Positions 1 through 64,000 of a DNA stretch of 64,000 nucleotides are shown piece by piece. The notes under the pieces were generated by a model that saw nothing but the letters and a program-made list of their open reading frames with translations, had not been told where the DNA came from and did no database searches. Both the position numbers and the translations under genes were made by a program. Positions within the stretch are counted from its first letter, which is position 1, and each line of letters begins with the position of its first letter. The stretch is from Acutalibacteraceae bacterium (GTDB lineage Bacteria > Bacillota > Clostridia > Oscillospirales > Acutalibacteraceae), in contig JAZQPL010000072.1 in NCBI GenBank assembly GCA_045628495.1, forward strand, positions 41,118 to 105,117. Reading direction: 5' to 3'.

Positions 1-587
1 GCTCCGGTGTTTTTTATTTGATTAACAGGTCTTGTTAAAACAAGAACGATTTTGTCACATCCCAGCTCTATCGCTCTGTTTACCGGAACAGGGTCTGAAA
101 TACCGCCGTCATAATACTTTTTACCGTTAATTTCTACAGGTTTACATACTATCGGAATACACGATGAAGCATTAAAAATCCTGTAATTGTCAAATGAAAT
201 ATCTTCTGAAGAAAAGTAAACGGGATTTGCATTTGCGGCATCTGTAGAAACTATGTTTAACACTCCGCTGTAAGAGGCAATATTTTTGTAGTTTATCGGA
301 TTTTCACCTGAAGAATTGGTGAGTGTACCGTAGACATAGTCAAGACCTATATAAGAGCCGGTTTTTATTAAATTATAAAAACTCATATATTCTTTTCTGA
401 ATGCATAATCGTGATAAAAAATGTAATTTCTGCCTTTCTGATTTCCGAGAAATGAGGCAATATTCGCACTGCCTGCAGAAACACCTATGCAGCAATCAAA
501 ATAAATATTATCATCTAAACAGCGGTCAAAAACACCTGCACCGTAGATTCCTCTAAGACCTCCGCCAACATCAATTACACCAACCAT
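1..587 (-). CDS. patatin-like phospholipase family protein (N-terminal part; gene runs off the left edge)
   Basis: Open-ended, so absent from the ORF track. Reverse-strand translation from ATG at 587 gives MVGVIDVGGGLRGIYGAGVFDRC...CIGVSAGSANI...KYYDGGISDPVP. It shows the GGGxRG oxyanion loop, the GxSxG nucleophile elbow and the DGG catalytic Asp motif of patatin-like lipases. Confidence 0.6.
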   Translation of the reverse strand, partial: MVGVIDVGGGLRGIYGAGVFDRCLDDNIYFDCCIGVSAGSANIASFLGNQKGRNYIFYHDYAFRKEYMSFYNLIKTGSYIGLDYVYGTLTNSSGENPINYKNIASYSGVLNIVSTDAANANPVYFSSEDISFDNYRIFNASSCIPIVCKPVEINGKKYYDGGISDPVPVNRAIELGCDKIVLVLTRPVNQIKNTG

Positions 588-641
588 AAGCACCTCATAA
601 TACTCAAAAACGGGAGCTGCTTAGCAACTCCCGTTGACTGA

Positions 642-875
642 TTACTCTATCTCAACAGAGATTTTTTCATCGTTTCTGCTTGCGGCTGAACGCATAACTA
701 CTCTGATAGCTTTTGCAATTCTGCCCTGTTTGCCGATTACTCTGCCCATATCCTCCTGTGCAACATTAAGGTGATAAACAATAACACCTTCATCGTCAGG
801 TTCGTCAACAGTAACGCTGACAGCATCCGGGTTGCTTACAAGGCCCTGAGCAATCAAAAGCAATAATTCTTTCAT
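642..875 (-). CDS. KH-domain RNA-binding protein (YlqC/UPF0109-like)
   Basis: Carries the GRVIGKQGRIAKAIR KH GxxG motif and sits immediately downstream of rpsP, as in many Firmicutes. ATG at 875 is preceded by GAGGGA; the track start at 890 is an upstream GTG. Confidence 0.75.
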   Translation of the reverse strand: MKELLLLIAQGLVSNPDAVSVTVDEPDDEGVIVYHLNVAQEDMGRVIGKQGRIAKAIRVVMRSAASRNDEKISVEIE

Positions 876-893
876 TGCAAATTCCCTCACAAA

Positions 894-1139
894 TTATTCA
901 ACTATACCGCTCTTTTTAAGAAGAACTTTAACTGTATCGGTGGGCTGAGCACCGTTAGCAATCCATTTTTTTGCAGCTTCGCCGTCAATTTTAATCTGGT
1001 CTTCGCTCTTCATTGGGTCATAAGTGCCGATTTCTTCAATGAATCTTCCGTCACGGGGATATCTTGAATCTGCTACTACTACACGATAGAAAGGTGCTTT
1101 TTTTGCGCCCATACGACGCAATCTGATTTTTACTGCCAT
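894..1139 (-). CDS. rpsP: 30S ribosomal protein S16
   Basis: [42 protein letters not shown] is the canonical S16 N-terminus. ATG at 1139 has a GGAGG 9 nt upstream; the longer track ORF adds a non-homologous leader. Confidence 0.92.
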
Positions 1140-1245
1140 TTTAATTTTCCTCCAAATAAATAAAATATAGAAATTATCAGCAATCATAAATTGCTATATA
1201 TATCCATCACGCAATGCGTAAATATATGCTTACAAGCGTGTTGAA

Positions 1246-2595
1246 TTAAATGTTGAAGCCTTTAAGCTGAGAAAGGTCAGGTCTGCCTCTTCTTCTTCTT
1301 TTCTTACCGGCTGAGTTCATCTGCCTGAACATTTTCTGCATCTGCTTATGCTGAGAAAGGAGCTTGTTAACAGCTTCCACATCCCTGCCGCAGCCTGCCG
1401 CAATTCTTCTTTTCCTGGAAGGATTGATAATGTCAGGATGTTCTCTTTCCTGAGGGGTCATTGATGAAACAATGGCTTTGATTTTATCAAACGCAGTTTC
1501 GTCAATTTCCACATCCTTAATCTGTTTGCCAAGACCCGGGATAAGAGAAAGAGTATCTTTAAGTGAACCCAGGCGCTTAATCTGATCAATCTGGTCAACA
1601 AGGTCATTAAGGTCAAACTTGTTCTGTTTAAGTTTTCTTTCAAGTTCCTCGGCTTTTTTTTCGTCGAGAGCCATTTCAGCTTTTTCAATAAGAGAAAGCA
1701 CATCGCCCATGCCGAGTATTCTTGATGCCATTCTGTCAGGATGGAAAACATCAAGGTCACCTAATTTTTCACCGATACCGATGAATTTAATCGGCTTTCC
1801 CGTAACAGCACGGATTGAAAGGGCCGCACCGCCTCTTGTGTCACCGTCTAACTTTGTGAGAACTACGCCGTCAATTCCAAGTGCATCGTCAAATGTTTTT
1901 GCAACATTAACAGCATCCTGACCGGTCATAGCATCAACAACAAAAAGAATTTCGTGAGGGTGAACGGTTGATTTTATATTTTTAAGCTCCTCCATAAGAA
2001 CTTCGTCTATATGAAGTCGACCTGCGGTGTCAAGGAATACATAATCATAACCACGGTCTTTTGCAAGCTTAATAGCTTCCTGAGCGATAATAACAGGGTC
2101 GGTCTGTCCCATTTCAAAAACGGGAACTCCTGCCTGTTCACCGACAACCTGCAACTGCTTAATAGCGGCGGGACGGTAAATATCGCAGGCTGCAAGCAAA
2201 GGTCTGTGCCCCTGACCTTTAAGCATCATTGCGATTTTTGCCGTATGGGTTGTTTTACCCGAACCCTGAAGGCCGCACATCATAACTACCGTCGGCGGAT
2301 GGTTGGCTATTGCAATGCGGGATTTCGTACCGCCCATAAGACCTGTAAGTTCTTCGTTTACAATTTTAATAACCATTTGTGCAGGAGTAAGGCTTTCCAT
2401 AACCTTTTCACCGACTGCACGCTCGGTAACTGTTTTTGTAAAATCCTTGGCAACCTTGTAGTTAACATCTGCTTCAAGCAAAGCCATTCTGACTTCACGC
2501 ATAGCGTCCTTAACATCAGCTTCAGTAAGTGCGCCCTTGCTTTTTAAACGCTGAAAGGCAGCTTCAAGCCTGTCTGAAAGTCCTTCAAATGCCAT
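1246..2595 (-). CDS. ffh: signal recognition particle protein Ffh
   Basis: N domain followed by the SRP54 GTPase (GLQGSGKTT, DTAGR, TKLDGD), an M domain and a basic C-terminal tail. Confidence 0.95.
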   Translation of the reverse strand: MAFEGLSDRLEAAFQRLKSKGALTEADVKDAMREVRMALLEADVNYKVAKDFTKTVTERAVGEKVMESLTPAQMVIKIVNEELTGLMGGTKSRIAIANHPPTVVMMCGLQGSGKTTHTAKIAMMLKGQGHRPLLAACDIYRPAAIKQLQVVGEQAGVPVFEMGQTDPVIIAQEAIKLAKDRGYDYVFLDTAGRLHIDEVLMEELKNIKSTVHPHEILFVVDAMTGQDAVNVAKTFDDALGIDGVVLTKLDGDTRGGAALSIRAVTGKPIKFIGIGEKLGDLDVFHPDRMASRILGMGDVLSLIEKAEMALDEKKAEELERKLKQNKFDLNDLVDQIDQIKRLGSLKDTLSLIPGLGKQIKDVEIDETAFDKIKAIVSSMTPQEREHPDIINPSRKRRIAAGCGRDVEAVNKLLSQHKQMQKMFRQMNSAGKKRRRRGRPDLSQLKGFNI

Positions 2596-2622
2596 AAATT
2601 CACCACCATGGTTGCATAAAAA

Positions 2623-2964
2623 TTATTCTGTAATCAGTACTCTTGCAACTGCTTTTATTTTAGCAGTGTAATCATTAACCTCTCTTGAAAGTGTATTCAT
2701 TCGGTTGTAATCACCGATTTTGTCAGCATAACTTATGATTTCTTCAAGTCCGCTTTTCATACTTTCAAACCTTGCAACAAGACCCAGCTTTTCTTCCATA
2801 TCATAAAGCTGAGCTTCTGCACGCTTAATTGCGTCACGCACTCCCTGGCGGGTGATACCCTCATTTGCGGCAATTTCGGAAAGAGAGAGGTCATCGTTAT
2901 AATAGTAATTCAGAAAAGAGTGCTGTTTCTGCGTAAGCATATCGCCGTATAAATCTATAAGCAT
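2623..2964 (-). CDS. ylxM: YlxM-family putative DNA-binding protein (UPF0122), upstream partner of ffh
   Basis: LYGDMLTQKQHSFLNYYYNDDLSLSEIAANEGITRQGVRDAIKR is the sigma-70 region-4-like HTH typical of YlxM, in conserved position before ffh. The N-terminus looks slightly short and the start codon is uncertain: there is no good SD before ATG 2964. Confidence 0.75.
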   Translation of the reverse strand: MLIDLYGDMLTQKQHSFLNYYYNDDLSLSEIAANEGITRQGVRDAIKRAEAQLYDMEEKLGLVARFESMKSGLEEIISYADKIGDYNRMNTLSREVNDYTAKIKAVARVLITE

Positions 2965-3010
2965 AATAACATCAAGATTTTTAGCCGTAAAAACGCACCT
3001 CCGAATTAAA

Positions 3011-3044
3011 ACTGCCTGTAAAGTTTTTTATCTTTACAGGCAGT
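3011..3044 (-). terminator. rho-independent terminator candidate downstream of the 3237-3947 gene
   Basis: Perfect 13-bp inverted repeat ACTGCCTGTAAAG/CTTTACAGGCAGT with an 8-nt loop. On the minus strand it is followed by TTTAATT. Confidence 0.5.
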
Positions 3045-3236
3045 TATTATACAGTATATAATTGCGTATGTCAAGAGGTTTTTTTACACTTTTTATCCCT
3101 GTTTTGCACATCTGAAATGTTAAAAACTTGTGGAATAGTTGTCAATAAGCATTTAAACACAAGCGGTTGTGGTTACGAGCGTTTTTTTATTTGAAAACAC
3201 TGACAGGCAGTGCAAAATCCTGTGCAAAAATTTATT

Positions 3237-3947
3237 TTATTTTTCATTGCAGCTGTATTCTTTGCACCGTTTTTTTATTTTATAAATGTTGACACAAAAA
3301 TAGCCTGTAGCAAGAACACCTGCGGCAAAAAGCAGAAGACATCTCAACGGGCCGACATCTTTTCCTTTTACAATAAAGTTAATATCAGCAAAATAAAAAA
3401 CAGAAAGCAAAGCACCGAGCAAAAGAATAATAATACCTATTAATCCAACTGGAAACAAAGCGTTTTTTAATTGCTGTGAAAAAAATGCTTTTTCAATTTT
3501 TTTATCTGCAAAGCAGTCTTTTTCACTTACAGATTTTCCTCCCGTTATCTGAACGGAATATCCTGCAAAAATAACATCTTCAAAATAACTTTCAACGCCC
3601 TTGATTTTCTGAGTGATTTCAACTGTACATTTTGAAGCGGCGGAATTGAAAACAGCGTTTAAATCAAGCTGAATATGGCTTCCGGGTTTTTCGTCCTGAT
3701 TTTTCAGGATTTCAAGACCTTTAGGCGCATTGTTAATATCGATTGTTTCTTTCGGAATACGCTTTCTGTGAACATTAAGCGTATGTTCGCCTTTACTCTG
3801 ATTTTCTAAAGTTACAGATTCGTTATCGCATATTATTTTTTCAGTTCCGTCAATGGTAATAATAATATCGTCATCGGATTTATTGCATATTTTAATTACT
3901 GGCACAAAAAACACATCCTGAAAACAGAGAACTGCGCCATACGGCAC
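3237..3947 (-). CDS. hypothetical membrane protein
   Basis: Long ORF with two C-terminal hydrophobic helices (FPVGLIGIIILLLGALLSVFYF, LLLFAAGVLATGYFCV). I recognise no family motif. Confidence 0.45.
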   Translation of the reverse strand: MPYGAVLCFQDVFFVPVIKICNKSDDDIIITIDGTEKIICDNESVTLENQSKGEHTLNVHRKRIPKETIDINNAPKGLEILKNQDEKPGSHIQLDLNAVFNSAASKCTVEITQKIKGVESYFEDVIFAGYSVQITGGKSVSEKDCFADKKIEKAFFSQQLKNALFPVGLIGIIILLLGALLSVFYFADINFIVKGKDVGPLRCLLLFAAGVLATGYFCVNIYKIKKRCKEYSCNEK

Positions 3948-3973
3948 AGTTCCGAATTGATTATAGTGAAAAA

Positions 3974-4438
3974 TTATTCTACTGTAACGGTACCGTCTTC
4001 ATCAACAGTGATAGTCATGCCGTCTTTAACATAGTCAAGAAATTCCTGACCGAGGCAGTCAACAACAGGCATGGGACTGTCTGTCCAGACTCCGCAAAGA
4101 ACAGCACCTGCAGCTGCAAGAGAGTCAATATGTTCTGAGAAAAGAAGGCAGGAAGGACATTTACCCAATGCCTTTGCACAATAAAGAATCATACCGCCTG
4201 TAGTAGAACCGATAGTCTGAGGAAGGCAGAGAGCTTTGTTAAGCATAGGTTTCTGATATAAGTCCTTATTATTCTGATCATCACATTCGGTTTGTTTGTA
4301 TTTTTTACCGATAATGGGAAGGTCACCAAACTGAAGTGCGCCCTGAAAAGAGGCAAGAGTGTTAAATCCGCTGCGGGAAACAAGAGCGGGAGCAGTGCAT
4401 TTGCCTGCAACAACCGGACGGCCTTTAAACTGTTTCAT
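3974..4438 (-). CDS. aconitase X swivel-domain subunit (DUF126 family)
   Basis: Starts MKQFKGRPVVAGKCTAPALVSRSGFN and contains LPQTIGSTTGG, typical of DUF126/AcnX small subunits. It begins 1 nt after the stop of the DUF521 gene. Confidence 0.7.
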   Translation of the reverse strand: MKQFKGRPVVAGKCTAPALVSRSGFNTLASFQGALQFGDLPIIGKKYKQTECDDQNNKDLYQKPMLNKALCLPQTIGSTTGGMILYCAKALGKCPSCLLFSEHIDSLAAAGAVLCGVWTDSPMPVVDCLGQEFLDYVKDGMTITVDEDGTVTVE

Positions 4439-4439
4439 A

Positions 4440-5738
4440 TTACTTTACCTCCTTTGTGATTATTGAAAGAATCTCATCACTTGTATAATAGCGTGAGGTT
4501 GTGTATGTTCTGAGTTTATTGGAATTTGTAATAACAGGCATACTCTTGGCAAGAGGATTGTTCATATACATAAGCGGGCAAATATAGCTTAAAACAATTC
4601 CTGTAGCTTTAAGTTTTGCCGCATTGGGAGTTTTGTTGAATTTTTCAATAACTCCGGGAGCAGCAGTGAATACGGTGGGTATTGAAACCTTTGAAAGACC
4701 GCTTTTATTAAGCCCGTCAATAACTTTTTCTGTCCAGTCATTGAGCTGTGCGAGTGAAAGGTGAGGACAACCTACAAAGCAAAGCTTGGGTTTAGCGTTC
4801 TTATCTTTCCACATAACAGGGTAATTATTTTTAACTCTTTCAAGCTCGGCATCGTCAATTACATAAGTTTTTGCGCCTTCGGCAATAATACTTTCGCCCT
4901 GTTCAACAGCTTCGGGAGTAAGGTTTTCAATATGATAAAGACCTACCGCACCGTTGGAAGCAGTTGCGGCACCGAAATCTTTAAGGTATGCACAAGCATC
5001 GCCGTCAAGCTTATCTCCAAGCCATTTGTCAAGTCCTTTAACATAAGGAACATCTTCCATAACCTTCATTCCGATAGCTGAACCGAGAATCTGTGCTTCG
5101 GGTTTTTTGGATGTTTTTACTTCAACAATCCAGGTAGCTTTTCTGCCTTCATCTGTAAGCAATCCGAAATAAGGAACACAGCCTACAATAGAGCCGAACA
5201 GCTCAATAATACCTGAGTTACGGTTGCACTTTGCACCGAGGACGGAGTTTGCATATACAACAGCAGAACTTTCAGCCCAGGAAAGAACCTCTCCTTTATT
5301 GGGTTTGTTGCCTACTTCGTCAAGGTAGCAGGTGCAGGTGTATGCATTTTTATCAACAAGTCCGAGCTTTTCAAGCTGTGCGTCGTATTTGTCCTGTGCA
5401 GAATACATAAATTTCTTGAAAACAATATTCTGAGCAAAATTTACAGGAACATTAGGGTCAAGGGGCTTGGGGTCAACAGAGAATTTCTGAGCGGAAATTG
5501 CTCCGTTGTTAATAAGCTCATCCATAAGGTCATGAACGGGTTTCATAACTTTAAGACCGAAGCTTGTAACAAGATGACCTTTTTCACTTGTAACAGGAAC
5601 CATCTTTTCAGCATCAAAGGCATCACCGTAAAGAACAAGAGTTTTCATAATCTTTGCCATGGTTTCGCCTTTTGAGCCGTGAAGGACGGCTTCCTGCTCG
5701 TCTGTAAGCTTCATTTTATAATTGAAGTTTTCATTCAT
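4440..5738 (-). CDS. aconitase X catalytic subunit (DUF521 family)
   Basis: MKLTDEQEAVLHGSKGETMAKIMKTLVLYGDAFDAEKMVPVTS is a DUF521-type N-terminus. ATG at 5738 is preceded by AGGAGG; the track ORF start at 5828 adds a hydrophobic non-homologous leader. Confidence 0.72.
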   Translation of the reverse strand: MNENFNYKMKLTDEQEAVLHGSKGETMAKIMKTLVLYGDAFDAEKMVPVTSEKGHLVTSFGLKVMKPVHDLMDELINNGAISAQKFSVDPKPLDPNVPVNFAQNIVFKKFMYSAQDKYDAQLEKLGLVDKNAYTCTCYLDEVGNKPNKGEVLSWAESSAVVYANSVLGAKCNRNSGIIELFGSIVGCVPYFGLLTDEGRKATWIVEVKTSKKPEAQILGSAIGMKVMEDVPYVKGLDKWLGDKLDGDACAYLKDFGAATASNGAVGLYHIENLTPEAVEQGESIIAEGAKTYVIDDAELERVKNNYPVMWKDKNAKPKLCFVGCPHLSLAQLNDWTEKVIDGLNKSGLSKVSIPTVFTAAPGVIEKFNKTPNAAKLKATGIVLSYICPLMYMNNPLAKSMPVITNSNKLRTYTTSRYYTSDEILSIITKEVK

Positions 5739-5880
5739 GGGAATTCCTCCTTTTAATTCAGTCCGATAAAAAATACCGGTGCAAAATATATACACTTGAA
5801 TTATACACAAAACAAACGGTTTATTCAAGTGTTTCAGCGCATTTTTTGATAATTATTTATCAAATGGGATAATATAACCG

Positions 5881-5914
5881 TAAAAAATAAATCGCCGAAG
5901 AATACCGGCGATTT
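5881..5914 (-). terminator. rho-independent terminator after the wall-polysaccharide gene block
   Basis: Perfect 9-bp stem AAATCGCCG/CGGCGATTT with an 8-nt loop. On the minus strand it is followed by a T-run (plus-strand AAAAAAT at 5882-5888). It lies 23 nt downstream of the stop of 5937-6812. Confidence 0.6.
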
Positions 5915-5936
5915 AATATAATGATTTAATATAATA

Positions 5937-6812
5937 TTATTTTTTAATTCTTGTTTCAATATTGTTTATAAGGGATCTGCCTATATCATGCAGGAACCGA
6001 AACGCAGAAGGCATTACATCTTCAGGAAAACGAAGTATAAAATTATCCGCTTCAAAAGTAAAATCACCTTTGTAATTTACATCTGCGAGAGCCTGTGAAA
6101 TCTCATCCCAATCCAAATCACAGAAATAGGGAGGAAGATGCTTATCTTCAATATAATTATTATCGTGAACATGAAGACAGCCGAGTTTATCATGACCGAG
6201 GGATTTTATTAAATCCGGGGCAGTTGTTCCTACAAGTCCGGCATGGCCTATATCAACACAGGCGGTAAAATAATCCGGGTCAAGCATATCCATCATCTTA
6301 TTAAACTCTTCACCTTCAGAGCAGATATTGGGAATAATATAATTACGGCGTCTGTCTCTGCCGAACATATTTTCAACTGCAATTTTAACATTGTATTCTT
6401 TGCAGTAAGGCAAAAGCCTGTTATAGAATTCTTCATTAAGTTTAAGATTTTCTTCACTGCTTTTTCTGAAATCAGTCGGGTGAACAACAATGTTTTTAAC
6501 ACCGAGCAAGCCTGCTATTTCAATAGAGCGGCAGATTCTCGAAAAAGCGGTTTTGTTGAAATTTTCATCATCAATTATATATGACGGAAAAGGAGAATGC
6601 GCCTGAGAAAAAGTTTTTCCGTAGCTGTCGGCAATTTTTTTCAGGTTGGCAACATAACTTTTATATGCCGGAGTGTTAAGAACACAGTCCTCATCCCGCA
6701 TAGAGAACATAGAATAATCTATAGCATCAAATCCGGATTCGCAAATCCATTTTACAGCTTTTTCATCACCGAAGCGGGAACCTGAAATGTCAGTTTGTGT
6801 TACTAAAAGCAT
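5937..6812 (-). CDS. sugar phosphate isomerase/epimerase (xylose-isomerase-like TIM barrel)
   Basis: Carries the AP-endonuclease-2/TIM-barrel pattern (IVVHP, AVENM, DIGHA, HVHDN). Confidence 0.65.
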   Translation of the reverse strand: MLLVTQTDISGSRFGDEKAVKWICESGFDAIDYSMFSMRDEDCVLNTPAYKSYVANLKKIADSYGKTFSQAHSPFPSYIIDDENFNKTAFSRICRSIEIAGLLGVKNIVVHPTDFRKSSEENLKLNEEFYNRLLPYCKEYNVKIAVENMFGRDRRRNYIIPNICSEGEEFNKMMDMLDPDYFTACVDIGHAGLVGTTAPDLIKSLGHDKLGCLHVHDNNYIEDKHLPPYFCDLDWDEISQALADVNYKGDFTFEADNFILRFPEDVMPSAFRFLHDIGRSLINNIETRIKK

Positions 6813-6825
6813 AATAAAAACCTCT

Positions 6826-7842
6826 TTACTTGAAAAGAAAATATTTGCAGATAATATGCCCTGAAAAATACATTCTGTTTTTCACAAACCAGAACATCAG
6901 CCAGTCAAGACTTTTACTTTTTCTTTCGTTTATGTCGTAATATTCAAAAACTTTTCTGACCATTTTCGAACGGGCTGCTTTACGGAAAAGTTTATATTTA
7001 TTAACGCCCTCAGAATTGTAAATCCTGTTCAGGATACTTGAATAAAAAATATTTGTAAGAATATGTTTACTTGCGTCAATGTGATATCGGATGTCTTTAT
7101 ATACGCAGTATTTTTCGTAGTTTTCATCTCTTATTGAATCATATAAAACAAAATTATCAATAAGTTTACTGTCAAATGACTTGCTGACATTTTTACTTAT
7201 TCCCGAATTTCTTTCCCTGTAGGCATACAGACAGTCTTCAATATAACAAATCCGGTTTGCAAGGAAAAAAGCTTTTGAATTAAAAGCCGAGTCTTCGGCG
7301 TAGCTTAAGCCGTCAACAAAATAAATATTGTTATTTATTAAAAATTCACGGTTGTAAATATCTCTCCATACAAAAGTGAACAGATGAGAGGAGCAGGCTG
7401 TATTTGCCAGTGCACAAATCTGCTTATTGTCGGCAATGCCTGCAAATGGCATAACATTTCTTCCTTTTATTTCACCGTTAACATCGTTTACAAAGCCGAA
7501 ACTGATTATATCGGATTCGGTGTGAAAATATTCGGAAATTGTTTTCAATGCATTTTCAAGTATGTAATCGTCACTGTCAATAAACCATATATATTTACCG
7601 CAGGCAGCTTTGAAGCCTGAATTTCGTGCATTTGAAAGTCCGCCGTTTTTTTGATGAATAACTTTTATTCTGATGTCTTTTTCTGCAAAATCATCGCACA
7701 TAGCAGGACAGTTATCCGGAGAACCGTCATCAACAAGAATCAGCTCAAAATCTTTGTAACTTTGAGTAATAATTGAGCTGACACACTGACTCAGATATTG
7801 CTCAACATTGTAAACAGGAACAATAATACTGATTTCAGGCAT
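6826..7842 (-). CDS. family-2 glycosyltransferase
   Basis: ISIIVPVYNVEQYLSQCVSSIITQSYKDFELILVDDGSPD followed by FIDSDD is the classic GT2 signature. Confidence 0.85.
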   Translation of the reverse strand: MPEISIIVPVYNVEQYLSQCVSSIITQSYKDFELILVDDGSPDNCPAMCDDFAEKDIRIKVIHQKNGGLSNARNSGFKAACGKYIWFIDSDDYILENALKTISEYFHTESDIISFGFVNDVNGEIKGRNVMPFAGIADNKQICALANTACSSHLFTFVWRDIYNREFLINNNIYFVDGLSYAEDSAFNSKAFFLANRICYIEDCLYAYRERNSGISKNVSKSFDSKLIDNFVLYDSIRDENYEKYCVYKDIRYHIDASKHILTNIFYSSILNRIYNSEGVNKYKLFRKAARSKMVRKVFEYYDINERKSKSLDWLMFWFVKNRMYFSGHIICKYFLFK

Positions 7843-7888
7843 ACTTTCACCTCTTGAAGTTTGGAAATTATATGCTTACGGAAATTTG

Positions 7889-9166
7889 TCAGTCTTTTGA
7901 CAATTCGGTTTCTATTTCGGGTAACATAGTGTTGCCGTTAATTGACGGATCCCACTGGGTTTCTTTTGCATCGTTGGATTCTTTATCACCGTCAAGAATT
8001 TCAAAAGAAAACATTTCGGGAACAACATCATGAACGGTTTTTAATGTGTCGGTAATCTTCCACACTTCTATACCGGCGACATACTTATCCGGAGCAAGAA
8101 TATCTTTTGTGTTTACCGTAAGGACATAATCAATTTCCTGGCCGGCTTTAAGTTGGCCGAGGTCCGGAGTTCTTGCACTTGCAAGAGTCTGATAAGAAAG
8201 ATTTCTTATAACAAACATAATGCTTGGGTTATCACAGTCTTCAGTTATTTTAAGTCTGACCTTTATTTTAATTGATTCATTGTAAAGCCATTCGCATCTT
8301 TCTTTTTCAAGAATTTTAACATTTTCAACAACAGCCATCTGCGTGCCTCTTGGTTTATGATCCGAAAGGTCAATGTTTGTTGACTGGCTGACATCAGCAG
8401 TTTCCGTATACATGGCAATTCCTTTTTCAACATCACCGTCAAAAACAACCTGTCCTGCTTTAAGAACAATAACTCTGTCACAAAGCTGGCGAATGGTGTG
8501 CATCTGATGGCTAACATACAGAATTGTTTTACCGCCTTCTGCTATGTTCATCATTCTTGTAATGCATTTACGCTGGAATTTTGTATCTCCGACAGCGAGA
8601 ACTTCGTCAACAATAAGAATATCCGGCTCAAGATGTGATGCAACGGCAAAGGCAAGCCTTACAAACATACCGCTGGAATATCGTTTAACAGGGGTATCAA
8701 TAAATTTACCAACCTCAGAAAATTGAACAATATCGTCATATTTTTCATCAATTTCTTCTTTAGTCATACCGAGAATAGCACCGTTAAGGTAAACATTTTC
8801 TCTGCCGGTAAGCTCACCGTTAAATCCCGTTCCTACCTCAAGCATAGCGGAAACTTTACCTAAAAGCTCAATTCTTCCGTCAGTGGGTTCTGTAATTCTT
8901 GAAAGAATTTTGAGAAGAGTTGATTTTCCTGCACCGTTCTTGCCGATGATACCGACTTTTTCACCCTGTCTTACCTGGAAGGTAACACCGTTAAGTGCCC
9001 AGAAGTCCTCTTTTTCTTTTCGGTTGGAGGGATGAAAAATATAGTTACCTGCGTTTTTTAATTTGCCGGAAAAAGAAGTTGCTTTTTCCCTGTTGTGTCT
9101 GATAATATATTTTTTCTTAACATCTTTAATATCAATTACAATCGGTCTTTCATCCATTGCTTTCAC
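7889..9166 (-). CDS. polysaccharide/teichoic-acid export ABC transporter ATP-binding protein (TagH/Wzt-like, with C-terminal extension)
   Basis: Walker A GKNGAGKST, signature YSSGM and Walker B ILIVDE. An extra ~170-aa C-terminal domain resembles those of Wzt/TagH-type exporters. An alternative ATG start lies at 9157. Confidence 0.8.
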   Translation of the reverse strand: MKAMDERPIVIDIKDVKKKYIIRHNREKATSFSGKLKNAGNYIFHPSNRKEKEDFWALNGVTFQVRQGEKVGIIGKNGAGKSTLLKILSRITEPTDGRIELLGKVSAMLEVGTGFNGELTGRENVYLNGAILGMTKEEIDEKYDDIVQFSEVGKFIDTPVKRYSSGMFVRLAFAVASHLEPDILIVDEVLAVGDTKFQRKCITRMMNIAEGGKTILYVSHQMHTIRQLCDRVIVLKAGQVVFDGDVEKGIAMYTETADVSQSTNIDLSDHKPRGTQMAVVENVKILEKERCEWLYNESIKIKVRLKITEDCDNPSIMFVIRNLSYQTLASARTPDLGQLKAGQEIDYVLTVNTKDILAPDKYVAGIEVWKITDTLKTVHDVVPEMFSFEILDGDKESNDAKETQWDPSINGNTMLPEIETELSKD

Positions 9167-9170
9167 CGCC

Positions 9171-10022
9171 TTAAACTATATCAACAAAGGTTCTTTCTGT
9201 TTTTCTGAAGAAATGAATTCCCAAAGGAATCAACACCACACACCAAACAACAGAAACCAAAAATGCGAATGCATTGAATTTCATTGAAGGAATGATGCAC
9301 CATTTATATGTTTCCAGTATACCTACCGCAGGGTTAAGACAATAAAGGTTAACCCACCATTTGTCACCGAAGTTTGCATTTACAGAATATGCAACGGGGG
9401 AAAGATATTGACCGAGAGAAAGTAAAAAGGGAAGAGCCTGACCGAGATCACGCCATTTAACATTAAAAGCGGAAAGGAAAAGACCTGCGGAAAGGCCGAG
9501 AATCGTTGCAAAAACCAGAATAAGAGGCGAAAGGAATATTCTCGGCGAGGGTACAAATCCTTCAGTGAAAAAGAAAATCACCATAAGGACAAGAAGCACG
9601 GCAAAGGAAATAGATGTGTCTATCAAAAAGGCGAGAACCGAACCGAGAGGGGATAAAATTCTCGGGAAATAAACCTTCTGCATTATTCCGGCGTTGCTGA
9701 TAAATGTGCCGGCTCCGGTTGAAACACATTTTGAAAGCAGTGACCAGGGAATAAGACCTGCGTATACCATTATGGGATACGGAACATTTCCTTCACTGGA
9801 AAGACCTGCAACATTACCGAAAATAAACGACATTATTATCATATTTACAACCGGGCTGACAACTGCCCAGCCGAACCCTACAAGAGTCTGTTTATACCTG
9901 ACGGTTACATCTCTTTTTGCAAAGTTGAATGCAAGTTCACGGTATCTCCATATATCTTTCCAATATTGAAAATTATGACCGTTTGGTTCAATTATTGTAC
10001 GCTGTATTTCTTTTTTTACCAT
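9171..10022 (-). CDS. ABC-2 type polysaccharide export permease (TagG/Wzm-like)
   Basis: Six hydrophobic segments, immediately upstream of the ATPase (4-nt gap). ATG at 10022 is preceded by AAGGGTG. Confidence 0.8.
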   Translation of the reverse strand: MVKKEIQRTIIEPNGHNFQYWKDIWRYRELAFNFAKRDVTVRYKQTLVGFGWAVVSPVVNMIIMSFIFGNVAGLSSEGNVPYPIMVYAGLIPWSLLSKCVSTGAGTFISNAGIMQKVYFPRILSPLGSVLAFLIDTSISFAVLLVLMVIFFFTEGFVPSPRIFLSPLILVFATILGLSAGLFLSAFNVKWRDLGQALPFLLSLGQYLSPVAYSVNANFGDKWWVNLYCLNPAVGILETYKWCIIPSMKFNAFAFLVSVVWCVVLIPLGIHFFRKTERTFVDIV

Positions 10023-10123
10023 TTTTTTCACCCTTCTGCGCAACATTTTACAGTCTAAAGTATATCATATGGATATAGCATAGTCAATACAAATCAATAG
10101 TAAATAATAATAAAAAGGAATAT

Positions 10124-11878
10124 TTATGAACCGGCAAACTGGCTTTGATATAATTCTTTATAAAATCCGTCAGTTTTTATAAGTGAATTATGAGTTCCCT
10201 GCTGAATTATTTTTCCGTTTTTCATAACAAGAATTATATCAGCTTCTTTAACGGTTGAAAGACGGTGAGCAACGATGAAGCTTGTTCTGCCTTTCATCAT
10301 TTGAGCAAAAGTTTTTTGTATTTGCAGTTCAGTTCTTGTATCTATTGAGGATGTTGCTTCGTCAAGAATAAGCATAGGGGGCAGTGCAAGCATCACTCTT
10401 GTAATGCAAAGAAGCTGTTTCTGACCTGCGGATAAATTCCCTGCTTCATCTCCGATAACTGTATCATATCCGTCGGGCAGTCTTTTTATAAAGCTATGAG
10501 CATGGGTAAGCTTTGCAGCGGCAATTATTTCTTCGTCAGTTGCTTCCGGTTTTGAAAAAGCGATATTTTCTCTGACAGTACCGTTTTTCAGCCATGTTTC
10601 CTGCAAAACCATTCCGTAGTTTTTCCTCAGTGAGTTTCTTGTGACGGCCTTTATATCTTCACCGCTGACTTTTATGCATCCGCTGTCTGTATCGTAAAAC
10701 CGCATAAGCAGATTGATTACAGTGCTTTTTCCGCACCCTGTCGGTCCTACTATTGCCACTCGCTGACCTGAACGGACACGAAGATTGAAATTTTTAATAA
10801 GCTCTGTTTTTTTATCATAAGAAAAATTAACATTGTCAACGCTGACATCACCTGTTACCGATAAAAGTTCTTTGCTGTTTTTATCGGAAGTCTGCTCGTC
10901 TTTGTCGATAATCTGAAAAATTCTTCCTGCGCAGGCAAGGGATTCCTGCAACTCGGCTACAACGCCTGAAATTTCATTAAAGGGCTTTGCGTATTGTGTT
11001 GCATAGCTTAAAAGACAAACAAGCTGGCCGACTGTTATACCCGCAGAACCCAAGCTGTTGATAACGGCAATTCCTCCGAAAATTACAACGCAGGCATAAA
11101 CAGTGTTGTTGACAAATCTGGTTGACGGGTTAACAAGTGAAGAAAAGAATGTGGCCTTCAGGCTGTATTTTGAAAGCCGTGAATTTATTTCTTTAAAGCG
11201 TGAAACAGAACAATTTTCATACCCGAATGCTTTTACTGTTTTTTGATTGCCGAGCATTTCGCTGGTTAAAGATGTAAGTTCGCCCTTGGTTTCTGATTGC
11301 TTTTTGAACATGCTGTAAGTTTTTCTTGCAATAAACGATGCAATAAAAAGGCTCAAAGGAGTAATGCATATTACTGCAAGAGCAACCTTAAAGTTTATTT
11401 TAAGCATGAAAACCAGAGTGCCGATAATAGTTAAAACACCGGTGAACAACTGAGTAAATCCCATTAAAAGCCCGTCAGCAAATCTGTCGGTGTCGTTAAC
11501 AAGTCTGCTGACAATATCTCCGTGAGGATGTGAATCCGCAAATGAAATATCAAAATTCTGTATTTTGCGAAAAGCAGAGGTTCTGATATCTTTTACAACT
11601 CTGTAAGTTACATAATTGTTGCAGCAATTCATAAGCCACTGCACCAGAGCGTAAGCGGCTGTAACGGAACCGAACATAATAAGAGTTCTTAAAAGTGCGT
11701 TAAAATCAACATTTCCTTTGCCGATAATCAGGTCAACAGCTTTTCCTGAAAGAATAGGAGCATATAACAGGCATACTACTCCCGCAAAGGCAAATATCAG
11801 TGAAAAAAGCATAGGAACCCTATACATTTTAATATATATAAATATACGCTTTAAAGTTGTTTTACTGTTCATCTGCAT
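10124..11878 (-). CDS. ABC exporter, fused permease/ATP-binding protein (heterodimer partner B)
   Basis: Six-helix TMD followed by an NBD (GPTGCGKST, LSAGQKQ, ILILDEATS). Candidate start ATGs at 11878 and 11872 overlap the stop of the upstream partner; AAGGAG lies upstream. Confidence 0.85.
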   Translation of the reverse strand: MQMNSKTTLKRIFIYIKMYRVPMLFSLIFAFAGVVCLLYAPILSGKAVDLIIGKGNVDFNALLRTLIMFGSVTAAYALVQWLMNCCNNYVTYRVVKDIRTSAFRKIQNFDISFADSHPHGDIVSRLVNDTDRFADGLLMGFTQLFTGVLTIIGTLVFMLKINFKVALAVICITPLSLFIASFIARKTYSMFKKQSETKGELTSLTSEMLGNQKTVKAFGYENCSVSRFKEINSRLSKYSLKATFFSSLVNPSTRFVNNTVYACVVIFGGIAVINSLGSAGITVGQLVCLLSYATQYAKPFNEISGVVAELQESLACAGRIFQIIDKDEQTSDKNSKELLSVTGDVSVDNVNFSYDKKTELIKNFNLRVRSGQRVAIVGPTGCGKSTVINLLMRFYDTDSGCIKVSGEDIKAVTRNSLRKNYGMVLQETWLKNGTVRENIAFSKPEATDEEIIAAAKLTHAHSFIKRLPDGYDTVIGDEAGNLSAGQKQLLCITRVMLALPPMLILDEATSSIDTRTELQIQKTFAQMMKGRTSFIVAHRLSTVKEADIILVMKNGKIIQQGTHNSLIKTDGFYKELYQSQFAGS

Positions 11879-13601
11879 AAAACTCCTTTTCGGAAAGCTG
11901 AGACAGGCAAATTTCTTTGTAAACATGACAGCTTTTAATCAATTCACTGTGCTTTCCCGAACCGCAGATTTTTCCGTCGTCAAGTACAATAATATTATCT
12001 GCCCCTTTAACAGTTGCAACTCTTTGAGAAACAATAAACACAGCTGCATCCTTGAAGTTTTCGGAAAGCGACTTGCGCAGTTTTGATTCTGTCACAAAAT
12101 CAAGTGCCGACATACTGTCGTCAAGAATGAGAACAGGTGATTTTTTGACAAAAGCTCTTGCGATTGTCAGCCTTTGTTTCTGACCGCCTGAAAGATTTTT
12201 TCCTTCCTGTTCAATAACATAATTGAGTCCTCCGGATTTTTCCGAAACAAAATCTTCCGCTTCCGCAAGCTTTAAGGCGTTTTTTACTTCACTGTCTGAT
12301 GCGTTATGCTTGCCGATTAAAATATTGTCTTTTACAGTTCCGTTAAATAAAACAGCTTTTTGAGGAACAACGGAAACAAGGCGGTTGATTTGCTCCTTTG
12401 TAAAGCTTTCAGTGTTTTGACCGAAAAGCTTTACTTCACCGCCGGTGCATCTGTAAAATCCGGGAATTAAATTTACAAGTGTTGATTTTCCCGAGCCTGT
12501 TGCGCCTATTATTCCGGTAACAGTTCCGGGGTATGCTTTAAAAGAAATATTTTCCAGGGCGGGAACCTTTGAACTGCCGTAGCTGAAATTGACATCGTTG
12601 AATTCAACAGCGGCAGATGATTTTATCAGCTCACATTCTTCGTCTGAAAATATTTTTTCGGGTTCTTTTTCAAACACAGCAGTTACTCTGGAAATGCAAG
12701 CAGCTGATTTATTTACAGTAACAATAAGATTTGACAGTTTAACAAGTTCAACAAGAATCTGTGACATATAGTTTATAAGAGCAACAACAGCACCCCTGGT
12801 TAAAGCCCCCGAATAAACTTTGTTTCCGCTGACCCAGAGAATCGCAATTACGGCTCCGTTAAGTATTATATAAGTCAACGGGTTAAGCAAAGCGGAAATT
12901 TTACCTGCGAAAAGTTGAAGATTTATCAGTATATCTGATTCTTTGTTGAAATCCTGAATTTCTTTATTCTGCCTGTTAAATGCTCTTATTACCCTTATAC
13001 CTGTAAGATTCTCTCTTGTGAGCATAGTGATTTTATCAAAAGAACCCTGTATTTTTTTGAAAACAGGAATGGTCAGGAACATTATTCCGAAAACAACTGC
13101 GAAAAGCAACGGTATTGCAACTGTAAAAATAACAGCAGATTTAATATCTATTGTAAATGCCATTATCATTGAACCGAAAACAATAAACGGCGAACGAAGA
13201 AATAATCGGAGCACCATATTTATTCCTGTCTGAATCTGATTTATATCGTTTGTAATGCGGGTAATCAGCGAGCTTGTGCCGGATGAGTCAATGTTGCCGA
13301 ATGAAAATTTATTTATATGAGCGAACAAGTCGTTGCGCATTTTTTCTGTGCTGCATATTGCCGCTTTTGCCGCAAAATACTGCGCAGTAACCGAGCTTGC
13401 AAATCCTGCTGCTCCCAGCGCTAAAAGAACAAGTCCCATTTTAACGATATAGTCTTTATCTGATTTGCCGATACCAAGGTCAATGATTTTTGTAACGATT
13501 AAGGGTACAATCAGTTCAAGACAGGCCTCCGTCATTTTGAAGACAGGTGCCAGTATACTTTCTTTTTTATAGTTTTTCAGATATTTGACAATAATTGACA
13601 T
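11862..13601 (-). CDS. ABC exporter, fused permease/ATP-binding protein (heterodimer partner A)
   Basis: TMD followed by an NBD (GATGSGKST, LSGGQKQR, VLILDDSMSALD). ATG at 13601 is preceded by AGGTGA; the track start at 13610 is a GTG. Confidence 0.85.
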   Translation of the reverse strand: MSIIVKYLKNYKKESILAPVFKMTEACLELIVPLIVTKIIDLGIGKSDKDYIVKMGLVLLALGAAGFASSVTAQYFAAKAAICSTEKMRNDLFAHINKFSFGNIDSSGTSSLITRITNDINQIQTGINMVLRLFLRSPFIVFGSMIMAFTIDIKSAVIFTVAIPLLFAVVFGIMFLTIPVFKKIQGSFDKITMLTRENLTGIRVIRAFNRQNKEIQDFNKESDILINLQLFAGKISALLNPLTYIILNGAVIAILWVSGNKVYSGALTRGAVVALINYMSQILVELVKLSNLIVTVNKSAACISRVTAVFEKEPEKIFSDEECELIKSSAAVEFNDVNFSYGSSKVPALENISFKAYPGTVTGIIGATGSGKSTLVNLIPGFYRCTGGEVKLFGQNTESFTKEQINRLVSVVPQKAVLFNGTVKDNILIGKHNASDSEVKNALKLAEAEDFVSEKSGGLNYVIEQEGKNLSGGQKQRLTIARAFVKKSPVLILDDSMSALDFVTESKLRKSLSENFKDAAVFIVSQRVATVKGADNIIVLDDGKICGSGKHSELIKSCHVYKEICLSQLSEKEFYADEQ

Positions 13602-13852
13602 TTTTCTCACCTGTTACATTATAATTGCTTTTGTAGGCTCAGTCAACTTAAAGAATATGCCGAAAAATAATAAAAATTTTTTTCACAGCTATTGACTTTA
13701 CTGCTTGATTTATGTTAGGATAAGGTACAAGTCTAATAATGTCAATGTGTATAGGTGCGCCCTTTTTTAGTTTTACTGTTTTTTACACAGTAAATTGCGT
13801 ACTGCACAAAATATACAATTAAACTTAGTCCACATAACAGAGAGGGTTGCTT

Positions 13853-14596
13853 ATGGAACAGAAAAAGAAAACCGGAACAGGCGGAAAGCTCAGAGCAATA
13901 GAGCTTGAATACCAGCCGGTGTTTGATATCCATCTCAATATGGCAATTGATTATGAAATATCTATGAGAATAAACGACAGGGTTATGGGTGTTATGCTTC
14001 AGGATTTGTTTATTCCCATTGCAGAAAAATCAAATCAGATTTGCCAGCTGGGTCTTTGGGCAATCGAAGAGTGCTGTGAAGCTATTAAGCGCTGCGAAGC
14101 AAGAGAGGCAGACATAAATTCCTGCATAGTATGGATTTCTATTAAACATATCGCAAAGAAGAACTTTGTTCCGTCTGTTATGAAAATCCTTAATAAATAT
14201 GATGTTAAGCCTGAAAGATTTTGCTTCAACATAAATGAAAGCATTCTTGAAGCTGTGAAAGATCAGGTTTTTGATAATTTCACTCAGCTGAGAGAGCTCG
14301 GGTTTAAGATATCTATTGACGATTTAGGACTTGAATATACATCACTGAGCAATCTCAGCCATTATGATGTGGATTATTTCGGTATTCATTCATCCCTTAT
14401 TGAGGACATTATGGAAAGCGAAAAAACCCAGAATATGATTCAGGGACTTATTGATTTCTGCAAGAAGATTGAAGTCGAAACAAGAGTTGGCGGAGTTGAT
14501 ACTCAGGAAAAGGCGGATCTTCTTAAGAAAATGGGTGTTGACCAGCTTAAAGGTCCGTTTTACGGAAAACCGATTTCAGAAAAATCAATAGTATAA
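13853..14596 (+). CDS. stand-alone EAL-domain protein, apparently degenerate
   Basis: EAL-fold landmarks are present (LEYQPVF, FIPIAE, NINES, SIDDLGLEYTSL, KGPFYGKP). Several catalytic positions look substituted in my by-eye alignment (see findings). AGAGGG lies 6 nt before ATG 13853. The stop is 18 nt before the next gene. Confidence 0.65.
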   Translation: MEQKKKTGTGGKLRAIELEYQPVFDIHLNMAIDYEISMRINDRVMGVMLQDLFIPIAEKSNQICQLGLWAIEECCEAIKRCEAREADINSCIVWISIKHIAKKNFVPSVMKILNKYDVKPERFCFNINESILEAVKDQVFDNFTQLRELGFKISIDDLGLEYTSLSNLSHYDVDYFGIHSSLIEDIMESEKTQNMIQGLIDFCKKIEVETRVGGVDTQEKADLLKKMGVDQLKGPFYGKPISEKSIV

Positions 14597-14614
14597 CGAA
14601 GGGAGCGAGTTGCG

Positions 14615-15388
14615 TTGGCTAAAAAAAATAAAGCTGCTGTCGGCGGTCAGCCGTCAAATCCCGAAATGAGCAACAGCGACCAGATGGGCAGGTATTCTGT
14701 TAAGACAAACTCAAAAAAAGTTAATAAGCGTGAAGCTTTAATCAGAGTGCTTACCATTATTCTTATAATTTTATTGCTTTTCCTTTTTGGCTTATTTGCC
14801 TGCACTTCATATATCAAAGGCGGTAATTTTACAGTTACAACAAGTAATGAAGCTTTTAATGCAGGTATCGCTTTGAGCGAAACAAAAGATTTCAATTCTC
14901 CCCAGAGAATACTTGAAGGAAGTAAATTTGAGGAGATGAGAGAAGGTACATATCCGCTTATTCCGCAGGATATCGATAAATACGACGGTTCCAAGAATTT
15001 CAAAGAAAACGGAATGTACTATTTCACATATTCATTTTATGTTAAAAACACCGGAGAAGATGACGCAGGCTATTCGGCAAAAATCAACATAGACAGCGTT
15101 ACCGAAGGTGCTGACGAAGCTCTTCGAGTTATGGTAATCAGAGACGGCGAAAGAACAACTTTTGCAAAGCCGAAAATGGGTACCAACAATGTTCTTGAAG
15201 AATTCGCTGATAAAAATTTCAAGAGTAACCGTCTTGTTTCAACGGTTACAAATGAAAAATTCAAAGCAGGCGACATAGAAAAACTTACAGTTGTTGTCTG
15301 GTTTGAAGGAGAAGATCCCGAGTGTGTTAATGATATTCTTGAAGGAGAGGTCAAGCTTTCAATGGATTTCAACATCTATGAACCTTGA
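14615..15388 (+). CDS. type-II membrane-anchored member of the locus' fibre-subunit family (basic N-tail, one TM, TasA-like ectodomain)
   Basis: TTG start preceded by AAGGGAG. TM helix is LIRVLTIILIILLLFLFGLFA. The C-terminal strand LTVVVWFEGEDPECVND matches VRVYIWVEGNDIDCQN and VRVYIWAEGNDVDCRD of the next two genes. It has no AWF cleavage-type motif. Confidence 0.5.
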   Translation: MAKKNKAAVGGQPSNPEMSNSDQMGRYSVKTNSKKVNKREALIRVLTIILIILLLFLFGLFACTSYIKGGNFTVTTSNEAFNAGIALSETKDFNSPQRILEGSKFEEMREGTYPLIPQDIDKYDGSKNFKENGMYYFTYSFYVKNTGEDDAGYSAKINIDSVTEGADEALRVMVIRDGERTTFAKPKMGTNNVLEEFADKNFKSNRLVSTVTNEKFKAGDIEKLTVVVWFEGEDPECVNDILEGEVKLSMDFNIYEP

Positions 15389-15504
15389 TGATAAGTGACG
15401 AGGGTATCGGCGTTAAATAAATGGAGCAGCCTTTATTTGACTTATGATATGAGTACTTTTCTTTAGGTCCGATCTTTAACACGCAGGATATATATTAAAT
15501 GCGT

Positions 15505-15529
15505 TTGGTGACGCGTTAACGGTCACCAA
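15505..15529 (+). promoter_or_regulatory. 5'-leader hairpin/palindrome upstream of the first putative major subunit gene
   Basis: TTGGTGAC-gcgttaacg-GTCACCAA has perfect 8-bp arms, and the loop contains the palindrome CGTTAACG. It ends 27 nt before ATG 15556. Confidence 0.35.
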
Positions 15530-15555
15530 GGCATAATCTTTATGGAGGTAAAGAC

Positions 15556-16509
15556 ATGAAAAAGACAATCAAAAAACGCGCTTTTGTATCTGCGATTGCT
15601 ATGCTTATTGTTTCAGCTATCGTTCTTACATCATCGACATTTGCATGGTTTTCAATGAGTAAAGTTGCAACTGTTGATAGCATGGAACTTAATGTTTCAT
15701 CACCTGAAGGCGTTCAGATTTCAGCAAACGCAAATGCATGGACAGCAAATCTTACTTCTGATGATTTGTTCAATGCAAAATCAACAAGTCGTTATAAGGC
15801 TTATGAGAACAATATCAACCTTTTAGCGTCAACACTTGTTCCTGTTTCATCTTGCTTTAACTATTTCACAAACGGTTTCCCGAATTTCTTTAAAGCAACT
15901 CTTGATGATAAAAAATATGCAACAGTAACAGCAGTTAATCAGGTTGCCGGAGCAGCTGACAGTGCAGGCCTTGTTGCATTTGACCTTTTCTTTAAGGTAG
16001 CACAGGAAACAAGAGTATATTTCTATGACAAGAACAACAAAGCTCAGGGTTCAACATTTACAGATACTTCAACATCCGGAATTCTTACAGCTCTCAGATG
16101 TGCATTCGTTCCTATGGGTACCACTCAGAGCTCAGTTGCAGCAGATGCTATTGCTCTTAAGAATTCAGATCGTAGTACTTGTATCCTCTTTGAACCTGAC
16201 GGAACAAACCGTTGCACCGAGTTAAAAGAAAAAGGTGCAGGTTCAGGATATGTTGCTACAAACGGTATTGCAAGTACGGGCGCAGCAGGTACAGTAAATG
16301 ATAGTTTTGTTCTTAACAACGGTGCTACCGAAGCACCCAGAGGTATTAAGGTTAACGAGACATCTTCAAGAACAGAAACATCTTTTGTACTTCCCGGCGG
16401 CGTTTCAAAGGTTAGAGTTTATATCTGGGTAGAAGGCAACGATATCGACTGCCAGAACTCAGTTGCAGGCTCAGTTCTTCAGGTAGCTCTTAAATTCACA
16501 ATTGATTAA
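15556..16509 (+). CDS. secreted protein with SipW-type signal peptide; putative TasA-superfamily major fibre subunit 1
   Basis: Strong RBS (GGAGGT). N-terminus is MKKTIKKRAFVSAIAMLIVSAIVLTSSTFAWFSMSK, comparable with TasA ..GGGTWAAFND and CalY ..GGGTFAYFSD. It aligns over its full length with the next gene and is followed by a GC-rich hairpin. Confidence 0.6.
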   Translation: MKKTIKKRAFVSAIAMLIVSAIVLTSSTFAWFSMSKVATVDSMELNVSSPEGVQISANANAWTANLTSDDLFNAKSTSRYKAYENNINLLASTLVPVSSCFNYFTNGFPNFFKATLDDKKYATVTAVNQVAGAADSAGLVAFDLFFKVAQETRVYFYDKNNKAQGSTFTDTSTSGILTALRCAFVPMGTTQSSVAADAIALKNSDRSTCILFEPDGTNRCTELKEKGAGSGYVATNGIASTGAAGTVNDSFVLNNGATEAPRGIKVNETSSRTETSFVLPGGVSKVRVYIWVEGNDIDCQNSVAGSVLQVALKFTID

Positions 16510-16609
16510 TTTAAGAACATATTAATAACTTAATAACGCATTTAATCTTTAATCATACTTAATTTCAATTCGGTAGTTGCTCTGCCGTATTGAGAACCTC
16601 GTCGCTTAT

Positions 16610-16638
16610 GAGGGCGGCGTAATCGGAACACCGCCCTC
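16610..16638 (+). terminator. GC-rich hairpin (attenuator/terminator or mRNA stabiliser) after subunit gene 1
   Basis: GAGGGCGG-13 nt-CCGCCCTC is a perfect 8-bp stem. There is only a weak T tract afterwards (TGCATTTCC), so termination is probably partial. Confidence 0.4.
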
Positions 16639-16664
16639 TGCATTTCCTCTCTCAGCTGTAAGGG

Positions 16665-16700
16665 TGATTTAAGAGTATATGCGATATACTTTTAATTGAC
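16665..16700 (+). promoter_or_regulatory. conserved AT-rich palindromic element, copy 1
   Basis: TGATTTAAGAGTATAT-gcga-TATACTTTTAATTGAC. It shares 16 + 11 + 4 identical positions with copy 2 at 17846-17882, and only the centre differs. Confidence 0.45.
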
Positions 16701-16832
16701 CTTTACAGTGAAAAAATAAGGTCAACCCAAAAAGAGAGCAGGTATTTTACAAAAGATACTTATTCCGGGTTACCGGCTAAGTATAAAGCGTTTTACGCAA
16801 ATCCGGCAAATTTTAGTAATGGAGATGAAGTC

Positions 16833-17774
16833 ATGAGAAGAAAAAGCAAAAAGCGTGCCTTTATAACCTCTATGGTTATGCTCCTCGTTTCTGCAATCGT
16901 TCTTACAAGTTCAACTTTTGCATGGTTCGTTATGGGCGATAAAGGCGTAATCGAAGAAATGGATGTTAAACTCTATGCTTCAGAAGGCTTCCAGATTTCT
17001 GCCAACGCTACTGACCCGAGCTGGAGACAGAACCTTACATTGGATAATCTTTTCAACACTGATGCTTCAACATCAGATGCTACTTATGATGCGTATGCAG
17101 GAAACAGAAATATGCTTCCCGAATATCTTATTCCCGCATCAAGCAGCTTTAATAACTTTGGTGATTACGGTTATCCTAATTTCTACTGTCTTAAAGTTGA
17201 TGCTGAAGGTGCAGTTGACGCAAGCAAAATCATAGAAGCATCAGGTAGTGCAGATGAAGCAGGAATCGTAGCATTCGATGTATTCTTCAAGTCCGGTGCG
17301 GCTCAGAAAATTGATTTCAGCAGCACAGAAGTTAAAGAAATCGGCGAAGAATCACAGAATGTACTTTCATGTATCAGATATGCATTTGTTCCTATGGGAA
17401 CAGTTGAAGAAGGTACAGAAGCAGCTACAATCCAGCAGCTCAGCAATGCAAGCGCTGCAAAGGTTGTAATTACAGAAGCTGATTCCAAGGGCCATTCTGT
17501 AGAAGGCGCAAAGAATCCTTCACAGGCTACAGTACCTGTTAACAGCACAGAAGTAGGCACTGCAGATACAGATATGTACATAGTTAAGAGCGGTACAGCA
17601 CTTCCCACCGGTACTGTTTACACAAGTGATGCAGCTAACAAGACATTTGAGCTTGGCGCAGGCATTACAAAGGTAAGAGTATATATTTGGGCAGAAGGTA
17701 ACGATGTTGACTGCCGTGACAGTATTTCAAGCTCTGAACTTTCAGTTGCTTTCAAATTCACAGTAGCTGACTAA
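16833..17774 (+). CDS. secreted protein with SipW-type signal peptide; putative TasA-superfamily major fibre subunit 2 (paralog of 15556-16509)
   Basis: N-terminus MRRKSKKRAFITSMVMLLVSAIVLTSSTFAWFVMGDK. Blocks shared with the paralog include GFQISANA, IVAFDVFFK, YAFVPMGT and KVRVYIWAEGNDVDC. Confidence 0.6.
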   Translation: MRRKSKKRAFITSMVMLLVSAIVLTSSTFAWFVMGDKGVIEEMDVKLYASEGFQISANATDPSWRQNLTLDNLFNTDASTSDATYDAYAGNRNMLPEYLIPASSSFNNFGDYGYPNFYCLKVDAEGAVDASKIIEASGSADEAGIVAFDVFFKSGAAQKIDFSSTEVKEIGEESQNVLSCIRYAFVPMGTVEEGTEAATIQQLSNASAAKVVITEADSKGHSVEGAKNPSQATVPVNSTEVGTADTDMYIVKSGTALPTGTVYTSDAANKTFELGAGITKVRVYIWAEGNDVDCRDSISSSELSVAFKFTVAD

Positions 17775-17790
17775 TTAAAAGCTTATTTTT

Positions 17791-17822
17791 TCCGGCGGAG
17801 CGGTTTGCTCCGCTCTGCCGGA
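17791..17822 (+). terminator. GC-rich hairpin after subunit gene 2
   Basis: TCCGGCGGAGC-ggttt-GCTCCGC-tctgc-CGGA has a 7-bp core stem plus a 4-bp outer stem. No clear T-run follows. Confidence 0.35.
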
Positions 17823-17845
17823 CGAACTTGTTCAAAATCGAAGAA

Positions 17846-17882
17846 TGATTTAAGAGTATATTTATGTATACTTTTAAGTGAC
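17846..17882 (+). promoter_or_regulatory. conserved AT-rich palindromic element, copy 2
   Basis: TGATTTAAGAGTATAT-ttatg-TATACTTTTAAGTGAC. It ends 42 nt upstream of the sipW-like ATG at 17924. Confidence 0.45.
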
Positions 17883-17923
17883 TTTTCGGTCAAAAGTTTT
17901 ACAAAATAAAGGTGGATACTATT

Positions 17924-18676
17924 ATGGAGAAAAAAGGCAAAAGCATACTCGGAGTTGTTTCGGATATTTTACTGATTATCATTTTAATTATTGCAATTAT
18001 GATAACGGTAATGACATTTACATCAAAAAACTCCGATACAGGATTGGGTAATTTGTTCGGATACATTCCGTTTTCTGTTCAGACTGATTCAATGAACCCC
18101 ACAATCAGAGAAGGCGATTTGATTATTTCAAAAGCTATAACCGTTGACGAAGCCCGTAACGGCGAAGTTCTCAAAGTCGGTGATGTAATTACTTATTCTG
18201 CAATTATTTCAAACGAAGACGGTACTGCACAGAGAGATTATAATACACATAGAATTGTAGATATCAAGCGTGGAAAAGACGGTAAGGTTGAATACTACTA
18301 CACAAAGGGTGACGGTGTAAGCACAGAAGATAGTTTCCCTATTGTACCTGACGAAGTTATTGCAAAGCAGGTTGGTGCTTCAGCCGATATAGGACCTGAT
18401 AAGAGTGCCGAAAACATTAAAAAAGGTTTCGGTATCAGCGGATTAGGTAAAGCTCTCGGTTTCCTTCAGACTCAGCTGGGATTTATGGTTTGCATAATTA
18501 TTCCTTTGGCCCTGTTCTTTATCTGGCAGGTATATAAACTTATTTCTATGTTTATGTCTGCTAAATCAGAGGATTCAACTGACGATATTAAGCGTAAGGC
18601 TATTGAAGAATATCTTGCTCAGCAGGAAGCAGAAAAGAAAAAAGCGGAAAATGATTCAAATTCCGATAAATCATAA
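17924..18676 (+). CDS. signal peptidase I, ER/archaeal (SipW) type, paralog 1, with C-terminal TM and charged tail
   Basis: N-terminal TM, then VQTDSMNPTIREGDLII (catalytic Ser), YNTHRIVDI (catalytic His of the Ser-His dyad) and TKGDG. AAAGGTGG lies 8 nt before ATG 17924. Confidence 0.75.
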   Translation: MEKKGKSILGVVSDILLIIILIIAIMITVMTFTSKNSDTGLGNLFGYIPFSVQTDSMNPTIREGDLIISKAITVDEARNGEVLKVGDVITYSAIISNEDGTAQRDYNTHRIVDIKRGKDGKVEYYYTKGDGVSTEDSFPIVPDEVIAKQVGASADIGPDKSAENIKKGFGISGLGKALGFLQTQLGFMVCIIIPLALFFIWQVYKLISMFMSAKSEDSTDDIKRKAIEEYLAQQEAEKKKAENDSNSDKS

Positions 18677-18721
18677 AAATATCCACTATACTATATAAAA
18701 TTTTCAAGAGGGTGACCAAAA

Positions 18722-20269
18722 ATGACAGTAACAGCATTTATTTCAGAGTTCTTAAATCAGTTTTTTGTACAAGGCCTGTTCGGGATTTTCAAAGGAATCG
18801 GCATGGGAATATTCAATATGTTCAATATCCCCAGATATATTGATATATTTAAGAACAATTCAGAAAACTTTACAGCAACAGACTGGATTCTCGCAATTCT
18901 TACAGTAATTGCCACAATAGCTATTCTTGCAGTAATTGTAATTCTTGTTGTTGTTCTTGTTAAAAAATATCTGAGAGTTCGCAAGACTCTTGTTGACCAG
19001 GAAGAACTTCTTAACGAAGTTGCAAACCTTAACAGAGAAATTATCAAGCTTTCATCTGAAAAAGAAAGAATTCTTGCAATGAAAGTTTCTCAGCTTGGCT
19101 TGAAGCCCGGTGAAAGCCCCTTCGTTGAACAGGAAGAAAAAGACGAAGAAGAGAAGAAAGACGACGAAGTAGATATGACTGCAGACGATTACAGCCGTTT
19201 CTACAAATGTACACAGGTTGACCTCGAAATCGGCGATTATGTTGCCCCCGAGTTTGATAACGAAATTACTCTTCCCGAAATTTGCGACAGATTCCGCAAT
19301 TTCGCCTGCTCTCAGTTAGGTCTTTTCTATGAGCCGAAGCTTATCAGACTTTTCCTTTCAGCATTTGCTACAACAAGACTTATTATTTTACAGGGTATTT
19401 CCGGTACAGGTAAAACATCACTTGCTTATGCATGGGGTAAATTCCTTCGTAATCCCGCAACAATCGCATCAGTTCAGCCTTCCTGGCGTGACCGTACTGA
19501 AATTTTCGGTTATTTCAACGAATTTACAAAGCGTGTTAATGAAACAGAAGTTCTCAAGAAAATGTATGAAGCTACATATAAAGAAGAAATATTCATTACT
19601 GTTCTTGACGAAATGAACATTGCCCGTGTTGAGTATTACTTTGCAGAGCTTCTTTCAATTCTTGAAATGCCTACAAGAGATGAATGGGTTGTATCACTTG
19701 TTCCCAGCGTTTGGCCTACAGACCCCAAGCATCTGTTTGACGGAAAGCTCAGACTTCCTGAAAATATGTGGTACATCGGCACAATCAATAACGACGACTC
19801 AACATTCGCCGTATCAGATAAGGTTTATGACCGAGCTATTCCGATAGATATTAACAGTAAAGGTAAATTCTTTGAAGCTCCCTATACAGAATGGCTTCCT
19901 CTCAGCTACAAGCATCTTGAAGAAATGTTCAGAGAATGCCAGGAAATTCATAAGGTTTCAGAAGAAAACCTTCGCAAGCTTGAAGAACTTGATGACTATG
20001 TTATTGAACACTTCCGTCTTGCTTTCGGTAACCGTATTGTTAAGCAGCTTAAAGAATTTGTTCCTGCATATGTTGGATGCGGCGGAACTGAAATTGACGG
20101 TATTGACTTTGTTCTTTGCCATAAGATTCTCCGTAAATTTGAAAGCTTGAATCTTTCATTTATCCGTGACGAAATTGACGGACTTATTACATATCTTAAC
20201 AAACATTTCGGTAAATCAAACATGATGGAATCAAAAGAGTATCTCTTAAGACTCCAGAAGCTTATGTAA
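18722..20269 (+). CDS. membrane-anchored McrB-like AAA+ NTPase
   Basis: Hydrophobic N-terminus with a TM at aa ~54-80 (nt 18881-18961), followed by KKYLRVRK and then a coiled-coil/acidic linker. Walker A is LQGISGTGKTS (nt 19394-19417). Walker B and sensor are ITVLDEMNIARVEYYFAELLSILE (nt 19601 onward). IGTINNDDSTFAVSDKVYDRA matches the McrB-family GT(M/V)N..D.S...D.A..RR pattern. Confidence 0.65.
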   Translation: MTVTAFISEFLNQFFVQGLFGIFKGIGMGIFNMFNIPRYIDIFKNNSENFTATDWILAILTVIATIAILAVIVILVVVLVKKYLRVRKTLVDQEELLNEVANLNREIIKLSSEKERILAMKVSQLGLKPGESPFVEQEEKDEEEKKDDEVDMTADDYSRFYKCTQVDLEIGDYVAPEFDNEITLPEICDRFRNFACSQLGLFYEPKLIRLFLSAFATTRLIILQGISGTGKTSLAYAWGKFLRNPATIASVQPSWRDRTEIFGYFNEFTKRVNETEVLKKMYEATYKEEIFITVLDEMNIARVEYYFAELLSILEMPTRDEWVVSLVPSVWPTDPKHLFDGKLRLPENMWYIGTINNDDSTFAVSDKVYDRAIPIDINSKGKFFEAPYTEWLPLSYKHLEEMFRECQEIHKVSEENLRKLEELDDYVIEHFRLAFGNRIVKQLKEFVPAYVGCGGTEIDGIDFVLCHKILRKFESLNLSFIRDEIDGLITYLNKHFGKSNMMESKEYLLRLQKLM

Positions 20270-20311
20270 TTAGCTTTACTATCCCGATAAATCAATGCAA
20301 AGGGGCATAAG

Positions 20312-22471
20312 GTGCAGATGGATAAATCATATCTTGAATTATTTTTAGAATATAAAAACAGCATGGATGCTCTCACAACTGATAATCAGTTCTATGATAA
20401 TATGACTGATATCGTTGAAAGAGGTAAGTCAAATTATTCTTTGTTTAATCGCTATTTTGAGAAGAAAATTGACTTAACATGGGTTGAGGAAATCGAAGCG
20501 TGCATTATTCCGTTAGATAATATCATCCGTGTTCCCCGTAAATTTATTATTCAGGAAGAAGAAATTGTTCCTATTGAAAGAGCAAAGAAAATTACTGCTG
20601 AGTCAGTTCGCCATCTTGCACAGCATACAAATATGATTGCAAAAGTTGAGGGTGACGATGTTACACCCAACGAAATTCTTAATGTTTTCAGAGAAGAAAG
20701 CTTTGAGGTTTATGAAAATCGTTTTGTATTTACACTTATGCAAAACCTTATCAGATTTATTGATGTAAGATATAATGTTCTATTCAGTCTTTCAGATGAT
20801 GAAAATATGGCATCACTGAAAATGGAAAACGAAACATACCGTGGAAATGAAAAAATAACATATAAACTTGAAATTTCCGCTCAGTCAGGCGGTAATGATT
20901 TGGAGGATACCGCAAATATTGACGGTGAAAACGCATCTGCATTCCAGAGAATTGAGCGTATTAAAAAGATTATTAACGAATATGCTCATTCAGGATTTAT
21001 GAAAGAACTTCAAGGCTGCGTTCCCGTTCGTCCTCCGATTATGAGAACAAACGCTATCCAAAAAAATCCGAATTTCAGAGCATGTCTTAAACTGTGGCAG
21101 TTTATTCAGTCATACAGAGATGTCGGTTATGAAATTATCGCAAAAGAATCAAATGAAATGGTCAGCGATGAGTATAAAACAGAGCTTAACCGTATCATTG
21201 CCACAAACTATATGCTTCTTAAAAATAATTCAATATCGGAAGACTCATTGGGCAAGCGTGCTAAGATGAGAAAGCTTAAACCGAAGCTTCTTAAAAGACT
21301 CGCTGAAGAGCTTGTTTTGGATTATGATATGGAAGAGGTTGAGATTAAGCGCATTTTCGTCGATGAAGTTAAAAGAGTTTCCAAGCGTAAACTTGAAGGC
21401 GAAAAGAGAATTAAAGATGCTATTGACAGAGCTATTGCATCTGAAAACGCAAGAAAGAAAGCTATTGAAGATAAAATTAAAGCAAAAATTGCTCATGAAA
21501 AAGAGATGGAACGCCGTCGCATAGAGCGTGAAAAAGCAAGAATCGCAAGAGAGAAAGCTGCTGAGAAAGCTCGCAAAGAGAAAGAAAGAGCAAGACTCAA
21601 AGCTAAGAAAGAAAGAGAACTTGCACTTGCGAAAGAAAAAGCACGCAAAGAAAAAGAAAAGGCACGCCTTGCGAAGGAGAAAGCAGCAAAGCTTGCACAG
21701 ATTGCAAAAGAAAAAGAACAGGCAAGAATTGCTAAAGAAAAAGCCCGCAAAGAAAAAGAGCTGGCTCTCAAGCTTGAAAAAGAACGCAAAGCTAAAGAAA
21801 GAATTCGACTTGCCAAAGAAAAAGCTGCTCAGCTTGAAAGAGAACGCAGGGAAAAGGAAAAAGAAAAAGCCCGCCTTGCCAAAGAGAAAGCTGCTCAGCT
21901 TGAAAGAGAACGCAAGGAAAAGGAAAAAGAAAAAGCCCGCCTTGCCAAAGAGAAAGAAAGAGAGCGTCTTGCAGCTCAGAAAGCAGCTCAGCTTGAAAAA
22001 GAAAAGGCTGCAAGAGAAAGAGCGAAAGAAAAAGAACGCCTTGCTAAAGAGAAAGCTGCGCTTGCAGAAAAAGAAAGAGCTGCTAAAGCTAAGGCAAAAG
22101 AGAAAGAAAGAATTGCCGCTGAAAAAGCAAAACAGCTTGAAAGAGAAAAAATTGCAAAAGAAAAGGCAAGAGAAAAAGAACGCCTTGCTAAGGAAAAAGC
22201 CGCTCTTGCAGAAAAAGAGCGCATAGCTAAGGCAAAGGAAAAGGAAAAAGAAAGAATTGCCAGAGAAAAAGCAAAGCAGATTGAAAAAAATCGAATTGCT
22301 AAAGAAAAAGCAAAGGAAAAAGAACGCCTTGCTAAAGAAAGAGAAAAACAGCGTGAAAAAGAACGCATAGAAAAAGCAAAACAGCGTGAAAAAGATAAAA
22401 TAGCAAGAGAAAAAGCTGCTAAGGCAGCAAAAGCAAATGCTAAGAAATCAAATTCAGCAGAAGAACAGTAA
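20312..22471 (+). CDS. McrC-like N-terminal domain protein lacking a nuclease domain, fused to a long E/K/R-rich helical repeat region
   Basis: The first ~340 aa are globular. The helix FREESFEVYENRFVFTLMQNLIRFI resembles the conserved ..(D/E)T.(E/A)NR(F/I)(I/V)K..L motif I recall from McrC/DUF2357 N-domains. I see no PD-(D/E)xK motif. From aa ~355 to ~710 the sequence is almost only E, K, R and A with some L, I and Q. GTG start is preceded by AAAGGGG. Confidence 0.5.
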   Translation: MQMDKSYLELFLEYKNSMDALTTDNQFYDNMTDIVERGKSNYSLFNRYFEKKIDLTWVEEIEACIIPLDNIIRVPRKFIIQEEEIVPIERAKKITAESVRHLAQHTNMIAKVEGDDVTPNEILNVFREESFEVYENRFVFTLMQNLIRFIDVRYNVLFSLSDDENMASLKMENETYRGNEKITYKLEISAQSGGNDLEDTANIDGENASAFQRIERIKKIINEYAHSGFMKELQGCVPVRPPIMRTNAIQKNPNFRACLKLWQFIQSYRDVGYEIIAKESNEMVSDEYKTELNRIIATNYMLLKNNSISEDSLGKRAKMRKLKPKLLKRLAEELVLDYDMEEVEIKRIFVDEVKRVSKRKLEGEKRIKDAIDRAIASENARKKAIEDKIKAKIAHEKEMERRRIEREKARIAREKAAEKARKEKERARLKAKKERELALAKEKARKEKEKARLAKEKAAKLAQIAKEKEQARIAKEKARKEKELALKLEKERKAKERIRLAKEKAAQLERERREKEKEKARLAKEKAAQLERERKEKEKEKARLAKEKERERLAAQKAAQLEKEKAARERAKEKERLAKEKAALAEKERAAKAKAKEKERIAAEKAKQLEREKIAKEKAREKERLAKEKAALAEKERIAKAKEKEKERIAREKAKQIEKNRIAKEKAKEKERLAKEREKQREKERIEKAKQREKDKIAREKAAKAAKANAKKSNSAEEQ
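21374..22441 (+). repeat. purine-rich coding tandem-repeat tract (E/K/R/A repeats)
   Basis: A 66-bp unit at 21824-21889 is repeated at 21890-21955 with one mismatch (cagg/caag). A ~48-aa unit (AKEKERLAKEKAALAEKER.AKAK.KEKERIA.EKAKQ.E...IAKEK) recurs downstream. Low complexity creates spurious ORFs in other frames and on the opposite strand. Confidence 0.85.
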
Positions 22472-22480
22472 TTATTTAAT

Positions 22481-22510
22481 TTTATACTTGATGCAGCAGT
22501 GAAGTATAAA
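22481..22510 (+). promoter_or_regulatory. perfect 9-bp inverted repeat between the McrC-like gene and the giant gene
   Basis: TTTATACTT-gatgcagcagtg-AAGTATAAA. It uses the same AAGTATA/TATACTT half-site as the elements at 16665 and 17846, in the opposite arrangement. It ends 30 nt before ATG 22540. Confidence 0.35.
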
Positions 22511-22539
22511 AGATTTGAACCGGCGTGGAGGTTATTAAG

Positions 22540-25500
22540 ATGAAGAAAAGATTTATTGAAAGGGTACTGGTATTGATGTTATCAATGGCAGTATTGTTAT
22601 CGTCAACAGGGGCATACTCTGCATTTGCAGTATCTAAAAACGGTTTTATGTCCTTTTCTGCAATTAAATCTTCATCATCTGCTGCAAAAAATGAGCAGGA
22701 GACCACGACTCCTGAGTCTGATTCTGTTGAACCTAATCTTGTAAGCGACGGCGGAACAGTTGAGGCTGTTAAGCTTAACGGAAAAGGTACTGCTGAAAAT
22801 CCTTATATTGTTTCAAATGCAGATGAATTATTTGCAATGCAGAGTGTTGCAAATGATTCAACCTCAGGCGATAAGTATTTTGTTCTTACTAAAGATATAG
22901 ATTTATCCGGTGTCAGCTATTCTGAAATGAATGACAATTCTGTTCTTCCGGGAACAATAGTTTCAGTTGATAAAGCAGTGTGCAATGCTGCTCCTGATGA
23001 AGCTAAATTTATACTTGAAGGCAACAATCATAAGATTTTCGGACTTAATATTACAAATAACGGTTCCTCGGCGGTGGGTATTTTCGGTTATATCAGCCCT
23101 AAATCAGTTATTAAAAATGTTGTATTCGAAGATATCAGTGTAAATGTTTCATACAGCGGTTCTGTTTCTTCATCAGTTATTGCCGTATGCAACAACGGTG
23201 AAATCAGCGGATGCACTGTTAAAAATGTTGCATTGAATATCAGCGCTTCAGCTAACGGCGGCGTTAGTTCCAAGACTGTAGGCAAGCTTAAAATTAAAAA
23301 TTCAACAGGACTTATCGGCAGAAATAACGGTAAAATCTGTGATATGGATATCAGCAAAGTAACTGTTGATATCAGTGCAGGCAAGGATACTATTGCTGTT
23401 GTTTCCGGTATGAATTCCGGTACAATATCAAATATTACAGTAAATAAATCATCTGTTAAGGCTGTTAAATCAGACAATATCGGCGGCGTTGCCGGTAAAA
23501 ACAGCGGTAAAATAGAGTCTGCAACAGTTAACGGAATAAAAATTAAGGTTGACAAAAAGGCAGTTTGCGGCGGTATTGTCGGTGAAAACTCGGGAATAAT
23601 TGATTCTTGTGTTGTTTCCGGCTCCGTTACCGGTTCATCATATTCAGGCGGAATAGCAGGTTATGCCGTTTCGGAAAGCAAGTCAACTGTAAAGAATTGC
23701 TATTCACTTGCAGGTGTTTCAGCTAATAATGAAACAGGTGCAGTTATAGCCGCAGGTAAATCAGTTACAAGCGGTAATGTCTGGTCATCGGATATCAGCG
23801 GTAGAATCATGGCTTATGAAAACGGTTCTGTTGACGGAAAGTTTAACCGTGAAAACAAGCTGATTGTTGTACGCAACGGCCAGAGTGAGATTTTAAGCAA
23901 AGCATCACTTTCAGGAAGCTTTGCAGGTTTAACATATTCTCTTGACACATCAAAGGATATAGCTTTTGACGGCGAAGGAATTACATTCAGTGAAGATGAA
24001 AACAGTATTGTGATTACCGCAGATTCCGCAGACAAAACCGGAAAAATAACATATACATCAAAAGTTTCAGTTCAGGCAGGATGTAACGGATTATCTGAAA
24101 TTGATGTTAAGTTTAATACAGTAGTGCTCACTGTTCCGGAAGGAACTGCAGGCGATGGACTTACAGAAGCATCAGCTCTTGAAATTAAAAACAGTGCAGA
24201 ACTTTCAATGATTAAGTCTGCTCCTTTTGCAAATTATATTCTTTCAAAAGATGTTACAATGTCTGAGTCCTGGGATTCCTCAATTTCATTTACAGGAACA
24301 TTGAACGGCAACGGTAACACAATCAAGGCAAGAAAAAATCTGTTTAAGTTTACTAACGGCAAAGTTTATAACCTTAATGTTGTTCTTTGCGCATCAATAA
24401 AAACTGCTGTGTTCGGCAATGCATATAATGCAAAGTTCTCAAAAGTAAAACTTTCTGCACAAAAGAGTGAAGATGGTTTTATCGGTCTTAAAACTGATAA
24501 GAGTAACACAGCAACATTTATAAATACTGCAAGAGGAAATATAACAATCAGCAACTGCTTTACAAGCGTGCCCGTAAATGTAAACGGCTCAGGACTTAAA
24601 AATATTGCAGGCTTTATTGCTGTGCTTGATACTGATAATGCAGTAATATCATCCAGCGGTTCTCTTACATCAATTACTGTTAAAGACGGTTGTAAGATTT
24701 CATCAAGTGCCGCATTTATCGCATCTGCCGACGGAAATAAGAATGGCAAAATCAATGATTGCTATGCAACACTCTATTCCGATGATGTTAAAAATATTCT
24801 TATTGCATCGGGAGACAGCAGTATTAAAATGACTGATTCAGTTTTCAGTTCATCATCATCAAAAGCTGTTGCCGCTCCGAAAAAATTTGTTAATATAGAA
24901 GGCAAAAAGTGGGCGTTTGAATCAGGCGAATTCGGCTTTGTTTCTGCAGAGGGAAGCGTTGTTTCAATAGCAATCCCCGTTAATGTAATAAAGGGCGCAA
25001 GTGCGGATGATTTCAAAGTAATGTTTGATTCGGAAGTGCTTAAGGTGAATTCCGAAAAGCTGACAGTTAAAGACAATGTTCTTAATATTCCCGTTGAGGC
25101 GGCAAAGCCCGGAGTTACAATTAAGAACAGTGCACTTGTTGTTACACATAAGGGAACGGGTCTCAGAGCAGAAATAAGTCTTTCAAACGGACTTGAAAAA
25201 GATAAAGACGGTAACTATATAATTAACTGCGGAGCAGATTTCCTGTTTATTAACAATGACTTTGACAATTTCTGTGATAAAAGCTTTATCCTTTCCGGAA
25301 ATATTGATATGTCAGGCATTGATTTTTCAACAATCGGCGGCGCTTCCGGTAAATTTACCGGAAAGCTGGACGGTAACGGATATACCGTTAAAGGTCTTAA
25401 AATCAACGGAACTGCTAAAGCAGGATTATTCGGAACTGTTGACGGTGCAAAAATAGTTAATATTTACTTTGAAGATGCGGTTGTTAATGCATCAAATGAT

Positions 25501-28500
25501 TACGCAGGTGTGCTTGCCGCTCAGATTACGGGAAATACAACAATTAAAGCGGTAAACTTCAAAAACTGCAGTGTAATCAGCACCGGTAATTATGCAGGTA
25601 TTGCAGCCGGCGAAACAGACGGCATAAAACTTTACGGAATTTCAGTGGAAAATTCATCTGTTAAGGCTCTTAATTATGCCGGATTTGTTGTAGGAAAAGC
25701 TGAAAATTCAGAAATTAAAAACATAAGTGCCAAAAATGTTAAAGCATCCGGCGAAAACAATATCGGACTTTTCGGCTGCACGGAAAATTCAAAGCTTGAA
25801 AAAATAGCTGTTAACAACGGCATTGTATCAGGCGGTAAATTTGTCGGAGGAATTTCAGGCTCGGCAGAAGAATCAGAAATATCAAATGTTAAAGTAAACG
25901 GTACAACGGTCAGCGCGGCTGCGGATGTTATGGCTTCTGCTCCTGTTGCAGGCGGTGTATGCGGTTTCTTAAGCGGAAAGCTCAACGGAGCAGTTGTTAA
26001 GTCACTTGAAGTGAAATCATCCGGCAGTTCTGCTGTTGCCGGCGGTGTTGCAGGTATAACAGAAAATGCCGAAATCAGCAACGCTGAGGTATATGGTGAT
26101 GTTAAAGTTTCAGCTTATGTTGTCGGCGGTATAATCGGCGAAGCTGAAAATAATACATCAGTTTATAATTCAAAATCACTTGCAGCTGTTTGTGGAAGCG
26201 ATACACAGTTAAGAGTTGTAACAGGCGCAGGCGGAGTTATCGGCCGTGTAAAGGCAGACGATTTTGCAACAGTTAAAATCAGCAAGGTTAATGTTTCTGG
26301 TAAAATTACCGCTGTTGATTCTGTGGGCGGAATTATCGGTTCGGTTATTTCCGAAAAAGCAGACGGTGTAAGCGTTAAAGATTGTGTATGTGCCGCAGAG
26401 ATAGTTGTTACATCAGATAACGGAATGAAAATATCCGGCTGCATAATAGGCAATGTAACAGAGCTTAAATCAGATGCTCTGGAAAAATCAGTTGAAGGTA
26501 TCGTATATTCTTCATACGGTTCAGGCCTTAATGCAATCGGCACAGCAGATGTTAAATCAGGATATTACGATGCTGATAAAGCTGTTAAAGCTGTGGTACC
26601 TGATTTAATTAAAACAAGAGCGGAAAATAAAATATCTGTTTCAACAGGAGATATTAAAAAATACGGTTTTGTATTTGACAGTGATAAAGGTTGGCAGTCT
26701 GAATCGGCAAAGAGAATCGTTGTTGTTGATTCTTCAGAGAATCAGGTTAAAATCAAGGCAGTAAGATCAGGCAATGTCGGAATAGCTGCGGAGTACAAAC
26801 TTTCTGCCGATAAAGATATAGTAATTAAGGTTCACTTTAATGTTAAATCTGAAATAGCAACAACTCTCAAAGGCGAAGGAACAAAATCAAATCCTTATGT
26901 AATCAATAATGCTTTTGATTTGGAAAATGTATCATATTATTCAGGCGAGAACAGTTGCTTTGTTTTGAATAACGATATTAAGTTCAGCGCAGATGCCTTT
27001 AAGTTCAGCGGAGATTTTTATAACGAAGGATGCGGATTTACTCCCATTGGTTCGAAAGAAAATCCGTTTAACGGAAAGTTTGACGGTAACGGTCATAAAA
27101 TAAGCGGACTGTGTGTTAACAGTGAAGACGGTGCGCTTTTCGGATATGCTTCGGATGCTGAAATTAAAAATGTTACTGTTGAAAAAGCAACAATAACAGG
27201 AAACAATTCTGCGGCGGCAGTAGTTGCCCGTCTTGTGGATTCTGAAATCACCAATGTATTTGTTACAGGATGCAATGTTGTTGCAACTGATGTTGAAGGA
27301 AGTGCTTCTGCGGTTGTTGCTTATGCAAAAAACAGTAAAATTGAAAATGTTAATGTAGAATCTGCAGAAATTACAGCTTGTCCTGCTGAATTTAAGGAAA
27401 AAAATGCAAGCGCAGGTGCAGTTTGTGCAAGAGTAACTGATGTTACTGTAAATAAAGTTACAGTTAACGGCGCAGATGTTGTTTCGAACGGTTTTGCAGG
27501 CGGATTTATAGGATATTGCGATAATGCGATTATCAGCAATTCAAAAACAGTTGCTGAAATCAAGGGCAATATTGCAGGCGCAGTTTCAGCGGATACTGCA
27601 GGAAAGCTTACAGCAGAAAATATTGTTGCAGGCGGAACGGTTTACGGTCATGAACTTGCGGCAGGTCTTTCAGCAAAATCTGATGCTCCTGTTGTATGTA
27701 AAAATGTAATTATCTCCGCTAAAGTAAAAGGTGAAGGCGTTTCCGCTGTTGTTACGGCGAAGGCAGATGAATCAATATTTACTGATTCTGCCGATAGTGA
27801 AGTTGTTCTTGAAAACATTGTTTATTCAAGTTATCAGAATAACCTCAAACCTTTCGGAGATAAAAAAATAAATATGTTCCAGAGCGCTGATTATGTCGGA
27901 AATGTTTACGATGCGAATGTTGCAGAAGTAAAAGAGGGCAATAGCCTTGTAATCGGAAAAGACAAGACAGATGTTTTCGGTTCAATTAAATCCGAATTCG
28001 ATTTCAGCAAGTTTGTTTGTGAAAATATTTACAGTGTTCCCGAAGGACTTGTGAAATATAATAAAGCAGATAATACGGTTACTGCAGCGGGCACAAATGT
28101 TGACGGCGCTCAGCTTGTTATCAGATTTGATAACGGCATTGAAATAGCAGTACCTATGGTAAGCGTTGTCGGACTTACAGGCAACGGTTCTGATGTTTCC
28201 CCGTTTGTTGTTAATTCTGAAGACACACTTAAACTTCTCAAGGTATATCCTGAATCAAACTTTAAGATGTCAGGTGATGTTGAACTTAAAAATGTCTGGA
28301 CTCCGGTTGAAAACTTCAGCGGAAAATTTGACGGAAACGGATACACAATATCAGGCCTTAATATTAAAGCGGACAATGCAGGTTTATTTAATACTGTTTC
28401 AGGAAAAGCGGTTATTAAGAATATATCCTTTACAGACGCAGTTATTGAAGGTAAAGCTTCAGCAGGTGTTCTTGCGGCAAATGTTTCGGAAGATGCGCAG

Positions 28501-30564
28501 ATAAGCGGCGTAAGTATAGGAGCATCAAGTGTTAAAGCAGATGAATATGCCGGTGCGGTTGCCGGAAATATTCAGTCAACAAATTCTGCAATCACATTAT
28601 GTTCGGTAACCAGCTGTGAAATTTCAGCAGATTATGCGGCAGGAATTGTCGGAATGGTTTCGGGCAAAGCGAGTGTAATAAGCTGTGAAGTAGAATCTTC
28701 TGAAATAAAAGGTGCTTTTGCGGCAGGTGCTGTTGCAGGATTGGCAAGTGCAGAGAAGTTTGAAGTTTTATCATGCAGCACTTCGGCTGATGTAACCGCT
28801 GAAAATGCAGGTGCTCTGATAGGCATAGAAGAAAAGAATGCCGTTATTGACAAATGCGCAACAAACGGTTTGGTTGCAGGTAAATATTCAGAGGGCGGCG
28901 TAATTGGTATTTCTGATGATACAGTAAGTATTAAAAATACAAAATCCTTTGCTTCTCTTTCAGGCAAAGCAAAACACAGCGCTGCATTGATTGGTATTTT
29001 TGCAGTTAAGCCTGAAGATAACGAAGCTTTCTCGGATTCATTCAGCTCAAATACTGTTTCTGGAGAGTTTGACGAGTTTGAACCGTCGGTTATGAAATAT
29101 CAGAATTTCGTTCCTGCAAACCGGGAAGAAATAAAGCCGCAGCTTAACGGTGAAGGCACAAAGGATAATCCGTACATTATTTCCTCAGCAAAGGATTTTG
29201 CTGAAATTCCGGATTCTTCAACAGCTTATTTCGAATTGGCTGATGATATTAAACTTTCAGCAAGCGATTACGGCGTTTCATACGATAAGAGCGGTAAAGC
29301 AGTTTACGGGGTTTTCAACAACGGATATAAACCGATTAAGAATTTTGCAGGTGTATTTGACGGAAAGGGTCATGTAATCAGCGGATTGTATATTGATTCA
29401 GAGTCTGATTATGTAGGTTTATTTGCAAATATCACTGCATCAGGTGTTGTTAAAAACCTTCATGTAGAAATTCTTGATAAGAGCGAAGGGCTCGGCTTTG
29501 ATTCCGTAACAGGCAGAAATTATGTTGGCGGTATTGCAGGTTACTGTGATTCGGTTAACGGTATTGAAAACTGCTCGGTTGTCGGCGGAAGCATAAACGG
29601 CAACAATACAGTCGGCGGAATAGCAGGCGGAATAGCAGGTTCCGAAATAATAAATTCAGTTGCGATTACTGAAATCAACGGCCAGAATAAATCAGGCGGT
29701 ATTGCAGGTACAACCACAGGAGAGTGTATTATTAAGAATTGCGCAGTATTGTGTGATGTTAATGCCGCAGGCGGAACTCTGGTTGGTGTTAATACAGGAA
29801 CGCTTTCCCTTACAGATGTATTTGCAAACGGTTGTTCATACGGTTTGGGAGCAGTTGCAGTAGAAACAAATAACGGAACAATAAATGCTCAGAATGTTCT
29901 TGTTTCAGGTGAGAACGATGCAGATAAATCATCTGTTCTTAAAGCTCAGAAAGCAGAGAATGTTTATTGCGACAGAACCTTGCTCAGAGCTTACGATGAT
30001 AATATCAAGCCTATGACAACAGAGACTCTTACTTCGTCAAAGCCTGACGGACTTGAAAGTTGGACTCAGGTTAAAGGAAGATATCCTGTTCCGGTTATGG
30101 CAGACAGTTATGCTAACGAAAAAGCAGCCCTTGCCGCTGTTCCCGGTGAAGCTAAACCTGTTGAAAAGGCAACCGGTAATGTTTCAGTAAGCTATAAGCT
30201 TTCCAACAAATCAGACGATGCAACATTGAATAATCAGGTTATCGGAATTCTTATGAAATCTGTTAACGGCAAGAAAATTGTAACTGAAGATTTCTTTACA
30301 AATTGCAGTTCTGATGAAGTTAAGTTAAATAAACTTCTTGTTACAACAGGAGGATTCTATATAGATTCTTCCTTGCCCCAGGGATTTAAAATTCAGGTTT
30401 CTGCAAAGGATTCTTACGGCAACAAGCTTGCAGTTAAAGATGCAGGAAGCGAAGGGCTTTATGTTGAATCAGGAAGAGCAGATAATGTAACTCTTTCAAT
30501 CGAAATTGTTAATACAGACATTCCATGGGGAGCTTACTCCCTGTGGGAGAGTCTTGCAAGATAA
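22540..30564 (+). CDS. giant (2674 aa) secreted GLUG-motif / beta-helix repeat protein, putative adhesin or fibre-associated protein
   Basis: GGAGG lies 8 nt before ATG 22540. Signal peptide is MKKRFIERVLVLMLSMAVLLSSTGAYSAFAVS. Six modules open with G.G(T/S)..(N/S)P(Y/F).(I/V)....(E/D/T/F)L, at about nt 22774, 24137, 25201, 26866, 28174 and 29143. Each continues with F(S/T/N/A)G.(F/L)DGNG(Y/H/N).I.GL and ..GLFG. Long runs of GG(I/V)(A/I/V)G units follow, as in IgA1-protease-type GLUG regions. No LPxTG, SLH, dockerin or C-terminal TM is present. Confidence 0.8.
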   Translation: MKKRFIERVLVLMLSMAVLLSSTGAYSAFAVSKNGFMSFSAIKSSSSAAKNEQETTTPESDSVEPNLVSDGGTVEAVKLNGKGTAENPYIVSNADELFAMQSVANDSTSGDKYFVLTKDIDLSGVSYSEMNDNSVLPGTIVSVDKAVCNAAPDEAKFILEGNNHKIFGLNITNNGSSAVGIFGYISPKSVIKNVVFEDISVNVSYSGSVSSSVIAVCNNGEISGCTVKNVALNISASANGGVSSKTVGKLKIKNSTGLIGRNNGKICDMDISKVTVDISAGKDTIAVVSGMNSGTISNITVNKSSVKAVKSDNIGGVAGKNSGKIESATVNGIKIKVDKKAVCGGIVGENSGIIDSCVVSGSVTGSSYSGGIAGYAVSESKSTVKNCYSLAGVSANNETGAVIAAGKSVTSGNVWSSDISGRIMAYENGSVDGKFNRENKLIVVRNGQSEILSKASLSGSFAGLTYSLDTSKDIAFDGEGITFSEDENSIVITADSADKTGKITYTSKVSVQAGCNGLSEIDVKFNTVVLTVPEGTAGDGLTEASALEIKNSAELSMIKSAPFANYILSKDVTMSESWDSSISFTGTLNGNGNTIKARKNLFKFTNGKVYNLNVVLCASIKTAVFGNAYNAKFSKVKLSAQKSEDGFIGLKTDKSNTATFINTARGNITISNCFTSVPVNVNGSGLKNIAGFIAVLDTDNAVISSSGSLTSITVKDGCKISSSAAFIASADGNKNGKINDCYATLYSDDVKNILIASGDSSIKMTDSVFSSSSSKAVAAPKKFVNIEGKKWAFESGEFGFVSAEGSVVSIAIPVNVIKGASADDFKVMFDSEVLKVNSEKLTVKDNVLNIPVEAAKPGVTIKNSALVVTHKGTGLRAEISLSNGLEKDKDGNYIINCGADFLFINNDFDNFCDKSFILSGNIDMSGIDFSTIGGASGKFTGKLDGNGYTVKGLKINGTAKAGLFGTVDGAKIVNIYFEDAVVNASNDYAGVLAAQITGNTTIKAVNFKNCSVISTGNYAGIAAGETDGIKLYGISVENSSVKALNYAGFVVGKAENSEIKNISAKNVKASGENNIGLFGCTENSKLEKIAVNNGIVSGGKFVGGISGSAEESEISNVKVNGTTVSAAADVMASAPVAGGVCGFLSGKLNGAVVKSLEVKSSGSSAVAGGVAGITENAEISNAEVYGDVKVSAYVVGGIIGEAENNTSVYNSKSLAAVCGSDTQLRVVTGAGGVIGRVKADDFATVKISKVNVSGKITAVDSVGGIIGSVISEKADGVSVKDCVCAAEIVVTSDNGMKISGCIIGNVTELKSDALEKSVEGIVYSSYGSGLNAIGTADVKSGYYDADKAVKAVVPDLIKTRAENKISVSTGDIKKYGFVFDSDKGWQSESAKRIVVVDSSENQVKIKAVRSGNVGIAAEYKLSADKDIVIKVHFNVKSEIATTLKGEGTKSNPYVINNAFDLENVSYYSGENSCFVLNNDIKFSADAFKFSGDFYNEGCGFTPIGSKENPFNGKFDGNGHKISGLCVNSEDGALFGYASDAEIKNVTVEKATITGNNSAAAVVARLVDSEITNVFVTGCNVVATDVEGSASAVVAYAKNSKIENVNVESAEITACPAEFKEKNASAGAVCARVTDVTVNKVTVNGADVVSNGFAGGFIGYCDNAIISNSKTVAEIKGNIAGAVSADTAGKLTAENIVAGGTVYGHELAAGLSAKSDAPVVCKNVIISAKVKGEGVSAVVTAKADESIFTDSADSEVVLENIVYSSYQNNLKPFGDKKINMFQSADYVGNVYDANVAEVKEGNSLVIGKDKTDVFGSIKSEFDFSKFVCENIYSVPEGLVKYNKADNTVTAAGTNVDGAQLVIRFDNGIEIAVPMVSVVGLTGNGSDVSPFVVNSEDTLKLLKVYPESNFKMSGDVELKNVWTPVENFSGKFDGNGYTISGLNIKADNAGLFNTVSGKAVIKNISFTDAVIEGKASAGVLAANVSEDAQISGVSIGASSVKADEYAGAVAGNIQSTNSAITLCSVTSCEISADYAAGIVGMVSGKASVISCEVESSEIKGAFAAGAVAGLASAEKFEVLSCSTSADVTAENAGALIGIEEKNAVIDKCATNGLVAGKYSEGGVIGISDDTVSIKNTKSFASLSGKAKHSAALIGIFAVKPEDNEAFSDSFSSNTVSGEFDEFEPSVMKYQNFVPANREEIKPQLNGEGTKDNPYIISSAKDFAEIPDSSTAYFELADDIKLSASDYGVSYDKSGKAVYGVFNNGYKPIKNFAGVFDGKGHVISGLYIDSESDYVGLFANITASGVVKNLHVEILDKSEGLGFDSVTGRNYVGGIAGYCDSVNGIENCSVVGGSINGNNTVGGIAGGIAGSEIINSVAITEINGQNKSGGIAGTTTGECIIKNCAVLCDVNAAGGTLVGVNTGTLSLTDVFANGCSYGLGAVAVETNNGTINAQNVLVSGENDADKSSVLKAQKAENVYCDRTLLRAYDDNIKPMTTETLTSSKPDGLESWTQVKGRYPVPVMADSYANEKAALAAVPGEAKPVEKATGNVSVSYKLSNKSDDATLNNQVIGILMKSVNGKKIVTEDFFTNCSSDEVKLNKLLVTTGGFYIDSSLPQGFKIQVSAKDSYGNKLAVKDAGSEGLYVESGRADNVTLSIEIVNTDIPWGAYSLWESLAR

Positions 30565-30594
30565 TTATTTACCAAAGGATATGAGGGTTGAAAA

Positions 30595-31170
30595 ATGAAA
30601 ATCAATTTTAAACCGGTTAAAAATATAATATTGCTCATAGCTTCGGCCCTCACTTTGGTGGCTGTCACTTTTGCGTGGTATTCATTAAGTAAAAATGTCG
30701 GTAATTTTCAGCTTGATTCTGATGTTTCAGGTTCAACACTTTCTGTTAATTACTTTGTTTCTTCTGACGGCGGCAAAAATTATTCAAAGCTTATCGGCGA
30801 TATTTCAATGAATAATGTTGCCGAAGGTCAGGTTGAGTATTACAGAATGGATGTAAAAACATTCAAAGATAAACCGGTGAAGCTTATCATGAGCTTTGAA
30901 GGACTGACTTCGAACAACATCAGTTCTCATGTATATTTTGATTATACTCTCAAGCGTAAGGACACGGGCGTAGTGCTCAGCGAAGCTCAAAAGCTTAAAA
31001 TGTCTGATTATGTTTCAAATAATGTTTTTGCATTTGATGTTTCTTCGTTTCAGAGTTCCGGCGTTAATGAATATGTAATTGATTATAATGTATATGTTGT
31101 TTCAGACGGAGAAAGTATATCCGGTTCATCTTCTTTGGGAGAAGTTAAAATTACCGGTCAGCAGGTATAA
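30595..31170 (+). CDS. small secreted protein with SipW-type signal peptide (putative minor fibre subunit 1)
   Basis: N-terminus MKINFKPVKNIILLIASALTLVAVTFAWYSLSKN. The ~160-aa mature part looks beta-rich (VEYYRMDVKTFKDKPVKLIMSFEG). Confidence 0.55.
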   Translation: MKINFKPVKNIILLIASALTLVAVTFAWYSLSKNVGNFQLDSDVSGSTLSVNYFVSSDGGKNYSKLIGDISMNNVAEGQVEYYRMDVKTFKDKPVKLIMSFEGLTSNNISSHVYFDYTLKRKDTGVVLSEAQKLKMSDYVSNNVFAFDVSSFQSSGVNEYVIDYNVYVVSDGESISGSSSLGEVKITGQQV

Positions 31171-31175
31171 CTGAT

Positions 31176-31823
31176 ATGAAAAAAAAGCCTGAAAAAGAAG
31201 TAAATCCAAAGGTTGAAAAAATCAAGAATATAATTAAAAGAATTTTGTCTGTTATTGCAGCTGTTTCTTTCGTTTTGGGACTTGTAATTTTTATTTCGGT
31301 TTTAAGAGCTAATAACGGTGAAGTGCCGAATATATTCGGTTTCAGTGTTATGAGAGTACAGACAGGAAGTATGGAACCGGAGCTGAGAGTCGGAAGCATT
31401 GTAATAACAAGGCATGTTCCTCAGGAAGAAATTTCCGTAGGAGACATTATAAGCTTTTACTCTATTGATCCGGGATTGAATAATCAGGTGGAAACTCACA
31501 GAATTGTGGAAGAGCATTATGTCGGTAAGGAAAGAGAGTACATTACAAAAGGTGATGCAAACCAGGCGGATGACAGTTATCCTGTTATTTACAGAAATGT
31601 AATAGGTAAGGTTATCGGGAATTTGGGAGTTGCATCCGGCTCAGTAATAGGTATTCTTCAGAACAAGAATGTTATTTTATTTTTAATTATTATACCGCTG
31701 GTATTTATTACTTTTTCTGAAGCGGTAAATCTTGTAAATCTGGTTATAGAAAGCAGAAAAACAGCGAAGGAAGAAAATTCAGATGAATCCGAAAATGAAA
31801 AGAAAAACAAAAGTTCTGATTAG
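31176..31823 (+). CDS. signal peptidase I, SipW type, paralog 2
   Basis: VQTGSMEPELRVGSIVI, VETHRIVEE and TKGDANQADD, with N- and C-terminal TMs and an acidic tail. Confidence 0.75.
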   Translation: MKKKPEKEVNPKVEKIKNIIKRILSVIAAVSFVLGLVIFISVLRANNGEVPNIFGFSVMRVQTGSMEPELRVGSIVITRHVPQEEISVGDIISFYSIDPGLNNQVETHRIVEEHYVGKEREYITKGDANQADDSYPVIYRNVIGKVIGNLGVASGSVIGILQNKNVILFLIIIPLVFITFSEAVNLVNLVIESRKTAKEENSDESENEKKNKSSD

Positions 31824-32292
31824 TTCAGTTTTAATCTGTATTCTTTCTTTTTTGCTGATGATAATATATATACCTAAAATTATGGGTTATCAATCGTTTT
31901 ATATTCAGTCAGGCAGTATGTCACCGTCTATTCCCAAGGGAAGCTATGTTTTTGTAAAAAGAGCAGAGTTTGAAAAAATAAGTGTCGGTGATGTGGTTAC
32001 TTTCAGGAACAACGAAGAAACAGAATTTTTCACTCATCGGGTAGTTGATATTGATGCTACCAACAAAATGTTTACAACTAAAGGCGATGCGAATAAAGAA
32101 AACGACCCTTCGGAAACGAGCTACTATTTTGCAGTAGGAAGGGTGGATTTTTCTATACCGGTTGTAGGCTATATTGCCGAGTTTTTTAATAAAACAGTAG
32201 GTAAGGTTGTTTTAGCAAGTGTATATATCGCATGGATTGCGATTGAGATAGAATTTATCGTTATGAAGCGAAAAGCTCCTCAGGAGGATTAG
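31783..32292 (+). CDS. signal peptidase I, SipW type, paralog 3
   Basis: IQSGSMSPSIPKGSYVFV, FFTHRVVDI and TKGDANKEND. It overlaps the previous gene by 41 nt (alternative ATG at 31795). Confidence 0.75.
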   Translation: MNPKMKRKTKVLISSVLICILSFLLMIIYIPKIMGYQSFYIQSGSMSPSIPKGSYVFVKRAEFEKISVGDVVTFRNNEETEFFTHRVVDIDATNKMFTTKGDANKENDPSETSYYFAVGRVDFSIPVVGYIAEFFNKTVGKVVLASVYIAWIAIEIEFIVMKRKAPQED

Positions 32293-32293
32293 T

Positions 32294-32959
32294 ATGAAGA
32301 AAAGGATTATTGCCGTTATAGCATCTCTTGCAGTGGTTATCGGACTTATGTCAAGCCAAAGCTCATATGCGTGGTTTGTAACATCAGTTAAGAGAGCGCA
32401 AAATATAAATATTGCCGTTGTTAATTACGATAGCGAAACTGAACTGCTCGGCACGGATGAGGCAGATTTTTACGGCAGAGCGTGTATTCTTCCGGGGCAG
32501 AATCTTGTTCTGGTTAATGATAAAGACGCAAAGCTGACAATGAACAATAATTCTTCTATTGATACTCAGATAAGAGTAAAAATTGAATATACAAGTTATT
32601 CCTCAGGTTCTGCAAAAACGGTTACATATTCAGGCAGCGGGGAAGATGACCTTGTTGTTGAGTTCGTAAATCCGTCACAGTGGCTTCCTTATGATAACGG
32701 AATGGACGGAACATATTTCTATTATGTCGGACCGGATAATAAATCCGCAAAGTTAACTGATATTGATAATGTGTATTCAATAACACCCTCAGTTCCAAGT
32801 GTTGATATTGTAAAATCCGTTTCGTACAGAGAAAATATTGATACCTCACTTTACACGGGCAACGAAGTAACTGTTAATATTATTTTTGAAGCAAAACAGG
32901 CAGATTATGTAGGCTGGAGCGCATTAGGTCAGTATCAGGTTAATTCGGGTATCAACTAA
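32294..32959 (+). CDS. small secreted protein with SipW-type signal peptide (putative minor fibre subunit 2)
   Basis: GGAGG RBS. N-terminus is MKKRIIAVIASLAVVIGLMSSQSSYAWFVTSVK. It starts 1 nt after the stop of paralog-3 peptidase. Confidence 0.55.
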   Translation: MKKRIIAVIASLAVVIGLMSSQSSYAWFVTSVKRAQNINIAVVNYDSETELLGTDEADFYGRACILPGQNLVLVNDKDAKLTMNNNSSIDTQIRVKIEYTSYSSGSAKTVTYSGSGEDDLVVEFVNPSQWLPYDNGMDGTYFYYVGPDNKSAKLTDIDNVYSITPSVPSVDIVKSVSYRENIDTSLYTGNEVTVNIIFEAKQADYVGWSALGQYQVNSGIN

Positions 32960-32962
32960 GTT

Positions 32963-33484
32963 ATGAAGATTAAACCGTTAAATGTTTTATTTAATATTTT
33001 AGCAATAGTAACTGTTATTTCAGTTTGCTTTGTGGGATTCAATGTGATAAACAAAGCAAAAGGTTATTCTGTTGTTACAGACAGTATGACTCCGGTTTAT
33101 AACAGAGGAGATGTTGTTTTTGTTAAGAAAACGGATTTTAATTCTCTTAAAGCAGGGGATATTGTCACGGTAAGATTTTATGACGAAAGCGGGTATTTTA
33201 CTCACAGAATAACAGAAATTGATTACAACGCGGGAATGTTCAGAACAAAAGGCGATGCAAACGAAAACGAAGACCCGCAGCCTTCCGAAAAAGAGCAGAT
33301 TGTCGGCAAGGTGTGGTACAGTGTTCCGCTTTTGGGATATATTTCAATATTCATTTCATCAATGAATTTAATAAAAATCAGTGTGATATTGGCAATAGTT
33401 GTAATCATACTTGTTACGGCAACAACTATTATTTCAAAATCTAAAAAATCTAAAACGAGAGGTGACAGCAATGAACAGTGTTAA
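32963..33484 (+). CDS. signal peptidase I, SipW type, paralog 4
   Basis: VVTDSMTPVYNRGDVVFV, YFTHRITEI and TKGDANENED, with N- and C-terminal TMs. Confidence 0.75.
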   Translation: MKIKPLNVLFNILAIVTVISVCFVGFNVINKAKGYSVVTDSMTPVYNRGDVVFVKKTDFNSLKAGDIVTVRFYDESGYFTHRITEIDYNAGMFRTKGDANENEDPQPSEKEQIVGKVWYSVPLLGYISIFISSMNLIKISVILAIVVIILVTATTIISKSKKSKTRGDSNEQC

Positions 33485-34118
33485 AAAAATATCTGCAATA
33501 GTTATGTCTTTGGTTCTCATCATGTGTGCGGGATATTTTTCAGTGATGTCACCGACTACGGCATGGTTCTATCAGTCACAGTCGGTCAGCGGAGCAAACA
33601 ATAAGTTCGTATTTGCTGATTTTGATATTGACGGGGAGTATTCGTTTGAAAAGCTTCTTACTTTTGACGGCGCCACGGCTTATGCAGACGAAACTGAAAC
33701 AATGTTTGATTCAGTTGTTAAAGTTATGGATGTTGAAGTTAAAAACGAAGGCGGACTTCCTGCAAGAGTTTATTCAACAGTTGAAAACAAAACAGAGTCA
33801 AAAGGGTTAAGATATTTTTGTTATACCGATGATATGATCGTAAACGGAAGTGTCAAAGAAACAATCAGAAAGGCTCTGAACAATAATCTTAACGACAGAC
33901 AGCTTGATGTTTACAACATAGGCGAAGACGGAAACGGCGGGTTTTATGTAAATTTGAATCCCGGTGAAACAAAAAAGGTTAAGGTTGCACTTTGGCTTGA
34001 ATATGACGAATGCAGTGCAGAACTTGCATTTGCCGAGTCAGCGTGGGAAACAGTTGATTATCAGATTGAAATTACTATGACAGCAACCGAAGATTTTGAC
34101 GGTGCTATGGAAAGATAA
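33471..34118 (+). CDS. small secreted protein with SipW-type signal peptide (putative minor fibre subunit 3)
   Basis: GAGAGGTG lies before ATG 33471; the track start at 33411 sits inside the peptidase gene. N-terminus is MNSVKKISAIVMSLVLIMCAGYFSVMSPTTAWFYQSQS. It carries VEVKNEGGLPARVY and KVKVALWLEYDEC motifs like the larger subunits. Confidence 0.55.
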   Translation: MNSVKKISAIVMSLVLIMCAGYFSVMSPTTAWFYQSQSVSGANNKFVFADFDIDGEYSFEKLLTFDGATAYADETETMFDSVVKVMDVEVKNEGGLPARVYSTVENKTESKGLRYFCYTDDMIVNGSVKETIRKALNNNLNDRQLDVYNIGEDGNGGFYVNLNPGETKKVKVALWLEYDECSAELAFAESAWETVDYQIEITMTATEDFDGAMER

Positions 34119-34141
34119 GTTTAAGGGCAGGGTTGATTGAT

Positions 34142-34744
34142 ATGGAAAAAAGCAGAAAAAAAATTGCTGTAATCATAGTCAGCATTGTTGCGATAATTGC
34201 TGTTGTGTCAGGTACACTTGCTATGTTTACAAGCAAAAGTTCTCTGGTTCAAAACGGCAAACTTTTCGGATTCAGCAGCAATGCCCGTGTTTATTTTGAA
34301 ACAGAAGACGGAAAAACAATGAATGCTTCTGCCGATAAAGACGGATTGTACAAACTCAGTCTTGACTCGAATGCAAAAAATTACATAGGAAATTTCAGAG
34401 TAAATGTGGTTAAAAAAGGTCGTTCAAAATGTTATGTCAGAGTAAAGCTTAATGTTGAGTGGACTTTACCTGACGGCACAGTGACTGAGAATATAATGCT
34501 CCCGTACAATTTTGCAGAAAAATGGTATGATAACCGCAGCAAGGATTATTGCGTTTATTATACTGAAAACAGCGGACTTGAAGAAGATTACGATAAATCT
34601 ATAATAACAGGGTTTGATGAACAGAAATTCCTTGAAGAAGGTCTTACAGAAACAGCTGTTCCCAGAGTTTCTGTTTCGGTTGAAGCTGTTCAGATTAACC
34701 GTTATCAACAGATTTGGGGCATTGAAAAGCTCCCGTGGGAATAA
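34142..34744 (+). CDS. small secreted protein with SipW-type signal peptide (putative minor fibre subunit 4)
   Basis: N-terminus MEKSRKKIAVIIVSIVAIIAVVSGTLAMFTSKSS, then FRVNVVKKGRSKCYVRVKLNVEW. Confidence 0.5.
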   Translation: MEKSRKKIAVIIVSIVAIIAVVSGTLAMFTSKSSLVQNGKLFGFSSNARVYFETEDGKTMNASADKDGLYKLSLDSNAKNYIGNFRVNVVKKGRSKCYVRVKLNVEWTLPDGTVTENIMLPYNFAEKWYDNRSKDYCVYYTENSGLEEDYDKSIITGFDEQKFLEEGLTETAVPRVSVSVEAVQINRYQQIWGIEKLPWE

Positions 34745-34765
34745 ATTTCAAAGGGATGACTTGTT

Positions 34766-35584
34766 ATGTCAGCAGAAAAGAATAAAAAACACAGAAAGCC
34801 TGCGGTGGGGAAGCCTGCCGCAGGCAGTAATAATAAAAGAGAGAAAACGGATTCACATAAAAAATCAGTTAAACAGACAAATGTAAAAAACAATAATAAA
34901 AGTGCCGCTAAAAACAAGAATATTAAAAATAAAAACGATAAGCCAAAACCTGTTTCAAAAAGCAGGAAAGAGAAGCTGAAAAAAACTGATTTTGCTCAGA
35001 AAAAATTATCCGTTAAAGAAAAATTTGAAAAATTCAGAAAAGATTATGATATCGGAAGAATTGCGCTGGCGATTGCTGTTGTAATAATTTTTATCGCAGG
35101 GATTATTATTCTGATTGTATCGTTGACAGGCAGGAATTATTCTGTTCCGGATTATGTGAAAGATGCGGGATATAAAGGCAGAACGGAGCCGGATTCTGTT
35201 GCCTTTGATATGGATATTTCTCTTAATCAGCAAAAATCACTTGTAAAGGCAACTAAAAGAAAAGGCGAAAAAAGGAAATTCGGATTTTTTATTAACGACG
35301 AGATTAAATTGGCGGAAAGTGATGAACCTGCTCTTTTGGAATTCGGCAATGTGGAATCAAATGACTGCGTTCTGGTGTTTTTCCTGTTTGACGAAAAAGG
35401 AAACGAAATTTACCGCTCATTAGGTGTTGCCCCTGGTAAGGAAGTCCGCTCTGCAAGTTTCTTTGATGAAATTTCATACGGGACTCATGATATTACAGTT
35501 GCGGTTATAGGATACGACCCGCAAACATTTGAAAAAACAGGAATGCAGACTTCTAAACTCAAACTGAAAATCGGTGTGGATTAA
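34766..35584 (+). CDS. type-II membrane protein: ~100-aa lysine-rich cytoplasmic tail, one TM, small ectodomain
   Basis: The N-terminal ~100 aa are K/N/S-rich and basic. TM helix is IALAIAVVIIFIAGIIILIVSL. The ectodomain (FGNVESNDCVLVFFLFDEKGNEIYRSLGVAPGKE) is paralogous to that of the next gene. Confidence 0.5.
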   Translation: MSAEKNKKHRKPAVGKPAAGSNNKREKTDSHKKSVKQTNVKNNNKSAAKNKNIKNKNDKPKPVSKSRKEKLKKTDFAQKKLSVKEKFEKFRKDYDIGRIALAIAVVIIFIAGIIILIVSLTGRNYSVPDYVKDAGYKGRTEPDSVAFDMDISLNQQKSLVKATKRKGEKRKFGFFINDEIKLAESDEPALLEFGNVESNDCVLVFFLFDEKGNEIYRSLGVAPGKEVRSASFFDEISYGTHDITVAVIGYDPQTFEKTGMQTSKLKLKIGVD

Positions 35585-45004: not shown

Positions 45005-45892
45005 GTGAAGAAGATAGTTGAAGCTCTGAAAGAGCTGAAAATAAAAAATTTTATCATTCTGACCATTGCAGGTATAATCAATGCTTTCGGAGTAACAGTA
45101 TTTCTTATGCCGGTAAAGCTTTATGACAGCGGGCTGTCGGGTACTGCTATGCTGCTTTCTCAGATAACGCCGGCTTCCCTTTCCTTGTCGGTGTTTATTT
45201 TGATTCTTAATGTGCCTGTTTTTATTTTCGGATTAAAAAAGCAGGGGTTAACCTTTACCGTGTACGGAATATATACTGTCGGCATTTATTCTCTTTTTGC
45301 ATGGCTTATTACTGATGTTATTCCTCTTGATGTCAGATTTTCTTCGCCTTTTGCAGGGAAGGACTTATTGCTTTGTGCTATTTTCGGCGGAATTATTGCT
45401 GGAACAGGTGTAGGTCTTGCAATACGATTCGGCGGAGCTATTGACGGAGTTGAGGTTATGGCTGTAATATTTGCCAAAAAGCTGGGTCTGACCGTCGGGA
45501 ATTTCAATATGGCATATAATGTTGTTTTGTATATTTGCTGCGGAATAGCACTTAAAAGCTGGACTCTTCCGCTTTATTCTATTGTAACATATATGGCTGC
45601 GCTTAAAACGGTGGATTATATTGTCGAAGGTATTGACAGAGCAAAATGTGCAATGATTGTAACATCAAAACCGGATGAAGTCTGCACAGCACTCAGTGAA
45701 AAGTTTGAGGAAGGTATGACTGAAGTAGATGCACGAGGCGGTTATTCGGGAACAGAAAAGACTATAATTTATTTTGTTATAAACCGTTTTCAGGTTACTC
45801 AGATGAAAAATATTGTTCATAATATTGACAAAACAGCTTTTATTTCTATTCATGAGGTTTCGGATGTCTTTAAGGCAAATCAAATAAAGTAA
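45005..45892 (+). CDS. YitT-family membrane protein (with C-terminal DUF2179 domain)
   Basis: ILTIAGIINAFGVTVFLMPVKLYDSGLSGTAMLL followed by a C-terminal soluble domain (ARGGYSG...IIYFVINRFQV). The start is ambiguous: GTG 45005 after GAGGTG, or ATG 44993. Confidence 0.7.
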   Translation: MKKIVEALKELKIKNFIILTIAGIINAFGVTVFLMPVKLYDSGLSGTAMLLSQITPASLSLSVFILILNVPVFIFGLKKQGLTFTVYGIYTVGIYSLFAWLITDVIPLDVRFSSPFAGKDLLLCAIFGGIIAGTGVGLAIRFGGAIDGVEVMAVIFAKKLGLTVGNFNMAYNVVLYICCGIALKSWTLPLYSIVTYMAALKTVDYIVEGIDRAKCAMIVTSKPDEVCTALSEKFEEGMTEVDARGGYSGTEKTIIYFVINRFQVTQMKNIVHNIDKTAFISIHEVSDVFKANQIK

Positions 45893-45907
45893 TCGGGAGG
45901 GACCTGA

Positions 45908-47008
45908 ATGGAAAAGGCAGGAATATATGTTCACATACCGTTTTGTAAAAGCAAATGTCCGTATTGTGACTTTTATTCTGTCAGATTAAAAGATTTTTCT
46001 GCTGATGCATACACAGATTATGTTATAAAGAAAATTAAAAGCGATAAAGAAAAATATGATATCATGGCAGATACGCTGTATATCGGAGGCGGAACACCCT
46101 CACTTATGGGTGGAGATAATATTGCAAAAATTGTCAATACCGCAAAGATATTCGGAGATTTTCAGGAAATAACCGTTGAATGTAATCCGTCATGTATTGA
46201 AAAAGATTTTTTTGAAAAAATATCATATTGCGGTGTTAACAGAATATCGCTTGGTCTTCAGTCGGCGAATAATGATGAAAGGCGTTCTCTTGGCAGAACG
46301 GCAGGTATCACTGAAATAAAAAAATGTATTGCAGATTGTTTCAGCGCAGGAATAAACAATATATCCCTTGATGTTATGTTGGGCATTCCGAATCAGACAA
46401 AAAGCTCTTTGCGTGATACTCTGAATTTTTGCACAGATTCGGGAGCGGCTCATATCAGCGCATATATACTGAAACTTGAGGAAGATACATATTTTTATAA
46501 AAATCAGAACAGGTTGAATTTACCTGATGATGATTATACTGCCGATTTATACCTTGATATGACAGATATTCTTAACAGTAAAGGCTTTTTACAATATGAG
46601 ATTTCAAATTTTGCAAAAAACGGATATGAAAGCAAACATAATCTTAAATATTGGAAATGCCGGGAATATCTGGGGATAGGACCTGCCGCTCATTCTTTTA
46701 TAAAAGGCAAAAGATTTTATTATCCGAGAAGCATTGAACATTTTATGTCCGGCGGAGACACGGTTGACGATGGACCGGGCGGCGATGTTTATGAATATGT
46801 TATGCTGGGACTGAGATTAAATCAAGGTGTTTCATACAGTGAAATAATAAAAAGATGCCCTGATGCACATATTGAAAAAATTAAAGAAAATGTAATTCAG
46901 CTGGTTAATAATAATTTTGCCGTTTTAACTGATGACGGATTTCATTTAACTGCCGAAGGTTTTTTGATTTCAAATACAATAATAGAAAATATTGCCGAAA
47001 AAATTTAA
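45908..47008 (+). CDS. hemW: radical SAM heme chaperone HemW (HemN-like)
   Basis: IYVHIPFCKSKCPYCDF is the CxxxCxxC radical SAM motif, followed by LYIGGGTPS. It lies downstream of lepA as in many Firmicutes. Confidence 0.85.
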   Translation: MEKAGIYVHIPFCKSKCPYCDFYSVRLKDFSADAYTDYVIKKIKSDKEKYDIMADTLYIGGGTPSLMGGDNIAKIVNTAKIFGDFQEITVECNPSCIEKDFFEKISYCGVNRISLGLQSANNDERRSLGRTAGITEIKKCIADCFSAGINNISLDVMLGIPNQTKSSLRDTLNFCTDSGAAHISAYILKLEEDTYFYKNQNRLNLPDDDYTADLYLDMTDILNSKGFLQYEISNFAKNGYESKHNLKYWKCREYLGIGPAAHSFIKGKRFYYPRSIEHFMSGGDTVDDGPGGDVYEYVMLGLRLNQGVSYSEIIKRCPDAHIEKIKENVIQLVNNNFAVLTDDGFHLTAEGFLISNTIIENIAEKI

Positions 47009-47018
47009 TATAAATCTG

Positions 47019-47046
47019 TTGACAAAATCAAATAATATGTTATTAT
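47019..47046 (+). promoter_or_regulatory. strong sigma-A-type promoter of the mini sortase-substrate gene
   Basis: TTGACA, a 16-nt spacer, then TGtTATTAT (extended -10). Confidence 0.5.
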
Positions 47047-47099
47047 TTTATTGTCGAAGTTTATAAATGTTGATTAAGTAACGAAAGGAGATAATAACA

Positions 47100-47318
47100 A
47101 TGAAGAAAATTATTGCTTCACTTGCAGCGGCACTTATGATTGGAGCAACATCGCTCAGCGCATTTGCAGCTGTCAGCCCCACAGCCTCTCCGGAAGAGCC
47201 TGAAAAGAAGCCTGTTTCTCCTAACACCGGTTATTCTGTTATGGCAGAGGTTGGTGCTATTGCGGCTGTTGTTTCTTGCTCAGCAGCAGGCATAGTTCTT
47301 TCAAAGAAAGTAAAATAA
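47100..47318 (+). CDS. 72-aa minimal sortase-B substrate (signal peptide + ~20-aa Pro-rich stalk + SPNTG sorting signal)
   Basis: AAGGAG RBS. Signal peptide MKKIIASLAAALMIGATSLSAFA/AV. SPNTG lies at nt 47217-47231, followed by the hydrophobic YSVMAEVGAIAAVVSCSAAGIVL and the basic tail SKKVK. Confidence 0.7.
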   Translation: MKKIIASLAAALMIGATSLSAFAAVSPTASPEEPEKKPVSPNTGYSVMAEVGAIAAVVSCSAAGIVLSKKVK

Positions 47319-47520
47319 TTATTGTTTACTATTGACATCAAAGCTCTGTTTTGTTTTATAGACGGAGCTTATTTGTTTTGATTAGGCTCTTATCTCTCCT
47401 TTGCAGAGAATTACTTTGCGGGATTACAATTAGAAAAAGTGCTTTCAGTGTAGGCATATAACCCTGCGCAATTCGCCTTATTTGACGGATGTTTACGATT
47501 GATTAAGGATAAGTGATTTT

Positions 47521-48333
47521 ATGAAAAAATCAGATTACGATATTGAAGATATTGAGGAAGAGGAAGAAAAGAAGGGCAAAAAAGCCATTCTGATTATTCT
47601 GATAATACTTTTATTTATCGGCTGTGCAGTAGGAACGGTTTACCTTGTAATAAACTGGTATAATCTTCACAAGAGCTCGCAGTTTTATACCGATGTTGTT
47701 GATTCATATGTTGATGACGGTGATTCTTCGGCTGATAATGAAAAAATGGCAGATAATCCTGTTGATTTTAAATCCTTGCAGGATAGGAACAGTGATGTTT
47801 ATGCATGGATAGTTGTTCCGAATACAAAAATAAATTATCCTATTGTTCAGAATGAGCAGACGGATTTTTATCTTCGCCGTTCTCTTGATAAAACTTATTT
47901 GTTTGCAGGCTGTATATATACAAACGATGATAACAGCAAGGATTTTTCAGACCCTGTAACTGTTGTTTACGGCCATAATATGAGAGATGACACAATGTTC
48001 TGCATGCTTCACAGATTTGAAGATAAAAAGTTCTTTGATAAAAATGAGTATTTTTATATTTATACTCCGGGAAGGAAGCTCACATACAAAATAGTTTCTG
48101 CGTTAAAGTATGATAACAGAAGAATTACAGTTGCTTATGATTTTTCCGATCCCGAACAGGTTGAGAGTTTCCAGTTCAGTATTCTTAATCCGAAGTTTGA
48201 ACTGTTTAATTCAAGAAATATTAAACTTGATGTTAATTCAAAAATTGTCACATTAAGCACTTGTGTTGCAAACAGACCTAAGTACAGATATCTTGTGAAT
48301 GGAGTGTTAGTTAAAGATGAGCCAACAAAATAA
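47521..48333 (+). CDS. srtB: class B sortase
   Basis: N-terminal TM, then NSDVYAWIVVPNTKINYPIVQ, VVYGHNM (catalytic His) and VTLSTC (catalytic Cys). Confidence 0.8.
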   Translation: MKKSDYDIEDIEEEEEKKGKKAILIILIILLFIGCAVGTVYLVINWYNLHKSSQFYTDVVDSYVDDGDSSADNEKMADNPVDFKSLQDRNSDVYAWIVVPNTKINYPIVQNEQTDFYLRRSLDKTYLFAGCIYTNDDNSKDFSDPVTVVYGHNMRDDTMFCMLHRFEDKKFFDKNEYFYIYTPGRKLTYKIVSALKYDNRRITVAYDFSDPEQVESFQFSILNPKFELFNSRNIKLDVNSKIVTLSTCVANRPKYRYLVNGVLVKDEPTK

Positions 48334-49813
48334 CTCTGATGATTTAGAATATTCATCCGGTTCCTCACATCATCACAGCTCGGGTTCTTCACATCATCAT
48401 CACAGCTCGGGTTCTTCACATCGTCATCACAGCTCGGGTTCTTCACATCATCATAACAGCTCGGGTTCTTCACATCATCATCACAGCTCGGGTTCTTCGC
48501 ATCATCACCACAGCTCGGGTTCTTCACATCACCACCACAGCTCAGGTTCTTCACATTCGGATTATTATTATGAGTCTGAACTGAAAGAAGAAGAGAAGAA
48601 TGAGGCGAAAGAAAAAATAAAACGCATCGGTCAATCATTTGAAAGACGAATTGTCGATAAAGAGAATGATTACGATGATGACGATAGCTTTGAAGAGTAT
48701 AAAGATGAATTTGATGATTATGAATTAGAGCATATAATAGAAAAAAAGCAGTCAAAAGAATTAAAAAAGGGCAAGAAAAAAGGCAAGAAAAAGAATAAGG
48801 CTTTAAAAATTGTTTTAGGTATTTTTATTTTCTTCCTTCTGCTTATTCTTATCGCCGCTATAACATTGCTTATTATGATAAGAAGCGGTAAAAAAGATAT
48901 GCTTAATTATGACGATGCCGATATTCAGACTGTTGACGATGCCGAAAGTGAAGATGACGGTAAAACAATCAGGTATAAGGGCAAAATATACCGTCTTAAT
49001 GAGGATATAACATCAATCGCCTGCCTTGGTATTGATAAAAATGAAATAAATAAAAAGGTTGTAAACGGCAGGTCCGGTCAGGCGGATACAATAATTGTTC
49101 TTGCTTTTGATACAAAAACAGGCAATGCAACGCTTATTCCCATCCCCAGAGATACTATAGGCGAAATTGAAGTTTATGCTGATGACGGTTCATTTAAGCG
49201 TATTGAAAAAACCCAGATTTGTCTTTCTTACGCTTACGGAAGCGATGGCGAATCAAGCTGCAGGAATGTTGTGTCTTCAGTTCAGAAGATTATTTTCGGA
49301 TTACCTATTCAGGCGTACGCTGCACTTGATTTGGCAGGTATTGCTCCGTTAAATGACGCTGTGGGCGGCGTTACGGTTACTCCTCCGGATAATTTTGAAG
49401 ATGTATTTGTTGCAGGTCGGCCTATCCGTCTTAAAGGTGAAATGGCTATGAGGTTTGTCCGTTCCCGTGATACCACAAAAGTGGATTCCAACCTTGTCCG
49501 TATGAATCATCAGAAAATATATATTCAGGAGTTTACAAAAACTGCTGTAAGGCAGGCACGGCAGAAGCCGTCAACTGTTACGGATTTGTATAATTTAGCT
49601 ATGAATTATTCTTATACCGATGTTGATTTTTCAGATGCTTCATTCCTCGTATCAAAATTCATTACTGTAGGAACCGCCGAGTTTTCTCAGGTAAGTGTTC
49701 CGGGTAAAATGATTGCAAGTAAAGAAGACGGATTTTCGGAATATTATATTGACCGTGAAAAGTTTTTTGAGGTAATACTTTCAGTTTATTATGATGTAAT
49801 AGGCACATATTAA
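48317..49813 (+). CDS. LytR-CpsA-Psr (LCP) family protein with His/Ser-rich repeat N-terminal cytoplasmic tail
   Basis: Overlaps the srtB stop by 17 nt. TM helix is ALKIVLGIFIFFLLLILIAAITLLIMI. The LCP core is LGIDKNE...GRSGQADTIIVLAFDTKTGNATLIPIPRDT...FVRSRD. Confidence 0.75.
   Translation: MSQQNNSDDLEYSSGSSHHHSSGSSHHHHSSGSSHRHHSSGSSHHHNSSGSSHHHHSSGSSHHHHSSGSSHHHHSSGSSHSDYYYESELKEEEKNEAKEKIKRIGQSFERRIVDKENDYDDDDSFEEYKDEFDDYELEHIIEKKQSKELKKGKKKGKKKNKALKIVLGIFIFFLLLILIAAITLLIMIRSGKKDMLNYDDADIQTVDDAESEDDGKTIRYKGKIYRLNEDITSIACLGIDKNEINKKVVNGRSGQADTIIVLAFDTKTGNATLIPIPRDTIGEIEVYADDGSFKRIEKTQICLSYAYGSDGESSCRNVVSSVQKIIFGLPIQAYAALDLAGIAPLNDAVGGVTVTPPDNFEDVFVAGRPIRLKGEMAMRFVRSRDTTKVDSNLVRMNHQKIYIQEFTKTAVRQARQKPSTVTDLYNLAMNYSYTDVDFSDASFLVSKFITVGTAEFSQVSVPGKMIASKEDGFSEYYIDREKFFEVILSVYYDVIGTY
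48353..48556 (+). repeat. 27-bp in-frame tandem repeat encoding (SSGSSHHHH)n
   Basis: A degenerate first unit (24 nt), six full 27-nt units (AGCTCGGGTTCTTCACATCATCATCAC with 1-3 substitutions each) and a partial 18-nt unit. Confidence 0.9.
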
Positions 49814-49817
49814 AAAA

Positions 49818-49846
49818 ACAGGGGTTGCAAATTCTGCAATCCCTGT
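49818..49846. terminator. bidirectional rho-independent terminator between convergent genes
   Basis: ACAGGGGTTGCA-aattc-TGCAATCCCTGT is a 12-bp stem with one G-U pair. It is flanked by AAAAAAA on the 5' side and TTTTC on the 3' side. Confidence 0.65.
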
Positions 49847-49859
49847 TTTCGGTATTATT

Positions 49860-50111
49860 TCACTGCGCATTATAAGCTTCTGCAACGGCCTGCGCCAACT
49901 GGTCGGGACAGGATGTTTTTTTAAAACCGCACCTGATACCCGAAAACTTTTCAACTACTTCTTCAACTGTCATATTTTCAACAAGTTTTGATATTCCCTG
50001 AAGATTTCCGTTACAGCCGCCGTAAAATTTTACTTTTTTAATAATATTCCCGTCAAGCTCAATTTCAATTTCAGATGAACAGGTTCCTTTTGTTTTATAA
50101 ATATATGTCAT
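49860..50111 (-). CDS. TIGR03905-type 4-Cys small protein (TSCPD motif)
   Basis: KTKGTCSSEIEIELDGNIIKKVKFYGGCNGNLQGISKLVENMTVEEV...GIRCGFKKTSCPDQLAQAV matches my recollection of this conserved family closely. Confidence 0.75.
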   Translation of the reverse strand: MTYIYKTKGTCSSEIEIELDGNIIKKVKFYGGCNGNLQGISKLVENMTVEEVVEKFSGIRCGFKKTSCPDQLAQAVAEAYNAQ

Positions 50112-50173
50112 TATACTTCCTCCTGTTTAATGCTGAATATATTATAAACTATTTAGCGGTGTTTTTCAACCTT

Positions 50174-50404
50174 TCAGCTGATAATATAAACAAGAGCAAG
50201 TATAAGCAGCTTATCTCCTTTATCTGAATACAAAAGAAGAATAAGAGCAAGTATAAGAACGGTATCCCTGTCACCGAAAATTCTGTCAATAAAATTTGAT
50301 GCAGGTCTGTAATTGTTGATATTTTTTGCTTTTTCGGATTTTAATTCTGATTTTTCCTCAGTTGAGTTATCCATGGGAACAAAATCCAGTGAACAGTTAT
50401 GCAT
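50174..50404 (-). CDS. small hypothetical membrane protein
   Basis: The C-terminal half is hydrophobic (TVLILALILLLYSDKGDKLLILALVYII). ATG at 50404 overlaps the upstream stop (aATGcaTAA) with GGTGA upstream, suggesting translational coupling. Confidence 0.4.
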   Translation of the reverse strand: MHNCSLDFVPMDNSTEEKSELKSEKAKNINNYRPASNFIDRIFGDRDTVLILALILLLYSDKGDKLLILALVYIIS

Positions 50405-50753
50405 TGTTATCACCGCTGATATTAAGGTCTGAAATAAGAGGAAGGATTTCAAGTATTTTCAGTATCTGCATTGCACGGTCAGCTTTTTGTCTTCTCGGCT
50501 GACTCAGGTTAGGCTTTAACGCTTCAATCAGCCTGCACCTTTCACTGCCCTGTGAATTTAATATGTTCATAACAGAAGAAAGCTTTATCAGCATTTCAGG
50601 TGAAATGAAGCTGTCAAAATCCTGCTCCTTCGGCTGTCTGCTGTCATTCTTTTCGTCCTGACTTTCCGAACCGAAAATTGATTCAGCCATTGATTTTAAT
50701 GAATTTATATCATCAGGGGTAAGCGATGAAAGAATATCATTTATGCTGTCCAT
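50397..50753 (-). CDS. hypothetical protein
   Basis: ORF with plausible coupling to both neighbours. I recognise no family. Confidence 0.4.
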   Translation of the reverse strand: MDSINDILSSLTPDDINSLKSMAESIFGSESQDEKNDSRQPKEQDFDSFISPEMLIKLSSVMNILNSQGSERCRLIEALKPNLSQPRRQKADRAMQILKILEILPLISDLNISGDNNA

Positions 50754-50958
50754 TTCCGTTACCTTTCAGTTTAGATAAAATCCGCTGTGCTTCAGGGCTT
50801 GATAAAATGCTGTTCAGCTTTTCTTTATCACTCAGAATGTTTTTTATTTGCGCAGATTGCTTTGAATCCATATTGTTCAGAATATTCATTGCTTCTTTTT
50901 TTTGCTCTGCTTCACTTTTTGATGCAAAATTTTTGATAAAATCTGATGAATTGTTCAT
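50737..50958 (-). CDS. hypothetical small hydrophilic protein
   Basis: Strong RBS (GGAGGTGA 7 nt before the ATG). First gene of a three-gene minus-strand unit. I recognise no family. Confidence 0.45.
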   Translation of the reverse strand: MNNSSDFIKNFASKSEAEQKKEAMNILNNMDSKQSAQIKNILSDKEKLNSILSSPEAQRILSKLKGNGNGQHK

Positions 50959-51016
50959 TTACATTTCACCTCCGGGGTGATATTATATTTATATTATATT
51001 AAATGGTGGTGTATGA

Positions 51017-51469
51017 ATGAGAATACTTGTTATTTCAGATTCTCACGGAAATTATTATAATATTCTTAAAGCTGTTGAACAACAACCTTCCGCTGAAATG
51101 ATAGTTTTTCTCGGTGACGGTGAGTCTGATTTTGCAAAATGCCATGTTGAAAAACCGTGTATTCAGGTAAAAGGAAACTGCGATTGGGGAAGTGACCTTC
51201 CCGCCTGCGTTATTACAGAAGAAAAAGGCCGCATAATTTACTGCACTCACGGATATGCTGAAATGGTCAAATTCGGCGATGAAAATCTTATTATGCGTGC
51301 TAAGGAAAATCACGCTCACATTGCATTATATGGGCATACACATAATCCTGTTACAGATTATAAGCAGGGCATATATCTTGTAAATCCGGGAAGCATTCAC
51401 GACGGGAAGTATGCGGTTGTTGATATTACACCAAACGGGATTATGCCGATATTGATGGATTTAAGATAA
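51017..51469 (+). CDS. YfcE/MJ0936-family metallophosphoesterase
   Basis: MRILVISDSHGN, LGDG, GNCD, THG and GHTH are the calcineurin-like phosphoesterase motifs in small-family order. Confidence 0.8.
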   Translation: MRILVISDSHGNYYNILKAVEQQPSAEMIVFLGDGESDFAKCHVEKPCIQVKGNCDWGSDLPACVITEEKGRIIYCTHGYAEMVKFGDENLIMRAKENHAHIALYGHTHNPVTDYKQGIYLVNPGSIHDGKYAVVDITPNGIMPILMDLR

Positions 51470-51526
51470 CAGTAATATATATGACTTTTTACGAATATAA
51501 ATTATTATCCTTCGGAGGTGTAATTT

Positions 51527-52009
51527 ATGTTCGTTTTTTCATTGAAAGCAAATAAAAAAAGAATTATTCTTATGGGTCTGCTTATTGCAGGCATTGTGAC
51601 GGGCCTCGTGCTTACAAGAAACAGCAATTTACCTGTAACTGAGAATACAGGCGTTAATTACAAGGCTTCAACAGATGAAGAAAGAACGGCATTTCTATCT
51701 CAATTCGGCTGGGAGATTGATGAGGACCCTGTTTCAGTTGAAGAAATTATTATTCCCGTAAAGTTTGACGAAGTGTATGAAAATTATAATAAAATACAGC
51801 TTACGCAAAAGCTTGATTTGCTGCCTTATGCGGGAAAAACCGCAAAGAAATGGACATATAAAATAAAAAACTATCCTTCATTCAGTGACGAAAGCTGTGA
51901 TATCAGAGCAAATCTGATAATTTATAACGGGGCAGTAATAGGAGGGGATATAAGCAATATGCAGCAAAACGGTTTTGTTCAGGGATTTGATTTTCCGAAT
52001 TTTGAATAA
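51527..52009 (+). CDS. DUF4830-like membrane-anchored protein
   Basis: Signal anchor followed by TDEERTAFLSQFGWEIDEDPVSVEEIIIP, as I recall for DUF4830. GGAGGTG RBS. Confidence 0.55.
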   Translation: MFVFSLKANKKRIILMGLLIAGIVTGLVLTRNSNLPVTENTGVNYKASTDEERTAFLSQFGWEIDEDPVSVEEIIIPVKFDEVYENYNKIQLTQKLDLLPYAGKTAKKWTYKIKNYPSFSDESCDIRANLIIYNGAVIGGDISNMQQNGFVQGFDFPNFE

Positions 52010-52058
52010 GTGCTGAAAAATTTACCAATCATAAAAGAAAAATGATTGGAATGATTAT

Positions 52059-52823
52059 ATGAAAATTATGCAGGTAAAAAAATCCGGCAGAAAAGCAATT
52101 AAAGGCAATGTTTTGAAATCGTCTGTATTTATTTTGCTGTTTGCAGTGAATATGACGGCTTTTTCATCATTGCCTTTTTTTATTGACAGATTTTTCTCAT
52201 ATAACAGGATTATATCGGCAGCATTACTTATACTTGTTTTTGCAGTGGGAATGATTGTTTTTTCATCACTTAAATCCGGAAGCAGAGCATGGTTCCTGTT
52301 TTATGATAAAAATAAAAGAGGAGTCAAAACCGCTTACTGGTTTCGACCCTCAATGTTATTAAGAAGTTTTCATTTATATTTTTCACTTTTTATCAGAAAA
52401 TTTTTCTGGAGCTTTCTGTTTTTTCTCCCTTCCGTTATGCTGATTGCAGGGGCAGTTATTGTTGCTTATAACGGAGGTGTTGAATTCAATCTTTTTGCAA
52501 CTTGGATTGCAGGCGGTGCTGCGCTGGCGTTAAGCTCATTTGTTTTTTTATCTGTTTTTCTGCAAAGGTTTTTTCTTGTTCCATATCTTCGGGTTCTTTT
52601 CCCTTCAATGAAGCATAAGGAACTGTTCAGAAAAAGCAGAGAATATATGAGTGAAAATATAAAAAAAGTTTTTTTAATGAAACTGAGTTTTGTTCCTCTC
52701 TTTTTATTGTGTTTAACTGTTTTTCCCTCATTTTATATTATTGGGTACTACAATCAGTGCTGTGCTGTTTTTGCTGAAAAAATTTATCAAGCCTCACAGC
52801 CCGAAATCAATTATCAGAATTGA
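52059..52823 (+). CDS. hypothetical polytopic membrane protein
   Basis: About six hydrophobic segments. I recognise no motif. Confidence 0.45.
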   Translation: MKIMQVKKSGRKAIKGNVLKSSVFILLFAVNMTAFSSLPFFIDRFFSYNRIISAALLILVFAVGMIVFSSLKSGSRAWFLFYDKNKRGVKTAYWFRPSMLLRSFHLYFSLFIRKFFWSFLFFLPSVMLIAGAVIVAYNGGVEFNLFATWIAGGAALALSSFVFLSVFLQRFFLVPYLRVLFPSMKHKELFRKSREYMSENIKKVFLMKLSFVPLFLLCLTVFPSFYIIGYYNQCCAVFAEKIYQASQPEINYQN

Positions 52824-53746
52824 GGGATTTGCTCATTACCTGATGCCGCCGCCTTAATAACCGTAAGGTCGTCAGCGGTAATTCTTCTCATTCCGTCAAC
52901 ATCGGCGGCTTTTTTCTGAATGTCGGAAAGCAAACTGTCGTCTGTAAAACAATCAGAAACAAGGGAGCTGTCATCAAAGTCAATTACTCCGTTGCCGTCA
53001 ATATCGCCGTAAATTAAAACAGTGTATTTTTCAATTTTTTCGTCAGGATATTTTATGTAAATCAAAGAGCCTGTACCGTAATATTTGAAAGATTTATTCG
53101 ATTTTTCAAAAGAAATTTCAACGCCTGAATAATCAAAATAATTTGCAAGCTGACCGGAAGTAAGGCCGGTTTTCAACCCTGAAATTATTCCCGAAGAATT
53201 TACGGAAGCTGTTGAATTTTCTTTGATTTTAAAATAGCTTTCGTCTTTTTCTTTATCCGTGATTTCTATTTCATAAGAGTCATAATAATCTGCATTGCCC
53301 GAAAGATAGACTTCGATAATATTTGTCCCGATAAAAAATTCTTTCCCGTCTTTCGGAGAAAACAGAATATTTGATTTATAAAATCCTGATTTCAACAAAG
53401 TTTCTTCATATTTGATTTGTTTTTTTGAACCGTCGCTGTATGACACTTCTACAATAAGTCCGGCCATATCAATCATGCCACGCTCACCGTACTGACCTCC
53501 GCCGGGGTTGTGAGTAAAGCTGATGAATTTTGATTCTTTCAGCAGACATTTGCCGTGATTTTCTTCATCGGTAACCCACATTCCGTAAATCCAGTCGGTT
53601 CCTTTATAAAAAACTCTTTTTTCGGGAGCATTAATAATTTTCAAACCGGTGATTGAAGCGGCCGATGCTGATATGTAACAGGAAAAAGCACCTGAAAATA
53701 CAATCAAAGCAAGCAGAACCGATATGATTTTTTTTGTCAATTTCAT
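52814..53746 (-). CDS. secreted protein with C-terminal type-I dockerin
   Basis: Signal peptide MKLTKKIISVLLALIVFSGAFSCYISASA. The N-domain is shared with the next gene. The dockerin lies at nt 52847-53011: YGDIDGNGVIDFDDSSLV...ADVDGMRRITADDLTVI, two Ca-binding-loop repeats with the second somewhat degenerate. Confidence 0.65.
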   Translation of the reverse strand: MKLTKKIISVLLALIVFSGAFSCYISASAASITGLKIINAPEKRVFYKGTDWIYGMWVTDEENHGKCLLKESKFISFTHNPGGGQYGERGMIDMAGLIVEVSYSDGSKKQIKYEETLLKSGFYKSNILFSPKDGKEFFIGTNIIEVYLSGNADYYDSYEIEITDKEKDESYFKIKENSTASVNSSGIISGLKTGLTSGQLANYFDYSGVEISFEKSNKSFKYYGTGSLIYIKYPDEKIEKYTVLIYGDIDGNGVIDFDDSSLVSDCFTDDSLLSDIQKKAADVDGMRRITADDLTVIKAAASGNEQIPQF

Positions 53747-53767
53747 ATTTCCTCCGGGAATGAAAAA

Positions 53768-54403
53768 TTACTTAAAAAGATTGATTATTGTTTTCCAAAG
53801 GGAGCTTACAGCCTGAGCAAAACTTTTTGCCCAACGAAGCAGGAAGAATTCTTCTTTTTTATTTTCGGGAGCCTCGGGTTTATCCGGCTCGGTGCTGCCG
53901 GGTTTTTCTTTATCTGTAATATCTATTGTGTAGGAATCATATTTGCTTGTATCTTCCGCAAGATAAACTTCAATAGTATTTTTGCCGATGAAAAATTCTT
54001 TTCCGCCTTTAGGTGCTGAAAGAATATTAGCGCTGTAATAGCCCGATTTCAGTTTTGTTTCTTTATATGTTATTTTGTTTTTCGTTCCGTCGCTGTATGA
54101 TACTTCTATAACAAGACCGGTCATGTCTATCATACCACGCTCACCGAAGGTTCCGCCGCCTGGATTATGGGTGAAGCTGATTTTTTTATTGCTTACAAGC
54201 GAACATTTACCGGGTTTGCTTTCGTCTGTAATCCATTCGCCGTAAACCCAGTCTGTGTTTTTATAAAAAACTGTTTTATCAGGAGCAGTTATAATTTTTA
54301 AGCTTGTAATTTTGCGTGATGCGGAAAAAGAATATGTACAGAAAAACACAGAAATCATAATAACACTCAGGAGAATTGCTGTTGCTTTTTTCAAAAATTT
54401 CAT
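53768..54403 (-). CDS. secreted paralog of the 52814-53746 N-domain, without dockerin
   Basis: AGGAGG lies 8 nt before ATG 54403. Shared blocks include LKII.AP.K.VFYK.TDW.YG.W.TDE, ISFTHNPGGG, GERGMIDM.GL and EVSYSDG. The C-terminal tail is short and amphipathic. Confidence 0.6.
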   Translation of the reverse strand: MKFLKKATAILLSVIMISVFFCTYSFSASRKITSLKIITAPDKTVFYKNTDWVYGEWITDESKPGKCSLVSNKKISFTHNPGGGTFGERGMIDMTGLVIEVSYSDGTKNKITYKETKLKSGYYSANILSAPKGGKEFFIGKNTIEVYLAEDTSKYDSYTIDITDKEKPGSTEPDKPEAPENKKEEFFLLRWAKSFAQAVSSLWKTIINLFK

Positions 54404-54470
54404 CTTATTTGCCTCCTGCAAATTTTTAAATAATTATATCATTTGCAGAAGGCAATGTCAAACAGTATAA

Positions 54471-55487
54471 TCAGTTTTTGATAAAAGTAATATTTCCGAA
54501 ACAGCATCTGTAAAATAAATCTCTGTCTTCCTCTGAAACGCAGGAGGCACTGTTGATAAATTCTTCTGTATTTAATGACAGATTTTTTACAGCGTAAGGT
54601 ATTGAAAGCGTTGCCTGAATTTTTCTTATTTCGTCAATTAAAGATTCCGATTTATTTTCATTTACCGGTGTCGGTTTCAATTCATCTGCAAGCAAGGTGA
54701 ATTTTTCAGTGTAATTATCATATAAAAACTGAGCAATCCCTGTAATACACACAGCAAGTATGCTTATTTTATTGTCATTCCACTTTGAAAAGAATTGCGC
54801 CGTTCTGTAAGAAACCGACTGCCAAGAATAATCGAAGCTGTTTAGGTATGAATTATATGCATGGAACAATGCGTTGCAAAGATTTTCTCTTGCGGAAATC
54901 TCCCCACGGTATGCCGGCATGATATGCTTTATTATTTCACAAAAAGCTTTTTTGCCTGTTTCGCTGATGAATCTGTCAGGGCACATAATATACGCTTCAA
55001 GGGCAAGGCAGGCTGTACCAAGTGCATTATAAGCAATTTCGGCTGAATCTGTAAGGTTGATAAAGGACGGGTCAATAATAACTTTATCAGGTGATTTTCT
55101 GTAAAGAAAAGAATCAAGAGTATCATAGTCACTCAGACTTCCGGGAAGGTTTTCAACAATGCAGATAAGCGCAACATCACAGATTGAAGAAAGTGCTTTG
55201 CCGCAGTCAAGAATTTTTCCGTCGCCTATTGCAATTATTCTTTCGACTGAATTTGCTTTAAGATATGCTTTGCCTTTTTCAAAGACTTCATTTGCATTTT
55301 CTGAAATAATAATTTCATTTCTTGTAAAAACAGAATCAAATTTTCTTTTTATTTTTAACAGCGTGCCGGTTCTTTGAGATAATTTATTATCTGAAATAAT
55401 CAGTACGCTTTCATAATCTTCGTCAAACAGTTTTTCAAGTGAATCCATTCCGCATATCAGAATTTGCGGAAATTGATATACTGACAT
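54471..55487 (-). CDS. divergent iron-containing alcohol dehydrogenase-fold protein (probably non-canonical)
   Basis: IAIGDGKILDCGKAL resembles the GGGS..D.AK nucleotide loop. The region aligned with the D-A-L-T-H-A-I-E-A-Y metal-site helix reads GTACLALEAYI, so the ligands appear missing. ATG 55487 follows GAGGAGTG. Confidence 0.4.
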   Translation of the reverse strand: MSVYQFPQILICGMDSLEKLFDEDYESVLIISDNKLSQRTGTLLKIKRKFDSVFTRNEIIISENANEVFEKGKAYLKANSVERIIAIGDGKILDCGKALSSICDVALICIVENLPGSLSDYDTLDSFLYRKSPDKVIIDPSFINLTDSAEIAYNALGTACLALEAYIMCPDRFISETGKKAFCEIIKHIMPAYRGEISARENLCNALFHAYNSYLNSFDYSWQSVSYRTAQFFSKWNDNKISILAVCITGIAQFLYDNYTEKFTLLADELKPTPVNENKSESLIDEIRKIQATLSIPYAVKNLSLNTEEFINSASCVSEEDRDLFYRCCFGNITFIKN

Positions 55488-55692
55488 AATATCACTCCTC
55501 AACACTATTTTTTTCTGATTTTTAAATAATAAACCGTATAAAATATTGTAAACAGACAGCAAAGTATTTATGTATTTGTTTTTTTATTTTTCCATTGTTT
55601 AACAGCTTATTTTTGTGCAATTTTCTATTGCATTATTTGCAAATATAATGTATAATAAATCAGTTATCTGTTTAAAAAGAGAGGTGTCGCTT

Positions 55693-57126
55693 TTGAGCGA
55701 TAAAAGGACAGTGAAAAGTTTCCTTGTACCTAAAGAGGAAATCAAAAAACAAATGGAGTATTCATCACTTGCAAGTGCTGTTATCGGCGCCAAATATTGC
55801 GGAAGACAGCCTCTTGCATTTGTGCATACATACGGCTGTCAGGGTAATGTTTCAGACGGTGAAAGAATCAAGGGACTGCTTGAAAAATGCGGATACGGTT
55901 TTACAGATGATGTTAATAATGCGGATTTGGTTCTTTACAACACCTGCGCTATCAGAGAACACGCAGAAGACAGAATATACGGCAATGTGGGCGCATTGAA
56001 AAACATAAAAAAAGGCAGACCGGATATGATAATAGCATTGTGCGGATGTATGATGCAGCAGGAAAAGGTTTCTCAGAAAATCAAAAAAAGTTATCCTTTT
56101 GTAAATCTGGTTTTCGGTACTCATGTTATTCATAAACTGCCGGAGCTTCTGTATAATGTTCTTCGTTCAGGTAAAAGAGTTATATGCAATCCTGACAGTG
56201 AAGGAGTTATTGCAGAGGACCTTCCCGTTCACCGTGACGGCGCAATCAAAGGCTGGCTGCCGATTATGTACGGATGCAATAATTTTTGCAGTTACTGTAT
56301 TGTTCCGTATGTACGAGGGCGTGAAAGAAGCCGTGAGCCCGAAGAAATAATCAAAGAGGCAAAGGAACTGATTGAAAACGGGTGTAAAGATATTACGCTT
56401 CTGGGTCAGAATGTTAATTCGTACGGCAAAACTCTGGACAGAGATATTAACTTTGCAAAGCTGCTGAAAATGATAAACGATTTGCCCGGGGATTTTATAA
56501 TCAGATTTATGACTTCTCATCCCAAAGACTGCACTGAGGAATTGCTTGATACTATGTCCCGGTGCGAAAAAGCGGCAAGACATTTTCATTTGCCGTTCCA
56601 GAGCGGAAACAACCGTGTTCTTAAAGAAATGAACAGAGGGTACACAAAAGAAAAGTATCTTTCACTTGTGGAATACGCAAGAAAAGTTATGCCGGATATA
56701 TCTCTTACAAGTGATATTATTGTAGGCTTCCCCGGTGAAACATACGAAGAATTTAAGGATACCCTTGATTTAATATCAAAAGCGAAATTCACTTCACTTT
56801 ATACATTCATTTTTTCGCCCCGTGACGGAACAAAAGCCGCAAAAATGCCTGACCCTGTTTCAAGAGAGGAAAAAGGAAGATGGTTCAAAGAACTTTGCGA
56901 TTTGCAGGAATCTATTGCGGGAGAAAGAACCGCCGCAATGAAAGGTCAAACTTACAGAGTGCTTTGCGAGGGATATGCCCGTGAAGGAGTTTACAACGGC
57001 AGAACAGGCGGAAATGTTATGATAGAATTTCCCGATACAGACGGGGGCGAGTCGCTCGGCAAATTCTGCACGGTTAAGGTTACAGAGCCTTTGACATGGA
57101 TTGTCAGAGGAGAAATTGAAAAATAA
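55693..57126 (+). CDS. miaB: tRNA (i6A37) methylthiotransferase MiaB
   Basis: UPF0004 N-domain (HTYGCQGNVSD) followed by the radical SAM motif (GCNNFCSYCIVP) and a TRAM domain. TTG start follows AGAGAGGTG. Confidence 0.9.
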   Translation: MSDKRTVKSFLVPKEEIKKQMEYSSLASAVIGAKYCGRQPLAFVHTYGCQGNVSDGERIKGLLEKCGYGFTDDVNNADLVLYNTCAIREHAEDRIYGNVGALKNIKKGRPDMIIALCGCMMQQEKVSQKIKKSYPFVNLVFGTHVIHKLPELLYNVLRSGKRVICNPDSEGVIAEDLPVHRDGAIKGWLPIMYGCNNFCSYCIVPYVRGRERSREPEEIIKEAKELIENGCKDITLLGQNVNSYGKTLDRDINFAKLLKMINDLPGDFIIRFMTSHPKDCTEELLDTMSRCEKAARHFHLPFQSGNNRVLKEMNRGYTKEKYLSLVEYARKVMPDISLTSDIIVGFPGETYEEFKDTLDLISKAKFTSLYTFIFSPRDGTKAAKMPDPVSREEKGRWFKELCDLQESIAGERTAAMKGQTYRVLCEGYAREGVYNGRTGGNVMIEFPDTDGGESLGKFCTVKVTEPLTWIVRGEIEK

Positions 57127-57145
57127 ATTTACAGGAGAAATAAAA

Positions 57146-57556
57146 ATGGACATTATTGAACTTACAAGACAGCTCGGTGCTGCAATTCAGAAGGAAGAAG
57201 CTTATATTGCTTTTCATAAAGCAAAGGATATAAATGAGCAGGATGACGCTCTTAACGAGCTTATAAATAAAATTCAGCTTATTCATATGTCATATCAGCA
57301 CGAAGCTGCAAAAGATGATGCAAATGAGGAAAAGCTTCAGGCATACGATAAAGAATTCAGCGAAGTTTACAAGCAGGTTATGGCGAACCCCAATATGCAG
57401 AATTTTGAAAAAGCAAAAGACGGACTTGACCAGCTTATGAAGAGAATAACAGGCATTCTTTCACTTTGCGCTCAGGGTGAGGACCCTGAAAAATGCGAAT
57501 ATCAGCCCTCATGTTCGGGCGACTGTTCTTCTTGCTCAGGTTGTTCAGATAAATAA
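57146..57556 (+). CDS. YlbF/YmcA-family protein with Cys-rich C-terminal tail
   Basis: DIIELTRQLGAAIQKEEAYIAFHKAK is a typical YlbF-family opening. The C-terminus is CEYQPSCSGDCSSCSGCSDK. AGGAGA RBS. Confidence 0.65.
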   Translation: MDIIELTRQLGAAIQKEEAYIAFHKAKDINEQDDALNELINKIQLIHMSYQHEAAKDDANEEKLQAYDKEFSEVYKQVMANPNMQNFEKAKDGLDQLMKRITGILSLCAQGEDPEKCEYQPSCSGDCSSCSGCSDK

Positions 57557-57581
57557 TTATTTTCCCGGGAAGTGTAAATAA

Positions 57582-60200
57582 ATGGCTGAAATGACGCCCA
57601 TGATGCGGCAATATCTCGAAACGAAAAAAGAATATTCCGATACAATTCTGATGTACCGCTTAGGCGATTTTTATGAAATGTTTTTTGAAGATGCAAAAGT
57701 TGCTTCCCGTGAGCTGGAGCTTGTTCTGACGGGCAGAGATTGCGGTCAGGCGGAAAGAGCGCCTATGTGCGGTGTGCCGTTTCACAGTGCTGACGGATAT
57801 ATTGCACGGCTTGTTGCAAAAGGGTATAAGGTCGCAATCTGCGAACAGATGGAGGACCCGGCAACAGCTAAGGGAATAGTAAAACGAGAAGTTATCAGAG
57901 TTGTTACTCCGGGTACGGTTATTGAAAGCAATATGCTCGATGAAGCCAAAAACAATTACCTTGCCTGTATTGTTGTTAATTCAGACAGAGCGGGAATTTG
58001 TTTTTCGGATGTTTCAACCGGTACTGTTAACCTTACATTTATTGAATCAAAAGATGTTCAGACAAAAATAATAAATGAGCTTGGCAAGTATATGCCTTCT
58101 GAAATACTGTATTCTTCCCAGACGGTAAAGCTTGCAAAATTGGGAGAATTTATTAAAAACAGGCTTAATTGCATGGCCGATTCTATTGATGACGAATCTC
58201 TTGATTATGAAAAAAATCTTCAGCTTGTTCTTAATCATTTCAATGTTTCCGATATTGATACGCTGGGTGTTTCCGGTGAAGAGGCTGTCTGCGCATTGGG
58301 AATAACACTCAGATATCTTGCAGAGGTTCAGAAAAGCGCAGTGGGAAATATTCGTTCAGTTGATTTTTACAGTGAATCCCGTTTTATGAAAATTGATGTT
58401 TCCTCAAGGCGAAACCTTGAACTTACGGAAACTATGCGCAACCGTGAAAAACGGGGCACACTTCTGTGGGTGCTTGACAAAACTAAAACAGCAATGGGCA
58501 AAAGACTTATTCGTTCATGGCTGGAACAGCCGCTTGTCAGCCTGCCGAGGATAGAAAAAAGACATTTTGCCGTAGGTGAACTGATTGAAAATCCCATAGA
58601 GCTTGATGCGTTTATTGCTTCTTTGAGCGGTATAGTTGATATGGAGCGGCTTATGGCAAGAATAATGTATGAAACTGCCAACGCAAAAGAACTCCGCTCA
58701 TTGTGTTATACAATAAAAAACATTCAGCCTGTAAAAGAAACTCTTAAAAAGTTTAACTGTGAGCTTCTCAGTGAGCTTGAAAGTTCCCTTGATACTCTTT
58801 CAGATGTGGAACAGCTTATTGAAAATTCGATTTGCGAAGAACCGCCTTTTACAGTTCGTGAAGGCGGAATGATTAAAGACGGATTTAACACAGAGCTTGA
58901 TTCTCTGCGTGATATTGTTGTAAACGGCAAAGGATATATTGCTCAGGTTCAGATGGACGAGCAGGAAAAAACAGGAATAAAAAAGCTGAAAATCGGTTAT
59001 AACAGGGTTTTCGGTTATTATATAGAAGTTCCTAATTCATTTAAGGAGCTTGTTCCTGAGGAATACATAAGAAAACAGACACTTGCAAATTGCGAAAGAT
59101 ATATAACACAGGAGCTTAAAGAGCTTGAATCAAAAGTTCTTGGAGCTCAGGAAAGAATAGTAAAGCTGGAATACGAAATTTTTTCAACTGTTCGCAGTAA
59201 AATTGCCGATGAGTTTTACAGGATACAGAAAACGGCTTCTGCCGTTGCTGCGGTTGATGCTTTGTGTTCATTTGCAGTTGTATCATCAAATAACGGGTAT
59301 GTTTGCCCGGTTATGACGGAAAAATCACTGATAAATATTAAAGACGGAAGACATCCGGTTGTTGAAAAAATGCTTACGGATTCACCGTTTGTACCTAACG
59401 ATACCTTGCTTGACTGCGATGAAAACCGGTGTGCGATTATCACAGGCCCGAATATGGCAGGTAAATCAACATATATGCGTCAGGTTGCGCTTATTGTGCT
59501 TATGGCTCAGTGCGGATGTTTCGTGCCGGCATCAAGTGCGGAAATCGGAATTACGGACAGTATTTTCACAAGAGTCGGTGCTTCTGATGACCTTGCTTCA
59601 GGCCAGTCCACATTTATGGTTGAAATGAGTGAGGTTGCCAATATACTGAAAAATGCCACCCCGAAAAGTCTTTTGATTTTTGATGAAATAGGAAGAGGAA
59701 CTTCAACTTTTGACGGAATGAGCATTGCAAGAGCTGTGCTTGAACACACGGCAGATAAAAAAAGACTGGGTGCAAAAACACTTTTTGCTACTCATTATCA
59801 TGAGCTTACTGAGCTTGAAAATAAAATTGACGGGGTTAAAAACTATAATATTGCGGTTAAAAAACGGGGGGATGATATTACATTCCTTCGTAGAATTGTA
59901 AGAGGCGGTGCGGACGGGAGCTACGGCATAGAGGTTGCAAAGCTTGCAGGCGTTCCCAATTCAGTTGTGAACCGTGCAAGAGCCGTGCTTAAAGAGCTTG
60001 AAGAAAACTCGGCTCCTGTTAATATGAGTGCTGTTTCAGCTCCGAAAGAAAGCGAAGAAAATTTAATGCAGATTTCTTTCACAAGCGGAGCACACGAAGA
60101 AATAGTGGAAAAACTAAAAAGAACAGATGTTAACACGCTTACACCTATTGAAGCTATGCAAAAGCTTTATGAGCTTGTAAGCGATGCACAGAAGATATGA
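57582..60200 (+). CDS. mutS: DNA mismatch repair protein MutS
   Basis: TPMMRQYLETKKEYSDTILMYRLGDFYEMFFEDA, Walker A GPNMAGKST, then STFMVEM and DEIGRGTST. Confidence 0.97.
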   Translation: MAEMTPMMRQYLETKKEYSDTILMYRLGDFYEMFFEDAKVASRELELVLTGRDCGQAERAPMCGVPFHSADGYIARLVAKGYKVAICEQMEDPATAKGIVKREVIRVVTPGTVIESNMLDEAKNNYLACIVVNSDRAGICFSDVSTGTVNLTFIESKDVQTKIINELGKYMPSEILYSSQTVKLAKLGEFIKNRLNCMADSIDDESLDYEKNLQLVLNHFNVSDIDTLGVSGEEAVCALGITLRYLAEVQKSAVGNIRSVDFYSESRFMKIDVSSRRNLELTETMRNREKRGTLLWVLDKTKTAMGKRLIRSWLEQPLVSLPRIEKRHFAVGELIENPIELDAFIASLSGIVDMERLMARIMYETANAKELRSLCYTIKNIQPVKETLKKFNCELLSELESSLDTLSDVEQLIENSICEEPPFTVREGGMIKDGFNTELDSLRDIVVNGKGYIAQVQMDEQEKTGIKKLKIGYNRVFGYYIEVPNSFKELVPEEYIRKQTLANCERYITQELKELESKVLGAQERIVKLEYEIFSTVRSKIADEFYRIQKTASAVAAVDALCSFAVVSSNNGYVCPVMTEKSLINIKDGRHPVVEKMLTDSPFVPNDTLLDCDENRCAIITGPNMAGKSTYMRQVALIVLMAQCGCFVPASSAEIGITDSIFTRVGASDDLASGQSTFMVEMSEVANILKNATPKSLLIFDEIGRGTSTFDGMSIARAVLEHTADKKRLGAKTLFATHYHELTELENKIDGVKNYNIAVKKRGDDITFLRRIVRGGADGSYGIEVAKLAGVPNSVVNRARAVLKELEENSAPVNMSAVSAPKESEENLMQISFTSGAHEEIVEKLKRTDVNTLTPIEAMQKLYELVSDAQKI

Positions 60201-60215
60201 TCGGGAGGTGATTCC

Positions 60216-62156
60216 GTGCCTGAAATAAATATTCTTGATAAACATGTTGCGGAGCTTATTGCCGCAGGCGAGGTGGTTGAAAGACCGGCTTCTGTTGTAA
60301 AAGAGCTTATGGAAAATTCAATAGACGCAGGTTCTTCAAGTATTACTGTGGAAATAAAACGAGGCGGAGTCACCTATATCAGAATTACCGATAACGGATG
60401 CGGTATAGATCGCAGTAACATTAAAAAAGCTTTTATCAGTCATGCAACAAGTAAAATATCAAAAGCAGATGACCTTGATTCTATATTTACATTGGGATTC
60501 AGGGGGGAAGCCCTTGCATCTGTTGCCGCAGTTTCCAGAGTTGAGATTATGACAAGGGCGGAAAATGAAGATGCAGGCACAAGATACTGCATTGAGGGCG
60601 GAGAGGAAACGCTCCTGAATGATGCCGGGTGTCCTGAAGGAACTACAATAATTGTAAGAGATATTTTCTACAATACTCCTGCAAGAATGAAGTTCCTTAA
60701 AAAAGATGTTACAGAAGGAAATGCTGTTGCGGGCGTTGTAGACAGAATTGCACTTTCTCATCCTGAAATCTGTGTCAGATTTATTCGTGACGGCAAAGAG
60801 GTTCTTGTAACAAACGGCGACGGGAATATGAAAAATACAATCTTTTCAGTGTTCGGCAGAGATTTTTCACAGTCTTTAATTCCGTGCAGTTACGAATTAA
60901 ACGGAATTAAAATCAGCGGATTTGTTACGAAACCCGTTAATTCAAGACCGAACAGAACAATGCAGTTCTTTTTCCTGAACGGAAGGCTTATAAAAACAAG
61001 AACAGGTACTGCGGCTCTTGAAGCAGCCTATAAAAATTCCATTATGACAGGGAAATTTCCTGCCTGCGTATTAAATATTCAGTTGCCTGCGGGAGCAGTT
61101 GATGTTAATGTTCATCCTGCAAAAACGGAAGTCAGATTTGCGGATGAAAAAAAGGTGTTCGATGCAATATATTACGGCACAAAGCTTGCTGTTGAAGAAA
61201 ATGATACAAGACCGAAAATGAGTTTTGAATCAAAGTCAAAGATTATTATTAATTCACAGCAGATGCCGCAGACGGTTAAAGCAGAACAAATAAGATTTAA
61301 TCAAAGCGTTGCCGAATTTAATGAAACAAAAAAGCCGGTTGAAAAAAGTTTTGAACCGGACATTTCCGTAAAAAAAGAATCGGCCTTTTTCACTGATGAA
61401 AAAGCAACGGTTAAAGTTAAAAATGAACCGGTTGTATTCAGGTCTGACAACAGCCGGATAAAAGAAGAATTTATTCAGAGTGATGAAGATATTCTTCTCA
61501 ACAATTCTGCCGCTGTTCCTGAAAAGAAAGAAAAGAAAGAATCAGAATACAAGCCGGAGCCTGTTGCTGAATACAAAACTTATCAGGAACCGTTCAGAGT
61601 GATAGGGGAGGCATTCAAAACATATATTCTCGTAGAGCAGGGGAATAAAATACTTGTTATTGATAAACACGCCGCTCACGAAAGAATGATTTTTAATTCT
61701 CTTAAAAACAATGAAGACTCTGTTGAAAGTCAGTTGCTTATTACACCTGTTACCGTCACTTTAAGTAAAGAGGAGTACGATGCGATAACTGACAACCTTG
61801 AGATTTTGTCAAAAGCAGGGTACGAGGTTGAAGACTTCGGGCAGGGTATGGTGATTGTTACAGAATGTCCCGCTTACCTGGAAGCAGGGGATATTCCCGA
61901 TGTTATCAGTGAGCTTGCTTGTTATCTTGCAGATAATAAGCGTGATATTATTACCGAAAAGCTTGATTGGATTTATCACTCAACTGCTTGCAGAGCCGCC
62001 ATAAAAGCCGGGGATAATACAACCGGTTATGAGCTTGAAAAATTTACAGAAAAGCTGTTAAATGACAAAAATGTCAGGTACTGTCCTCACGGAAGGCCTG
62101 TTTTAATAGAAATGAGTAAAAAAGAAATAGAAAAAAGTTTCGGAAGAATACAATAA
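60216..62156 (+). CDS. mutL: DNA mismatch repair protein MutL
   Basis: IAAGEVVERPASVVKELMENSIDAG is the GHKL ATPase motif, followed by GFRGEALASV. The C-terminal dimerisation domain carries CPHGRP. GTG start follows GGGAGGTG. Confidence 0.95.
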   Translation: MPEINILDKHVAELIAAGEVVERPASVVKELMENSIDAGSSSITVEIKRGGVTYIRITDNGCGIDRSNIKKAFISHATSKISKADDLDSIFTLGFRGEALASVAAVSRVEIMTRAENEDAGTRYCIEGGEETLLNDAGCPEGTTIIVRDIFYNTPARMKFLKKDVTEGNAVAGVVDRIALSHPEICVRFIRDGKEVLVTNGDGNMKNTIFSVFGRDFSQSLIPCSYELNGIKISGFVTKPVNSRPNRTMQFFFLNGRLIKTRTGTAALEAAYKNSIMTGKFPACVLNIQLPAGAVDVNVHPAKTEVRFADEKKVFDAIYYGTKLAVEENDTRPKMSFESKSKIIINSQQMPQTVKAEQIRFNQSVAEFNETKKPVEKSFEPDISVKKESAFFTDEKATVKVKNEPVVFRSDNSRIKEEFIQSDEDILLNNSAAVPEKKEKKESEYKPEPVAEYKTYQEPFRVIGEAFKTYILVEQGNKILVIDKHAAHERMIFNSLKNNEDSVESQLLITPVTVTLSKEEYDAITDNLEILSKAGYEVEDFGQGMVIVTECPAYLEAGDIPDVISELACYLADNKRDIITEKLDWIYHSTACRAAIKAGDNTTGYELEKFTEKLLNDKNVRYCPHGRPVLIEMSKKEIEKSFGRIQ

Positions 62157-62178
62157 ATTGTATCAGGAGGTCCTCAAT

Positions 62179-63123
62179 ATGAACAAAATACCCCTTATTG
62201 TTATTGCGGGACCTACAGCTTCCGGGAAAACAGGACTCGGGGTTGAAATATGCAGACGAATAAACGGTGAGGTTGTTTCCGCTGATTCAATGCAGATTTA
62301 CAAAGGTATGGATATAGCCACGGCTAAGCCTTCAAAGGAAGAGATGCAGGGCATCCGCCATTATCTGATTGATATTGTTTATCCTGAAGAAAGTTTTTCA
62401 GTTGCTGATTTTAAAACACTTGCTCAGGAAAAAATAAAGGAAATATATTCAGAAGGCAAAATCCCCGTAGTAGTGGGGGGCACAGGTCTTTATATCGATT
62501 CTCTTGTAAACAATATTACATTGAGCGACAGTTCAACAGATGAAAAAATCAGGCAGAGTCTTTATAAAAGAGCCGAAAAAGAGGGCGCTTCCGTACTTCT
62601 TGAAGAAGTAAGAAAAATTGACCCGGAGTATGCACAGAAACTTCACGAAAACAATCTGAAAAGGATTATCAGAGCATTGGAGCTTTGGGAAACTTCTCAC
62701 ATTACAATGACTCAGCAAATCAAGAATTCCAGACTTGTACCGTCGGAATACAATGTGTGCTATATTGTGCTTGATACAGAAAACAGGGAATATCTTTATG
62801 AAAGAATAAACCGCAGAGTAGATATGATGATAAGTGCGGGACTTTTGCATGAGGCGGAGCAATACCGCTTTTCATGCGGAAAAACATCTGCTCAGGCAAT
62901 AGGTTACAAAGAGCTTGAGCCTTATTTTAATAATGAAAAGTCCCTTGAAGAAGCGGTTGAATCGTTAAAGCAAAGCACACGGCGCTATGCCAAAAGGCAG
63001 ATGACATGGTTCAGGCGGAATGACACAGCGAAAAGGATTTATATTGAAAACTATGCTTCACTGAAGGAAATGGCGGATGAAGCAATGATAATAATAGAAA
63101 AATCAGGAGTAACGGAGGGATAA
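62179..63123 (+). CDS. miaA: tRNA dimethylallyltransferase MiaA
   Basis: LIVIAGPTASGKT, SADSMQIYKGMDIATAKP and YAKRQMTWF. AGGAGG lies 8 nt before ATG 62179. Confidence 0.93.
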   Translation: MNKIPLIVIAGPTASGKTGLGVEICRRINGEVVSADSMQIYKGMDIATAKPSKEEMQGIRHYLIDIVYPEESFSVADFKTLAQEKIKEIYSEGKIPVVVGGTGLYIDSLVNNITLSDSSTDEKIRQSLYKRAEKEGASVLLEEVRKIDPEYAQKLHENNLKRIIRALELWETSHITMTQQIKNSRLVPSEYNVCYIVLDTENREYLYERINRRVDMMISAGLLHEAEQYRFSCGKTSAQAIGYKELEPYFNNEKSLEEAVESLKQSTRRYAKRQMTWFRRNDTAKRIYIENYASLKEMADEAMIIIEKSGVTEG

Positions 63124-64000
63124 TTACGAGCAGTGACAAAAAAAGTCCCAAGGCGAAAAAAGCCGTAAAAGGGAAAAAGTCAGTTAATCAGATAGTAGCA
63201 ATTATTCTTTGTGTTGTTGTTTTTTCATATATCGGTTATAACGCTTTTGCATATTCGTATTCTCCTGTTTCATCAATAACTCTTACAGAAAAAACAGAAT
63301 TTGAACAGACTTTTGAATTTGACGGATTTGTTGTAAGAGATGAAGAAGAGATTTCAAACACCGCAAACGGAGCAATAATTCCTCTTATCAGAGACGGAAA
63401 AAGAGTTGCGAACGGAGACTCTATAGCAGTTGTCTGCAATGATGAAAGTCAGGCGGTTGATTATAAAAAGCTCGAAAATGCAAAGGAGGAGCTTCAAAGA
63501 TATCAGAGCCTGAATAACAGCGACGGATTACAGGATATAAGCGCAGAAAAGTTAAATTCAGAAATATCTGCCGCATACAGTTCTGTTATGGACAGTGTTA
63601 CATCCTGCAATTTTGACGGGCTTGATGATGCTTTAACTCAATTTGCACAGAAAAGTATTACAAAACAAATGCTTGCTGACGGCAGTGTAAATGTAACCAA
63701 GAAAATTACCGAGATTCAAAACGAAATAAAAACAATCGAAAATAAAAATATCAAAGTATCACCCATAAGTGCGCCTGATTCGGGATATTATGTTAATTCT
63801 CTTGACGGATACGAAAACACTTTGAGCTATGATGATGTTTTGACTTTAACGCCGGATAAAATAAACAGTGCGCTGGAATCAGATGCCGGACCGGTTAAAG
63901 ACGGTTCATTGGGCAAACTGGTGGTCAGTTATCGCTGGTATGTTGTGGGCATTGTTGATTCAGAGTATTCAACAGAATTTTCGGGCGGTGGTAAAGTAAC
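63123..64000 (+). CDS. HlyD-like/membrane-fusion-type protein with N-terminal signal anchor (partial; start codon unresolved)
   Basis: An open frame runs from 63081 to the window edge and is absent from the track. It has a basic N-tail (SSDKKSPKAKKAVKGKK), a TM (IVAIILCVVVFSYIGYNAFA), a beta-rich lipoyl-like segment (DGFVVRDEEEI...DGKRVANGDSIAVV) and then a coiled coil. There is no ATG, GTG, TTG or CTG in frame upstream of or within the TM segment. ATT at 63123 is a guess. Confidence 0.4.
   Translation, partial: MTSSDKKSPKAKKAVKGKKSVNQIVAIILCVVVFSYIGYNAFAYSYSPVSSITLTEKTEFEQTFEFDGFVVRDEEEISNTANGAIIPLIRDGKRVANGDSIAVVCNDESQAVDYKKLENAKEELQRYQSLNNSDGLQDISAEKLNSEISAAYSSVMDSVTSCNFDGLDDALTQFAQKSITKQMLADGSVNVTKKITEIQNEIKTIENKNIKVSPISAPDSGYYVNSLDGYENTLSYDDVLTLTPDKINSALESDAGPVKDGSLGKLVVSYRWYVVGIVDSEYSTEFSGGGKV

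Follow-up and report, generated by a model that had tools for sequence, protein, structure and literature searches.

What a McrB/McrC-like gene pair does once its DNA-reading and DNA-cutting parts are gone, and what it does inside an operon for a secreted fibre, are the questions raised by two adjacent genes in the window analysed here (the whole 64,000-nucleotide stretch). We examined both products, the surrounding operon, and 164 related loci, which were retrieved by similarity to the first product and come mostly from Acutalibacteraceae genomes. Both ORFs are present exactly as an initial annotation, made from the letters alone, had described them, namely a membrane-anchored McrB-type NTPase (protein A) followed by a McrC-type partner without a nuclease (protein B; 719 aa, positions 20312-22471). 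Protein A has thousands of homologues (72-94% identity) and protein B has hundreds, so neither is a chance ORF.

Protein A comprises, from its N to its C terminus, (i) one strong TM helix, (ii) a coiled coil, (iii) an acidic linker (residues 128-156), and (iv) a McrB-family AAA+ core. The TM helix is the sole strong hydrophobic segment of the protein (19-residue Kyte-Doolittle maximum of 3.58), and at most about 20 residues are exposed outside the membrane; any coupling would therefore have to be intramembrane. Residues 52-124 are predicted to form a continuous helix spanning the TM segment and the coiled coil, within an AF2 model of the whole protein that is poor (pLDDT of 56.6). With HMMER, FtsB homology of the N terminus was not reproduced, and the coiled coil gave FtsL-type matches alone, all sub-threshold (FtsL_2, E=0.0062; FtsL_Actino, E=0.0071). 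The membrane anchor and coiled coil replace the DNA-reading N-domain, whose absence the initial annotation had noted.

All four motifs previously quoted for the core, GISGTGKTS, VLDEMNIARVEYYFAELLSILE, GTINNDDST, and DKVYDRA, were found. Among relatives down to 32% identity, the invariant residues are Gly225, Gly228, Gly230, Lys231, and Thr232 in the Walker A motif; Asp296 and Asn299, with Glu297 nearly so, in the Walker B region (VLDEMNIARVEYYFAELLSILE, residues 294-315), where VLDEMN aligns with IIDEIN of E. coli McrB; and Asn356, Asp358, Ser360, and Thr361 in the McrB signature loop. As Arg371 of DKVYDRA (residues 366-372) is likewise invariant, the complete catalytic set (Lys231/Thr232, Asp296, Asn356, Asp358, and Arg371) is retained, which argues for protein A being an active NTPase. 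The signature takes the form G-T-x-N-x-D-[D/E]-S-T in 131 of the 150 nearest representatives, and this form places protein A in the NxD clade. All three matches in a PDB sequence search were McrB (E=5e-7), with no MoxR or other AAA+ chain at E=1; the NCBIfam McrB profile matched at E=1.5e-7, and hhalign aligned protein A to E. coli McrB with 96.5% probability (E=8e-10). The Pfam AAA_5 match fell below its gathering cut-off (19.5 vs 22 bits). Judged by these comparisons, the McrB homology of protein A is statistically real. In a neighbour-joining tree built on the AAA+ core only, 35 of the 37 proteins with 1-2 TM segments fall in one clade, which contains protein A. No grouping of the core with MoxR was seen. 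Among 137 classified relatives, 51 instead carry a long soluble coiled-coil N-terminal region without a TM segment.

Protein B begins 42 nt after the protein A stop codon and is preceded by an AAGGGG ribosome-binding site. Its previously quoted McrC-like helix, EVYENRFVFTLMQNL, is present at residues 132-146, within a Pfam DUF2357 (McrC N-terminal) domain that was detected at residues 67-159 when the protein was scanned minus its biased tail (E=1.1e-9; 38.3 bits vs a cut-off of 23.3), and that is also matched by 24 of 30 homologues. An alignment of the B family to E. coli McrC by hhalign was not significant. The AF2 model of the N-terminal region (pLDDT of 76.5) contains helices and a long beta hairpin at residues 164-193, and a Foldseek search with it returned no structural neighbour, McrC included. 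Profile searches found no nuclease or other family match in residues 160-345 or in the tail, in agreement with the reported lack of a PD-(D/E)xK nuclease, and no nuclease fold was found; a long charged helix stands in its place. This 374-residue tail consists of 25% Lys, 21% Glu, 21% Ala, and 13% Arg, with one Gly and no Pro, lacks heptad periodicity, and is encoded by DNA tandem repeats of 33, 66, 72, and 144 nt. Among relatives its length ranges from none up to ~700 residues, and since it is missing in 20 of 139 of them, the tail cannot be essential to the core mechanism.

Table 1. Features of the A-B locus and its operon (positions in the window)
Feature	Position	Strand	Basis
Stand-alone EAL-domain protein, first operon gene	13847..14596	+	Pfam EAL, E=1.8e-46
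Pilin-like protein with cytoplasmic N-tail and uncleaved-looking membrane anchor; candidate base/anchor subunit	14615..15388	+	Motifs
Pilin-like subunit, SipW-type signal peptide (…LTSSTFAWF…)	15556..16509	+	Motifs
Paralogous pilin-like subunit	16833..17774	+	40% identical to 15556 product
SipW-type (archaeal-type) signal peptidase I, gene directly preceding A	17912..18676	+	TIGR02228, NF046067
Protein A, 515 aa, membrane-anchored McrB-family (NxD-clade) AAA+ GTPase homologue	18722..20269	+	Profile and sequence matches, tree
Protein A TM helix, residues 55-80, then KKYLRVRK	18884..18961	+	Kyte-Doolittle
Protein A coiled-coil segment, residues 89-127, FtsB/FtsL-like in architecture	18986..19102	+	AF2 model
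Protein A Walker A, GISGTGKTS, residues 225-233	19394..19420	+	Conservation in relatives
Protein A Walker B, VLDEMN	19601..19618	+	Conservation, alignment to E. coli McrB
Protein A McrB signature loop GTINNDDST (N-x-D then D), residues 353-361	19778..19804	+	Conservation
Protein B N-terminal region, residues 1-345, with McrC N-terminal (DUF2357) domain at 20510-20788	20312..21346	+	Pfam
Protein B tail, residues 346-719, K/E/R/A-rich, repeat-built, helical	21347..22471	+	Composition, repeats
Giant secreted surface protein, 2679 aa, encoded immediately after B	22525..30564	+	Signal peptide, Peptidase_M26_N
Second operon block, pilin-like genes and SipW paralogues interleaved	30595..34744	+	Profile searches, motifs

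The pair is embedded in a long operon (Table 1), with no plus-strand terminator-like site within 13400-23000. The motifs of its leading EAL protein look degenerate by eye (EIS for EAL and DDLGLEY for DDFGTGY). The product of the next gene, 14615, which is syntenic in related loci with enough upstream flank, carries the C-terminal V-V-W-F-E-G-E-D-P-E-C motif common to the pilin-like family and lacks the T-F-A-W-F signal motif, and the 16833 product has the same signal and C-terminal motifs as its paralog encoded at 15556. The latter matched no Pfam, NCBIfam, or PDB family and diverges fast, its closest non-identical homologue being 62% identical vs 94-96% for protein A. The pilin-like proteins could not be shown to be homologous to TasA, and they matched no TasA/camelysin model and no solved structure. 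The adjacent SipW scored 60.8 bits against TIGR02228 (cut-off of 51.85) and E=1.1e-18 against the SipW family NF046067, and carries a C-terminal TM segment followed by a charged cytoplasmic tail. Downstream, the giant surface protein, which has a signal peptide and Peptidase_M26_N-like repeats (E=1.7e-9), is encoded by a gene syntenic in Acutalibacteraceae loci; the second block then adds four pilin-like genes (30595, 32294, 33471, and 34133) and three SipW paralogues (31176, 31783, and 32963), giving the operon four SipW paralogues in all and a minimum of seven signal-anchored substrates.

This setting recurs in the related loci. The gene for protein B comes directly after that for protein A wherever this was scored (144/144 loci). 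A SipW signal peptidase is encoded next to the pair in all of 99 loci, of which 96 have pilin-like genes close by and 68 have an EAL gene near protein A. The order A-B-SipW-pilin is invariant over the 164 loci, down to about 52% identity, and an operon of the same make-up was recovered at 40% identity of protein B. Each of the two genes is strictly linked to the other, as well as to SipW and the pilin-like genes. Within gut Clostridia, the pair forms a constant and highly conserved component of a SipW-type pilus/fibre operon, which bears out its earlier placement in such an operon. The two are also the best-conserved genes of the operon (72-95% identity for A and 60-95% for B, vs 28-69% for SipW and 23-66% for the pilin-like genes) and are more strongly constrained than the other operon genes. 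Such strong conservation speaks for vertical inheritance and against a defence island, and the pairs do not lie in defence islands.

Structurally solved McrBC provides one frame of reference. The locus shares with the canonical enzymes of E. coli and T. gammatolerans (i) an AAA+ GTPase core with Walker A, Walker B, and an N-x(x)-D signature and (ii) a tight two-gene arrangement with a downstream partner bearing the McrC finger (DUF2357). It differs in that protein A lacks the DNA-binding N-domain, is anchored in the membrane, and has an NxD rather than an NxxD signature; in that protein B lacks the PD-(D/E)xK nuclease; and in its location within a pilus operon, not beside restriction-modification genes. 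CoCoNuT systems (CnuB/CnuC) belong to the same NxD GTPase clade, share ~37-43% identity with protein A in the AAA+ core, and have coiled coils on both their McrB and McrC homologues, the latter often without an active nuclease (Bell et al. 2024, PMC11090510). However, their GTPases carry a long soluble coiled-coil N-terminal region without a TM segment, next to separate nuclease or HEPN genes, whereas protein A, which is anchored by a TM helix, branches in a different clade and has no nuclease gene as a neighbour.

The closest likeness is to CoCoPALM, a class named by Bell et al. (eLife 2024, PMC11090510) in one paragraph, without functional analysis, and with a later paper promised, which we did not find in the literature. 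The shared features are a McrB GTPase of the NxD type that carries a TM segment and coiled coil at its N terminus, a McrC (DUF2357) homologue with a long coiled-coil or charged helix (the tail absent from the 20 relatives above), and associated signal-peptidase-family genes, here SipW; nothing essential differs. Judged by this match of architecture and context, the locus is a typical member of this named but uncharacterised class. The prior naming lowers the novelty of the locus and leaves the correctness of the initial annotation's reading unaffected.

On the side of the fibre, SipW-TasA/BsaA-type operons of Bacillus and Clostridium likewise place an archaeal-type SipW next to several small secreted paralogues with a …T-x-A-x-F… type signal peptide, and include a large surface protein. 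The pilin-like proteins here differ in having their own C-terminal W-x-E-G-x-D-x-x-C motif, and the characterised operons, tapA-sipW-tasA and sipW-bsaABC, contain no NTPase (PMC11580942). For those TasA-type fibres that have been characterised, assembly is extracellular and proceeds by donor-strand exchange, with no known cytoplasmic NTPase (PMC11580942), so an energy-consuming step is not an established need. For working logic only, protein A can be likened to the ATPases of type IV pili (T4P) and the archaellum, although the folds are unrelated (AAA+ McrB vs the secretion-ATPase superfamily), no counterpart of the PilC platform protein was identified, and subunit processing here falls to SipW, at the outer side of the membrane, rather than to a prepilin peptidase. 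In those systems a hexameric cytoplasmic NTPase at the membrane (PilB or FlaI) is the most conserved gene of the pilus locus and the pilins diverge fast; T4P can also be regulated by a degenerate EAL protein, FimX.

We consider it rather probable that the two genes represent a McrBC derivative of the CoCoPALM type, in which a McrB/McrC core without a nuclease has become part of an operon for a SipW-dependent pilus or fibre. The most likely function of the pair is that of a GTP-driven, membrane-tethered module for assembly or control of the pilus. In McrBC, the McrC finger sits in the McrB pore, with activation through an Arg/Lys mechanism and a proposed rotation akin to that of F/V-ATPases (Niu et al. 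2020). By analogy with the solved complexes, protein A would form a hexameric ring under the cytoplasmic membrane, held by its TM helices; the finger domain of protein B would insert into the ring and activate the GTPase; and sequential GTP hydrolysis would produce a stepping or rotary conformational cycle. The weakest step in this scheme is that the cycle may be passed through the coiled coil and TM helix to membrane-embedded pilus machinery, for which the SipW paralogues, the pilin precursors with their signal anchors, and the anchored pilin-like product of 14615 are candidates. There it might drive or gate subunit processing, extraction, and polymerisation, as well as export of the giant adhesin, with the tail of protein B perhaps acting as a spacer or scaffold and the EAL protein perhaps supplying a c-di-GMP input.

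The same pair could also be a regulatory GTPase switch rather than a motor, a membrane-localised timer or checkpoint with a logic like that of FlhF/FlhG or FimX-PilB control, which licences the time and place of pilus construction, perhaps in response to EAL-sensed c-di-GMP, and does no mechanical work. The GAP-like action of McrC on McrB (Niu 2020), the degenerate-looking EAL gene that heads the operon in those 68 loci, the near absence of protein A outside the cell, and the dispensability of a cytoplasmic energy source for known TasA-type assembly (PMC11580942) would all suit a switch, but we hold it to be unlikely, as protein A retains every element of the AAA+ ring-type catalytic set, the trans-acting Arg among them, as is typical of mechanoenzymes, resembles pilus or flagellar motor ATPases in being very highly conserved over its whole length, and, like protein B, has no identified c-di-GMP-binding element. 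Very improbable is a machine for membrane-protein extraction or quality control, FtsH- or Bcs1-like in logic, that clears cleaved SipW-type signal peptides or dislocates mis-inserted pilin precursors at very high subunit output. The architecture of protein A, that of an AAA+ ring tethered to the membrane through 1-2 TM segments in each protomer, and the operon's wealth of SipW paralogues and substrates fit such a machine; threading, however, is hard to reconcile with McrC filling the central pore of McrB in solved complexes (Niu 2020), and profile searches found no protease or chaperone domain. That protein A is not McrB-related at all (e.g., a MoxR/RavA-type AAA+ protein) and protein B an unrelated coiled-coil protein is scarcely credible: the sub-cut-off AAA_5 match and the empty Foldseek search for protein B point that way, but the exclusively McrB matches in the PDB, the hhalign result, the conserved N-x-D signature and DE-x-N Walker B, and the DUF2357 match above threshold largely refute a superficial resemblance.

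There remains the second proposal of the initial annotation, a defence module, here in the form of a nuclease-free, McrBC-derived sensor that guards the pilus as a likely phage receptor and answers attack with abortive infection or pilus shutdown, in keeping with the part that the neighbouring CoCoNuT clade plays in defence. The best PADLOC match of the protein A core is a candidate defence protein (PDC-M26A, E=2.6e-36), the nearest non-membrane relatives of protein A are CoCoNuT-like proteins with coiled-coil N-terminal regions, and in Bell et al. CoCoPALM figures as a 'CoCoNuT-like system' (PMC11090510). Nevertheless, protein B matches no PADLOC model; profile and PADLOC searches found no effector domain in protein A, protein B, or conserved neighbours; and no restriction-modification, methylase, or mobile-element genes adjoin the pair, which makes an immune role improbable in our judgment. 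Of the two original readings, a module exapted for the envelope structure is favoured over a landed defence module by the invariant gene order, the top conservation, and the single TM clade. Defence genes are usually patchy and fast-evolving, whereas proteins A and B are better conserved in the loci examined than the flanking genes and RNase Y; relative to one related locus (L012), protein A is 90% identical and RNase Y 70%.

Protein A, the 515-aa membrane-anchored McrB-family AAA+ GTPase homologue, and protein B, its 719-aa McrC-type partner, are encoded by ORFs 42 nt apart, as the initial annotation had described them. The AAA+ core of A contains the motifs GISGTGKTS, VLDEMN, GTINNDDST (the N-x(x)-D signature, which takes the place of sensor 1), and DKVYDRA, and its sole PDB sequence matches are McrB chains (6ut6 and 7vsr, E=5e-7; 6hz4, E=1.2e-6). 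The NCBIfam McrB model matches A at E=1.5e-7, far under the equivalog cut-off, as expected of a distant relative, and Pfam AAA_5 falls slightly under its cut-off. Moreover, an A-family profile aligned by hhalign with E. coli McrB at 96.5% probability (E=8e-10), covering Walker A, Walker B, and the signature loop. A MoxR/RavA-type assignment, which had been raised as a competing possibility, was rejected on the strength of these PDB and hhalign matches. Residues G225, G228, G230, K231, T232, D296, N299, N356, D358, and R371 are invariant in A relatives down to 32% identity, with R371, in YDR371, being a candidate trans-acting arginine; this invariance of the hydrolysis residues argues that A is an active NTPase. 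Judged by its sequence, A is a member of the McrB family of AAA+ proteins, and GTP-specific hydrolysis by a hexamer is predicted for it.

In the N-terminal part of A (residues 1-157), an amphipathic segment precedes one strong TM helix at residues 55-80 (hydropathy peak of 3.58), with KKYLRVRK behind it; a coiled coil then leads to an acidic linker (residues 128-156). McrB in canonical McrBC has a modified-DNA-binding N-domain, whereas Pfam-type family scans found no DNA-binding family in residues 1-157 of A, in agreement with the proposed lack of a DNA-reading domain. Residues 1-35 are glycine-rich, amphipathic, and weakly hydrophobic (…QGLFGIFKGIGMGIFNMF…) and lie under the TM threshold in A. 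In many relatives their counterpart is a clear first TM segment, and this points to a TM hairpin that would leave both A termini in the cytoplasm; two TM segments per protomer are common among A relatives. Relatives with long N-termini were also screened for Rosetta-stone fusions (e.g., SipW-GTPase), and no Pfam domains were found. In the AF2 model of full-length A (22 homologues), a helix spans residues 52-124, comprising the TM segment plus the coiled coil, but the underlying alignment was too shallow (Neff 1.6), and the model (pLDDT 56.6, with the AAA+ core mostly <50) was too poor for use.

An exhaustive HMMER search over cluster representatives, with A residues 150-515 as the query, retrieved 8093 representatives at E≤1e-3 and 735 at E≤1e-30. 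Three architectures were seen among the best 150 of the 8093 representatives, namely (i) proteins with 1-2 N-terminal TM segments, as in A, which make up the closest ∼40 (about 40% identity or more); (ii) proteins with 4-5 TM segments; and (iii) proteins without TM segments in which the N-terminal 400-500 residues are rich in E/K/R/Q, the architecture of CoCoNuT, a neighbouring group of McrB-family systems. The pattern G-T-x-N-x-D-[D/E]-S-T, searched as a regular expression, is present in 131 of the 150 nearest representatives, and A has N356-N-D358-D359 at this position; a shortened "NxD, usually followed by E or D" signature marks a major McrB-family branch (Bell et al., PMC11090510). In a neighbour-joining tree of the AAA+ core alone (137 complete-core representatives classified, with E. 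coli McrB as the outgroup), which without bootstrap is a crude test, one 36-member clade includes A, and of the 37 proteins with 1-2 TM segments, 35 fell in it. The NxD McrB-like GTPases with 4-5 TM segments (representatives P0275-P0383) form a sister clade, which holds 42 of the 43 such proteins among the 137 classified.

Full-length B had no match in Pfam, NCBIfam, or PADLOC, in the case of Pfam presumably because of its biased tail (residues 346-719); removal of the tail recovered DUF2357: residues 1-363 match PF09823 at E=1.1e-9 (38.3 bits vs a cut-off of 23.3) over residues 67-159. DUF2357 was matched in 24 of 30 B homologues and is also found in their precomputed annotations, where the NCBI name is "DUF2357 domain-containing protein". 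This domain is the McrC N-terminal domain, which binds and activates McrB (Bell et al., PMC11090510). The McrC-like helix noted in the initial annotation, EVYENRFVFTLMQNL (residues 132-146), falls within the match and contains the family-invariant Y134-E-N-R-F138. An AF2 model built for the N-domain of B (pLDDT 76.5, pTM 0.49) has helices and a long beta hairpin at residues 164-193, features that would fit the McrC finger as solved, a "helical bundle plus long beta stalk" (Niu et al. 2020). The model had no significant neighbour in the PDB (Foldseek) or BFVD, a single-sequence PDB search with the N-domain gave no match, and the B family profile matched PDB entries only through low-complexity sequence in the tail. 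Further, E. coli McrC and the B family gave no significant alignment by hhalign; since this McrC is assigned to another Pfam family, the missing direct match does not contradict the DUF2357 match.

McrC in canonical McrBC carries a PD-(D/E)xK nuclease. In B, searches at E up to 10 found neither this nor any other nuclease or effector family in residues 160-345 or in the tail, which together make up residues 160-719, and the charged repeat reported in its place was recovered as a K/E/A/R tandem-repeat tail. A hidden, inactivated nuclease in residues 160-345 was considered and rejected, as there was no family match and the family alignment contains no invariant acidic residue in this stretch. 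No hydrophobic segment was found in B. Given the DUF2357 match and the absence of nuclease and effector matches, B is therefore, by sequence, a McrC-type finger protein without a nuclease.

The pair lies within a secretion/fibre operon, as first proposed, whose features are listed in the table.

Features of the A-B operon (window coordinates)
Feature	Position	Strand	Remarks
EAL protein	13847-14596	+	stand-alone, head of operon
Pilin-like protein	14615	+	membrane-anchored
Two paralogous pilin-like proteins	15556, 16833	+	SipW-type signal peptides
Pilin-like paralogues, whole extent	14615-17774 and 30595-34744	+	at least seven
G+C-rich hairpin	16610-16638		in 323-nt gap past first pilin gene
SipW	17912-18676	+	immediately upstream of A
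A	18722-20269	+	515-aa ORF
A residues 1-35	18722-18826	+	
B	20312-22471	+	719-aa ORF, preceded by AAGGGG ribosome-binding site
Repeats encoding B tail	21347-22471	+	
Secreted 2679-aa protein	22525-30564	+	downstream of B
Four further pilin-like genes interleaved with three further SipW paralogues	to 34744	+	SipW paralogues at 31176-31823, 31783-32292, 32963-33484
Two small membrane-anchored proteins	34766-36092		272 and 172 aa, distal operon end

Each of the four SipW paralogues, which are archaeal-type signal peptidases, has a C-terminal TM segment and a short charged cytoplasmic tail; three score above the TIGR02228 cut-off, and two overlap by 41 nt (31783-31823). Six pilin-like proteins share an N-terminal …T-[FYL]-A-[WM]-[FY]… SipW-type signal motif, and most of the paralogues share a C-terminal V-x-[VI]-W-x-E-G-x-D-x-x-C motif. 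The family has no Pfam, NCBIfam, or PDB assignment and no TasA match, with one of 15 sequences reaching TIGR04088 (SipW-signal) weakly (E=0.002), and from this lack of family matches it looks like an undescribed subunit family. The signal peptide of the secreted 2679-aa protein ends in …LLSSTGAYSAFAV, a sequence similar to the pilin signal motif; this protein may therefore be a further SipW substrate, possibly an adhesin at the tip. Pfam gave a Peptidase_M26_N region as its sole match. By eye, the motifs of the EAL protein are noncanonical (E-I-S for EAL, DDLGLEY for DDFGTGY, and K for the catalytic N), and it may be a c-di-GMP receptor rather than an active phosphodiesterase. An Rfam scan of the whole window, with the c-di-GMP riboswitch among its targets, gave no match. 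The terminator scan found no plus-strand terminator-like site between 13400 and 23000. It missed the strong hairpin past the first pilin gene (GAGGGCGG…CCGCCCTC), which is not followed by a clean T-run; this hairpin could be a partial terminator or a stabiliser, with an excess of the major subunit as the result. Neither of the small membrane-anchored proteins at the distal end has a family match; the N-tail of the first is cytoplasmic and very rich in lysine.

The closest relatives of the window are gut MAGs of Acutalibacteraceae (Oscillospirales). Among species-representative genomes, 187 matched stretches were confirmed to contain relatives of A, and 80 loci were taken from these. By tblastn, practically every genome locus with sufficient flanking sequence keeps the order EAL, pilin-like genes, SipW, A, B, giant protein. 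In those loci, A is 72-95% identical to its window counterpart and the B N-domain 60-95%, compared with 28-69% for SipW and 23-66% for the pilin-like genes. In the nearest non-identical relative, the pilin at 15556 is 62% identical vs 94-96% for A, and between the window and one related locus (L012), A is 90% and RNase Y 70% identical. Purpose-built HMMs were run on 164 loci (84 loci retrieved through A or through divergent B homologues, plus 80 metagenome loci that reach down to 52% identity); a B-like gene lies within 600 nt downstream of A in all 144 of 144 loci, SipW is no more than a few kb away on the same strand in 99 of 99, pilin-like genes are nearby in 96 of 99, and EAL in 68 of 99. 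Loci picked through divergent B homologues (40% identity) have the same operon, with a giant LRR protein at its end; in more distant operons (L081 and L083), a giant LRR_5 protein at the operon end stands in place of the 2679-aa protein. A and B are thus obligately paired and obligately linked to SipW and pilin-like genes, and both are under strong constraint.

The features of this locus coincide with those of a class named by Bell, Koonin, and colleagues in their survey of McrBC systems (eLife 2024, PMC11090510). In this class, CoCoPALM, (i) the GTPase is of the NxD type and carries an FtsB-like TM and coiled-coil domain as a fusion, (ii) the McrB and McrC homologues both usually have coiled coils, and (iii) signal-peptidase-family (pilus assembly) genes are associated. 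The locus shares the NxD-clade signature and the TM plus coiled coil on A, the charged helical tail on B, and the SipW neighbours, with the caveat that FtsB/FtsL homology of the A N-terminus is only sub-threshold with HMMER (FtsL_2, E=0.0062, 16.9 bits vs a cut-off of 24.6; FtsL_Actino, E=0.0071). It is a typical member of the named class rather than a system of a new kind, and the central observation had already been published, the class being named and uncharacterised. CoCoPALM is not mentioned in the accessible portion of the supplementary files of Bell et al., and our literature search found no follow-up on it and no other paper linking McrB-like proteins with SipW/TasA systems; one paper names both SipW and McrB, only by way of an E. 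coli strain genotype. Among other known systems, the A core matches PDC-M26A of the PADLOC candidate defence system PDC-M26 (E=2.6e-36; best stretch, residues 199-316), whereas B matches no PDC-M26 model. The operon also resembles SipW/TasA-type fibre operons in its SipW peptidase and in subunits with a T-[FY]-A-W-[FY] signal motif; these subunits match no TasA or solved structure.

By extension from solved McrBC complexes (Niu et al. 2020), A would form an asymmetric hexamer, and the finger of B would fill its pore and shift the signature loop via a basic residue, for which the invariant R137, R153, R213, and R216 of B are candidates, stimulating GTP hydrolysis; hydrolysis would proceed sequentially round the A ring, possibly rotating the finger, "reminiscent of F/V-type ATPases". 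The ring would be tethered to the membrane by its TM helices. Our best guess is that inside the membrane the GTP cycle would act on the SipW paralogues and on the pilin precursors, which are signal-anchored, and that this coupling would drive or gate subunit processing, polymerisation, and adhesin export. We put forward, as a tentative reading that we hold to be possible rather than probable, that the pair may be a new pilus-biogenesis motor, in which the A ring would act as the stator and the B finger would step or rotate, powering SipW-dependent pilin extraction, processing, or polymerisation, as well as export of the giant adhesin. The main rival is a regulatory GTPase switch, with the same pair controlling rather than powering the system. 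A defence role, in which the pair would guard the pilus, is less likely, as an effector is absent and the pair does not evolve in the way defence genes do. Near the pair in the window, searches found no genes for restriction enzymes, methylases, or effectors; the SipW association is constant in the loci examined, and the conservation pattern of the operon is the opposite of that of a mobile defence module. The observation made in the initial annotation is confirmed, and its interpretation is supported; of its two alternatives, the McrBC-derived module serving an envelope structure is favoured.

SipW-dependent (TasA-like) fibres are thought to be assembled extracellularly, with no dedicated cytoplasmic energy source (PMC11580942). 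A strictly conserved, membrane-anchored GTPase pair central to a SipW operon suggests an unrecognised active step, which would concern a large group of gut Clostridia (Acutalibacteraceae and relatives). If the motor reading is true, the pair would be an NTP-driven assembly machine derived from a restriction enzyme and unrelated to the PilB/secretion-ATPase superfamily, and at least some TasA-like/SipW fibres would be actively assembled from the cytoplasm. The pair would also be a clear instance of a restriction-enzyme motor put to a use outside defence, in the cell envelope, and the turning of a restriction motor into an envelope machine would be surprising biology. The invariant catalytic residues, tight operon, and simple two-protein core make the class directly testable.

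The tail of B comprises 374 residues (25% K, 21% E, 21% A, and 13% R, with one Gly and no Pro) and is encoded by DNA tandem repeats of 33, 66, 72, and 144 nt, which are recent. It has no heptad periodicity and may thus be a single alpha-helix rather than a true coiled coil. Among relatives, B is tail-less (367-381 aa) in 20 of 139 loci and 550-1057 aa long in 117, a variability too great for a part in the core mechanism, and we read the tail as a stiff spacer or scaffold. In the L081 lineage, the tail is an E/A/R-rich repeat of different sequence.

What the first reader, a model, noticed from the sequence alone, without database searches (positions are those of the whole stretch)
21374..22441. 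A ~350-residue E/K/R/A tract: predicted single alpha-helix 'ruler' encoded by recently duplicated repeats
From about aa 355 to 710 of the McrC-like protein the sequence is almost exclusively E, K, R and A, with some L, I and Q, in i/i+4 charge patterns (e.g. KEKEKARLAKEKAAQLERERREKEKEKARLAKEK). This composition is typical of ER/K single alpha-helix (SAH) domains, or alternatively of coiled coils.

If it forms one continuous helix, then at the standard 0.15 nm rise per residue it would span on the order of 50 nm.

At the DNA level a 66-bp unit is duplicated back-to-back with a single mismatch (21824-21889 and 21890-21955). A ~144-bp unit also recurs. This points to recent expansion and probable length polymorphism or assembly-collapse risk. 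A cytoplasmic rigid spacer attached to an AAA+ activator is unusual.
Basis: partly seen in the sequence, partly recalled or inferred. Interest (0 to 1): 0.7.

Follow-up and report, generated by a model that had tools for sequence, protein, structure and literature searches.

The report
Long charged helical tail on McrC-like protein
The roughly 360-residue Glu/Lys/Arg/Ala tract is real, but it is the usual tail of the McrC-like subunit of a "CoCoPALM" system, a relative of the McrBC restriction enzyme that sits in a gut-Clostridia surface-fibre operon; the class has been named but never studied, and whether the tail is a single helix or a coiled coil remains open.

Summary
Residues 355-710 of the 719-aa ORF at 20312..22471 are 82% E/K/R/A. 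A 66-bp unit is duplicated with one mismatch, and a 144-bp unit recurs.

- The protein is a DUF2357 (McrC N-terminal) protein with no nuclease domain. It lies directly downstream of a membrane-anchored McrB-like GTPase.
- The pair sits in a conserved operon: EAL protein, SipW-class secreted proteins, SipW, McrB-like, McrC-like, giant secreted protein. This matches the CoCoPALM class that Bell et al. (eLife 2024) named in one paragraph and did not analyse.
- The tail is not a recent or unusual expansion. In 75 related species it has a median length of 368 aa (IQR 346-390); here it is 367 aa. The composition is constant and the 72/144-bp unit is shared. Only the 66-bp duplication is recent.
- Close relatives differ by indels of 11, 22, 24, 48 and 96 aa.
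- There is no heptad, hendecad or amphipathic pattern, so a canonical coiled coil is not supported.
- It is also not a classic ER/K single helix. Opposite charges at i/i+4 are not enriched, Ala is 21%, the net charge is +63, and an approximate SAH score is 0.18, against 0.52 for myosin VI.

Most likely it is an extended, semi-flexible charged helical stalk that replaced the nuclease domain. It is a new member of a known, uncharacterised kind.

The parts
20312..22471 (+). Complete ORF, 719 aa: the McrC-like (DUF2357) protein with a long charged helical tail and no nuclease domain
20312..21331 (+). N-terminal globular domain (aa 1-340), DUF2357 / McrC N-terminal type
   Evidence: Pfam PF09823 E=1.1e-9 at aa 67-159. 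AF2 with 53 sequences gives pLDDT 78 and a mixed alpha / long beta-hairpin fold. 40 invariant columns. No PDB sequence or fold match. No detectable similarity to E. coli McrC itself
21335..21511 (+). Conserved, more hydrophobic 'neck' helix (aa 342-400) with I/V/A at i, i+4, i+8 spacing
   Evidence: Gap-free and well conserved among relatives. AF2 helix 342-415 with pLDDT about 82-85. Mean hydrophobic moment 0.33 versus 0.24 for the tract
21512..22447 (+). Repetitive E/K/R/A tract (aa 401-712), net basic, with no Gly or Pro
21824..21955 (+). Recent tandem duplication of a 66-bp (22-aa) unit with one mismatch at 21849/21915
   Evidence: The unit is a 2-residue-shorter derivative of the family's 24-aa unit
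21969..22416 (+). Older 144-bp (48-aa, i.e. 2 x 24-aa) repeat array, 2.6-3.0 copies, 77-80% identical
   Evidence: The same 72/144-bp period is the best tandem repeat in most of the 75 related tails
22448..22468 (+). Short polar/acidic C-terminal tip (SNSAEEQ)
   Evidence: Relatives likewise end in short acidic/polar tips, some with a longer DDDVFxIxDAIGIFKLDE motif
18722..20269 (+). Partner: McrB-like GTPase, 515 aa, with N-terminal hydrophobic/TM segments, a heptad coiled coil (aa ~85-135) and an acidic linker
   Evidence: hhalign versus E. coli McrB: prob 97%, E=7.8e-11. Walker A GISGTGKTS, Walker B LDEMN, signature NNDD. NCBIfam McrB 1.5e-7 and weak FtsL hit. PADLOC PDC-M26A 2.6e-36. a/d occupancy 0.64. 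Present in 79/80 related loci
17912..18676 (+). SipW-type signal peptidase I
   Evidence: NCBIfam SipW 1.1e-18; TIGR02228 above its cut-off. Present in 75/80 loci
15556..17774 (+). Two paralogous secreted proteins (317 and 313 aa) with SipW-class signal peptides ending in SSTFAWF; putative fibre subunits
   Evidence: Present in 62-64/80 loci
13847..14596 (+). EAL-domain protein at the head of the conserved cluster
   Evidence: Pfam EAL 1.8e-46. Present in 66/80 loci, matching the 66 with at least 6 kb of upstream flank
22525..30564 (+). Giant 2679-aa secreted protein immediately downstream
   Evidence: N-terminal part conserved in 67/80 loci
31176..33484 (+). Three further S26/SipW-like peptidase genes (31176-31823, 31783-32292, 32963-33484), with a small secreted protein between the last two

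Best explanation

Shown here:
- The protein has a DUF2357 N-domain and no PD-(D/E)xK nuclease.
- It is encoded directly after a membrane-anchored McrB-type GTPase.
- Both genes lie inside a conserved operon of SipW peptidases, SipW-class secreted proteins, an EAL protein and a giant surface protein.
- In this subclade the tail keeps its length (about 350-390 aa) and composition, while whole repeat units of 11/22/24/48 aa are gained and lost.

Inferred:
- By analogy with E. coli McrBC, the DUF2357 domain docks into the ring of the membrane-tethered GTPase and stimulates it.
- The nuclease has been replaced by a proline-free, almost glycine-free charged alpha-helix that projects from the ring into the cytoplasm.
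- The tract has no heptad, hendecad or amphipathic pattern and only 11% large hydrophobic residues. It therefore most likely behaves as an extended, largely monomeric, semi-flexible helix: SAH-like, but Ala-rich and strongly basic. The contour length would be about 54 nm and the r.m.s. reach about 34 nm.
- It would act as a spacer or tether. It is not a rigid ruler and not a canonical coiled coil.
- What it reaches is unknown: another ring, a polyanion such as nucleic acid or an anionic membrane surface, or a partner that binds its C-terminal tip.
For: Identity and context:
- Pfam DUF2357.
- McrB homology of the upstream gene.
- Synteny in L001-L004 and in 80 GTDB loci: McrB-like 79/80, SipW 75/80, EAL 66/80, giant protein 67/80, all on the same strand.
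- No +strand terminator-like site between 13.8 and 30.3 kb.
- Published definition of CoCoPALM (PMC11090510).

Helix:
- 96.4% strong helix formers, 1 Gly, 0 Pro.
- AF2 predicts helices 342-415, 440-576 and 615-718.

Not a coiled coil and not amphipathic:
- Hydrophobic Fourier power at periods 3.5/3.6/3.67/3.75 gives z=0.1/0.5/0.4/-0.4.
- Best-register a/d occupancy is 0.26, against 0.25 for shuffles and 0.57 for tropomyosin.
- Hydrophobic moment is not above shuffles at 90-103 degrees.

SAH-like features:
- Like charges are avoided at i+3 (z=-5.3) and E-to-K at i+3 is enriched (z=4.3); the net pair score has z=4.0.

Selection on length and composition:
- 75 complete tails have median 368 aa and IQR 346-390. 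K+R is 0.35-0.40 and A is 0.2-0.27 across relatives whose N-domains are 45-94% identical.
- Indels among close relatives are whole units.
- In the wider family, 108 of 142 representatives carry a charged tract of at least 50 aa.
Against: - The density of potential salt bridges (0.42 per residue) is less than half that of the myosin VI SAH (0.92). My approximate SAH score is 0.18, below the 0.25 cut-off.
- A net charge of +63 should destabilise a free helix at low ionic strength.
- AF2 breaks the helix at 416-439 and 577-614 with pLDDT below 50.
- A distant clade of the same family has a clear pentadecad hydrophobic periodicity (3.75, z=10.5). Genuine coiled coils therefore exist in homologous tails, and Bell et al. 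call these regions coiled coils.
- No experiment exists for any CoCoPALM component.
- The N-domain shows no detectable similarity to E. coli McrC itself. The docking and stimulation step therefore rests on the Pfam family assignment and gene adjacency alone.
Confidence: 0.5

Rival explanations
1. The tail is a true coiled coil, parallel or antiparallel and possibly non-heptad. It would dimerise two McrC-like subunits and so bridge two GTPase rings, taking over the dimerisation role that the nuclease domain has in E. coli McrBC.
For: - Bell et al. describe coiled-coil domains on both the McrB and the McrC homologues of CoCoPALM.
- The distant clade's tail has a strong 15/4 hydrophobic periodicity.
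- The conserved neck (aa 342-400) is more amphipathic.
- AF2 splits the tail into three long helices that could pack together.
- The McrB-like N-terminus is itself a heptad coiled coil.
Against: - In this protein there is no 3.5/3.67/3.75 periodicity.
- a/d occupancy equals that of shuffled sequence.
- Only about 2-3 large hydrophobic residues occur per 24-aa unit.
- The net charge of +63 per chain would strongly oppose homodimerisation.
- Highly charged helices are commonly misidentified as coiled coils (PMC5347031).
Confidence: 0.22
2. The tract is chiefly a polyanion-binding element. This basic, helix-prone region would bind nucleic acid or the anionic inner-leaflet surface, perhaps folding on binding, and so tether the GTPase complex to the nucleoid, ribosomes or membrane.
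For: - Net charge is +63, spread evenly at +3 to +6 per 24 aa.
- Net positive charge of +0.12 to +0.17 per residue is conserved in all 75 related tails.
- The tail replaces a nucleic-acid-directed nuclease domain.
- SAH-type helices are enriched in RNA-binding proteins (PMC5812594).
Against: - Other clades with the same operon have neutral or acidic tails: net -0.07 to +0.01 in the P0063-P0112 clade, and a broad spread across the wider family. Positive charge is therefore not essential to the system.
- No face of the helix is enriched in K/R (Fourier z<1 near period 3.6).
- There is no amphipathicity that would support membrane insertion.
Confidence: 0.2
3. The tract is a functionally neutral low-complexity expansion, or an assembly artefact such as a collapsed or chimeric repeat.
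For: - There is a near-perfect 66-bp duplication.
- Short-read metagenome versions of close homologues are often truncated or frameshifted at the tract, e.g. P0001, P0002, P0005.
- The exact protein is absent from the public collection.
Against: - The reading frame is open for 1.1 kb.
- The length of 367 aa equals the median of 75 independent assemblies.
- Composition and both flanking segments are conserved, and indels are always in frame and span whole units.
- Codon usage matches the N-domain.
Confidence: 0.04

Closest known systems
[quoted passage not shown]
   Same: - McrB-type GTPase with an N-terminal TM plus coiled-coil (FtsB/FtsL-like) module.
- Adjacent DUF2357 McrC homologue without a nuclease domain.
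- Helical extensions on both proteins.
- Signal-peptidase genes in the operon.
- Found in Bacillota.
   Different: No architectural difference was found. The published description is a single paragraph with no analysis of the tail.

New observations here:
- The tail in this subclade shows no heptad or hendecad pattern.
- Its length is conserved at about 370 aa.
- It is net basic here but neutral or acidic in other clades.
- The NNDD signature aligns without a gap to E. coli NTAD, so the 'NxD' reading is not forced.
ER/K single alpha-helix (SAH) domains of myosin VI/X, caldesmon and others (PMC5347031, PMC5812594)
   Same: - Highly charged E/K/R-rich helix-forming sequence with no hydrophobic seam.
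- Often mislabelled as coiled coil.
- Serves as a spacer between domains.
   Different: - Only 62% of residues are charged, with K+R about twice E+D.
- Ala is 21%.
- i/i+4 pairs are not enriched.
- Pair density is less than half that of myosin VI.
- At 360 residues it far exceeds the typical 40-200, so it would be semi-flexible.
- It is bacterial and ends in a short tip rather than linking two globular domains.
TolA domain II of E. coli and other gamma-proteobacteria (PMC12204202, PMC3477136)
   Same: - Long bacterial K/A/E-rich alpha-helical spacer attached to a membrane-anchored energy-transducing complex.
- Encoded by an in-frame tandem-repeat tract whose copy number varies between strains.
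   Different: - TolA domain II is periplasmic and links a TM helix to a globular C-terminal domain. The tail here is cytoplasmic with a free end.
- TolA domain II is 110-335 aa (median 192) and variable in length. This subclade's tail is about 370 aa and tightly distributed.
- There is no homology between them.
E. coli McrC (EcoKMcrBC)
   Same: It is the partner encoded directly downstream of an McrB-type GTPase. By family assignment (DUF2357) it is expected to dock in and stimulate the ring.
   Different: - There is no PD-(D/E)xK nuclease domain.
- Profile comparison finds no sequence similarity to E. coli McrC (prob 0.3%).
- The genomic context is a cell-surface fibre operon, not a restriction locus.

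Membership tests
CoCoPALM (McrBC-derived, pilus-assembly-linked) | McrB-type GTPase domain in the adjacent gene | tested here: met
   hhalign versus E. coli McrB: prob 97%, E=7.8e-11, 182 columns covering Walker A, Walker B and the signature motif. NCBIfam McrB E=1.5e-7.
CoCoPALM (McrBC-derived, pilus-assembly-linked) | GTPase fused to an FtsB-like transmembrane plus coiled-coil N-terminus | tested here: met
   Hydrophobic segments at aa ~5-33 and 55-81, followed by KKYLRVRK. Heptad a/d occupancy 0.64 at aa 85-140. Weak FtsL-family hits: NCBIfam 0.0071 and Pfam FtsL_2 0.052.
CoCoPALM (McrBC-derived, pilus-assembly-linked) | NxD rather than NxxD GTPase signature | tested here: inconclusive
   The motif is an invariant N-N-D-D. 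It fits NxD followed by D, but it aligns without a gap to E. coli N-T-A-D.
CoCoPALM (McrBC-derived, pilus-assembly-linked) | Associated signal-peptidase family genes | tested here: met
   Four S26/SipW-type genes in the window. A SipW homologue is present in 75/80 related loci.
CoCoPALM (McrBC-derived, pilus-assembly-linked) | Coiled-coil or long helical domains on both the McrB and the McrC homologue | tested here: met
   McrB-like coiled coil. McrC-like tail of 360 aa predicted helical. Whether the latter is a true coiled coil is a separate question; see the coiled-coil rows.
McrC family | DUF2357 / McrC N-terminal domain | tested here: met
   PF09823 E=1.1e-9, 38.3 bits against a 23.3 cut-off. 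It is precomputed in most homologues. There is no similarity to E. coli McrC itself.
McrC family | C-terminal PD-(D/E)xK nuclease domain | tested here: not met
   No Pfam, NCBIfam or PADLOC nuclease hit. Everything after aa ~340 is the helical tract. AF2 shows no nuclease-like alpha/beta core.
ER/K single alpha-helix (SAH) | Sequence dominated by E, K and R with no hydrophobic seam | tested here: met
   62% of residues are charged and 11% are large hydrophobics. No periodicity at 3.5-3.75.
ER/K single alpha-helix (SAH) | Dense network of opposite charges at i/i+3 and i/i+4, giving a predictor score above threshold | tested here: not met
   i+4 pairs are not enriched (z=-1.6 and +1.4). Pair density is 0.42 per residue against 0.92 for myosin VI. 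The approximate Waggawagga-like score is 0.18 (maximum 0.23) against a 0.25 cut-off.
ER/K single alpha-helix (SAH) | Monomeric, highly helical in solution, with non-cooperative melting | not testable with these tools
   Requires CD and AUC or SEC-MALS on the recombinant segment.
Canonical coiled coil | Heptad (or hendecad/pentadecad) repeat of hydrophobic core positions | tested here: not met
   Fourier z<=0.5 at periods 3.5, 3.6, 3.67 and 3.75. a/d occupancy is 0.26, equal to shuffles. The feature is met in a distant clade's tail (3.75, z=10.5).
Canonical coiled coil | Self-association into two or more strands | not testable with these tools
   No multimer prediction or experiment is available.

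The most novel reading that the evidence does not exclude
The tail would be a genuinely monomeric charged helix of about 54 nm contour length. That is roughly twice the length of the longest natural SAHs described (40-200 residues). Its length would be held near 370 residues by selection even though its repeats turn over. It would work as a cytoplasmic tether or spring that couples a membrane-anchored, McrB-derived GTPase ring to the secretion or assembly of SipW-dependent surface fibres. This would be a non-defence exaptation of a restriction enzyme, with the nuclease swapped for a molecular spacer.
Probability: 0.2. Interest if true: 0.75.

Novelty: new member of a known kind. Interest (0 to 1): 0.42.

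Why it matters
CoCoPALM systems are widespread in gut Oscillospirales. The class has only been named; no component has been studied experimentally.

If the McrB/McrC-derived pair really drives or regulates assembly of SipW-dependent surface fibres, it is an example of a restriction-enzyme motor recruited to cell-envelope biogenesis. The tail is the part that replaced the nuclease. Knowing whether it is a single helix, a coiled coil or a polyanion binder therefore bears directly on what the machine acts upon.

The length conservation found here, alongside repeat turnover, suggests a measurable distance requirement. It could be tested by shortening or lengthening the array.

As a sequence feature on its own, the tract is the expected tail of its family and is not an anomaly.

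Tried and rejected
- PDB sequence searches with the N-domain profile and with the tail found nothing.
- Foldseek against the PDB, with both the N-domain model and the full-length model, found nothing at E<=0.001.
- Profile comparison of the N-domain with E. coli McrC showed no similarity.
- Exact-sequence look-ups of both proteins found neither on record.
- The PADLOC hit of the tail protein to PglX (E=0.017) was dismissed as noise.
- A membrane-binding amphipathic helix or 11-mer lipid-binding repeat was rejected. The hydrophobic moment is not above shuffles at any helical angle, and there is no 3.67 periodicity.
- Ribosome-slippage or phase-variable poly-A was rejected. The longest A run is 7.
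- The alternative-frame and antisense ORFs inside the tract (21528-22226 +, 21493-21816 -, 21988-22368 -) are low-complexity shadows. The main frame is the one conserved in homologues.
- The published Waggawagga scoring matrices could not be retrieved because the supplement is not held. Only an approximate score was computed.
- A search for a follow-up CoCoPALM paper found none.
- The C. perfringens sipW-bsa paper mentions McrB only in the part of its figures-and-tables section that lists strains and plasmids.
Full report
**What is there**

The finding lies inside a 719-aa ORF at 20312..22471 on the + strand. Nucleotides 21374-22441 are exactly residues 355-710.

- Residues 353-712 are K 26%, E 21%, A 21%, R 14%, L 6%, I 5% and Q 3%.
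- There is one glycine and no proline. 96.4% of residues belong to the eight best helix formers, and the net charge is +63.
- No other 60-residue window in any frame of the 64-kb window reaches 75% E/K/R/A.
- At the DNA level, 21824-21889 and 21890-21955 differ at a single base, 21849 G versus 21915 A.
- Tandem Repeats Finder also reports a 144-bp unit at 2.6-3.0 copies and 77-80% identity over 21969-22416.

The one exception is the stated 'i/i+4 charge pattern'. Opposite charges at i+4 are no more frequent than in shuffles (z=-1.6 and +1.4). The non-random features are E/D to K/R at i+3 (z=+4.3) and avoidance of like charges at i+3 (z=-5.3).

**What protein and what system**

The N-terminal 340 residues match Pfam DUF2357, the McrC N-terminal domain (E=1.1e-9, above the gathering score). 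Most of the best-listed database relatives (373 in all) carry the same family.

No nuclease domain is present, since everything after residue ~340 is the tract. The N-domain profile shows no similarity to E. coli McrC itself, nor to any solved structure by sequence or fold. 'McrC-like' therefore rests on the Pfam family and on gene order.

The gene immediately upstream (18722..20269) is a McrB-type GTPase.
- hhalign against E. coli McrB gives 97% probability and E=7.8e-11 across Walker A, Walker B and the signature motif.
- Its N-terminus carries hydrophobic/TM segments followed by a real heptad coiled coil, with a/d occupancy 0.64.
- There are weak FtsL-family hits.

The surrounding genes are:
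- an EAL protein;
- two paralogous secreted proteins whose signal peptides end in SSTFAWF;
- a SipW-type signal peptidase;
- downstream, a 2679-aa secreted protein, three more S26/SipW-like peptidases, and further small proteins with TFAWY/SYAWF/TTAWF signal peptides.

There is no terminator-like site on the + strand between 13.8 and 30.3 kb.

The gene order is conserved in four metagenomic contigs and in 80 species-representative genomes, almost all Acutalibacteraceae or other Oscillospirales gut MAGs. Counts on the same strand at fixed offsets are McrB-like 79/80, SipW 75/80, EAL 66/80 (matching the 66 loci with at least 6 kb of upstream flank) and the N-terminal part of the giant protein 67/80.

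**What is already known**

This architecture is what Bell et al. (eLife 2024, PMC11090510) named CoCoPALM. [quoted passage not shown] The authors deferred analysis to a later paper. I found no such paper in the library.

Four of the five defining features are met here. The fifth, an NxD rather than NxxD signature, is inconclusive. The invariant N-N-D-D fits 'NxD followed by D' but aligns without a gap to E. coli N-T-A-D.

**Is the tail recent, unusual or polymorphic?**

It is not recent and not unusual.
- In 75 complete tails from related species the median length is 368 aa and the IQR is 346-390. The window's tail is 367 aa.
- Composition is nearly constant across relatives whose N-domains are 45-94% identical: K+R 0.35-0.40, E+D 0.19-0.25, A 0.20-0.27, and net charge +0.12 to +0.17 per residue.
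- The 72/144-bp (24/48-aa) unit is the best tandem repeat in most of these tails. A 77-79% identity subclade instead uses multiples of 33 bp.
- The window's 22-aa duplicated unit is a two-residue-shorter derivative of the family's 24-aa unit.

Repeat-number change is real. An alignment with seven close relatives (86-94% identical N-domains) shows in-frame gaps of 11, 22, 24, 48 and 96 residues confined to the middle of the tail. The proximal part (aa 342 to ~500) and the distal part (~650 to 719) are conserved.

A more distant clade has 2-5 copies of an acidic 15-aa repeat among near-identical proteins.

Across the wider family there are 1574 50%-identity clusters at E<=1e-3. Of 142 representatives inspected, 108 carry a charged tract of at least 50 aa, with net charge ranging from basic to acidic.

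The conserved property is therefore a long, charged, helix-prone tail. Its length appears to be set per clade. The sign of its charge is not conserved.

**Single helix or coiled coil?**

For this protein there is no hydrophobic periodicity at period 3.5, 3.6, 3.67 or 3.75 (z=0.1, 0.5, 0.4, -0.4). The significant periods are 4, 6 and 12, which reflect the 12/24-residue repeat.

| Measure | This tract | Shuffled tract | Myosin VI SAH | Tropomyosin | McrB-like N-terminus |
|---|---|---|---|---|---|
| Best-register a/d occupancy, large hydrophobics | 0.26 | 0.25 ± 0.02 | 0.29 | 0.57 | 0.64 |
| Potential i+3/i+4 salt-bridge pairs per residue | 0.42 | 0.36 ± 0.02 | 0.92 | 0.24 | not computed |
| Approximate Waggawagga-style score, 49-residue windows | 0.18 mean, 0.23 max | not computed | 0.52 | 0.08 | not computed |

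The helical hydrophobic moment does not exceed shuffles at any angle from 90 to 103 degrees. A canonical coiled coil and an amphipathic membrane-binding helix are therefore both unsupported.

It is equally not a classic ER/K SAH. The score uses unit weights normalised to EEEEKKK, and the published cut-off for 49-residue windows is 0.25 (PMC5812594).

AlphaFold2 with 29 homologues predicts helices 342-415, 440-576 and 615-718. They are separated by low-confidence breaks at positions that contain no helix breakers. I read these breaks as model compaction, but I could not inspect the coordinates.

The distant acidic clade shows a strong pentadecad periodicity (3.75, z=10.5). True coiled coils therefore occur in homologous tails, and weak or partner-dependent association cannot be excluded here.

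**How it most likely works**

Shown:
- a nuclease-less DUF2357 protein paired with a membrane-anchored McrB-type GTPase in a conserved fibre/secretion operon;
- a proline-free charged tail whose length and composition are conserved.

Inferred:
- The DUF2357 domain docks in and stimulates the GTPase ring, as McrC does in McrBC (as summarised in PMC11090510).
- The tail projects into the cytoplasm as an extended, largely monomeric helix.
- With the ~15 nm persistence length reported for SAHs (PMC5347031), a 54-nm contour gives an r.m.s. end-to-end distance of about 34 nm by the worm-like chain model (my calculation). That makes it a semi-flexible tether, not a rigid ruler.
- Its target is unknown. 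Candidates are a second complex, a polyanion (favoured by the +63 charge, disfavoured by the acidic tails in other clades), or a binder of the short acidic C-terminal tip. Some relatives extend that tip to a DDDVFxIxDAIGIFKLDE motif.

**Verdict**

The feature is the normal tail of a named but uncharacterised family, so it is a new member of a known kind.

The points added here may be useful to whoever studies CoCoPALM:
- absence of any coiled-coil register in this subclade;
- clade-level length conservation despite unit turnover;
- charge-sign variability across clades;
- the ambiguous NxD reading.

I score interest as moderate, at 0.42. The system is intriguing, but the tract itself would not surprise a specialist who knows the CoCoNuT/CoCoPALM work.

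Noticed in passing
window 17912-18676, 31176-31823, 31783-32292, 32963-33484: There are four S26/SipW-type signal peptidase genes in one locus. They accompany at least six small secreted proteins whose signal peptides end in TFAWF, TFAWY, SYAWF, TTAWF or GTLAMF (ORFs at 15556, 16833, 30595, 32294, 33411, 34133). This suggests several dedicated peptidase/substrate pairs for a multi-subunit surface fibre.
   Followed up: partly
window 22525-30564: A giant 2679-aa secreted protein lies directly downstream. Its only Pfam hit is to the M26 peptidase N-terminal region (aa 941-1011). Its N-terminal part is conserved in 67/80 related loci, but its C-terminal part in only 3/80.
   Followed up: partly
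window 13847-14596: An EAL-only (c-di-GMP phosphodiesterase-type) protein heads the conserved cluster. It was found in 66 of the 80 related loci, matching the 66 that have at least 6 kb of upstream flank. This hints at c-di-GMP control of the operon.
   Followed up: partly
L002 9288-11120, L003 7303-9135 (proteins P0063-P0112): A distant clade with the same operon has an acidic or neutral tail built of the 15-aa repeat AEENEESEARVAARI, at 2-5 copies among near-identical proteins. It shows strong 3.75-residue hydrophobic periodicity (z=10.5) and ends in a basic C-terminal motif, GKKxVYRAVRRxPKGD. In both clades the tract and the tip carry opposite charges: an acidic or neutral tract with a basic tip there, and a basic tract with an acidic tip here.
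   Followed up: partly
L079, L080, L083, L084 (C-termini of the DUF2357 proteins): Some basic-tailed homologues end in a conserved acidic-hydrophobic peptide (for example DDDVFGIGDAIGIFKLDE) after the tract. This could be a docking motif.
   Followed up: no
window 18722-20269: The McrB-like GTPase matches the PADLOC phage-defence-candidate model PDC-M26A at E=2.6e-36, although its context here is a surface-fibre operon. It is also more conserved than its McrC-like partner (median 76% versus 67% identity across the 80 loci).
   Followed up: partly
window 21493-21816 (-), 21528-22226 (+), 21988-22368 (-): ORFs of 107-232 aa in other frames and on the opposite strand within the tract are low-complexity shadows (K-rich or S/F/L/A-rich). 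They are not genes.
   Followed up: yes
window 21374-22441: The coding strand is 72.8% purine (A 48.5%) over 1,068 nt, against 52.7% for the whole window. The longest A run is only 7.
   Followed up: yes
window 37097-38824: An RNase Y gene lies about 6 kb downstream of the cluster. In C. perfringens, RNase Y is reported to regulate transcript levels of the sipW-bsaA operon (PMC11580942). Only 1 of the 80 related loci has RNase Y within the 10-kb flank, so no conserved linkage is evident.
   Followed up: partly

Follow-up and report, generated by a model that had tools for sequence, protein, structure and literature searches.

A giant multimodular beta-helix protein genetically locked to a SipW-type gene cluster of gut Acutalibacteraceae, with a new C-terminal module and a plausible place on a surface fiber

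Surface fibers built from SipW-cleaved proteins with TasA-type signal peptides are emerging as a class that is widespread in bacteria and archaea. In the SipW-TasA/TapA system of Bacillus subtilis and the SipW-BsaA/B/C system of Clostridium perfringens, archaeal-type peptidase genes lie beside genes for small secreted beta-rich proteins, the signal peptide junction carries aromatic P1′/P2′ residues (TWA↓AF in TasA), and an accessory large protein (BsaC, TapA) occurs without sortase-type anchoring (PMC11580942); the locus described here shares these features, with TFA↓WF at the junctions of its small proteins. The dependence of TasA on SipW is attributed to the aromatic P2′ residue (PMC10269814). 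TasA/BsaA-family operons often adjoin adhesin-like genes and carry several paralogs (PMC11580942), and DSC filaments require cap proteins (PMC11580942; PMC9715654). The locus described here bears on how such fibers carry adhesins and become capped and anchored without a sortase or usher. Some secreted beta-helical adhesins, such as EtpA and CdrA, are carried on a different appendage or matrix. No account of the system reported below emerged from literature searches for GLUG with SipW or TasA, or for SipW with Oscillospirales. The system is a conserved case in abundant uncultured gut Clostridia in which an adhesin-like giant is genetically locked to a multisubunit, multipeptidase cluster.

In the window (the whole 64,000-nt stretch of DNA analyzed), an open reading frame at 22540 (ATG) to 30564 on the + strand encodes a giant of 2,674 aa, with an in-frame GTG further 5′ at 22525. 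ATG 22540 is the true start because a GGAGG sequence lies 5′ of it, orthologs begin MKKR or MKRR in agreement with it, and an identical 2,674-aa protein is already recorded in an NCBI assembly. GTG 22525 was rejected as the start since it overlaps the Shine-Dalgarno sequence. The giant is a real, unannotated secreted protein of uncultured gut Clostridia, and the whole protein gave no match to PDB sequences by phmmer or to NCBIfam. It has a recognizable architecture with assignable fold classes, lacks known anchors, and has a distinctive conservation pattern and a fixed synteny (Table 1). Identity among relatives is 48% for the whole giant, 75% for the signal peptide, and 72% for the C-terminal tail; as these are its two best-conserved segments, the ends of the protein are under the strongest conservation.

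Table 1. Features of the giant and its gene cluster, with window coordinates (↓, signal peptide junction)
Feature	Coordinates	Strand	Residues and description
EAL-domain gene	13847..14596	+	Head of cluster
Membrane-anchored paralog of major subunits	14615..15388	+	TM segment, no TFAW motif, C-terminal W.EGxDxxCxN
Two ~315-aa "major" proteins (block 15556..17774)	15556..16509 and 16833..17774	+	SSTFA↓WF signal peptides
SipW/archaeal-type signal peptidase I, first of four	17912..18676	+	TIGR02228, 60.8 bits versus cut-off of 51.85
Membrane-anchored McrB-like AAA+ protein	18722..20269	+	Upstream of giant
719-aa partner of McrB-like protein	20312..22471	+	KE-rich coil; upstream of giant
Ribosome-binding site GGAGG	22528..22532	+	7 nt before ATG 22540
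Signal peptide	22540..22629	+	aa 1-30, MKKRFIERVLVLMLSMAVLLSSTGAYSAFA↓VS
N-terminal linker	22630..22779	+	aa 31-80; Ser/Thr-rich, poorly conserved (36% identity, lowest of all regions)
Module 1	22780..24150	+	aa 81-537; cap GKGTAENPYIV, GLUG-type beta-helix, beta-rich spacer
Module 2, most divergent	24151..25200	+	aa 538-887; cap GDGLTEASALEI
Module 3	25201..26871	+	aa 888-1444; degenerate cap
Module 4	26872..28179	+	aa 1445-1880; cap GEGTKSNPYVI
Module 5	28180..29148	+	aa 1881-2203; cap GNGSDVSPFVV
Module 6 beta-helix	29149..29979	+	aa 2204-2480; cap GEGTKDNPYII
Helical and disordered linker	29980..30174	+	aa 2481-2545; AF2 model
Ig-like beta-sandwich, 113 aa	30175..30513	+	aa 2546-2658; AF2 model and fold search
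C-terminal tail and stop codon	30514..30564	+	aa 2659-2674; NTDIPWGAYSLWESLAR-type
Downstream block: four small TFAW-type proteins, three SipW-type peptidases	30595..34744	+	In order: 191-aa TFAWY protein, two SipW-type peptidases, 221-aa SYAWF protein, SipW-type peptidase, ~214-aa TTAWFY protein, ~200-aa TLAMF protein
Two conserved membrane proteins (272 aa, 172 aa)	34766..36092	+	Closing cluster

The giant lies centrally in a ~22-kb cluster of gut Acutalibacteraceae and occupied the same slot in every locus examined. Loci were reached from the giant itself, from 10 GTDB species genomes (scanned with an alignment of closer relatives), from the major subunit, and from a distant 5,000-aa branch of giants. 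Cluster order was kept even where the outer flanks differed. In all full-length loci examined, the McrB-like ATPase pair immediately preceded the giant, and four TIGR02228-positive SipW-type peptidase genes lay within 10 kb of the giant in every locus examined; in the window, all four cluster peptidases score above the TIGR02228 cut-off, and the first minor subunit gene starts 30 nt downstream of the giant. Seven TFAW(F/Y)-type proteins were counted, comprising two ~315-aa major proteins, four minor proteins of ~190 to 220 aa, and the membrane-anchored paralog, which has its C-terminal W.EGxDxxCxN motif in common with the major subunits. The giant had originally been linked to TFAW-type proteins and SipW-type peptidases; that link held in every related locus examined, searched from either side, and is much stronger than the original prediction could know. 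A promoter and terminator scan gave counts no higher than those of shuffled sequences and no operon boundaries. No + strand terminator was found between genes, and the one weak match fell inside the giant open reading frame.

Most of the giant is made up of six modules. Caps quoted earlier at aa 81, 538, 1445, 1881, and 2204 were confirmed exactly, as was a degenerate cap near aa 888 (nt 25201). An F.G.(F/L)DGNG(Y/H).I.GL motif had been proposed for every module; modules 3 to 6 have it in clean form, whereas module 2 has a variant (FTGTLNGNGNTIKA) and module 1 a degenerate version (FILEGNNHKIFGL). The "dozens" of GG(I/V)AG-type turns held for a relaxed GG(I/V)xG-type motif (37 seen versus 4.0 expected from shuffles, many spaced ~26 to 35 residues apart) but not for the strict motif (17 seen versus 0.7 expected). 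Modules were 24 to 32% identical to one another, most pairs giving E values of 5e-5 to 2e-13; three weaker pairs, involving module 2 or M3-M6, gave 0.004 to 3, and the sole clear pairwise match of module 2 was module 5 (E, 5e-5). No shuffled module scored above 30 bits. By these sequence comparisons, the homology of the modules and the enrichment of turn motifs are far above chance.

The proposed likeness to GLUG regions and the N-domain of IgA1 proteases was supported by both Pfam and fold matches. Peptidase_M26_N (PF05342) matched the whole giant at 37.7 bits (cut-off, 27.7), with the best match of the whole-protein scan at aa 936 to 1006 in module 3, and modules 3, 4, and 5 each align to profile positions 180 to 250. 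The GLUG motif PF07581 exceeded its cut-off only in module 3 (23.7 versus 20.5 bits) and was subthreshold in modules 1 and 6. Module 6, the best-conserved module (59% identity), was modeled by AF2 as a right-handed beta-helix with pLDDT above 90, and its top PDB match was IgA1 protease 7uvl_P (E, 3e-3; 337 columns), with 7uvk also matched, at E values that are modest. No catalytic domain was detected in the giant, HExxH is absent from its whole length, and Peptidase_M26_C gave no match. An IgA1/Zmp protease identity was rejected for want of a catalytic domain or HExxH.

Tandem beta-helices might alternatively form a polysaccharide-active enzyme with glycan lyase or hydrolase modules, comparable to pectate lyases or phage tailspikes, whose substrates would be dietary glycans, host glycans, or the matrix of the cell itself. 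The host family, Acutalibacteraceae of humans, horses, and deer, inhabits fiber-rich guts, a setting that suits such an activity; structural matches extend to pectate lyase A (1jrg; E, 8e-3), tailspikes, and pectin methylesterase, and module 2 has a weak Pectate_lyase_5 match (E, 0.56). However, the best fold match is a noncatalytic N-domain, the tailspike matches have probabilities below 0.25, all CAZy-type Pfam families fall below threshold in the giant, and a conserved acidic catalytic signature was not found. Relatives, moreover, differ in their number of modules, from ~4 to over 7, variation typical of stalk or adhesin repeats. An enzymatic role is improbable.

The original prediction placed a SipW-like cleavage site at YSA27↓FA, mimicking the TFA↓WF junction found in the small proteins through a small-aromatic-small-A/aromatic pattern. 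The giant itself does read GAYSA↓FA, the cluster contains four SipW genes, and the profiles of its signal peptide and of the major-subunit signal peptides align over a common MKK..R/h-region/SST layout (hhalign probability, 65%). Across 56 relatives, however, the proposed -1 position is Ser in 27, Val in 23, Ala in 5, and Thr in 1, so the pattern is peculiar to the giant's own sequence; Val is disfavored at -1 by the -3/-1 rule of signal peptides. Three residues downstream, A30 is Ala in 56/56, with Ser, Val, Ala, or Thr at -3. T23 and G24 are equally invariant, and S22 is present in 55/56. A30 is followed by T, V, E, or A and then by N, Q, or T, and an aromatic occurs only as Tyr at P1′ in 2/56. 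The NCBIfam SipW-cognate signal models matched none of the proteins scanned. Given an invariant small-x-Ala at AFA30↓VS with no aromatic after it apart from these two cases, the conserved site is canonical and does not demand SipW; the predicted cleavage site is after small-x-Ala30, and processing at YSA27 is highly improbable. The predicted mature N-terminal peptide is VSKNGFMSFSAIK for cleavage after A30 and FAVSK for cleavage after A27. Mean entropy is 0.98 bit in the signal peptide and 2.64 bit just after it. Since the signal peptide is abnormally conserved and its layout is common to the major subunits, the giant may still undergo dedicated processing. The giant was rejected as a lipoprotein because its signal peptide has no Cys.

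The same conservation could be read as N-terminal anchoring, with an uncleaved or slowly cleaved signal peptide serving as a membrane signal-anchor, the Ser/Thr-rich linker spanning the wall, and the distal C-terminal module nucleating or holding the fiber in a TapA-like manner. No segment is better conserved than the signal peptide, the Ser/Thr-rich spacer follows it directly, where wall-spanning regions adjoin anchors, and C. perfringens BsaA oligomers are membrane anchored rather than wall anchored (PMC11580942). Against this, Ala at -1 with a small residue at -3 in all 56 relatives, and AxA after STG in the signal peptides of the 5,000-aa branch, are the signature of selection for cleavage. 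The h-region also runs for only ~12 to 14 residues before the STG break, and a dedicated membrane-anchored paralog of the subunits is already part of the cluster. We consider N-terminal anchoring a poor prospect.

The absence of a known anchor, as first proposed, was upheld. The [LS]Px[TS]G motif is absent from the whole giant, Kyte-Doolittle analysis found no TM-like segment beyond the signal peptide, and Pfam SLH, CWB2, choline-binding, LysM, and dockerin models gave no match in seven segments of the giant at E values up to 5.

The C terminus had been described as a unique ~180-aa domain. It is unique, and it consists of three pieces rather than one: a helical linker, a 113-aa Ig-like sandwich, and an amphipathic tail. 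The domain is present in a single copy, and the giant ends ...IPWGAYSLWESLAR. In the AF2 model of aa 2204 to 2674 (pLDDT, 89), the beta-helix is followed by the linker, the sandwich, and a terminal helix, the tail being modeled at low confidence. The consensus of the tail is PWG..S.W.SL, with W and G invariant and with amphipathic-helix character. The best fold matches of the sandwich were the Gram-positive pilin domains of GAS T-antigen, FctB, Spy0128, PilB, PitB, RrgB, and Cpa; matches of the C-terminal domain were weak overall (E, 3e-3 to 0.2; TM at most 0.40), as were those of the sandwich with pilin domains (E, 6e-3 to 0.2; TMt, 0.2 to 0.4). CnaB-type pilin domains are recognized by an isopeptide Lys-Asn/Asp triad, judged here from sequence conservation; the sandwich has one near-invariant Lys (K2573), and no partner Asn, Asp, or Glu is conserved family-wide.

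In 1.84 billion proteins (1.84e9), the C-terminal module had 43 representatives, located at or a few residues from the C terminus. All full-length carriers were giants of 2,000 to 5,700 aa that also have the LLSSTG signal peptide. A word-indexed homolog search from the C terminus of a 5,186-aa relative returned one 135-aa fragment, whose contig supplied the locus examined for the 5,000-aa branch. Comparison with each small subunit detected no sequence similarity, and a diverged TasA-like or subunit-like module was rejected because profile similarity to the small subunits was lacking. Comparison within the giant likewise rejected a further copy of the intermodule spacers. A donor beta-strand role for the tail was rejected on its amphipathic moment (0.37 to 0.53 as helix versus 0.06 to 0.32 as strand); since the tail is of low confidence and helical rather than strand-like, classical donor-strand capping by the tail is unlikely. 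The C-terminal domain is a new, unannotated domain family deserving a database entry.

These properties bear on a reading in which the giant belongs to the matrix, free or loosely bound; it would be coregulated with the fiber genes but simply secreted, acting as a soluble or matrix-embedded beta-helix scaffold or cell-cell glue without specific fiber docking, its C-terminal module serving folding or secretion quality or glycan binding. In its favor, none of the known anchors is present, the Trp-rich, amphipathic tail could bind carbohydrate or lipid, and the C-terminal domain has no homology to the subunits. However, were the module a generic binder of wall or glycan, other surface proteins should carry it as well, and it is found solely at the C terminus of a single family of giants; the strict gene order beside the first minor subunit also suggests more than coregulation. 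We regard this reading as rather unlikely.

The aromatic residue after the signal peptide junction is present in the small neighbors (TFA↓WF). Profile searches of these proteins against the PDB found no TasA or related fiber protein, the best matches being unrelated (E, 0.19 to 0.76), and Pfam Peptidase_M73 matched 1 of 16 proteins (E, 0.015). A model of the 317-aa neighbor has a jelly-roll-like fold, for which Foldseek gave no confident match and did not place TasA in the top 50. hhalign of the neighbors with TasA gave a probability of 0.2 and aligned only the cleavage junction. Because neither sequence nor fold confirmed TasA-family membership, that the neighbors form a fiber is itself something we infer.

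Together, the data describe a Sec-exported surface protein whose signal peptide is predicted to be removed after small-x-Ala30. The exposed protein comprises a floppy Ser/Thr-rich linker, six divergent, capped beta-helices (several with a beta-rich spacer), a helical linker, and a putative docking module made of the 113-aa Ig-like, pilin-like sandwich and the 13- to 16-aa amphipathic PWG..S.W.SL tail. The small proteins of the cluster may build a SipW-dependent surface fiber or matrix, of which the giant would be the adhesive cargo, held by noncovalent protein-protein docking of its C-terminal module in place of a wall anchor. The docking partner would most plausibly be the minor subunit encoded 30 nt downstream, an arrangement resembling a two-part tip adhesin with a binding part and a pilin-like part. 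Fiber display through the C terminus is plausible; the full proposal, an adhesive cargo docked through a private C-terminal module without a wall anchor, is offered tentatively, at a little short of an even chance. From the fold class only do we infer adhesion, and the docking partner and the fiber of the neighbors carry the same conditional status.

A more elaborate and rather doubtful version holds that the LLSSTG signal peptide and the Ig-like/PWG..S.W.SL end define an undescribed, sortase-independent loading system, in which one of the four paralogous SipW-type peptidases would recognize the giant and the C-terminal module would plug it, as a FimH-like tip adhesin, onto a multisubunit SipW-dependent fiber, with the membrane McrB-like ATPase possibly powering or gating the process. 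If real, this would amount to an appendage of a Gram-positive bacterium made up of major, minor, anchor, and giant-adhesin subunits. At either end of the giant lies a short, sharply conserved signal that is open to mutational testing. If docking is true, a new C-terminal sorting or docking module would be defined, with a way into how these gut bacteria adhere to particles, to mucus, or to one another; should docking prove wrong, the giant would nonetheless cleanly exemplify a C-terminal domain family that is new and unannotated.

Compared with the SipW operons described at the outset, this cluster stands apart in its four peptidases, seven TFAW proteins, EAL gene, and McrB-like ATPase pair. 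The accessory protein differs as well, being a beta-helix giant of 2,674 aa that lacks a VWA domain, and the small proteins have no homology to TasA detectable by sequence or Foldseek. The streptococcal and Gemella IgA1 proteases and Zmp (7uvl, 7uvk) share with the giant the cap motif, F.G.FDGNG.I.GL, GG(I/V)xG rungs, and the right-handed beta-helix. Unlike them, the giant lacks the M26 catalytic domain, HExxH, LPxTG, and a Zmp-type N-terminal anchor, and it has six tandem helices where they have one, a C-terminal module of its own, and other genomic surroundings.

Two-domain tip adhesins of chaperone-usher pili (FimH/PapG) and of sortase pili (Cpa/Spy0125, RrgA, PitA) have the same layout, with a large binding part and, C-terminal to it, a pilin-like Ig domain through which the adhesin is joined to the shaft; Cpa and PitA are among the best fold matches of the giant's sandwich, though weak, with TM at most 0.40. 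Unlike them, the giant has no LPxTG, pilin motif, sortase, usher, or chaperone, and the likeness is functional ("works like") rather than one of membership. EtpA of enterotoxigenic E. coli (ETEC), found on flagellar tips, and CdrA of Pseudomonas aeruginosa are likewise large beta-helix adhesins without an anchor of their own, retained via another surface structure. CdrA is regulated by c-di-GMP, and the giant's cluster is headed by a c-di-GMP-related gene (EAL). EtpA and CdrA are Gram-negative two-partner-secretion substrates with one long helix, whereas the giant is a Sec-exported, modular protein of a Gram-positive lineage.

The ORF of the giant beta-helix protein is real and runs on the + strand from 22525 (GTG) or 22540 (ATG) to 30564. 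GTG 22525 was rejected as the start since it overlaps a GGAGG site. ATG 22540 is the start codon because this site lies 7 nt upstream of it, because orthologues open with MKKR or MKRR, and because the identical 2,674-aa product is recorded in an NCBI assembly (protein P0001). The caps said to open the modules were found at aa 81, 538, 1445, 1881, and 2204, with the degenerate one near aa 888 (nt 25201). The signature expected to follow each cap, F.G.(F/L)DGNG(Y/H).I.GL, was clean in modules 3 to 6; module 2 has a variant of it and module 1 a degenerate form. Module pairs shared 24 to 32% identity, most with E values of 5e-5 to 2e-13 (module 2 was the outlier), while shuffled modules scored at most 30 bits; by this comparison, the modules are true paralogues. 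GG(I/V)xG-type turns, many spaced ~26 to 35 residues apart, occurred 17 times in strict form (0.7 expected) and 37 times in relaxed form (4.0 expected). The proposed GLUG/IgA1-protease architecture was borne out: Peptidase_M26_N scored 37.7 bits (Pfam cut-off, 27.7), and IgA1 protease was the first Foldseek match in the PDB for the helix part (7uvl_P, E 3e-3; also 7uvk). The Pfam Glug motif passed its cut-off in module 3 only. Module count differs among relatives, and the helix architecture itself is already known.

The protein carries six helices resembling the IgA1-protease N domain, with no catalytic domain detected; a search across its length for HExxH found none, and a glycan-active enzyme with this architecture is improbable. 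As originally predicted, it has no known anchor: there is no [LS]PxTG motif and no wall-binding Pfam family, and the signal peptide is the sole hydrophobic segment. This signal peptide is of the Sec type and has a canonical cleavage site that the family conserves; its retention as an N-terminal signal-anchor seems correspondingly doubtful, about as poor a prospect as an enzyme.

The family consensus of the signal peptide is MKRRxxERVxVLxLSIAVLLSSTGIxSxLA. Its STG motif is invariant or nearly so (G in 56 of 56 sequences, T in 55), the Ala ten residues past the first S/T of [ST]STG (six past its Gly) is present in all 56, and the -3 residue of this site is S, V, A, or T. In the window's giant, the site reads AFA30|VSK, a canonical small-x-Ala junction. 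Mean entropy was 0.98 bit over the signal peptide versus 2.64 bits over the next 39 residues, a level of conservation that is unusual for a signal peptide. The original prediction placed a possible SipW-type cleavage at YSA27|FA. An aromatic P2' residue is reported to make TasA need SipW and not a LepB-type enzyme (PMC10269814), and the small neighbours, unlike the giant, have the junctions TFA|WF, TFA|WY, SYA|WF, TTA|WF, and TLA|MF. The SipW-mimic argument fails for the giant because the residue at -1 of YSA27|FA is Ala in only 5 of 56 relatives (Ser in 27, Val in 23, Thr in 1) and the residues that follow are non-aromatic in the family; we consider this cleavage highly improbable. Signal-peptide profiles of the giant and the ~315-aa subunits aligned with an hhalign probability of 65% (pairwise E 6e-5) and have a common layout (MKK..R, h-region, SST), a kinship that is only suggestive because of compositional bias.

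To describe the C-terminal region, aa 2204 to 2674 were modelled with AF2 from a 29-sequence alignment (mean pLDDT 89, pTM 0.71). The "~180-aa C-terminal domain" of the original prediction did not hold as one unit and is, in the model, a composite of linker, sandwich, and tail. With Foldseek, the sandwich consistently matched pilin domains of Gram-positive bacteria in the PDB (GAS T-antigens, FctB, Spy0128, PilB, PitB, RrgB, and the tip adhesins Cpa and PitA), with E values of 6e-3 to 0.2 and probabilities mostly >0.9, yet with TM scores of 0.2 to 0.4. We tentatively place this modelled core in the Ig-like, pilin-like fold class. It occurs in single copy within the giant, and profile comparison with the small proteins encoded nearby found no similarity. 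The tail is amphipathic as a helix (moment 0.37 to 0.53, versus 0.06 to 0.32 as a strand). When 1.84 billion representatives were scanned in full with HMMER, the C-terminal profile matched only 43 proteins, in all of them at, or a few residues from, the C terminus. The giant ends in a private module, Ig-like in the model, with a conserved amphipathic tail.

A word-indexed search returned ~55 relatives of full length, none of them named and all from Clostridia MAGs: ~25 with 38 to 53% identity (2,650 to 3,315 aa) and ~30 with ~30% identity (2,013 to 2,428 aa). Genome matches were Acutalibacteraceae MAGs of human, horse, and roe-deer gut. A further branch among the C-terminal-profile matches consists of 5,100- to 5,700-aa giants (P0257, P0261, and P0265-P0277 of the representative library), which keep the PWGV...W.SL tail and, in most, an LLSSTG-type signal peptide, while the middle region is unrelated in detail to that of the window's giant. 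The two termini therefore act as signatures of the family. Tails of this branch run a few residues longer (e.g., ...WDSLIENLVQ), and the final residue is not Arg/Lys.

Features of the cluster and of the giant. Nucleotide positions are those of the window; identities are against 13 orthologues.
Order	Feature	Position	Strand	Remark
1	EAL gene	13847-14596
2	Membrane-anchored paralogue, 257 aa	14615-15388
3	Two ~315-aa TFAWF proteins	15556-16509, 16833-17774
4	SipW-type peptidase	17912-18676
5	Membrane McrB-like AAA+	18722-20269
6	~700-aa coiled-coil protein	20312-22471		719 aa here
7	Giant	22540-30564	+	overall identity 0.48
8	~190-aa TFAWY protein
9	SipW-type peptidase	31176-31823
10	SipW-type peptidase	31783-32292
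11	~220-aa protein
12	SipW-type peptidase	32963-33484
13	~215-aa protein
14	~200-aa protein
15	Two membrane proteins
	Fer4_16 iron-sulfur protein	36115-36789		housekeeping, downstream
	RNase Y	37097-38824		housekeeping, downstream
	LepA	41471-43282		housekeeping, downstream
	Giant, signal peptide			identity 0.75
	Giant, N-terminal linker			identity 0.36
	Giant, module 6	up to ~aa 2480		capped right-handed beta-helix (AF2 model); identity 0.59
	Giant, linker	aa 2481-2545		helical, then disordered (AF2 model)
	Giant, C-terminal domain	aa 2546-2658		nine-stranded beta-sandwich (AF2 model)
	Giant, tail	aa 2659-2674		short terminal helix, low confidence (AF2 model); identity 0.72

The synteny of the giant with this cluster is obligate. 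Four routes led to loci with this gene order: it was kept at the loci of three giants (one 30% identical, with different outer flanks), in 10 of 10 GTDB species genomes, at two loci of major-subunit homologues (one with a single ~315-aa subunit), and in the downstream half of the cluster seen on L017, a contig of the 5,000-aa branch. Outer flanks vary among relatives, and the cluster stays intact. The first minor subunit begins a few tens of bases past the giant's stop in every case (30 nt in the window, with a GAGGG site). On L017, the giant's C terminus is split into two ORFs (13-1485 and 1510-1917) owing to a frameshift, a stop codon, or misassembly, and TFAW/SipW genes still follow. The McrB-like/719-aa pair adjoins the giant upstream in every full-length syntenic locus; given this constant place, it seems to belong to the system and not to be an inserted restriction module. 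The McrB-like protein is membrane anchored (NF008457, E 1.5e-7; weak AAA_5 match), and the last ~350 aa of its partner form a low-complexity coil rich in KE (AKEKA/REKE). The EAL-domain gene (c-di-GMP phosphodiesterase-type; E 1.8e-46) is first in the cluster in all full-length loci, a hint that control of the appendage may be linked to c-di-GMP.

All four candidate peptidases exceeded the cut-off (51.85) of TIGR02228, the archaeal-type signal peptidase I model (60.8, 89.3, 94.5, and 88.5 bits), and matched the SipW model, each below its equivalog cut-off. In each, the Ser (GSM.P/DSM.P) and His (THR) motifs are retained, and two of the genes overlap by 41 nt. The neighbours are best read as a putative SipW-dependent fibre, and comparisons with TasA gave no firm likeness. 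Subunit profiles found neither TasA nor a related fibre protein among PDB sequences, Peptidase_M73 matched only 1 of 16 proteins (E 0.015), and hhalign against TasA aligned the cleavage junction alone, not significantly. The AF2 model of the 317-aa subunit (pLDDT 84.6, pTM 0.82) is a jelly-roll-like sandwich whose first 38 residues, the signal peptide plus ~8 mature residues, are disordered. Foldseek gave it no confident PDB neighbour; the Sulfolobus acidocaldarius thread subunit 7pnb ranked 6 (probability 0.21), and TasA lay outside the top 50. The BsaA superfamily is extremely divergent in sequence, and several paralogues plus adhesin-like genes often lie within one of its operons (PMC11580942). 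The 257-aa protein shares a C-terminal W.EGxDxxCxN...F.I motif with the ~315-aa subunits (hhalign probability 69%) and has a cytoplasmic Lys-rich N terminus and one TM segment; it lacks a TFAW site. We regard it as a candidate membrane base subunit, in agreement with BsaA, which is reported to be membrane anchored. In the major subunits, a W291-E293-G294-D296-D298-C299 block (numbering of the first subunit), invariant in 42 homologues, resembles a metal-binding loop and has one conserved Cys. Among archaeal relatives of TasA-type fibres, some are reported to assemble under the drive of calcium.

The literature and libraries searched held no description of the C-terminal module, of the giant's conserved signal peptide, or of such a giant fixed inside a four-peptidase, seven-subunit cluster, and these three features are apparently new. 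A free matrix protein would fit the missing anchor; set beside the private C-terminal module and the fixed cluster place, we regard it as unlikely. We infer, at a little short of an even call, that the giant is carried as an adhesive by the fibre or matrix of the cluster and that its C-terminal module would retain it by docking onto a cluster-encoded protein. A filament that assembles through donor-strand complementation requires a cap or tip subunit (PMC9715654). In layout, the giant parallels two-part tip adhesins, which combine a binding part with a pilin-like part, as well as EtpA and CdrA, anchor-less beta-helix adhesins that ride other structures.

Follow-up and report, generated by a model that had tools for sequence, protein, structure and literature searches.

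SipW systems are known with a single signal peptidase, which is the norm in the literature, as the first-pass annotation had remarked, and which we also found in 4/4 sampled outgroup loci, where one SipW serves 3-6 small proteins. The DNA analyzed here (the window, a 64-kb stretch from an uncultured, Acutalibacteraceae-like gut Clostridia bacterium) raises the question of why three peptidases of this type should be interleaved with four small secreted proteins, and whether each of them has its own substrate. The genes considered are listed below; arrows mark predicted cleavage sites.

15556..17774, + strand: two paralogous putative major subunits, 317 aa (15556-16509) and 313 aa (16833-17774)
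17912..18676, + strand: SipW1, long-type signal peptidase I adjoining the major subunit genes (TIGR02228, 60.8 bits)
22525..30564, + strand: giant secreted repeat protein, 2679 aa, candidate tip adhesin (from repeats and position)
30595..31170, + strand: s191, small secreted subunit, 'a-type' module member (ORF; signal peptide ends VTFA↓WY)
31176..31823, + strand: SipW2, long-type ER/archaeal-type signal peptidase I (TIGR02228, 89.3 bits)
31783..32292, + strand: SipW3, short-type signal peptidase I (TIGR02228, 94.5 bits)
32294..32959, + strand: s221, small secreted subunit, 'b-type', SSYA↓WF (hhalign, AF2 model)
32963..33484, + strand: SipW4, short-type signal peptidase I (TIGR02228, 88.5 bits)
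33471..34118, + strand: s216, small secreted subunit, PTTA↓WF (ORF)
34133..34744, + strand: s203, small secreted subunit, 'd-type', GTLA↓MF (hhalign)
34766..35584, + strand: p272, single-pass membrane protein (synteny, hydropathy, hhalign)
35574..36092, + strand: p172, single-pass membrane protein, paralogue of the p272 external domain (synteny, hhalign, hydropathy)

A check against the ORF list recovered all seven genes of the block at 30595-34744 on the + strand, in the order s191, SipW2, SipW3, s221, SipW4, s216 and s203 originally annotated. The computed junctions ranged from -41 to +14 nt (s191/SipW2 +5, SipW2/SipW3 -41, SipW3/s221 +1, s221/SipW4 +3, SipW4/s216 -14 and s216/s203 +14). The sizes first given for s191 and s221 were retained, whereas s216 has 215 aa from the ATG at 33471 rather than 216; s203 has 203 aa if read from the TTG at 34133, but an alternative ATG at 34142 (200 aa) may be its real start. 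In the whole window, the SipW HMM matched exactly four ORFs, and a pattern of a hydrophobic segment followed by x-x-A-[W/M]-[F/Y] matched exactly six. Because 10/10 of these ORFs lie inside one locus, and because about 30 independent contigs show the same arrangement (Clostridia/Acutalibacteraceae loci with a syntenic block, in which s221 identity falls to 25-36%), the layout is not due to chance. The block runs on into the two membrane-protein genes (34766-36092), which are conserved to an equal degree. The region 30595-36092 probably supplies the minor subunits or the tip within a ~22-kb locus (14.6-36.1 kb).

All four peptidases scored above the curated cut-off (51.85 bits) of TIGR02228, the model for ER/archaeal-type signal peptidase I (SipW/Sec11 type, S26B). 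With the Bacillus SipW equivalog NF046067, they reached 67.5-89.9 bits, below its cut-off of 190. On the basis of these family models, they are enzymes of the SipW type but not strict SipW orthologues. The motifs GSM or DSM (Ser), THR (His) and TKGDAN...D were present in SipW2, SipW3 and SipW4, and Ser, His and TKGD with the downstream Asp were invariant across SipW1-SipW4, in contrast with the Ser/Lys dyad of bacterial LepB. They aligned to SGSM, VHRV and TKGDNN..DD of human SEC11A, which confirmed the earlier claim that the three block peptidases keep the Ser, the His and the KGDAN block. The catalytic Ser, His and Asp were kept in all paralog groups and in 73 of 75 distinct orthologues; within the SipW4 group, one orthologue alone departed at the catalytic columns. 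The view that there is no dead paralog among them was thus borne out, and the three are predicted to be active signal peptidases. Each paralog contains one N-terminal and one C-terminal hydrophobic segment in a Kyte-Doolittle scan, which is a simple hydropathy measure and not a topology predictor. SipW1 and SipW2 carry a long charged C-terminal tail, whereas SipW3 and SipW4 (37% identical to each other) have 169-173 aa and no extra domain.

The long charged tails of SipW1 and SipW2 could favor a different idea, namely that the peptidase-like proteins serve as chaperones, provide a platform or, as had also been suggested at first, work as sortase-like polymerases, beyond or instead of removing signal peptides. 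B. subtilis SipW reportedly has a second, peptidase-independent role that depends on its C-terminus, and the coupling of cleavage to assembly proposed in C. perfringens would likewise imply a scaffold-like enzyme. However, Ser, His and Asp are strictly conserved in every group, which points to catalysis, and no extra domain is present in the short-type enzymes. Sortase-style covalent polymerization also appears chemically implausible, as serine-protease chemistry would leave the signal peptide on the catalytic Ser in the acyl-enzyme and make the mature subunit the leaving group, so that transpeptidation could not join subunits. Moreover, an [LIV]P.[TSA]G motif, searched anywhere in the sequence, was found in 0/16 locus proteins, and Pfam scans of the locus proteins gave no match to sortase. 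Without a Cys transpeptidase or an LPXTG motif, a sortase-like polymerase is disfavored, and we consider a non-canonical role as a whole very improbable.

The first-pass annotation had further proposed a dedicated enzyme for each minor subunit, and had described the cleavage regions of the four small proteins (TFAWY, SYAWF, TTAWF and TLAMF) as mutually different. These motifs were read correctly, and the small proteins do appear to be SipW-type substrates, but the motifs proved to be variants of one cleavage consensus common to all six subunits, [S/T]-x-A↓W-[F/Y], with an occasional L at the last position. The s203 orthologues vary among SLAWF, SLAWY, TFAWL, TLAMF and TFAWY, and the spread among orthologues of one protein was as large as that among the four proteins. 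The predicted mature N-terminus is W-F or W-Y in the six subunits, except that the s203 copy of the window reads A↓MF, in contrast with A↓W-F/Y in its orthologues. Position -2 showed a mild preference by group: F/Y in the major subunits and s191, Y/N/G in s221, T/S in s216 and L/F in s203. This preference would suit peptidases that each recognize a distinct motif, and so would the tightly interleaved and overlapping genes and the ancient divergence of paralogs that are all catalytically intact. However, position -2 is normally not a determinant for signal peptidases, which follow a general -3/-1 rule. The numbers do not match either: the ratio of peptidases to small proteins was 3:4 in the window, 2:4 in L003/L033/L034, L038 and L039, and 1:4 in L037. 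Outgroup loci have one SipW for 3-6 small proteins. Thus, a strict one-to-one assignment appears improbable. The W-F dipeptide more likely marks an aromatic donor-strand start than a specificity code. On inspection, the cleavage motif of the subunits resembles T-x-A-x-F.

A different kind of linkage between peptidases and subunits emerged from the duplication history. Identity was 55-60% within the peptidase orthogroups and 23-30% between them, and the tree separated an ancient long clade, in which SipW1 is sister to SipW2, from a short clade containing SipW3 and SipW4. The phylogeny that the first-pass annotation had called for gives an old long/short split, and SipW3 and SipW4, judged from this tree, are the product of a later one. 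SipW3 is the 'extra' copy, being absent from L003/L033/L034 and L037-39. The most divergent loci were informative: L038 and L039 have the gene order long SipW-a-b-short SipW-c-d, and in L037-39 a is related to c (hhalign 97.1% over 176 columns) and b to d (95.8% over 169 columns). Because of this [long SipW-a-b][short SipW-c-d] arrangement, the block probably arose when a module of three genes, one peptidase and two subunits, was duplicated. What survives of the proposed linkage is hence this co-duplication, and not one enzyme per subunit.

It should be considered whether the paralogs are simply interchangeable and were kept for sufficient or translationally coupled activity in a highly expressed operon. 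All substrates have one cleavage consensus, and only four alignment columns were conserved inside each paralog group yet differed between groups, so that no clear specificity-determining signature could be recognized in the peptidase alignment. Some redundancy does exist, since the L003 lineage lacks SipW3 and the L037 block has a single peptidase. On the other hand, interchangeable copies would be unlikely to stay discrete orthogroups in all sampled lineages, the loci covering the whole block keep the long/short pair with a single exception, the long-type enzymes have their distinct charged tail, and in outgroup loci one SipW suffices for as many substrates or more. Pure redundancy or dosage is accordingly a possible but rather unlikely explanation. 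That separate orthogroups with intact catalytic residues have been kept side by side for so long would instead suggest that substrates or timing are partly partitioned (subfunctionalization).

Existing family models gave little information on the substrates. No Pfam or NCBIfam threshold was reached by any small protein or major subunit, s191 having no match in either collection. PF12389 (Peptidase_M73) matched neither the small proteins nor the major subunits, and none of 15 members of the s203 family even at E <= 1; TIGR04088 (the SipW-cognate signal peptide class) and TIGR04090 (BsaA) gave no match to the window proteins at E <= 0.1, and 2/15 s203-family members matched TIGR04090 below threshold (best E-value 0.0019). 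We then used hhalign with a profile built from the small proteins of loci that have one SipW, PF12389-positive members included. This classical SipW-cognate profile aligned with s221 (96.5%, 169 columns) and s203 (97.4%, 157 columns), which are also homologous to each other (92.9%), and partially with s216 (77.9% over 90 columns), whereas s191 (5.6%) and the major subunit (6.9%) showed no tie to it. By profile comparison, s221 and s203 belong to the TasA/camelysin type as divergent members, and s191 and the major subunits are a family without an existing model. By hhalign, s191 matched the major subunits in its N-terminal ~70 aa only (92.5%) and protein a of L037-39 over its full length (94.9%). 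The most divergent of the four small proteins, s216, is conserved in every class A and class B locus.

The two major subunits are 39% identical to each other and have signal peptides that both end SSTFA↓WF; their homologues fell into 428 clusters, all unnamed and none with a Pfam domain. In AF2 monomer models, a disordered N-terminal stretch precedes a beta-sandwich core both in s221 (pLDDT 72.8 overall, about 88 in the core) and in the major subunit (pLDDT 83.9, with 50 disordered residues before a jelly-roll-like core above 90). Foldseek comparison with the PDB returned nothing at E <= 1e-3 for either model. Its insignificant matches included Csu, Caf1, the 0406 thread, AbpA and CanA but not TasA, and PDB sequences searched with profiles gave no match. 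The 2679-aa giant protein, a candidate tip adhesin, has an ordinary Sec-type signal peptide, Peptidase_M26_N-like repeats (its orthologues show faint Glug or M26_N matches) and a conserved PWG..S.W motif at its extreme C-terminus. Its gene adjoins the minor-subunit block in every case, lying downstream of it in L037 and L038. The p272 gene is syntenic in nearly all loci, and its product, a candidate accessory or anchor protein, has a Lys-rich cytoplasmic N-terminus, one hydrophobic segment (residues 93-127) and an external domain related to p172 (hhalign 97%).

Taken together, a sortase-independent, SipW-processed surface fiber of the TasA-superfamily type is the most likely product of the locus in this gut Clostridia bacterium. 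The four small proteins would be exported as signal-anchored precursors, and the peptidases would cut after the Ala of the consensus. Cleavage would expose the aromatic W-F N-terminus as the start of the donor strand, and would therefore both free the subunit from the membrane and license it for incorporation. The duplicated module probably comprised a peptidase, an s191-type subunit and a TasA/camelysin-type subunit; its duplication generated the long-type and short-type peptidases, separate ever since, and the short type duplicated later into SipW3 and SipW4. We favor this picture of a SipW-processed fiber with module-duplicated and partly partitioned peptidases, with moderate confidence. 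In a stronger version, which we consider unlikely, the peptidase of each module would release only its own subunit pair, and W-F exposure would dictate the sequence of joining for giant adhesin, adaptor subunits and shaft. If true, such gatekeeping would do without sortase what pilin-specific sortases do, and Gram-positive bacteria would have a new means of programming the composition of heteropolymeric fibers. Operons of these class C sortases follow a similar genetic logic, with several paralogous enzymes for processing placed among the genes for major and minor subunits; however, class C sortases are Cys transpeptidases that act at a C-terminal LPXTG and polymerize subunits covalently, whereas the locus encodes Ser/His peptidases predicted to act at the N-terminal signal peptide.

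No description of a multi-SipW operon was found in the literature, and the conserved layout of three peptidases interleaved with four subunit genes appears to be undescribed. The available part of a study of TasA-superfamily loci (10.64898/2026.01.04.697558) likewise does not describe several signal peptidases per locus. According to this study, such loci carry signal peptidase, accessory, tip and minor components, and position 1 of the donor strand in these filaments is occupied by an aromatic residue, as predicted for the subunits here, which forms a conserved clamp. The archaeal and bacterial AbpA, AbpX, Tafi, thread and cannulae loci, as presented there, resemble the present locus in having major, minor and tip proteins, a dedicated TIGR02228 peptidase and membrane accessory proteins, although the AbpX-associated peptidase has ten TM helices, in contrast with the two hydrophobic segments found here; likeness in fold to AbpA, the 0406 thread and CanA is limited to the insignificant Foldseek matches.

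Among clostridial systems, C. perfringens sipW-bsaA-bsaB-bsaC and the similar L041, L044, L045 and L046 also place a SipW gene beside several small TasA-like proteins, to which s221 and s203 are homologous, and a large adhesin. SipW cleavage has been proposed to be coupled to donor-strand assembly in the bsa system (10.1101/2024.11.04.621531). These loci differ in having a single SipW for all their substrates, in containing sortase and Cna_B/SpaA/VWA proteins, and in their classical N-terminal motif G-T-L-A-Y-F-T-D versus A-W-F. The B. subtilis tapA-sipW-tasA and B. cereus sipW-tasA-calY operons also have a dedicated ER/archaeal-type signal peptidase beside its substrates, a T-x-A↓(aromatic)-F type cleavage region, and major and minor or accessory subunits, and their TasA-type fibers assemble independently of sortase through an N-terminal donor strand (PMC9674648, PMC10151520). 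In contrast with the one peptidase of these operons, the locus encodes four, of which three lie among the minor-subunit genes and all score below the SipW equivalog cut-off; it has no TapA homologue, no TasA homology is detectable in its major subunits or s191, and it adds the giant adhesin and a membrane McrB-like ATPase, which also belongs to the locus.

The interleaved arrangement of four small secreted subunits (s191, s221, s216 and s203, named by their length in amino acids) with three signal peptidase paralogs (SipW2-SipW4), which the first-pass annotation had described at 30595-34744 of the window, proved to be real: the block consists of seven ORFs on the + strand with tight junctions (+5, -41, +1, +3, -14 and +14 nt, in order from s191 to s203). 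A small correction is that s216 has 215 aa when counted from its ATG. The block forms the distal portion of a cluster of about 22 kb on the + strand.

Genes of the cluster and its upstream neighbor (↓, predicted cleavage site)
13847-14596, +, stand-alone EAL-domain gene (Pfam E = 1.8e-46), cyclic-di-GMP phosphodiesterase type
14615-15388, +, p257, membrane protein with an uncleaved-looking hydrophobic segment (36-70)
Starting at 15556 and 16833, +, two paralogous putative major subunits (39% identical; SSTFA↓WF)
17912-18676, +, SipW1, fourth peptidase paralog, after the major subunits (TIGR02228)
Starting at 18722, +, McrB/AAA_5-like protein (weak similarity), 515 aa, membrane-anchored, N-terminal hydrophobic segment
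Starting at 20312, +, Lys/Glu-rich repeat protein, 719 aa, C-terminal half a long Lys/Glu/Ala-rich repeat (AKEKA...)
22525-30564, +, giant secreted repeat protein, 2679 aa
30595-31170, +, s191
31176-31823, +, SipW2 (TIGR02228)
31783-32292, +, SipW3 (TIGR02228)
32294-32959, +, s221
32963-33484, +, SipW4 (TIGR02228)
33471-34118, +, s216
34133-34744, +, s203 (ATG at 34142 a possible alternative start)
34766-36092, +, p272 and p172, single-pass membrane proteins, 3' of the block

A search of the whole window with the SipW HMM identified exactly four genes (SipW1-SipW4), and a hydrophobic stretch followed by x-x-A-[W/M]-[F/Y] was found in exactly six ORFs, namely the four small proteins and the 313-317-aa proteins at 15556 and 16833. 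The co-occurrence of both gene types in one locus cannot be due to chance. Between 17.5 and 37.4 kb, a single terminator-like site was found on the + strand, inside the giant gene; the promoter/terminator scan was uninformative, its counts being close to the shuffled expectation.

SipW2, SipW3 and SipW4 scored 88.5-94.5 bits, and SipW1 60.8 bits, on TIGR02228 (ER/archaeal-type signal peptidase I; curated cut-off 51.85 bits), and none of the four reached the Bacillus SipW equivalog cut-off. By every feature examined, they belong to the ER/archaeal-type signal peptidase I family; they are not strict orthologs of Bacillus SipW. Each protein contains two hydrophobic segments, one N-terminal and one C-terminal, and the C-terminal tails of SipW1 and SipW2 are charged. 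Invariant across the four paralogs were Ser (GSM or DSM), His (THR), TKGD and an Asp further downstream, which aligned with SGSM, VHRV and TKGDNN..DD of human SEC11A (PDB 7P2P), in agreement with the catalytic Ser, His and KGDAN block assigned previously to SipW2-SipW4. The view that no paralog is dead was also borne out, as the Ser, His and Asp columns were intact in 73 of the 75 distinct peptidase sequences from the compared loci. One exception, SipW3 of L018, showed an apparent truncation (probable frameshift) and was treated not as a pseudogene but as a probable assembly error, because the contig has a coverage of about 2x. The other, SipW4 of L006 (10672-11184), retains Ser and His, with the TKGD Asp changed to Ile, and is the only candidate inactivating change in the set. 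A non-proteolytic or polymerase role, as in the earlier proposal that these proteins might have acquired a polymerase or chaperone function analogous to pilin-specific sortases, appears highly improbable given the conserved catalytic residues and the absence of LPXTG and sortase; moreover, the acyl-enzyme of a signal peptidase carries the signal peptide and not the mature subunit.

The cleavage-region motifs reported for the small proteins (TFAWY, SYAWF, TTAWF and TLAMF) are correct; their use as distinguishing codes did not hold up. A single consensus, [S/T]-x-A-W-[F/Y/L], fitted every subunit class across orthologs, with at most a mild preference at position -2. Motifs among orthologs of s203 (SLAWF, SLAWY, TFAWL, TLAMF and TFAWY), s191 (SFAWF, TFAWY and SFAWL) and s221 (SYAWF, SNAWF, SGAWF and SFAWF) differed as much within one protein as among the four, and thus they are not stable protein-specific codes. 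Since the predicted cut after Ala would leave W-F as the mature N-terminus, A↓W-F may be read mainly as a cleavage site and donor-strand start. The window s203 has Met (TLA↓MF) where each close ortholog has Trp, and is the sole one of the six window subunits without W at the predicted mature N-terminus.

Related loci were taken from GTDB genomes (the Acutalibacteraceae MAG L001 and the Clostridia MAG L002, the latter from horse faeces), metagenomes (L007-L040) and exact-protein look-ups (L003-L006 and L041-L046). A genome-contig scan with SipW3 protein alone gave only two loci; far more were obtained by scanning metagenomes with the s221 alignment. About 30 contigs, with protein identities of 40-80%, retain the order s191-SipW2-SipW3-s221-SipW4-s216-s203-p272-p172, and the locus is present in the human gut. 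Variants were found as well: the block of L003, L033 and L034 consists of s191, a long SipW, s221, SipW4, s216 and s203, a ratio of two peptidases to four small proteins, whereas the order is long SipW-a-b-short SipW-c-d in L038 and L039 and a-b-short SipW-c-d in L037, whose long copy is not in the block (a-d, small proteins in gene order; long and short, the two peptidase clades). The four nearest outgroup loci sampled have exactly one SipW each for three to six small proteins. Peptidase and small-protein numbers do not match (3:4, 2:4 and 1:4), and these ratios, together with the common cleavage consensus, contradict the previous suggestion of a dedicated enzyme for each minor subunit; strict one-to-one pairing is quite unlikely.

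With regard to the age of the paralogs, identity was 55-60% inside an orthogroup and 23-30% between orthogroups. It follows from these discrete orthogroups and their intact catalytic columns that the copies are old and all under selection for catalytic competence. In a peptidase tree (neighbor-joining only), SipW1 and SipW2 grouped with the first peptidase of L003, L038 and L039 in the long clade. SipW3 and SipW4 grouped in the short clade, where the one short peptidase that L037-L039 each have branched outside the two. Among the small proteins of L037-L039, hhalign paired a with c (97.1%, 176 columns) and b with d (95.8%, 169 columns); a is the counterpart of s191 (94.9%, full length), b of s221 (99.4%) and d of s203 (98.9%), and c resembles s191, not s216. 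The simplest history suggested by these comparisons would be tandem duplication of a module of one peptidase, one s191-type and one TasA-type subunit, after which the short peptidase was duplicated once more and some rearrangement led to the window layout. Plain redundancy or dosage, which would agree with the shared consensus and with the loss of SipW3 in one lineage, is somewhat unlikely, as it poorly fits long-lived, discrete orthogroups. A division in which long peptidases serve major and s191-type subunits and short ones TasA-type subunits was rejected, because the peptidases of L038 and L039 each precede one of each type. Only four columns were fixed within and different between paralog groups, too few to argue from about specificity-determining residues.

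In each small protein, the cleavage-region motif comes directly after the only hydrophobic segment, which is N-terminal. Neither the small proteins, the major subunits nor 15 s203-family members had a match above threshold in Pfam and NCBIfam; two of the 15 showed a sub-threshold match to the BsaA model TIGR04090. Against a profile of small proteins from the four single-SipW outgroup loci, which includes PF12389 (Peptidase_M73, TasA/camelysin) members with the classical G-T-L-A-Y-F-T-D N-terminus, s221 (96.5%, 169 columns) and s203 (97.4%, 157 columns) matched, s216 matched partially (77.9%, 90 columns), and s191 and the major subunits did not match. AlphaFold2 predicted s221 to fold as a beta-sandwich (overall pLDDT 72.8, rising to about 88 in the core) and the major subunit to have a jelly-roll-like core, modelled with confidence (83.9 overall, core above 90), with a disordered stretch after the cleavage site in both. 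Foldseek comparison of the two models with PDB gave no significant match (TasA was absent), and thus fold-level TasA-family membership is unproven; weak, non-significant matches included the donor-strand subunits Csu, Caf1, Saci_0406 thread, AbpA and CanA. When profiles of the s221, major-subunit and s203 families were searched against PDB sequences, nothing but noise was obtained. Homologous clusters, all unnamed, numbered 68 for s221 (Clostridia MAGs and gut metagenomes) and 428 for the major subunit (without Pfam domains). The locus thereby flags a putative major-subunit family of >400 clusters in uncultured gut Clostridia that lacks a Pfam or NCBIfam model, as does the giant adhesin found there.

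Taken together, the explanation that we favor with moderate confidence takes the four small proteins of the block to be minor or adaptor subunits of a fiber that is processed by SipW and independent of sortase, and whose tip would probably be the adjacent giant protein. The three active peptidases would release signal-anchored precursors, creating the W-F donor-strand end and thereby licensing incorporation into the fiber, as has been proposed for cleavage of Clostridium perfringens BsaA (10.1101/2024.11.04.621531). Their multiplicity would have arisen from module duplication and been kept by partial partitioning of substrates or timing. The remaining probability lies with explanations outside those considered here.

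The working logic would be the same as in tapA-sipW-tasA, sipW-tasA-calY, sipW-bsaABC and the TasA-superfamily loci of archaea and bacteria, which combine signal peptidase, accessory, minor and tip genes. Unlike the window locus, these systems have been described as having a single peptidase, for the TasA-superfamily loci at least in part of the published account. Sortase is encoded in the four outgroup loci, along with Cna_B, SpaA or VWA adhesins; the window locus lacks all of these. The statement that known SipW systems have a single peptidase therefore holds for described systems and these outgroups. A literature search found no account of multi-SipW operons, which is not proof of absence; the conserved arrangement is apparently undescribed. 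A peptidase that was seemingly duplicated together with subunit pairs and then kept as separate active lineages in a conserved gut locus bears on the ordered incorporation of minor and tip subunits into TasA-like fibers, and the locus lends itself to asking, naturally and directly, if cleavage of the signal peptide conveys specificity or timing in fiber assembly. Should the paralogs prove interchangeable, which would be the mundane outcome, the finding would shrink to a gene-family expansion of modest interest.

Orthologs of the giant protein occur across L001-L043 and range from 713 aa (L006) to >5100 aa (L003 and L042). They have no LPXTG motif and always end in PWG(L/V)xS(L/V/I)W(E/S)..(R/K), or in W-G-L-(Y/F)-D in L037 and L038 (summary form in divergent loci, W-G..(S/D)..W), which might dock the giant protein to the minor subunits. 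The giant gene is 5' of the block in the window and 3' of it in L037 and L038; since it adjoins the block in either position, adhesin and minor block travel together.

The McrB-like and 719-aa genes (18722-22471), whose position between SipW1 and the giant gene is kept in L006 and L038, would not be expected beside genes for an extracellular fiber and might have an energising or anchoring function. p272 and p172 are paralogs that consistently follow the block; their external domains are mutually homologous (hhalign 97%), and the two may be counterparts of the 'SPI-accessory proteins' of AbpX-type loci. Both are missing in L006 and just one is present in L042; p272 is enlarged to 653-674 aa in L003 and L034. 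p257 lacks the A-W-F site, and its last ~35 residues share a C-terminal motif with the major subunits (VVVWFEGEDPEC versus VYIWVEGNDIDC; hhalign 75%). It is kept at the head of the L038 locus and could be what anchors the fiber in the membrane or forms its base. The EAL gene, directly upstream of the fiber locus on the same strand, hints at c-di-GMP-linked regulation, and the 5'-truncated ORF that precedes the locus in L038 may correspond to this gene.
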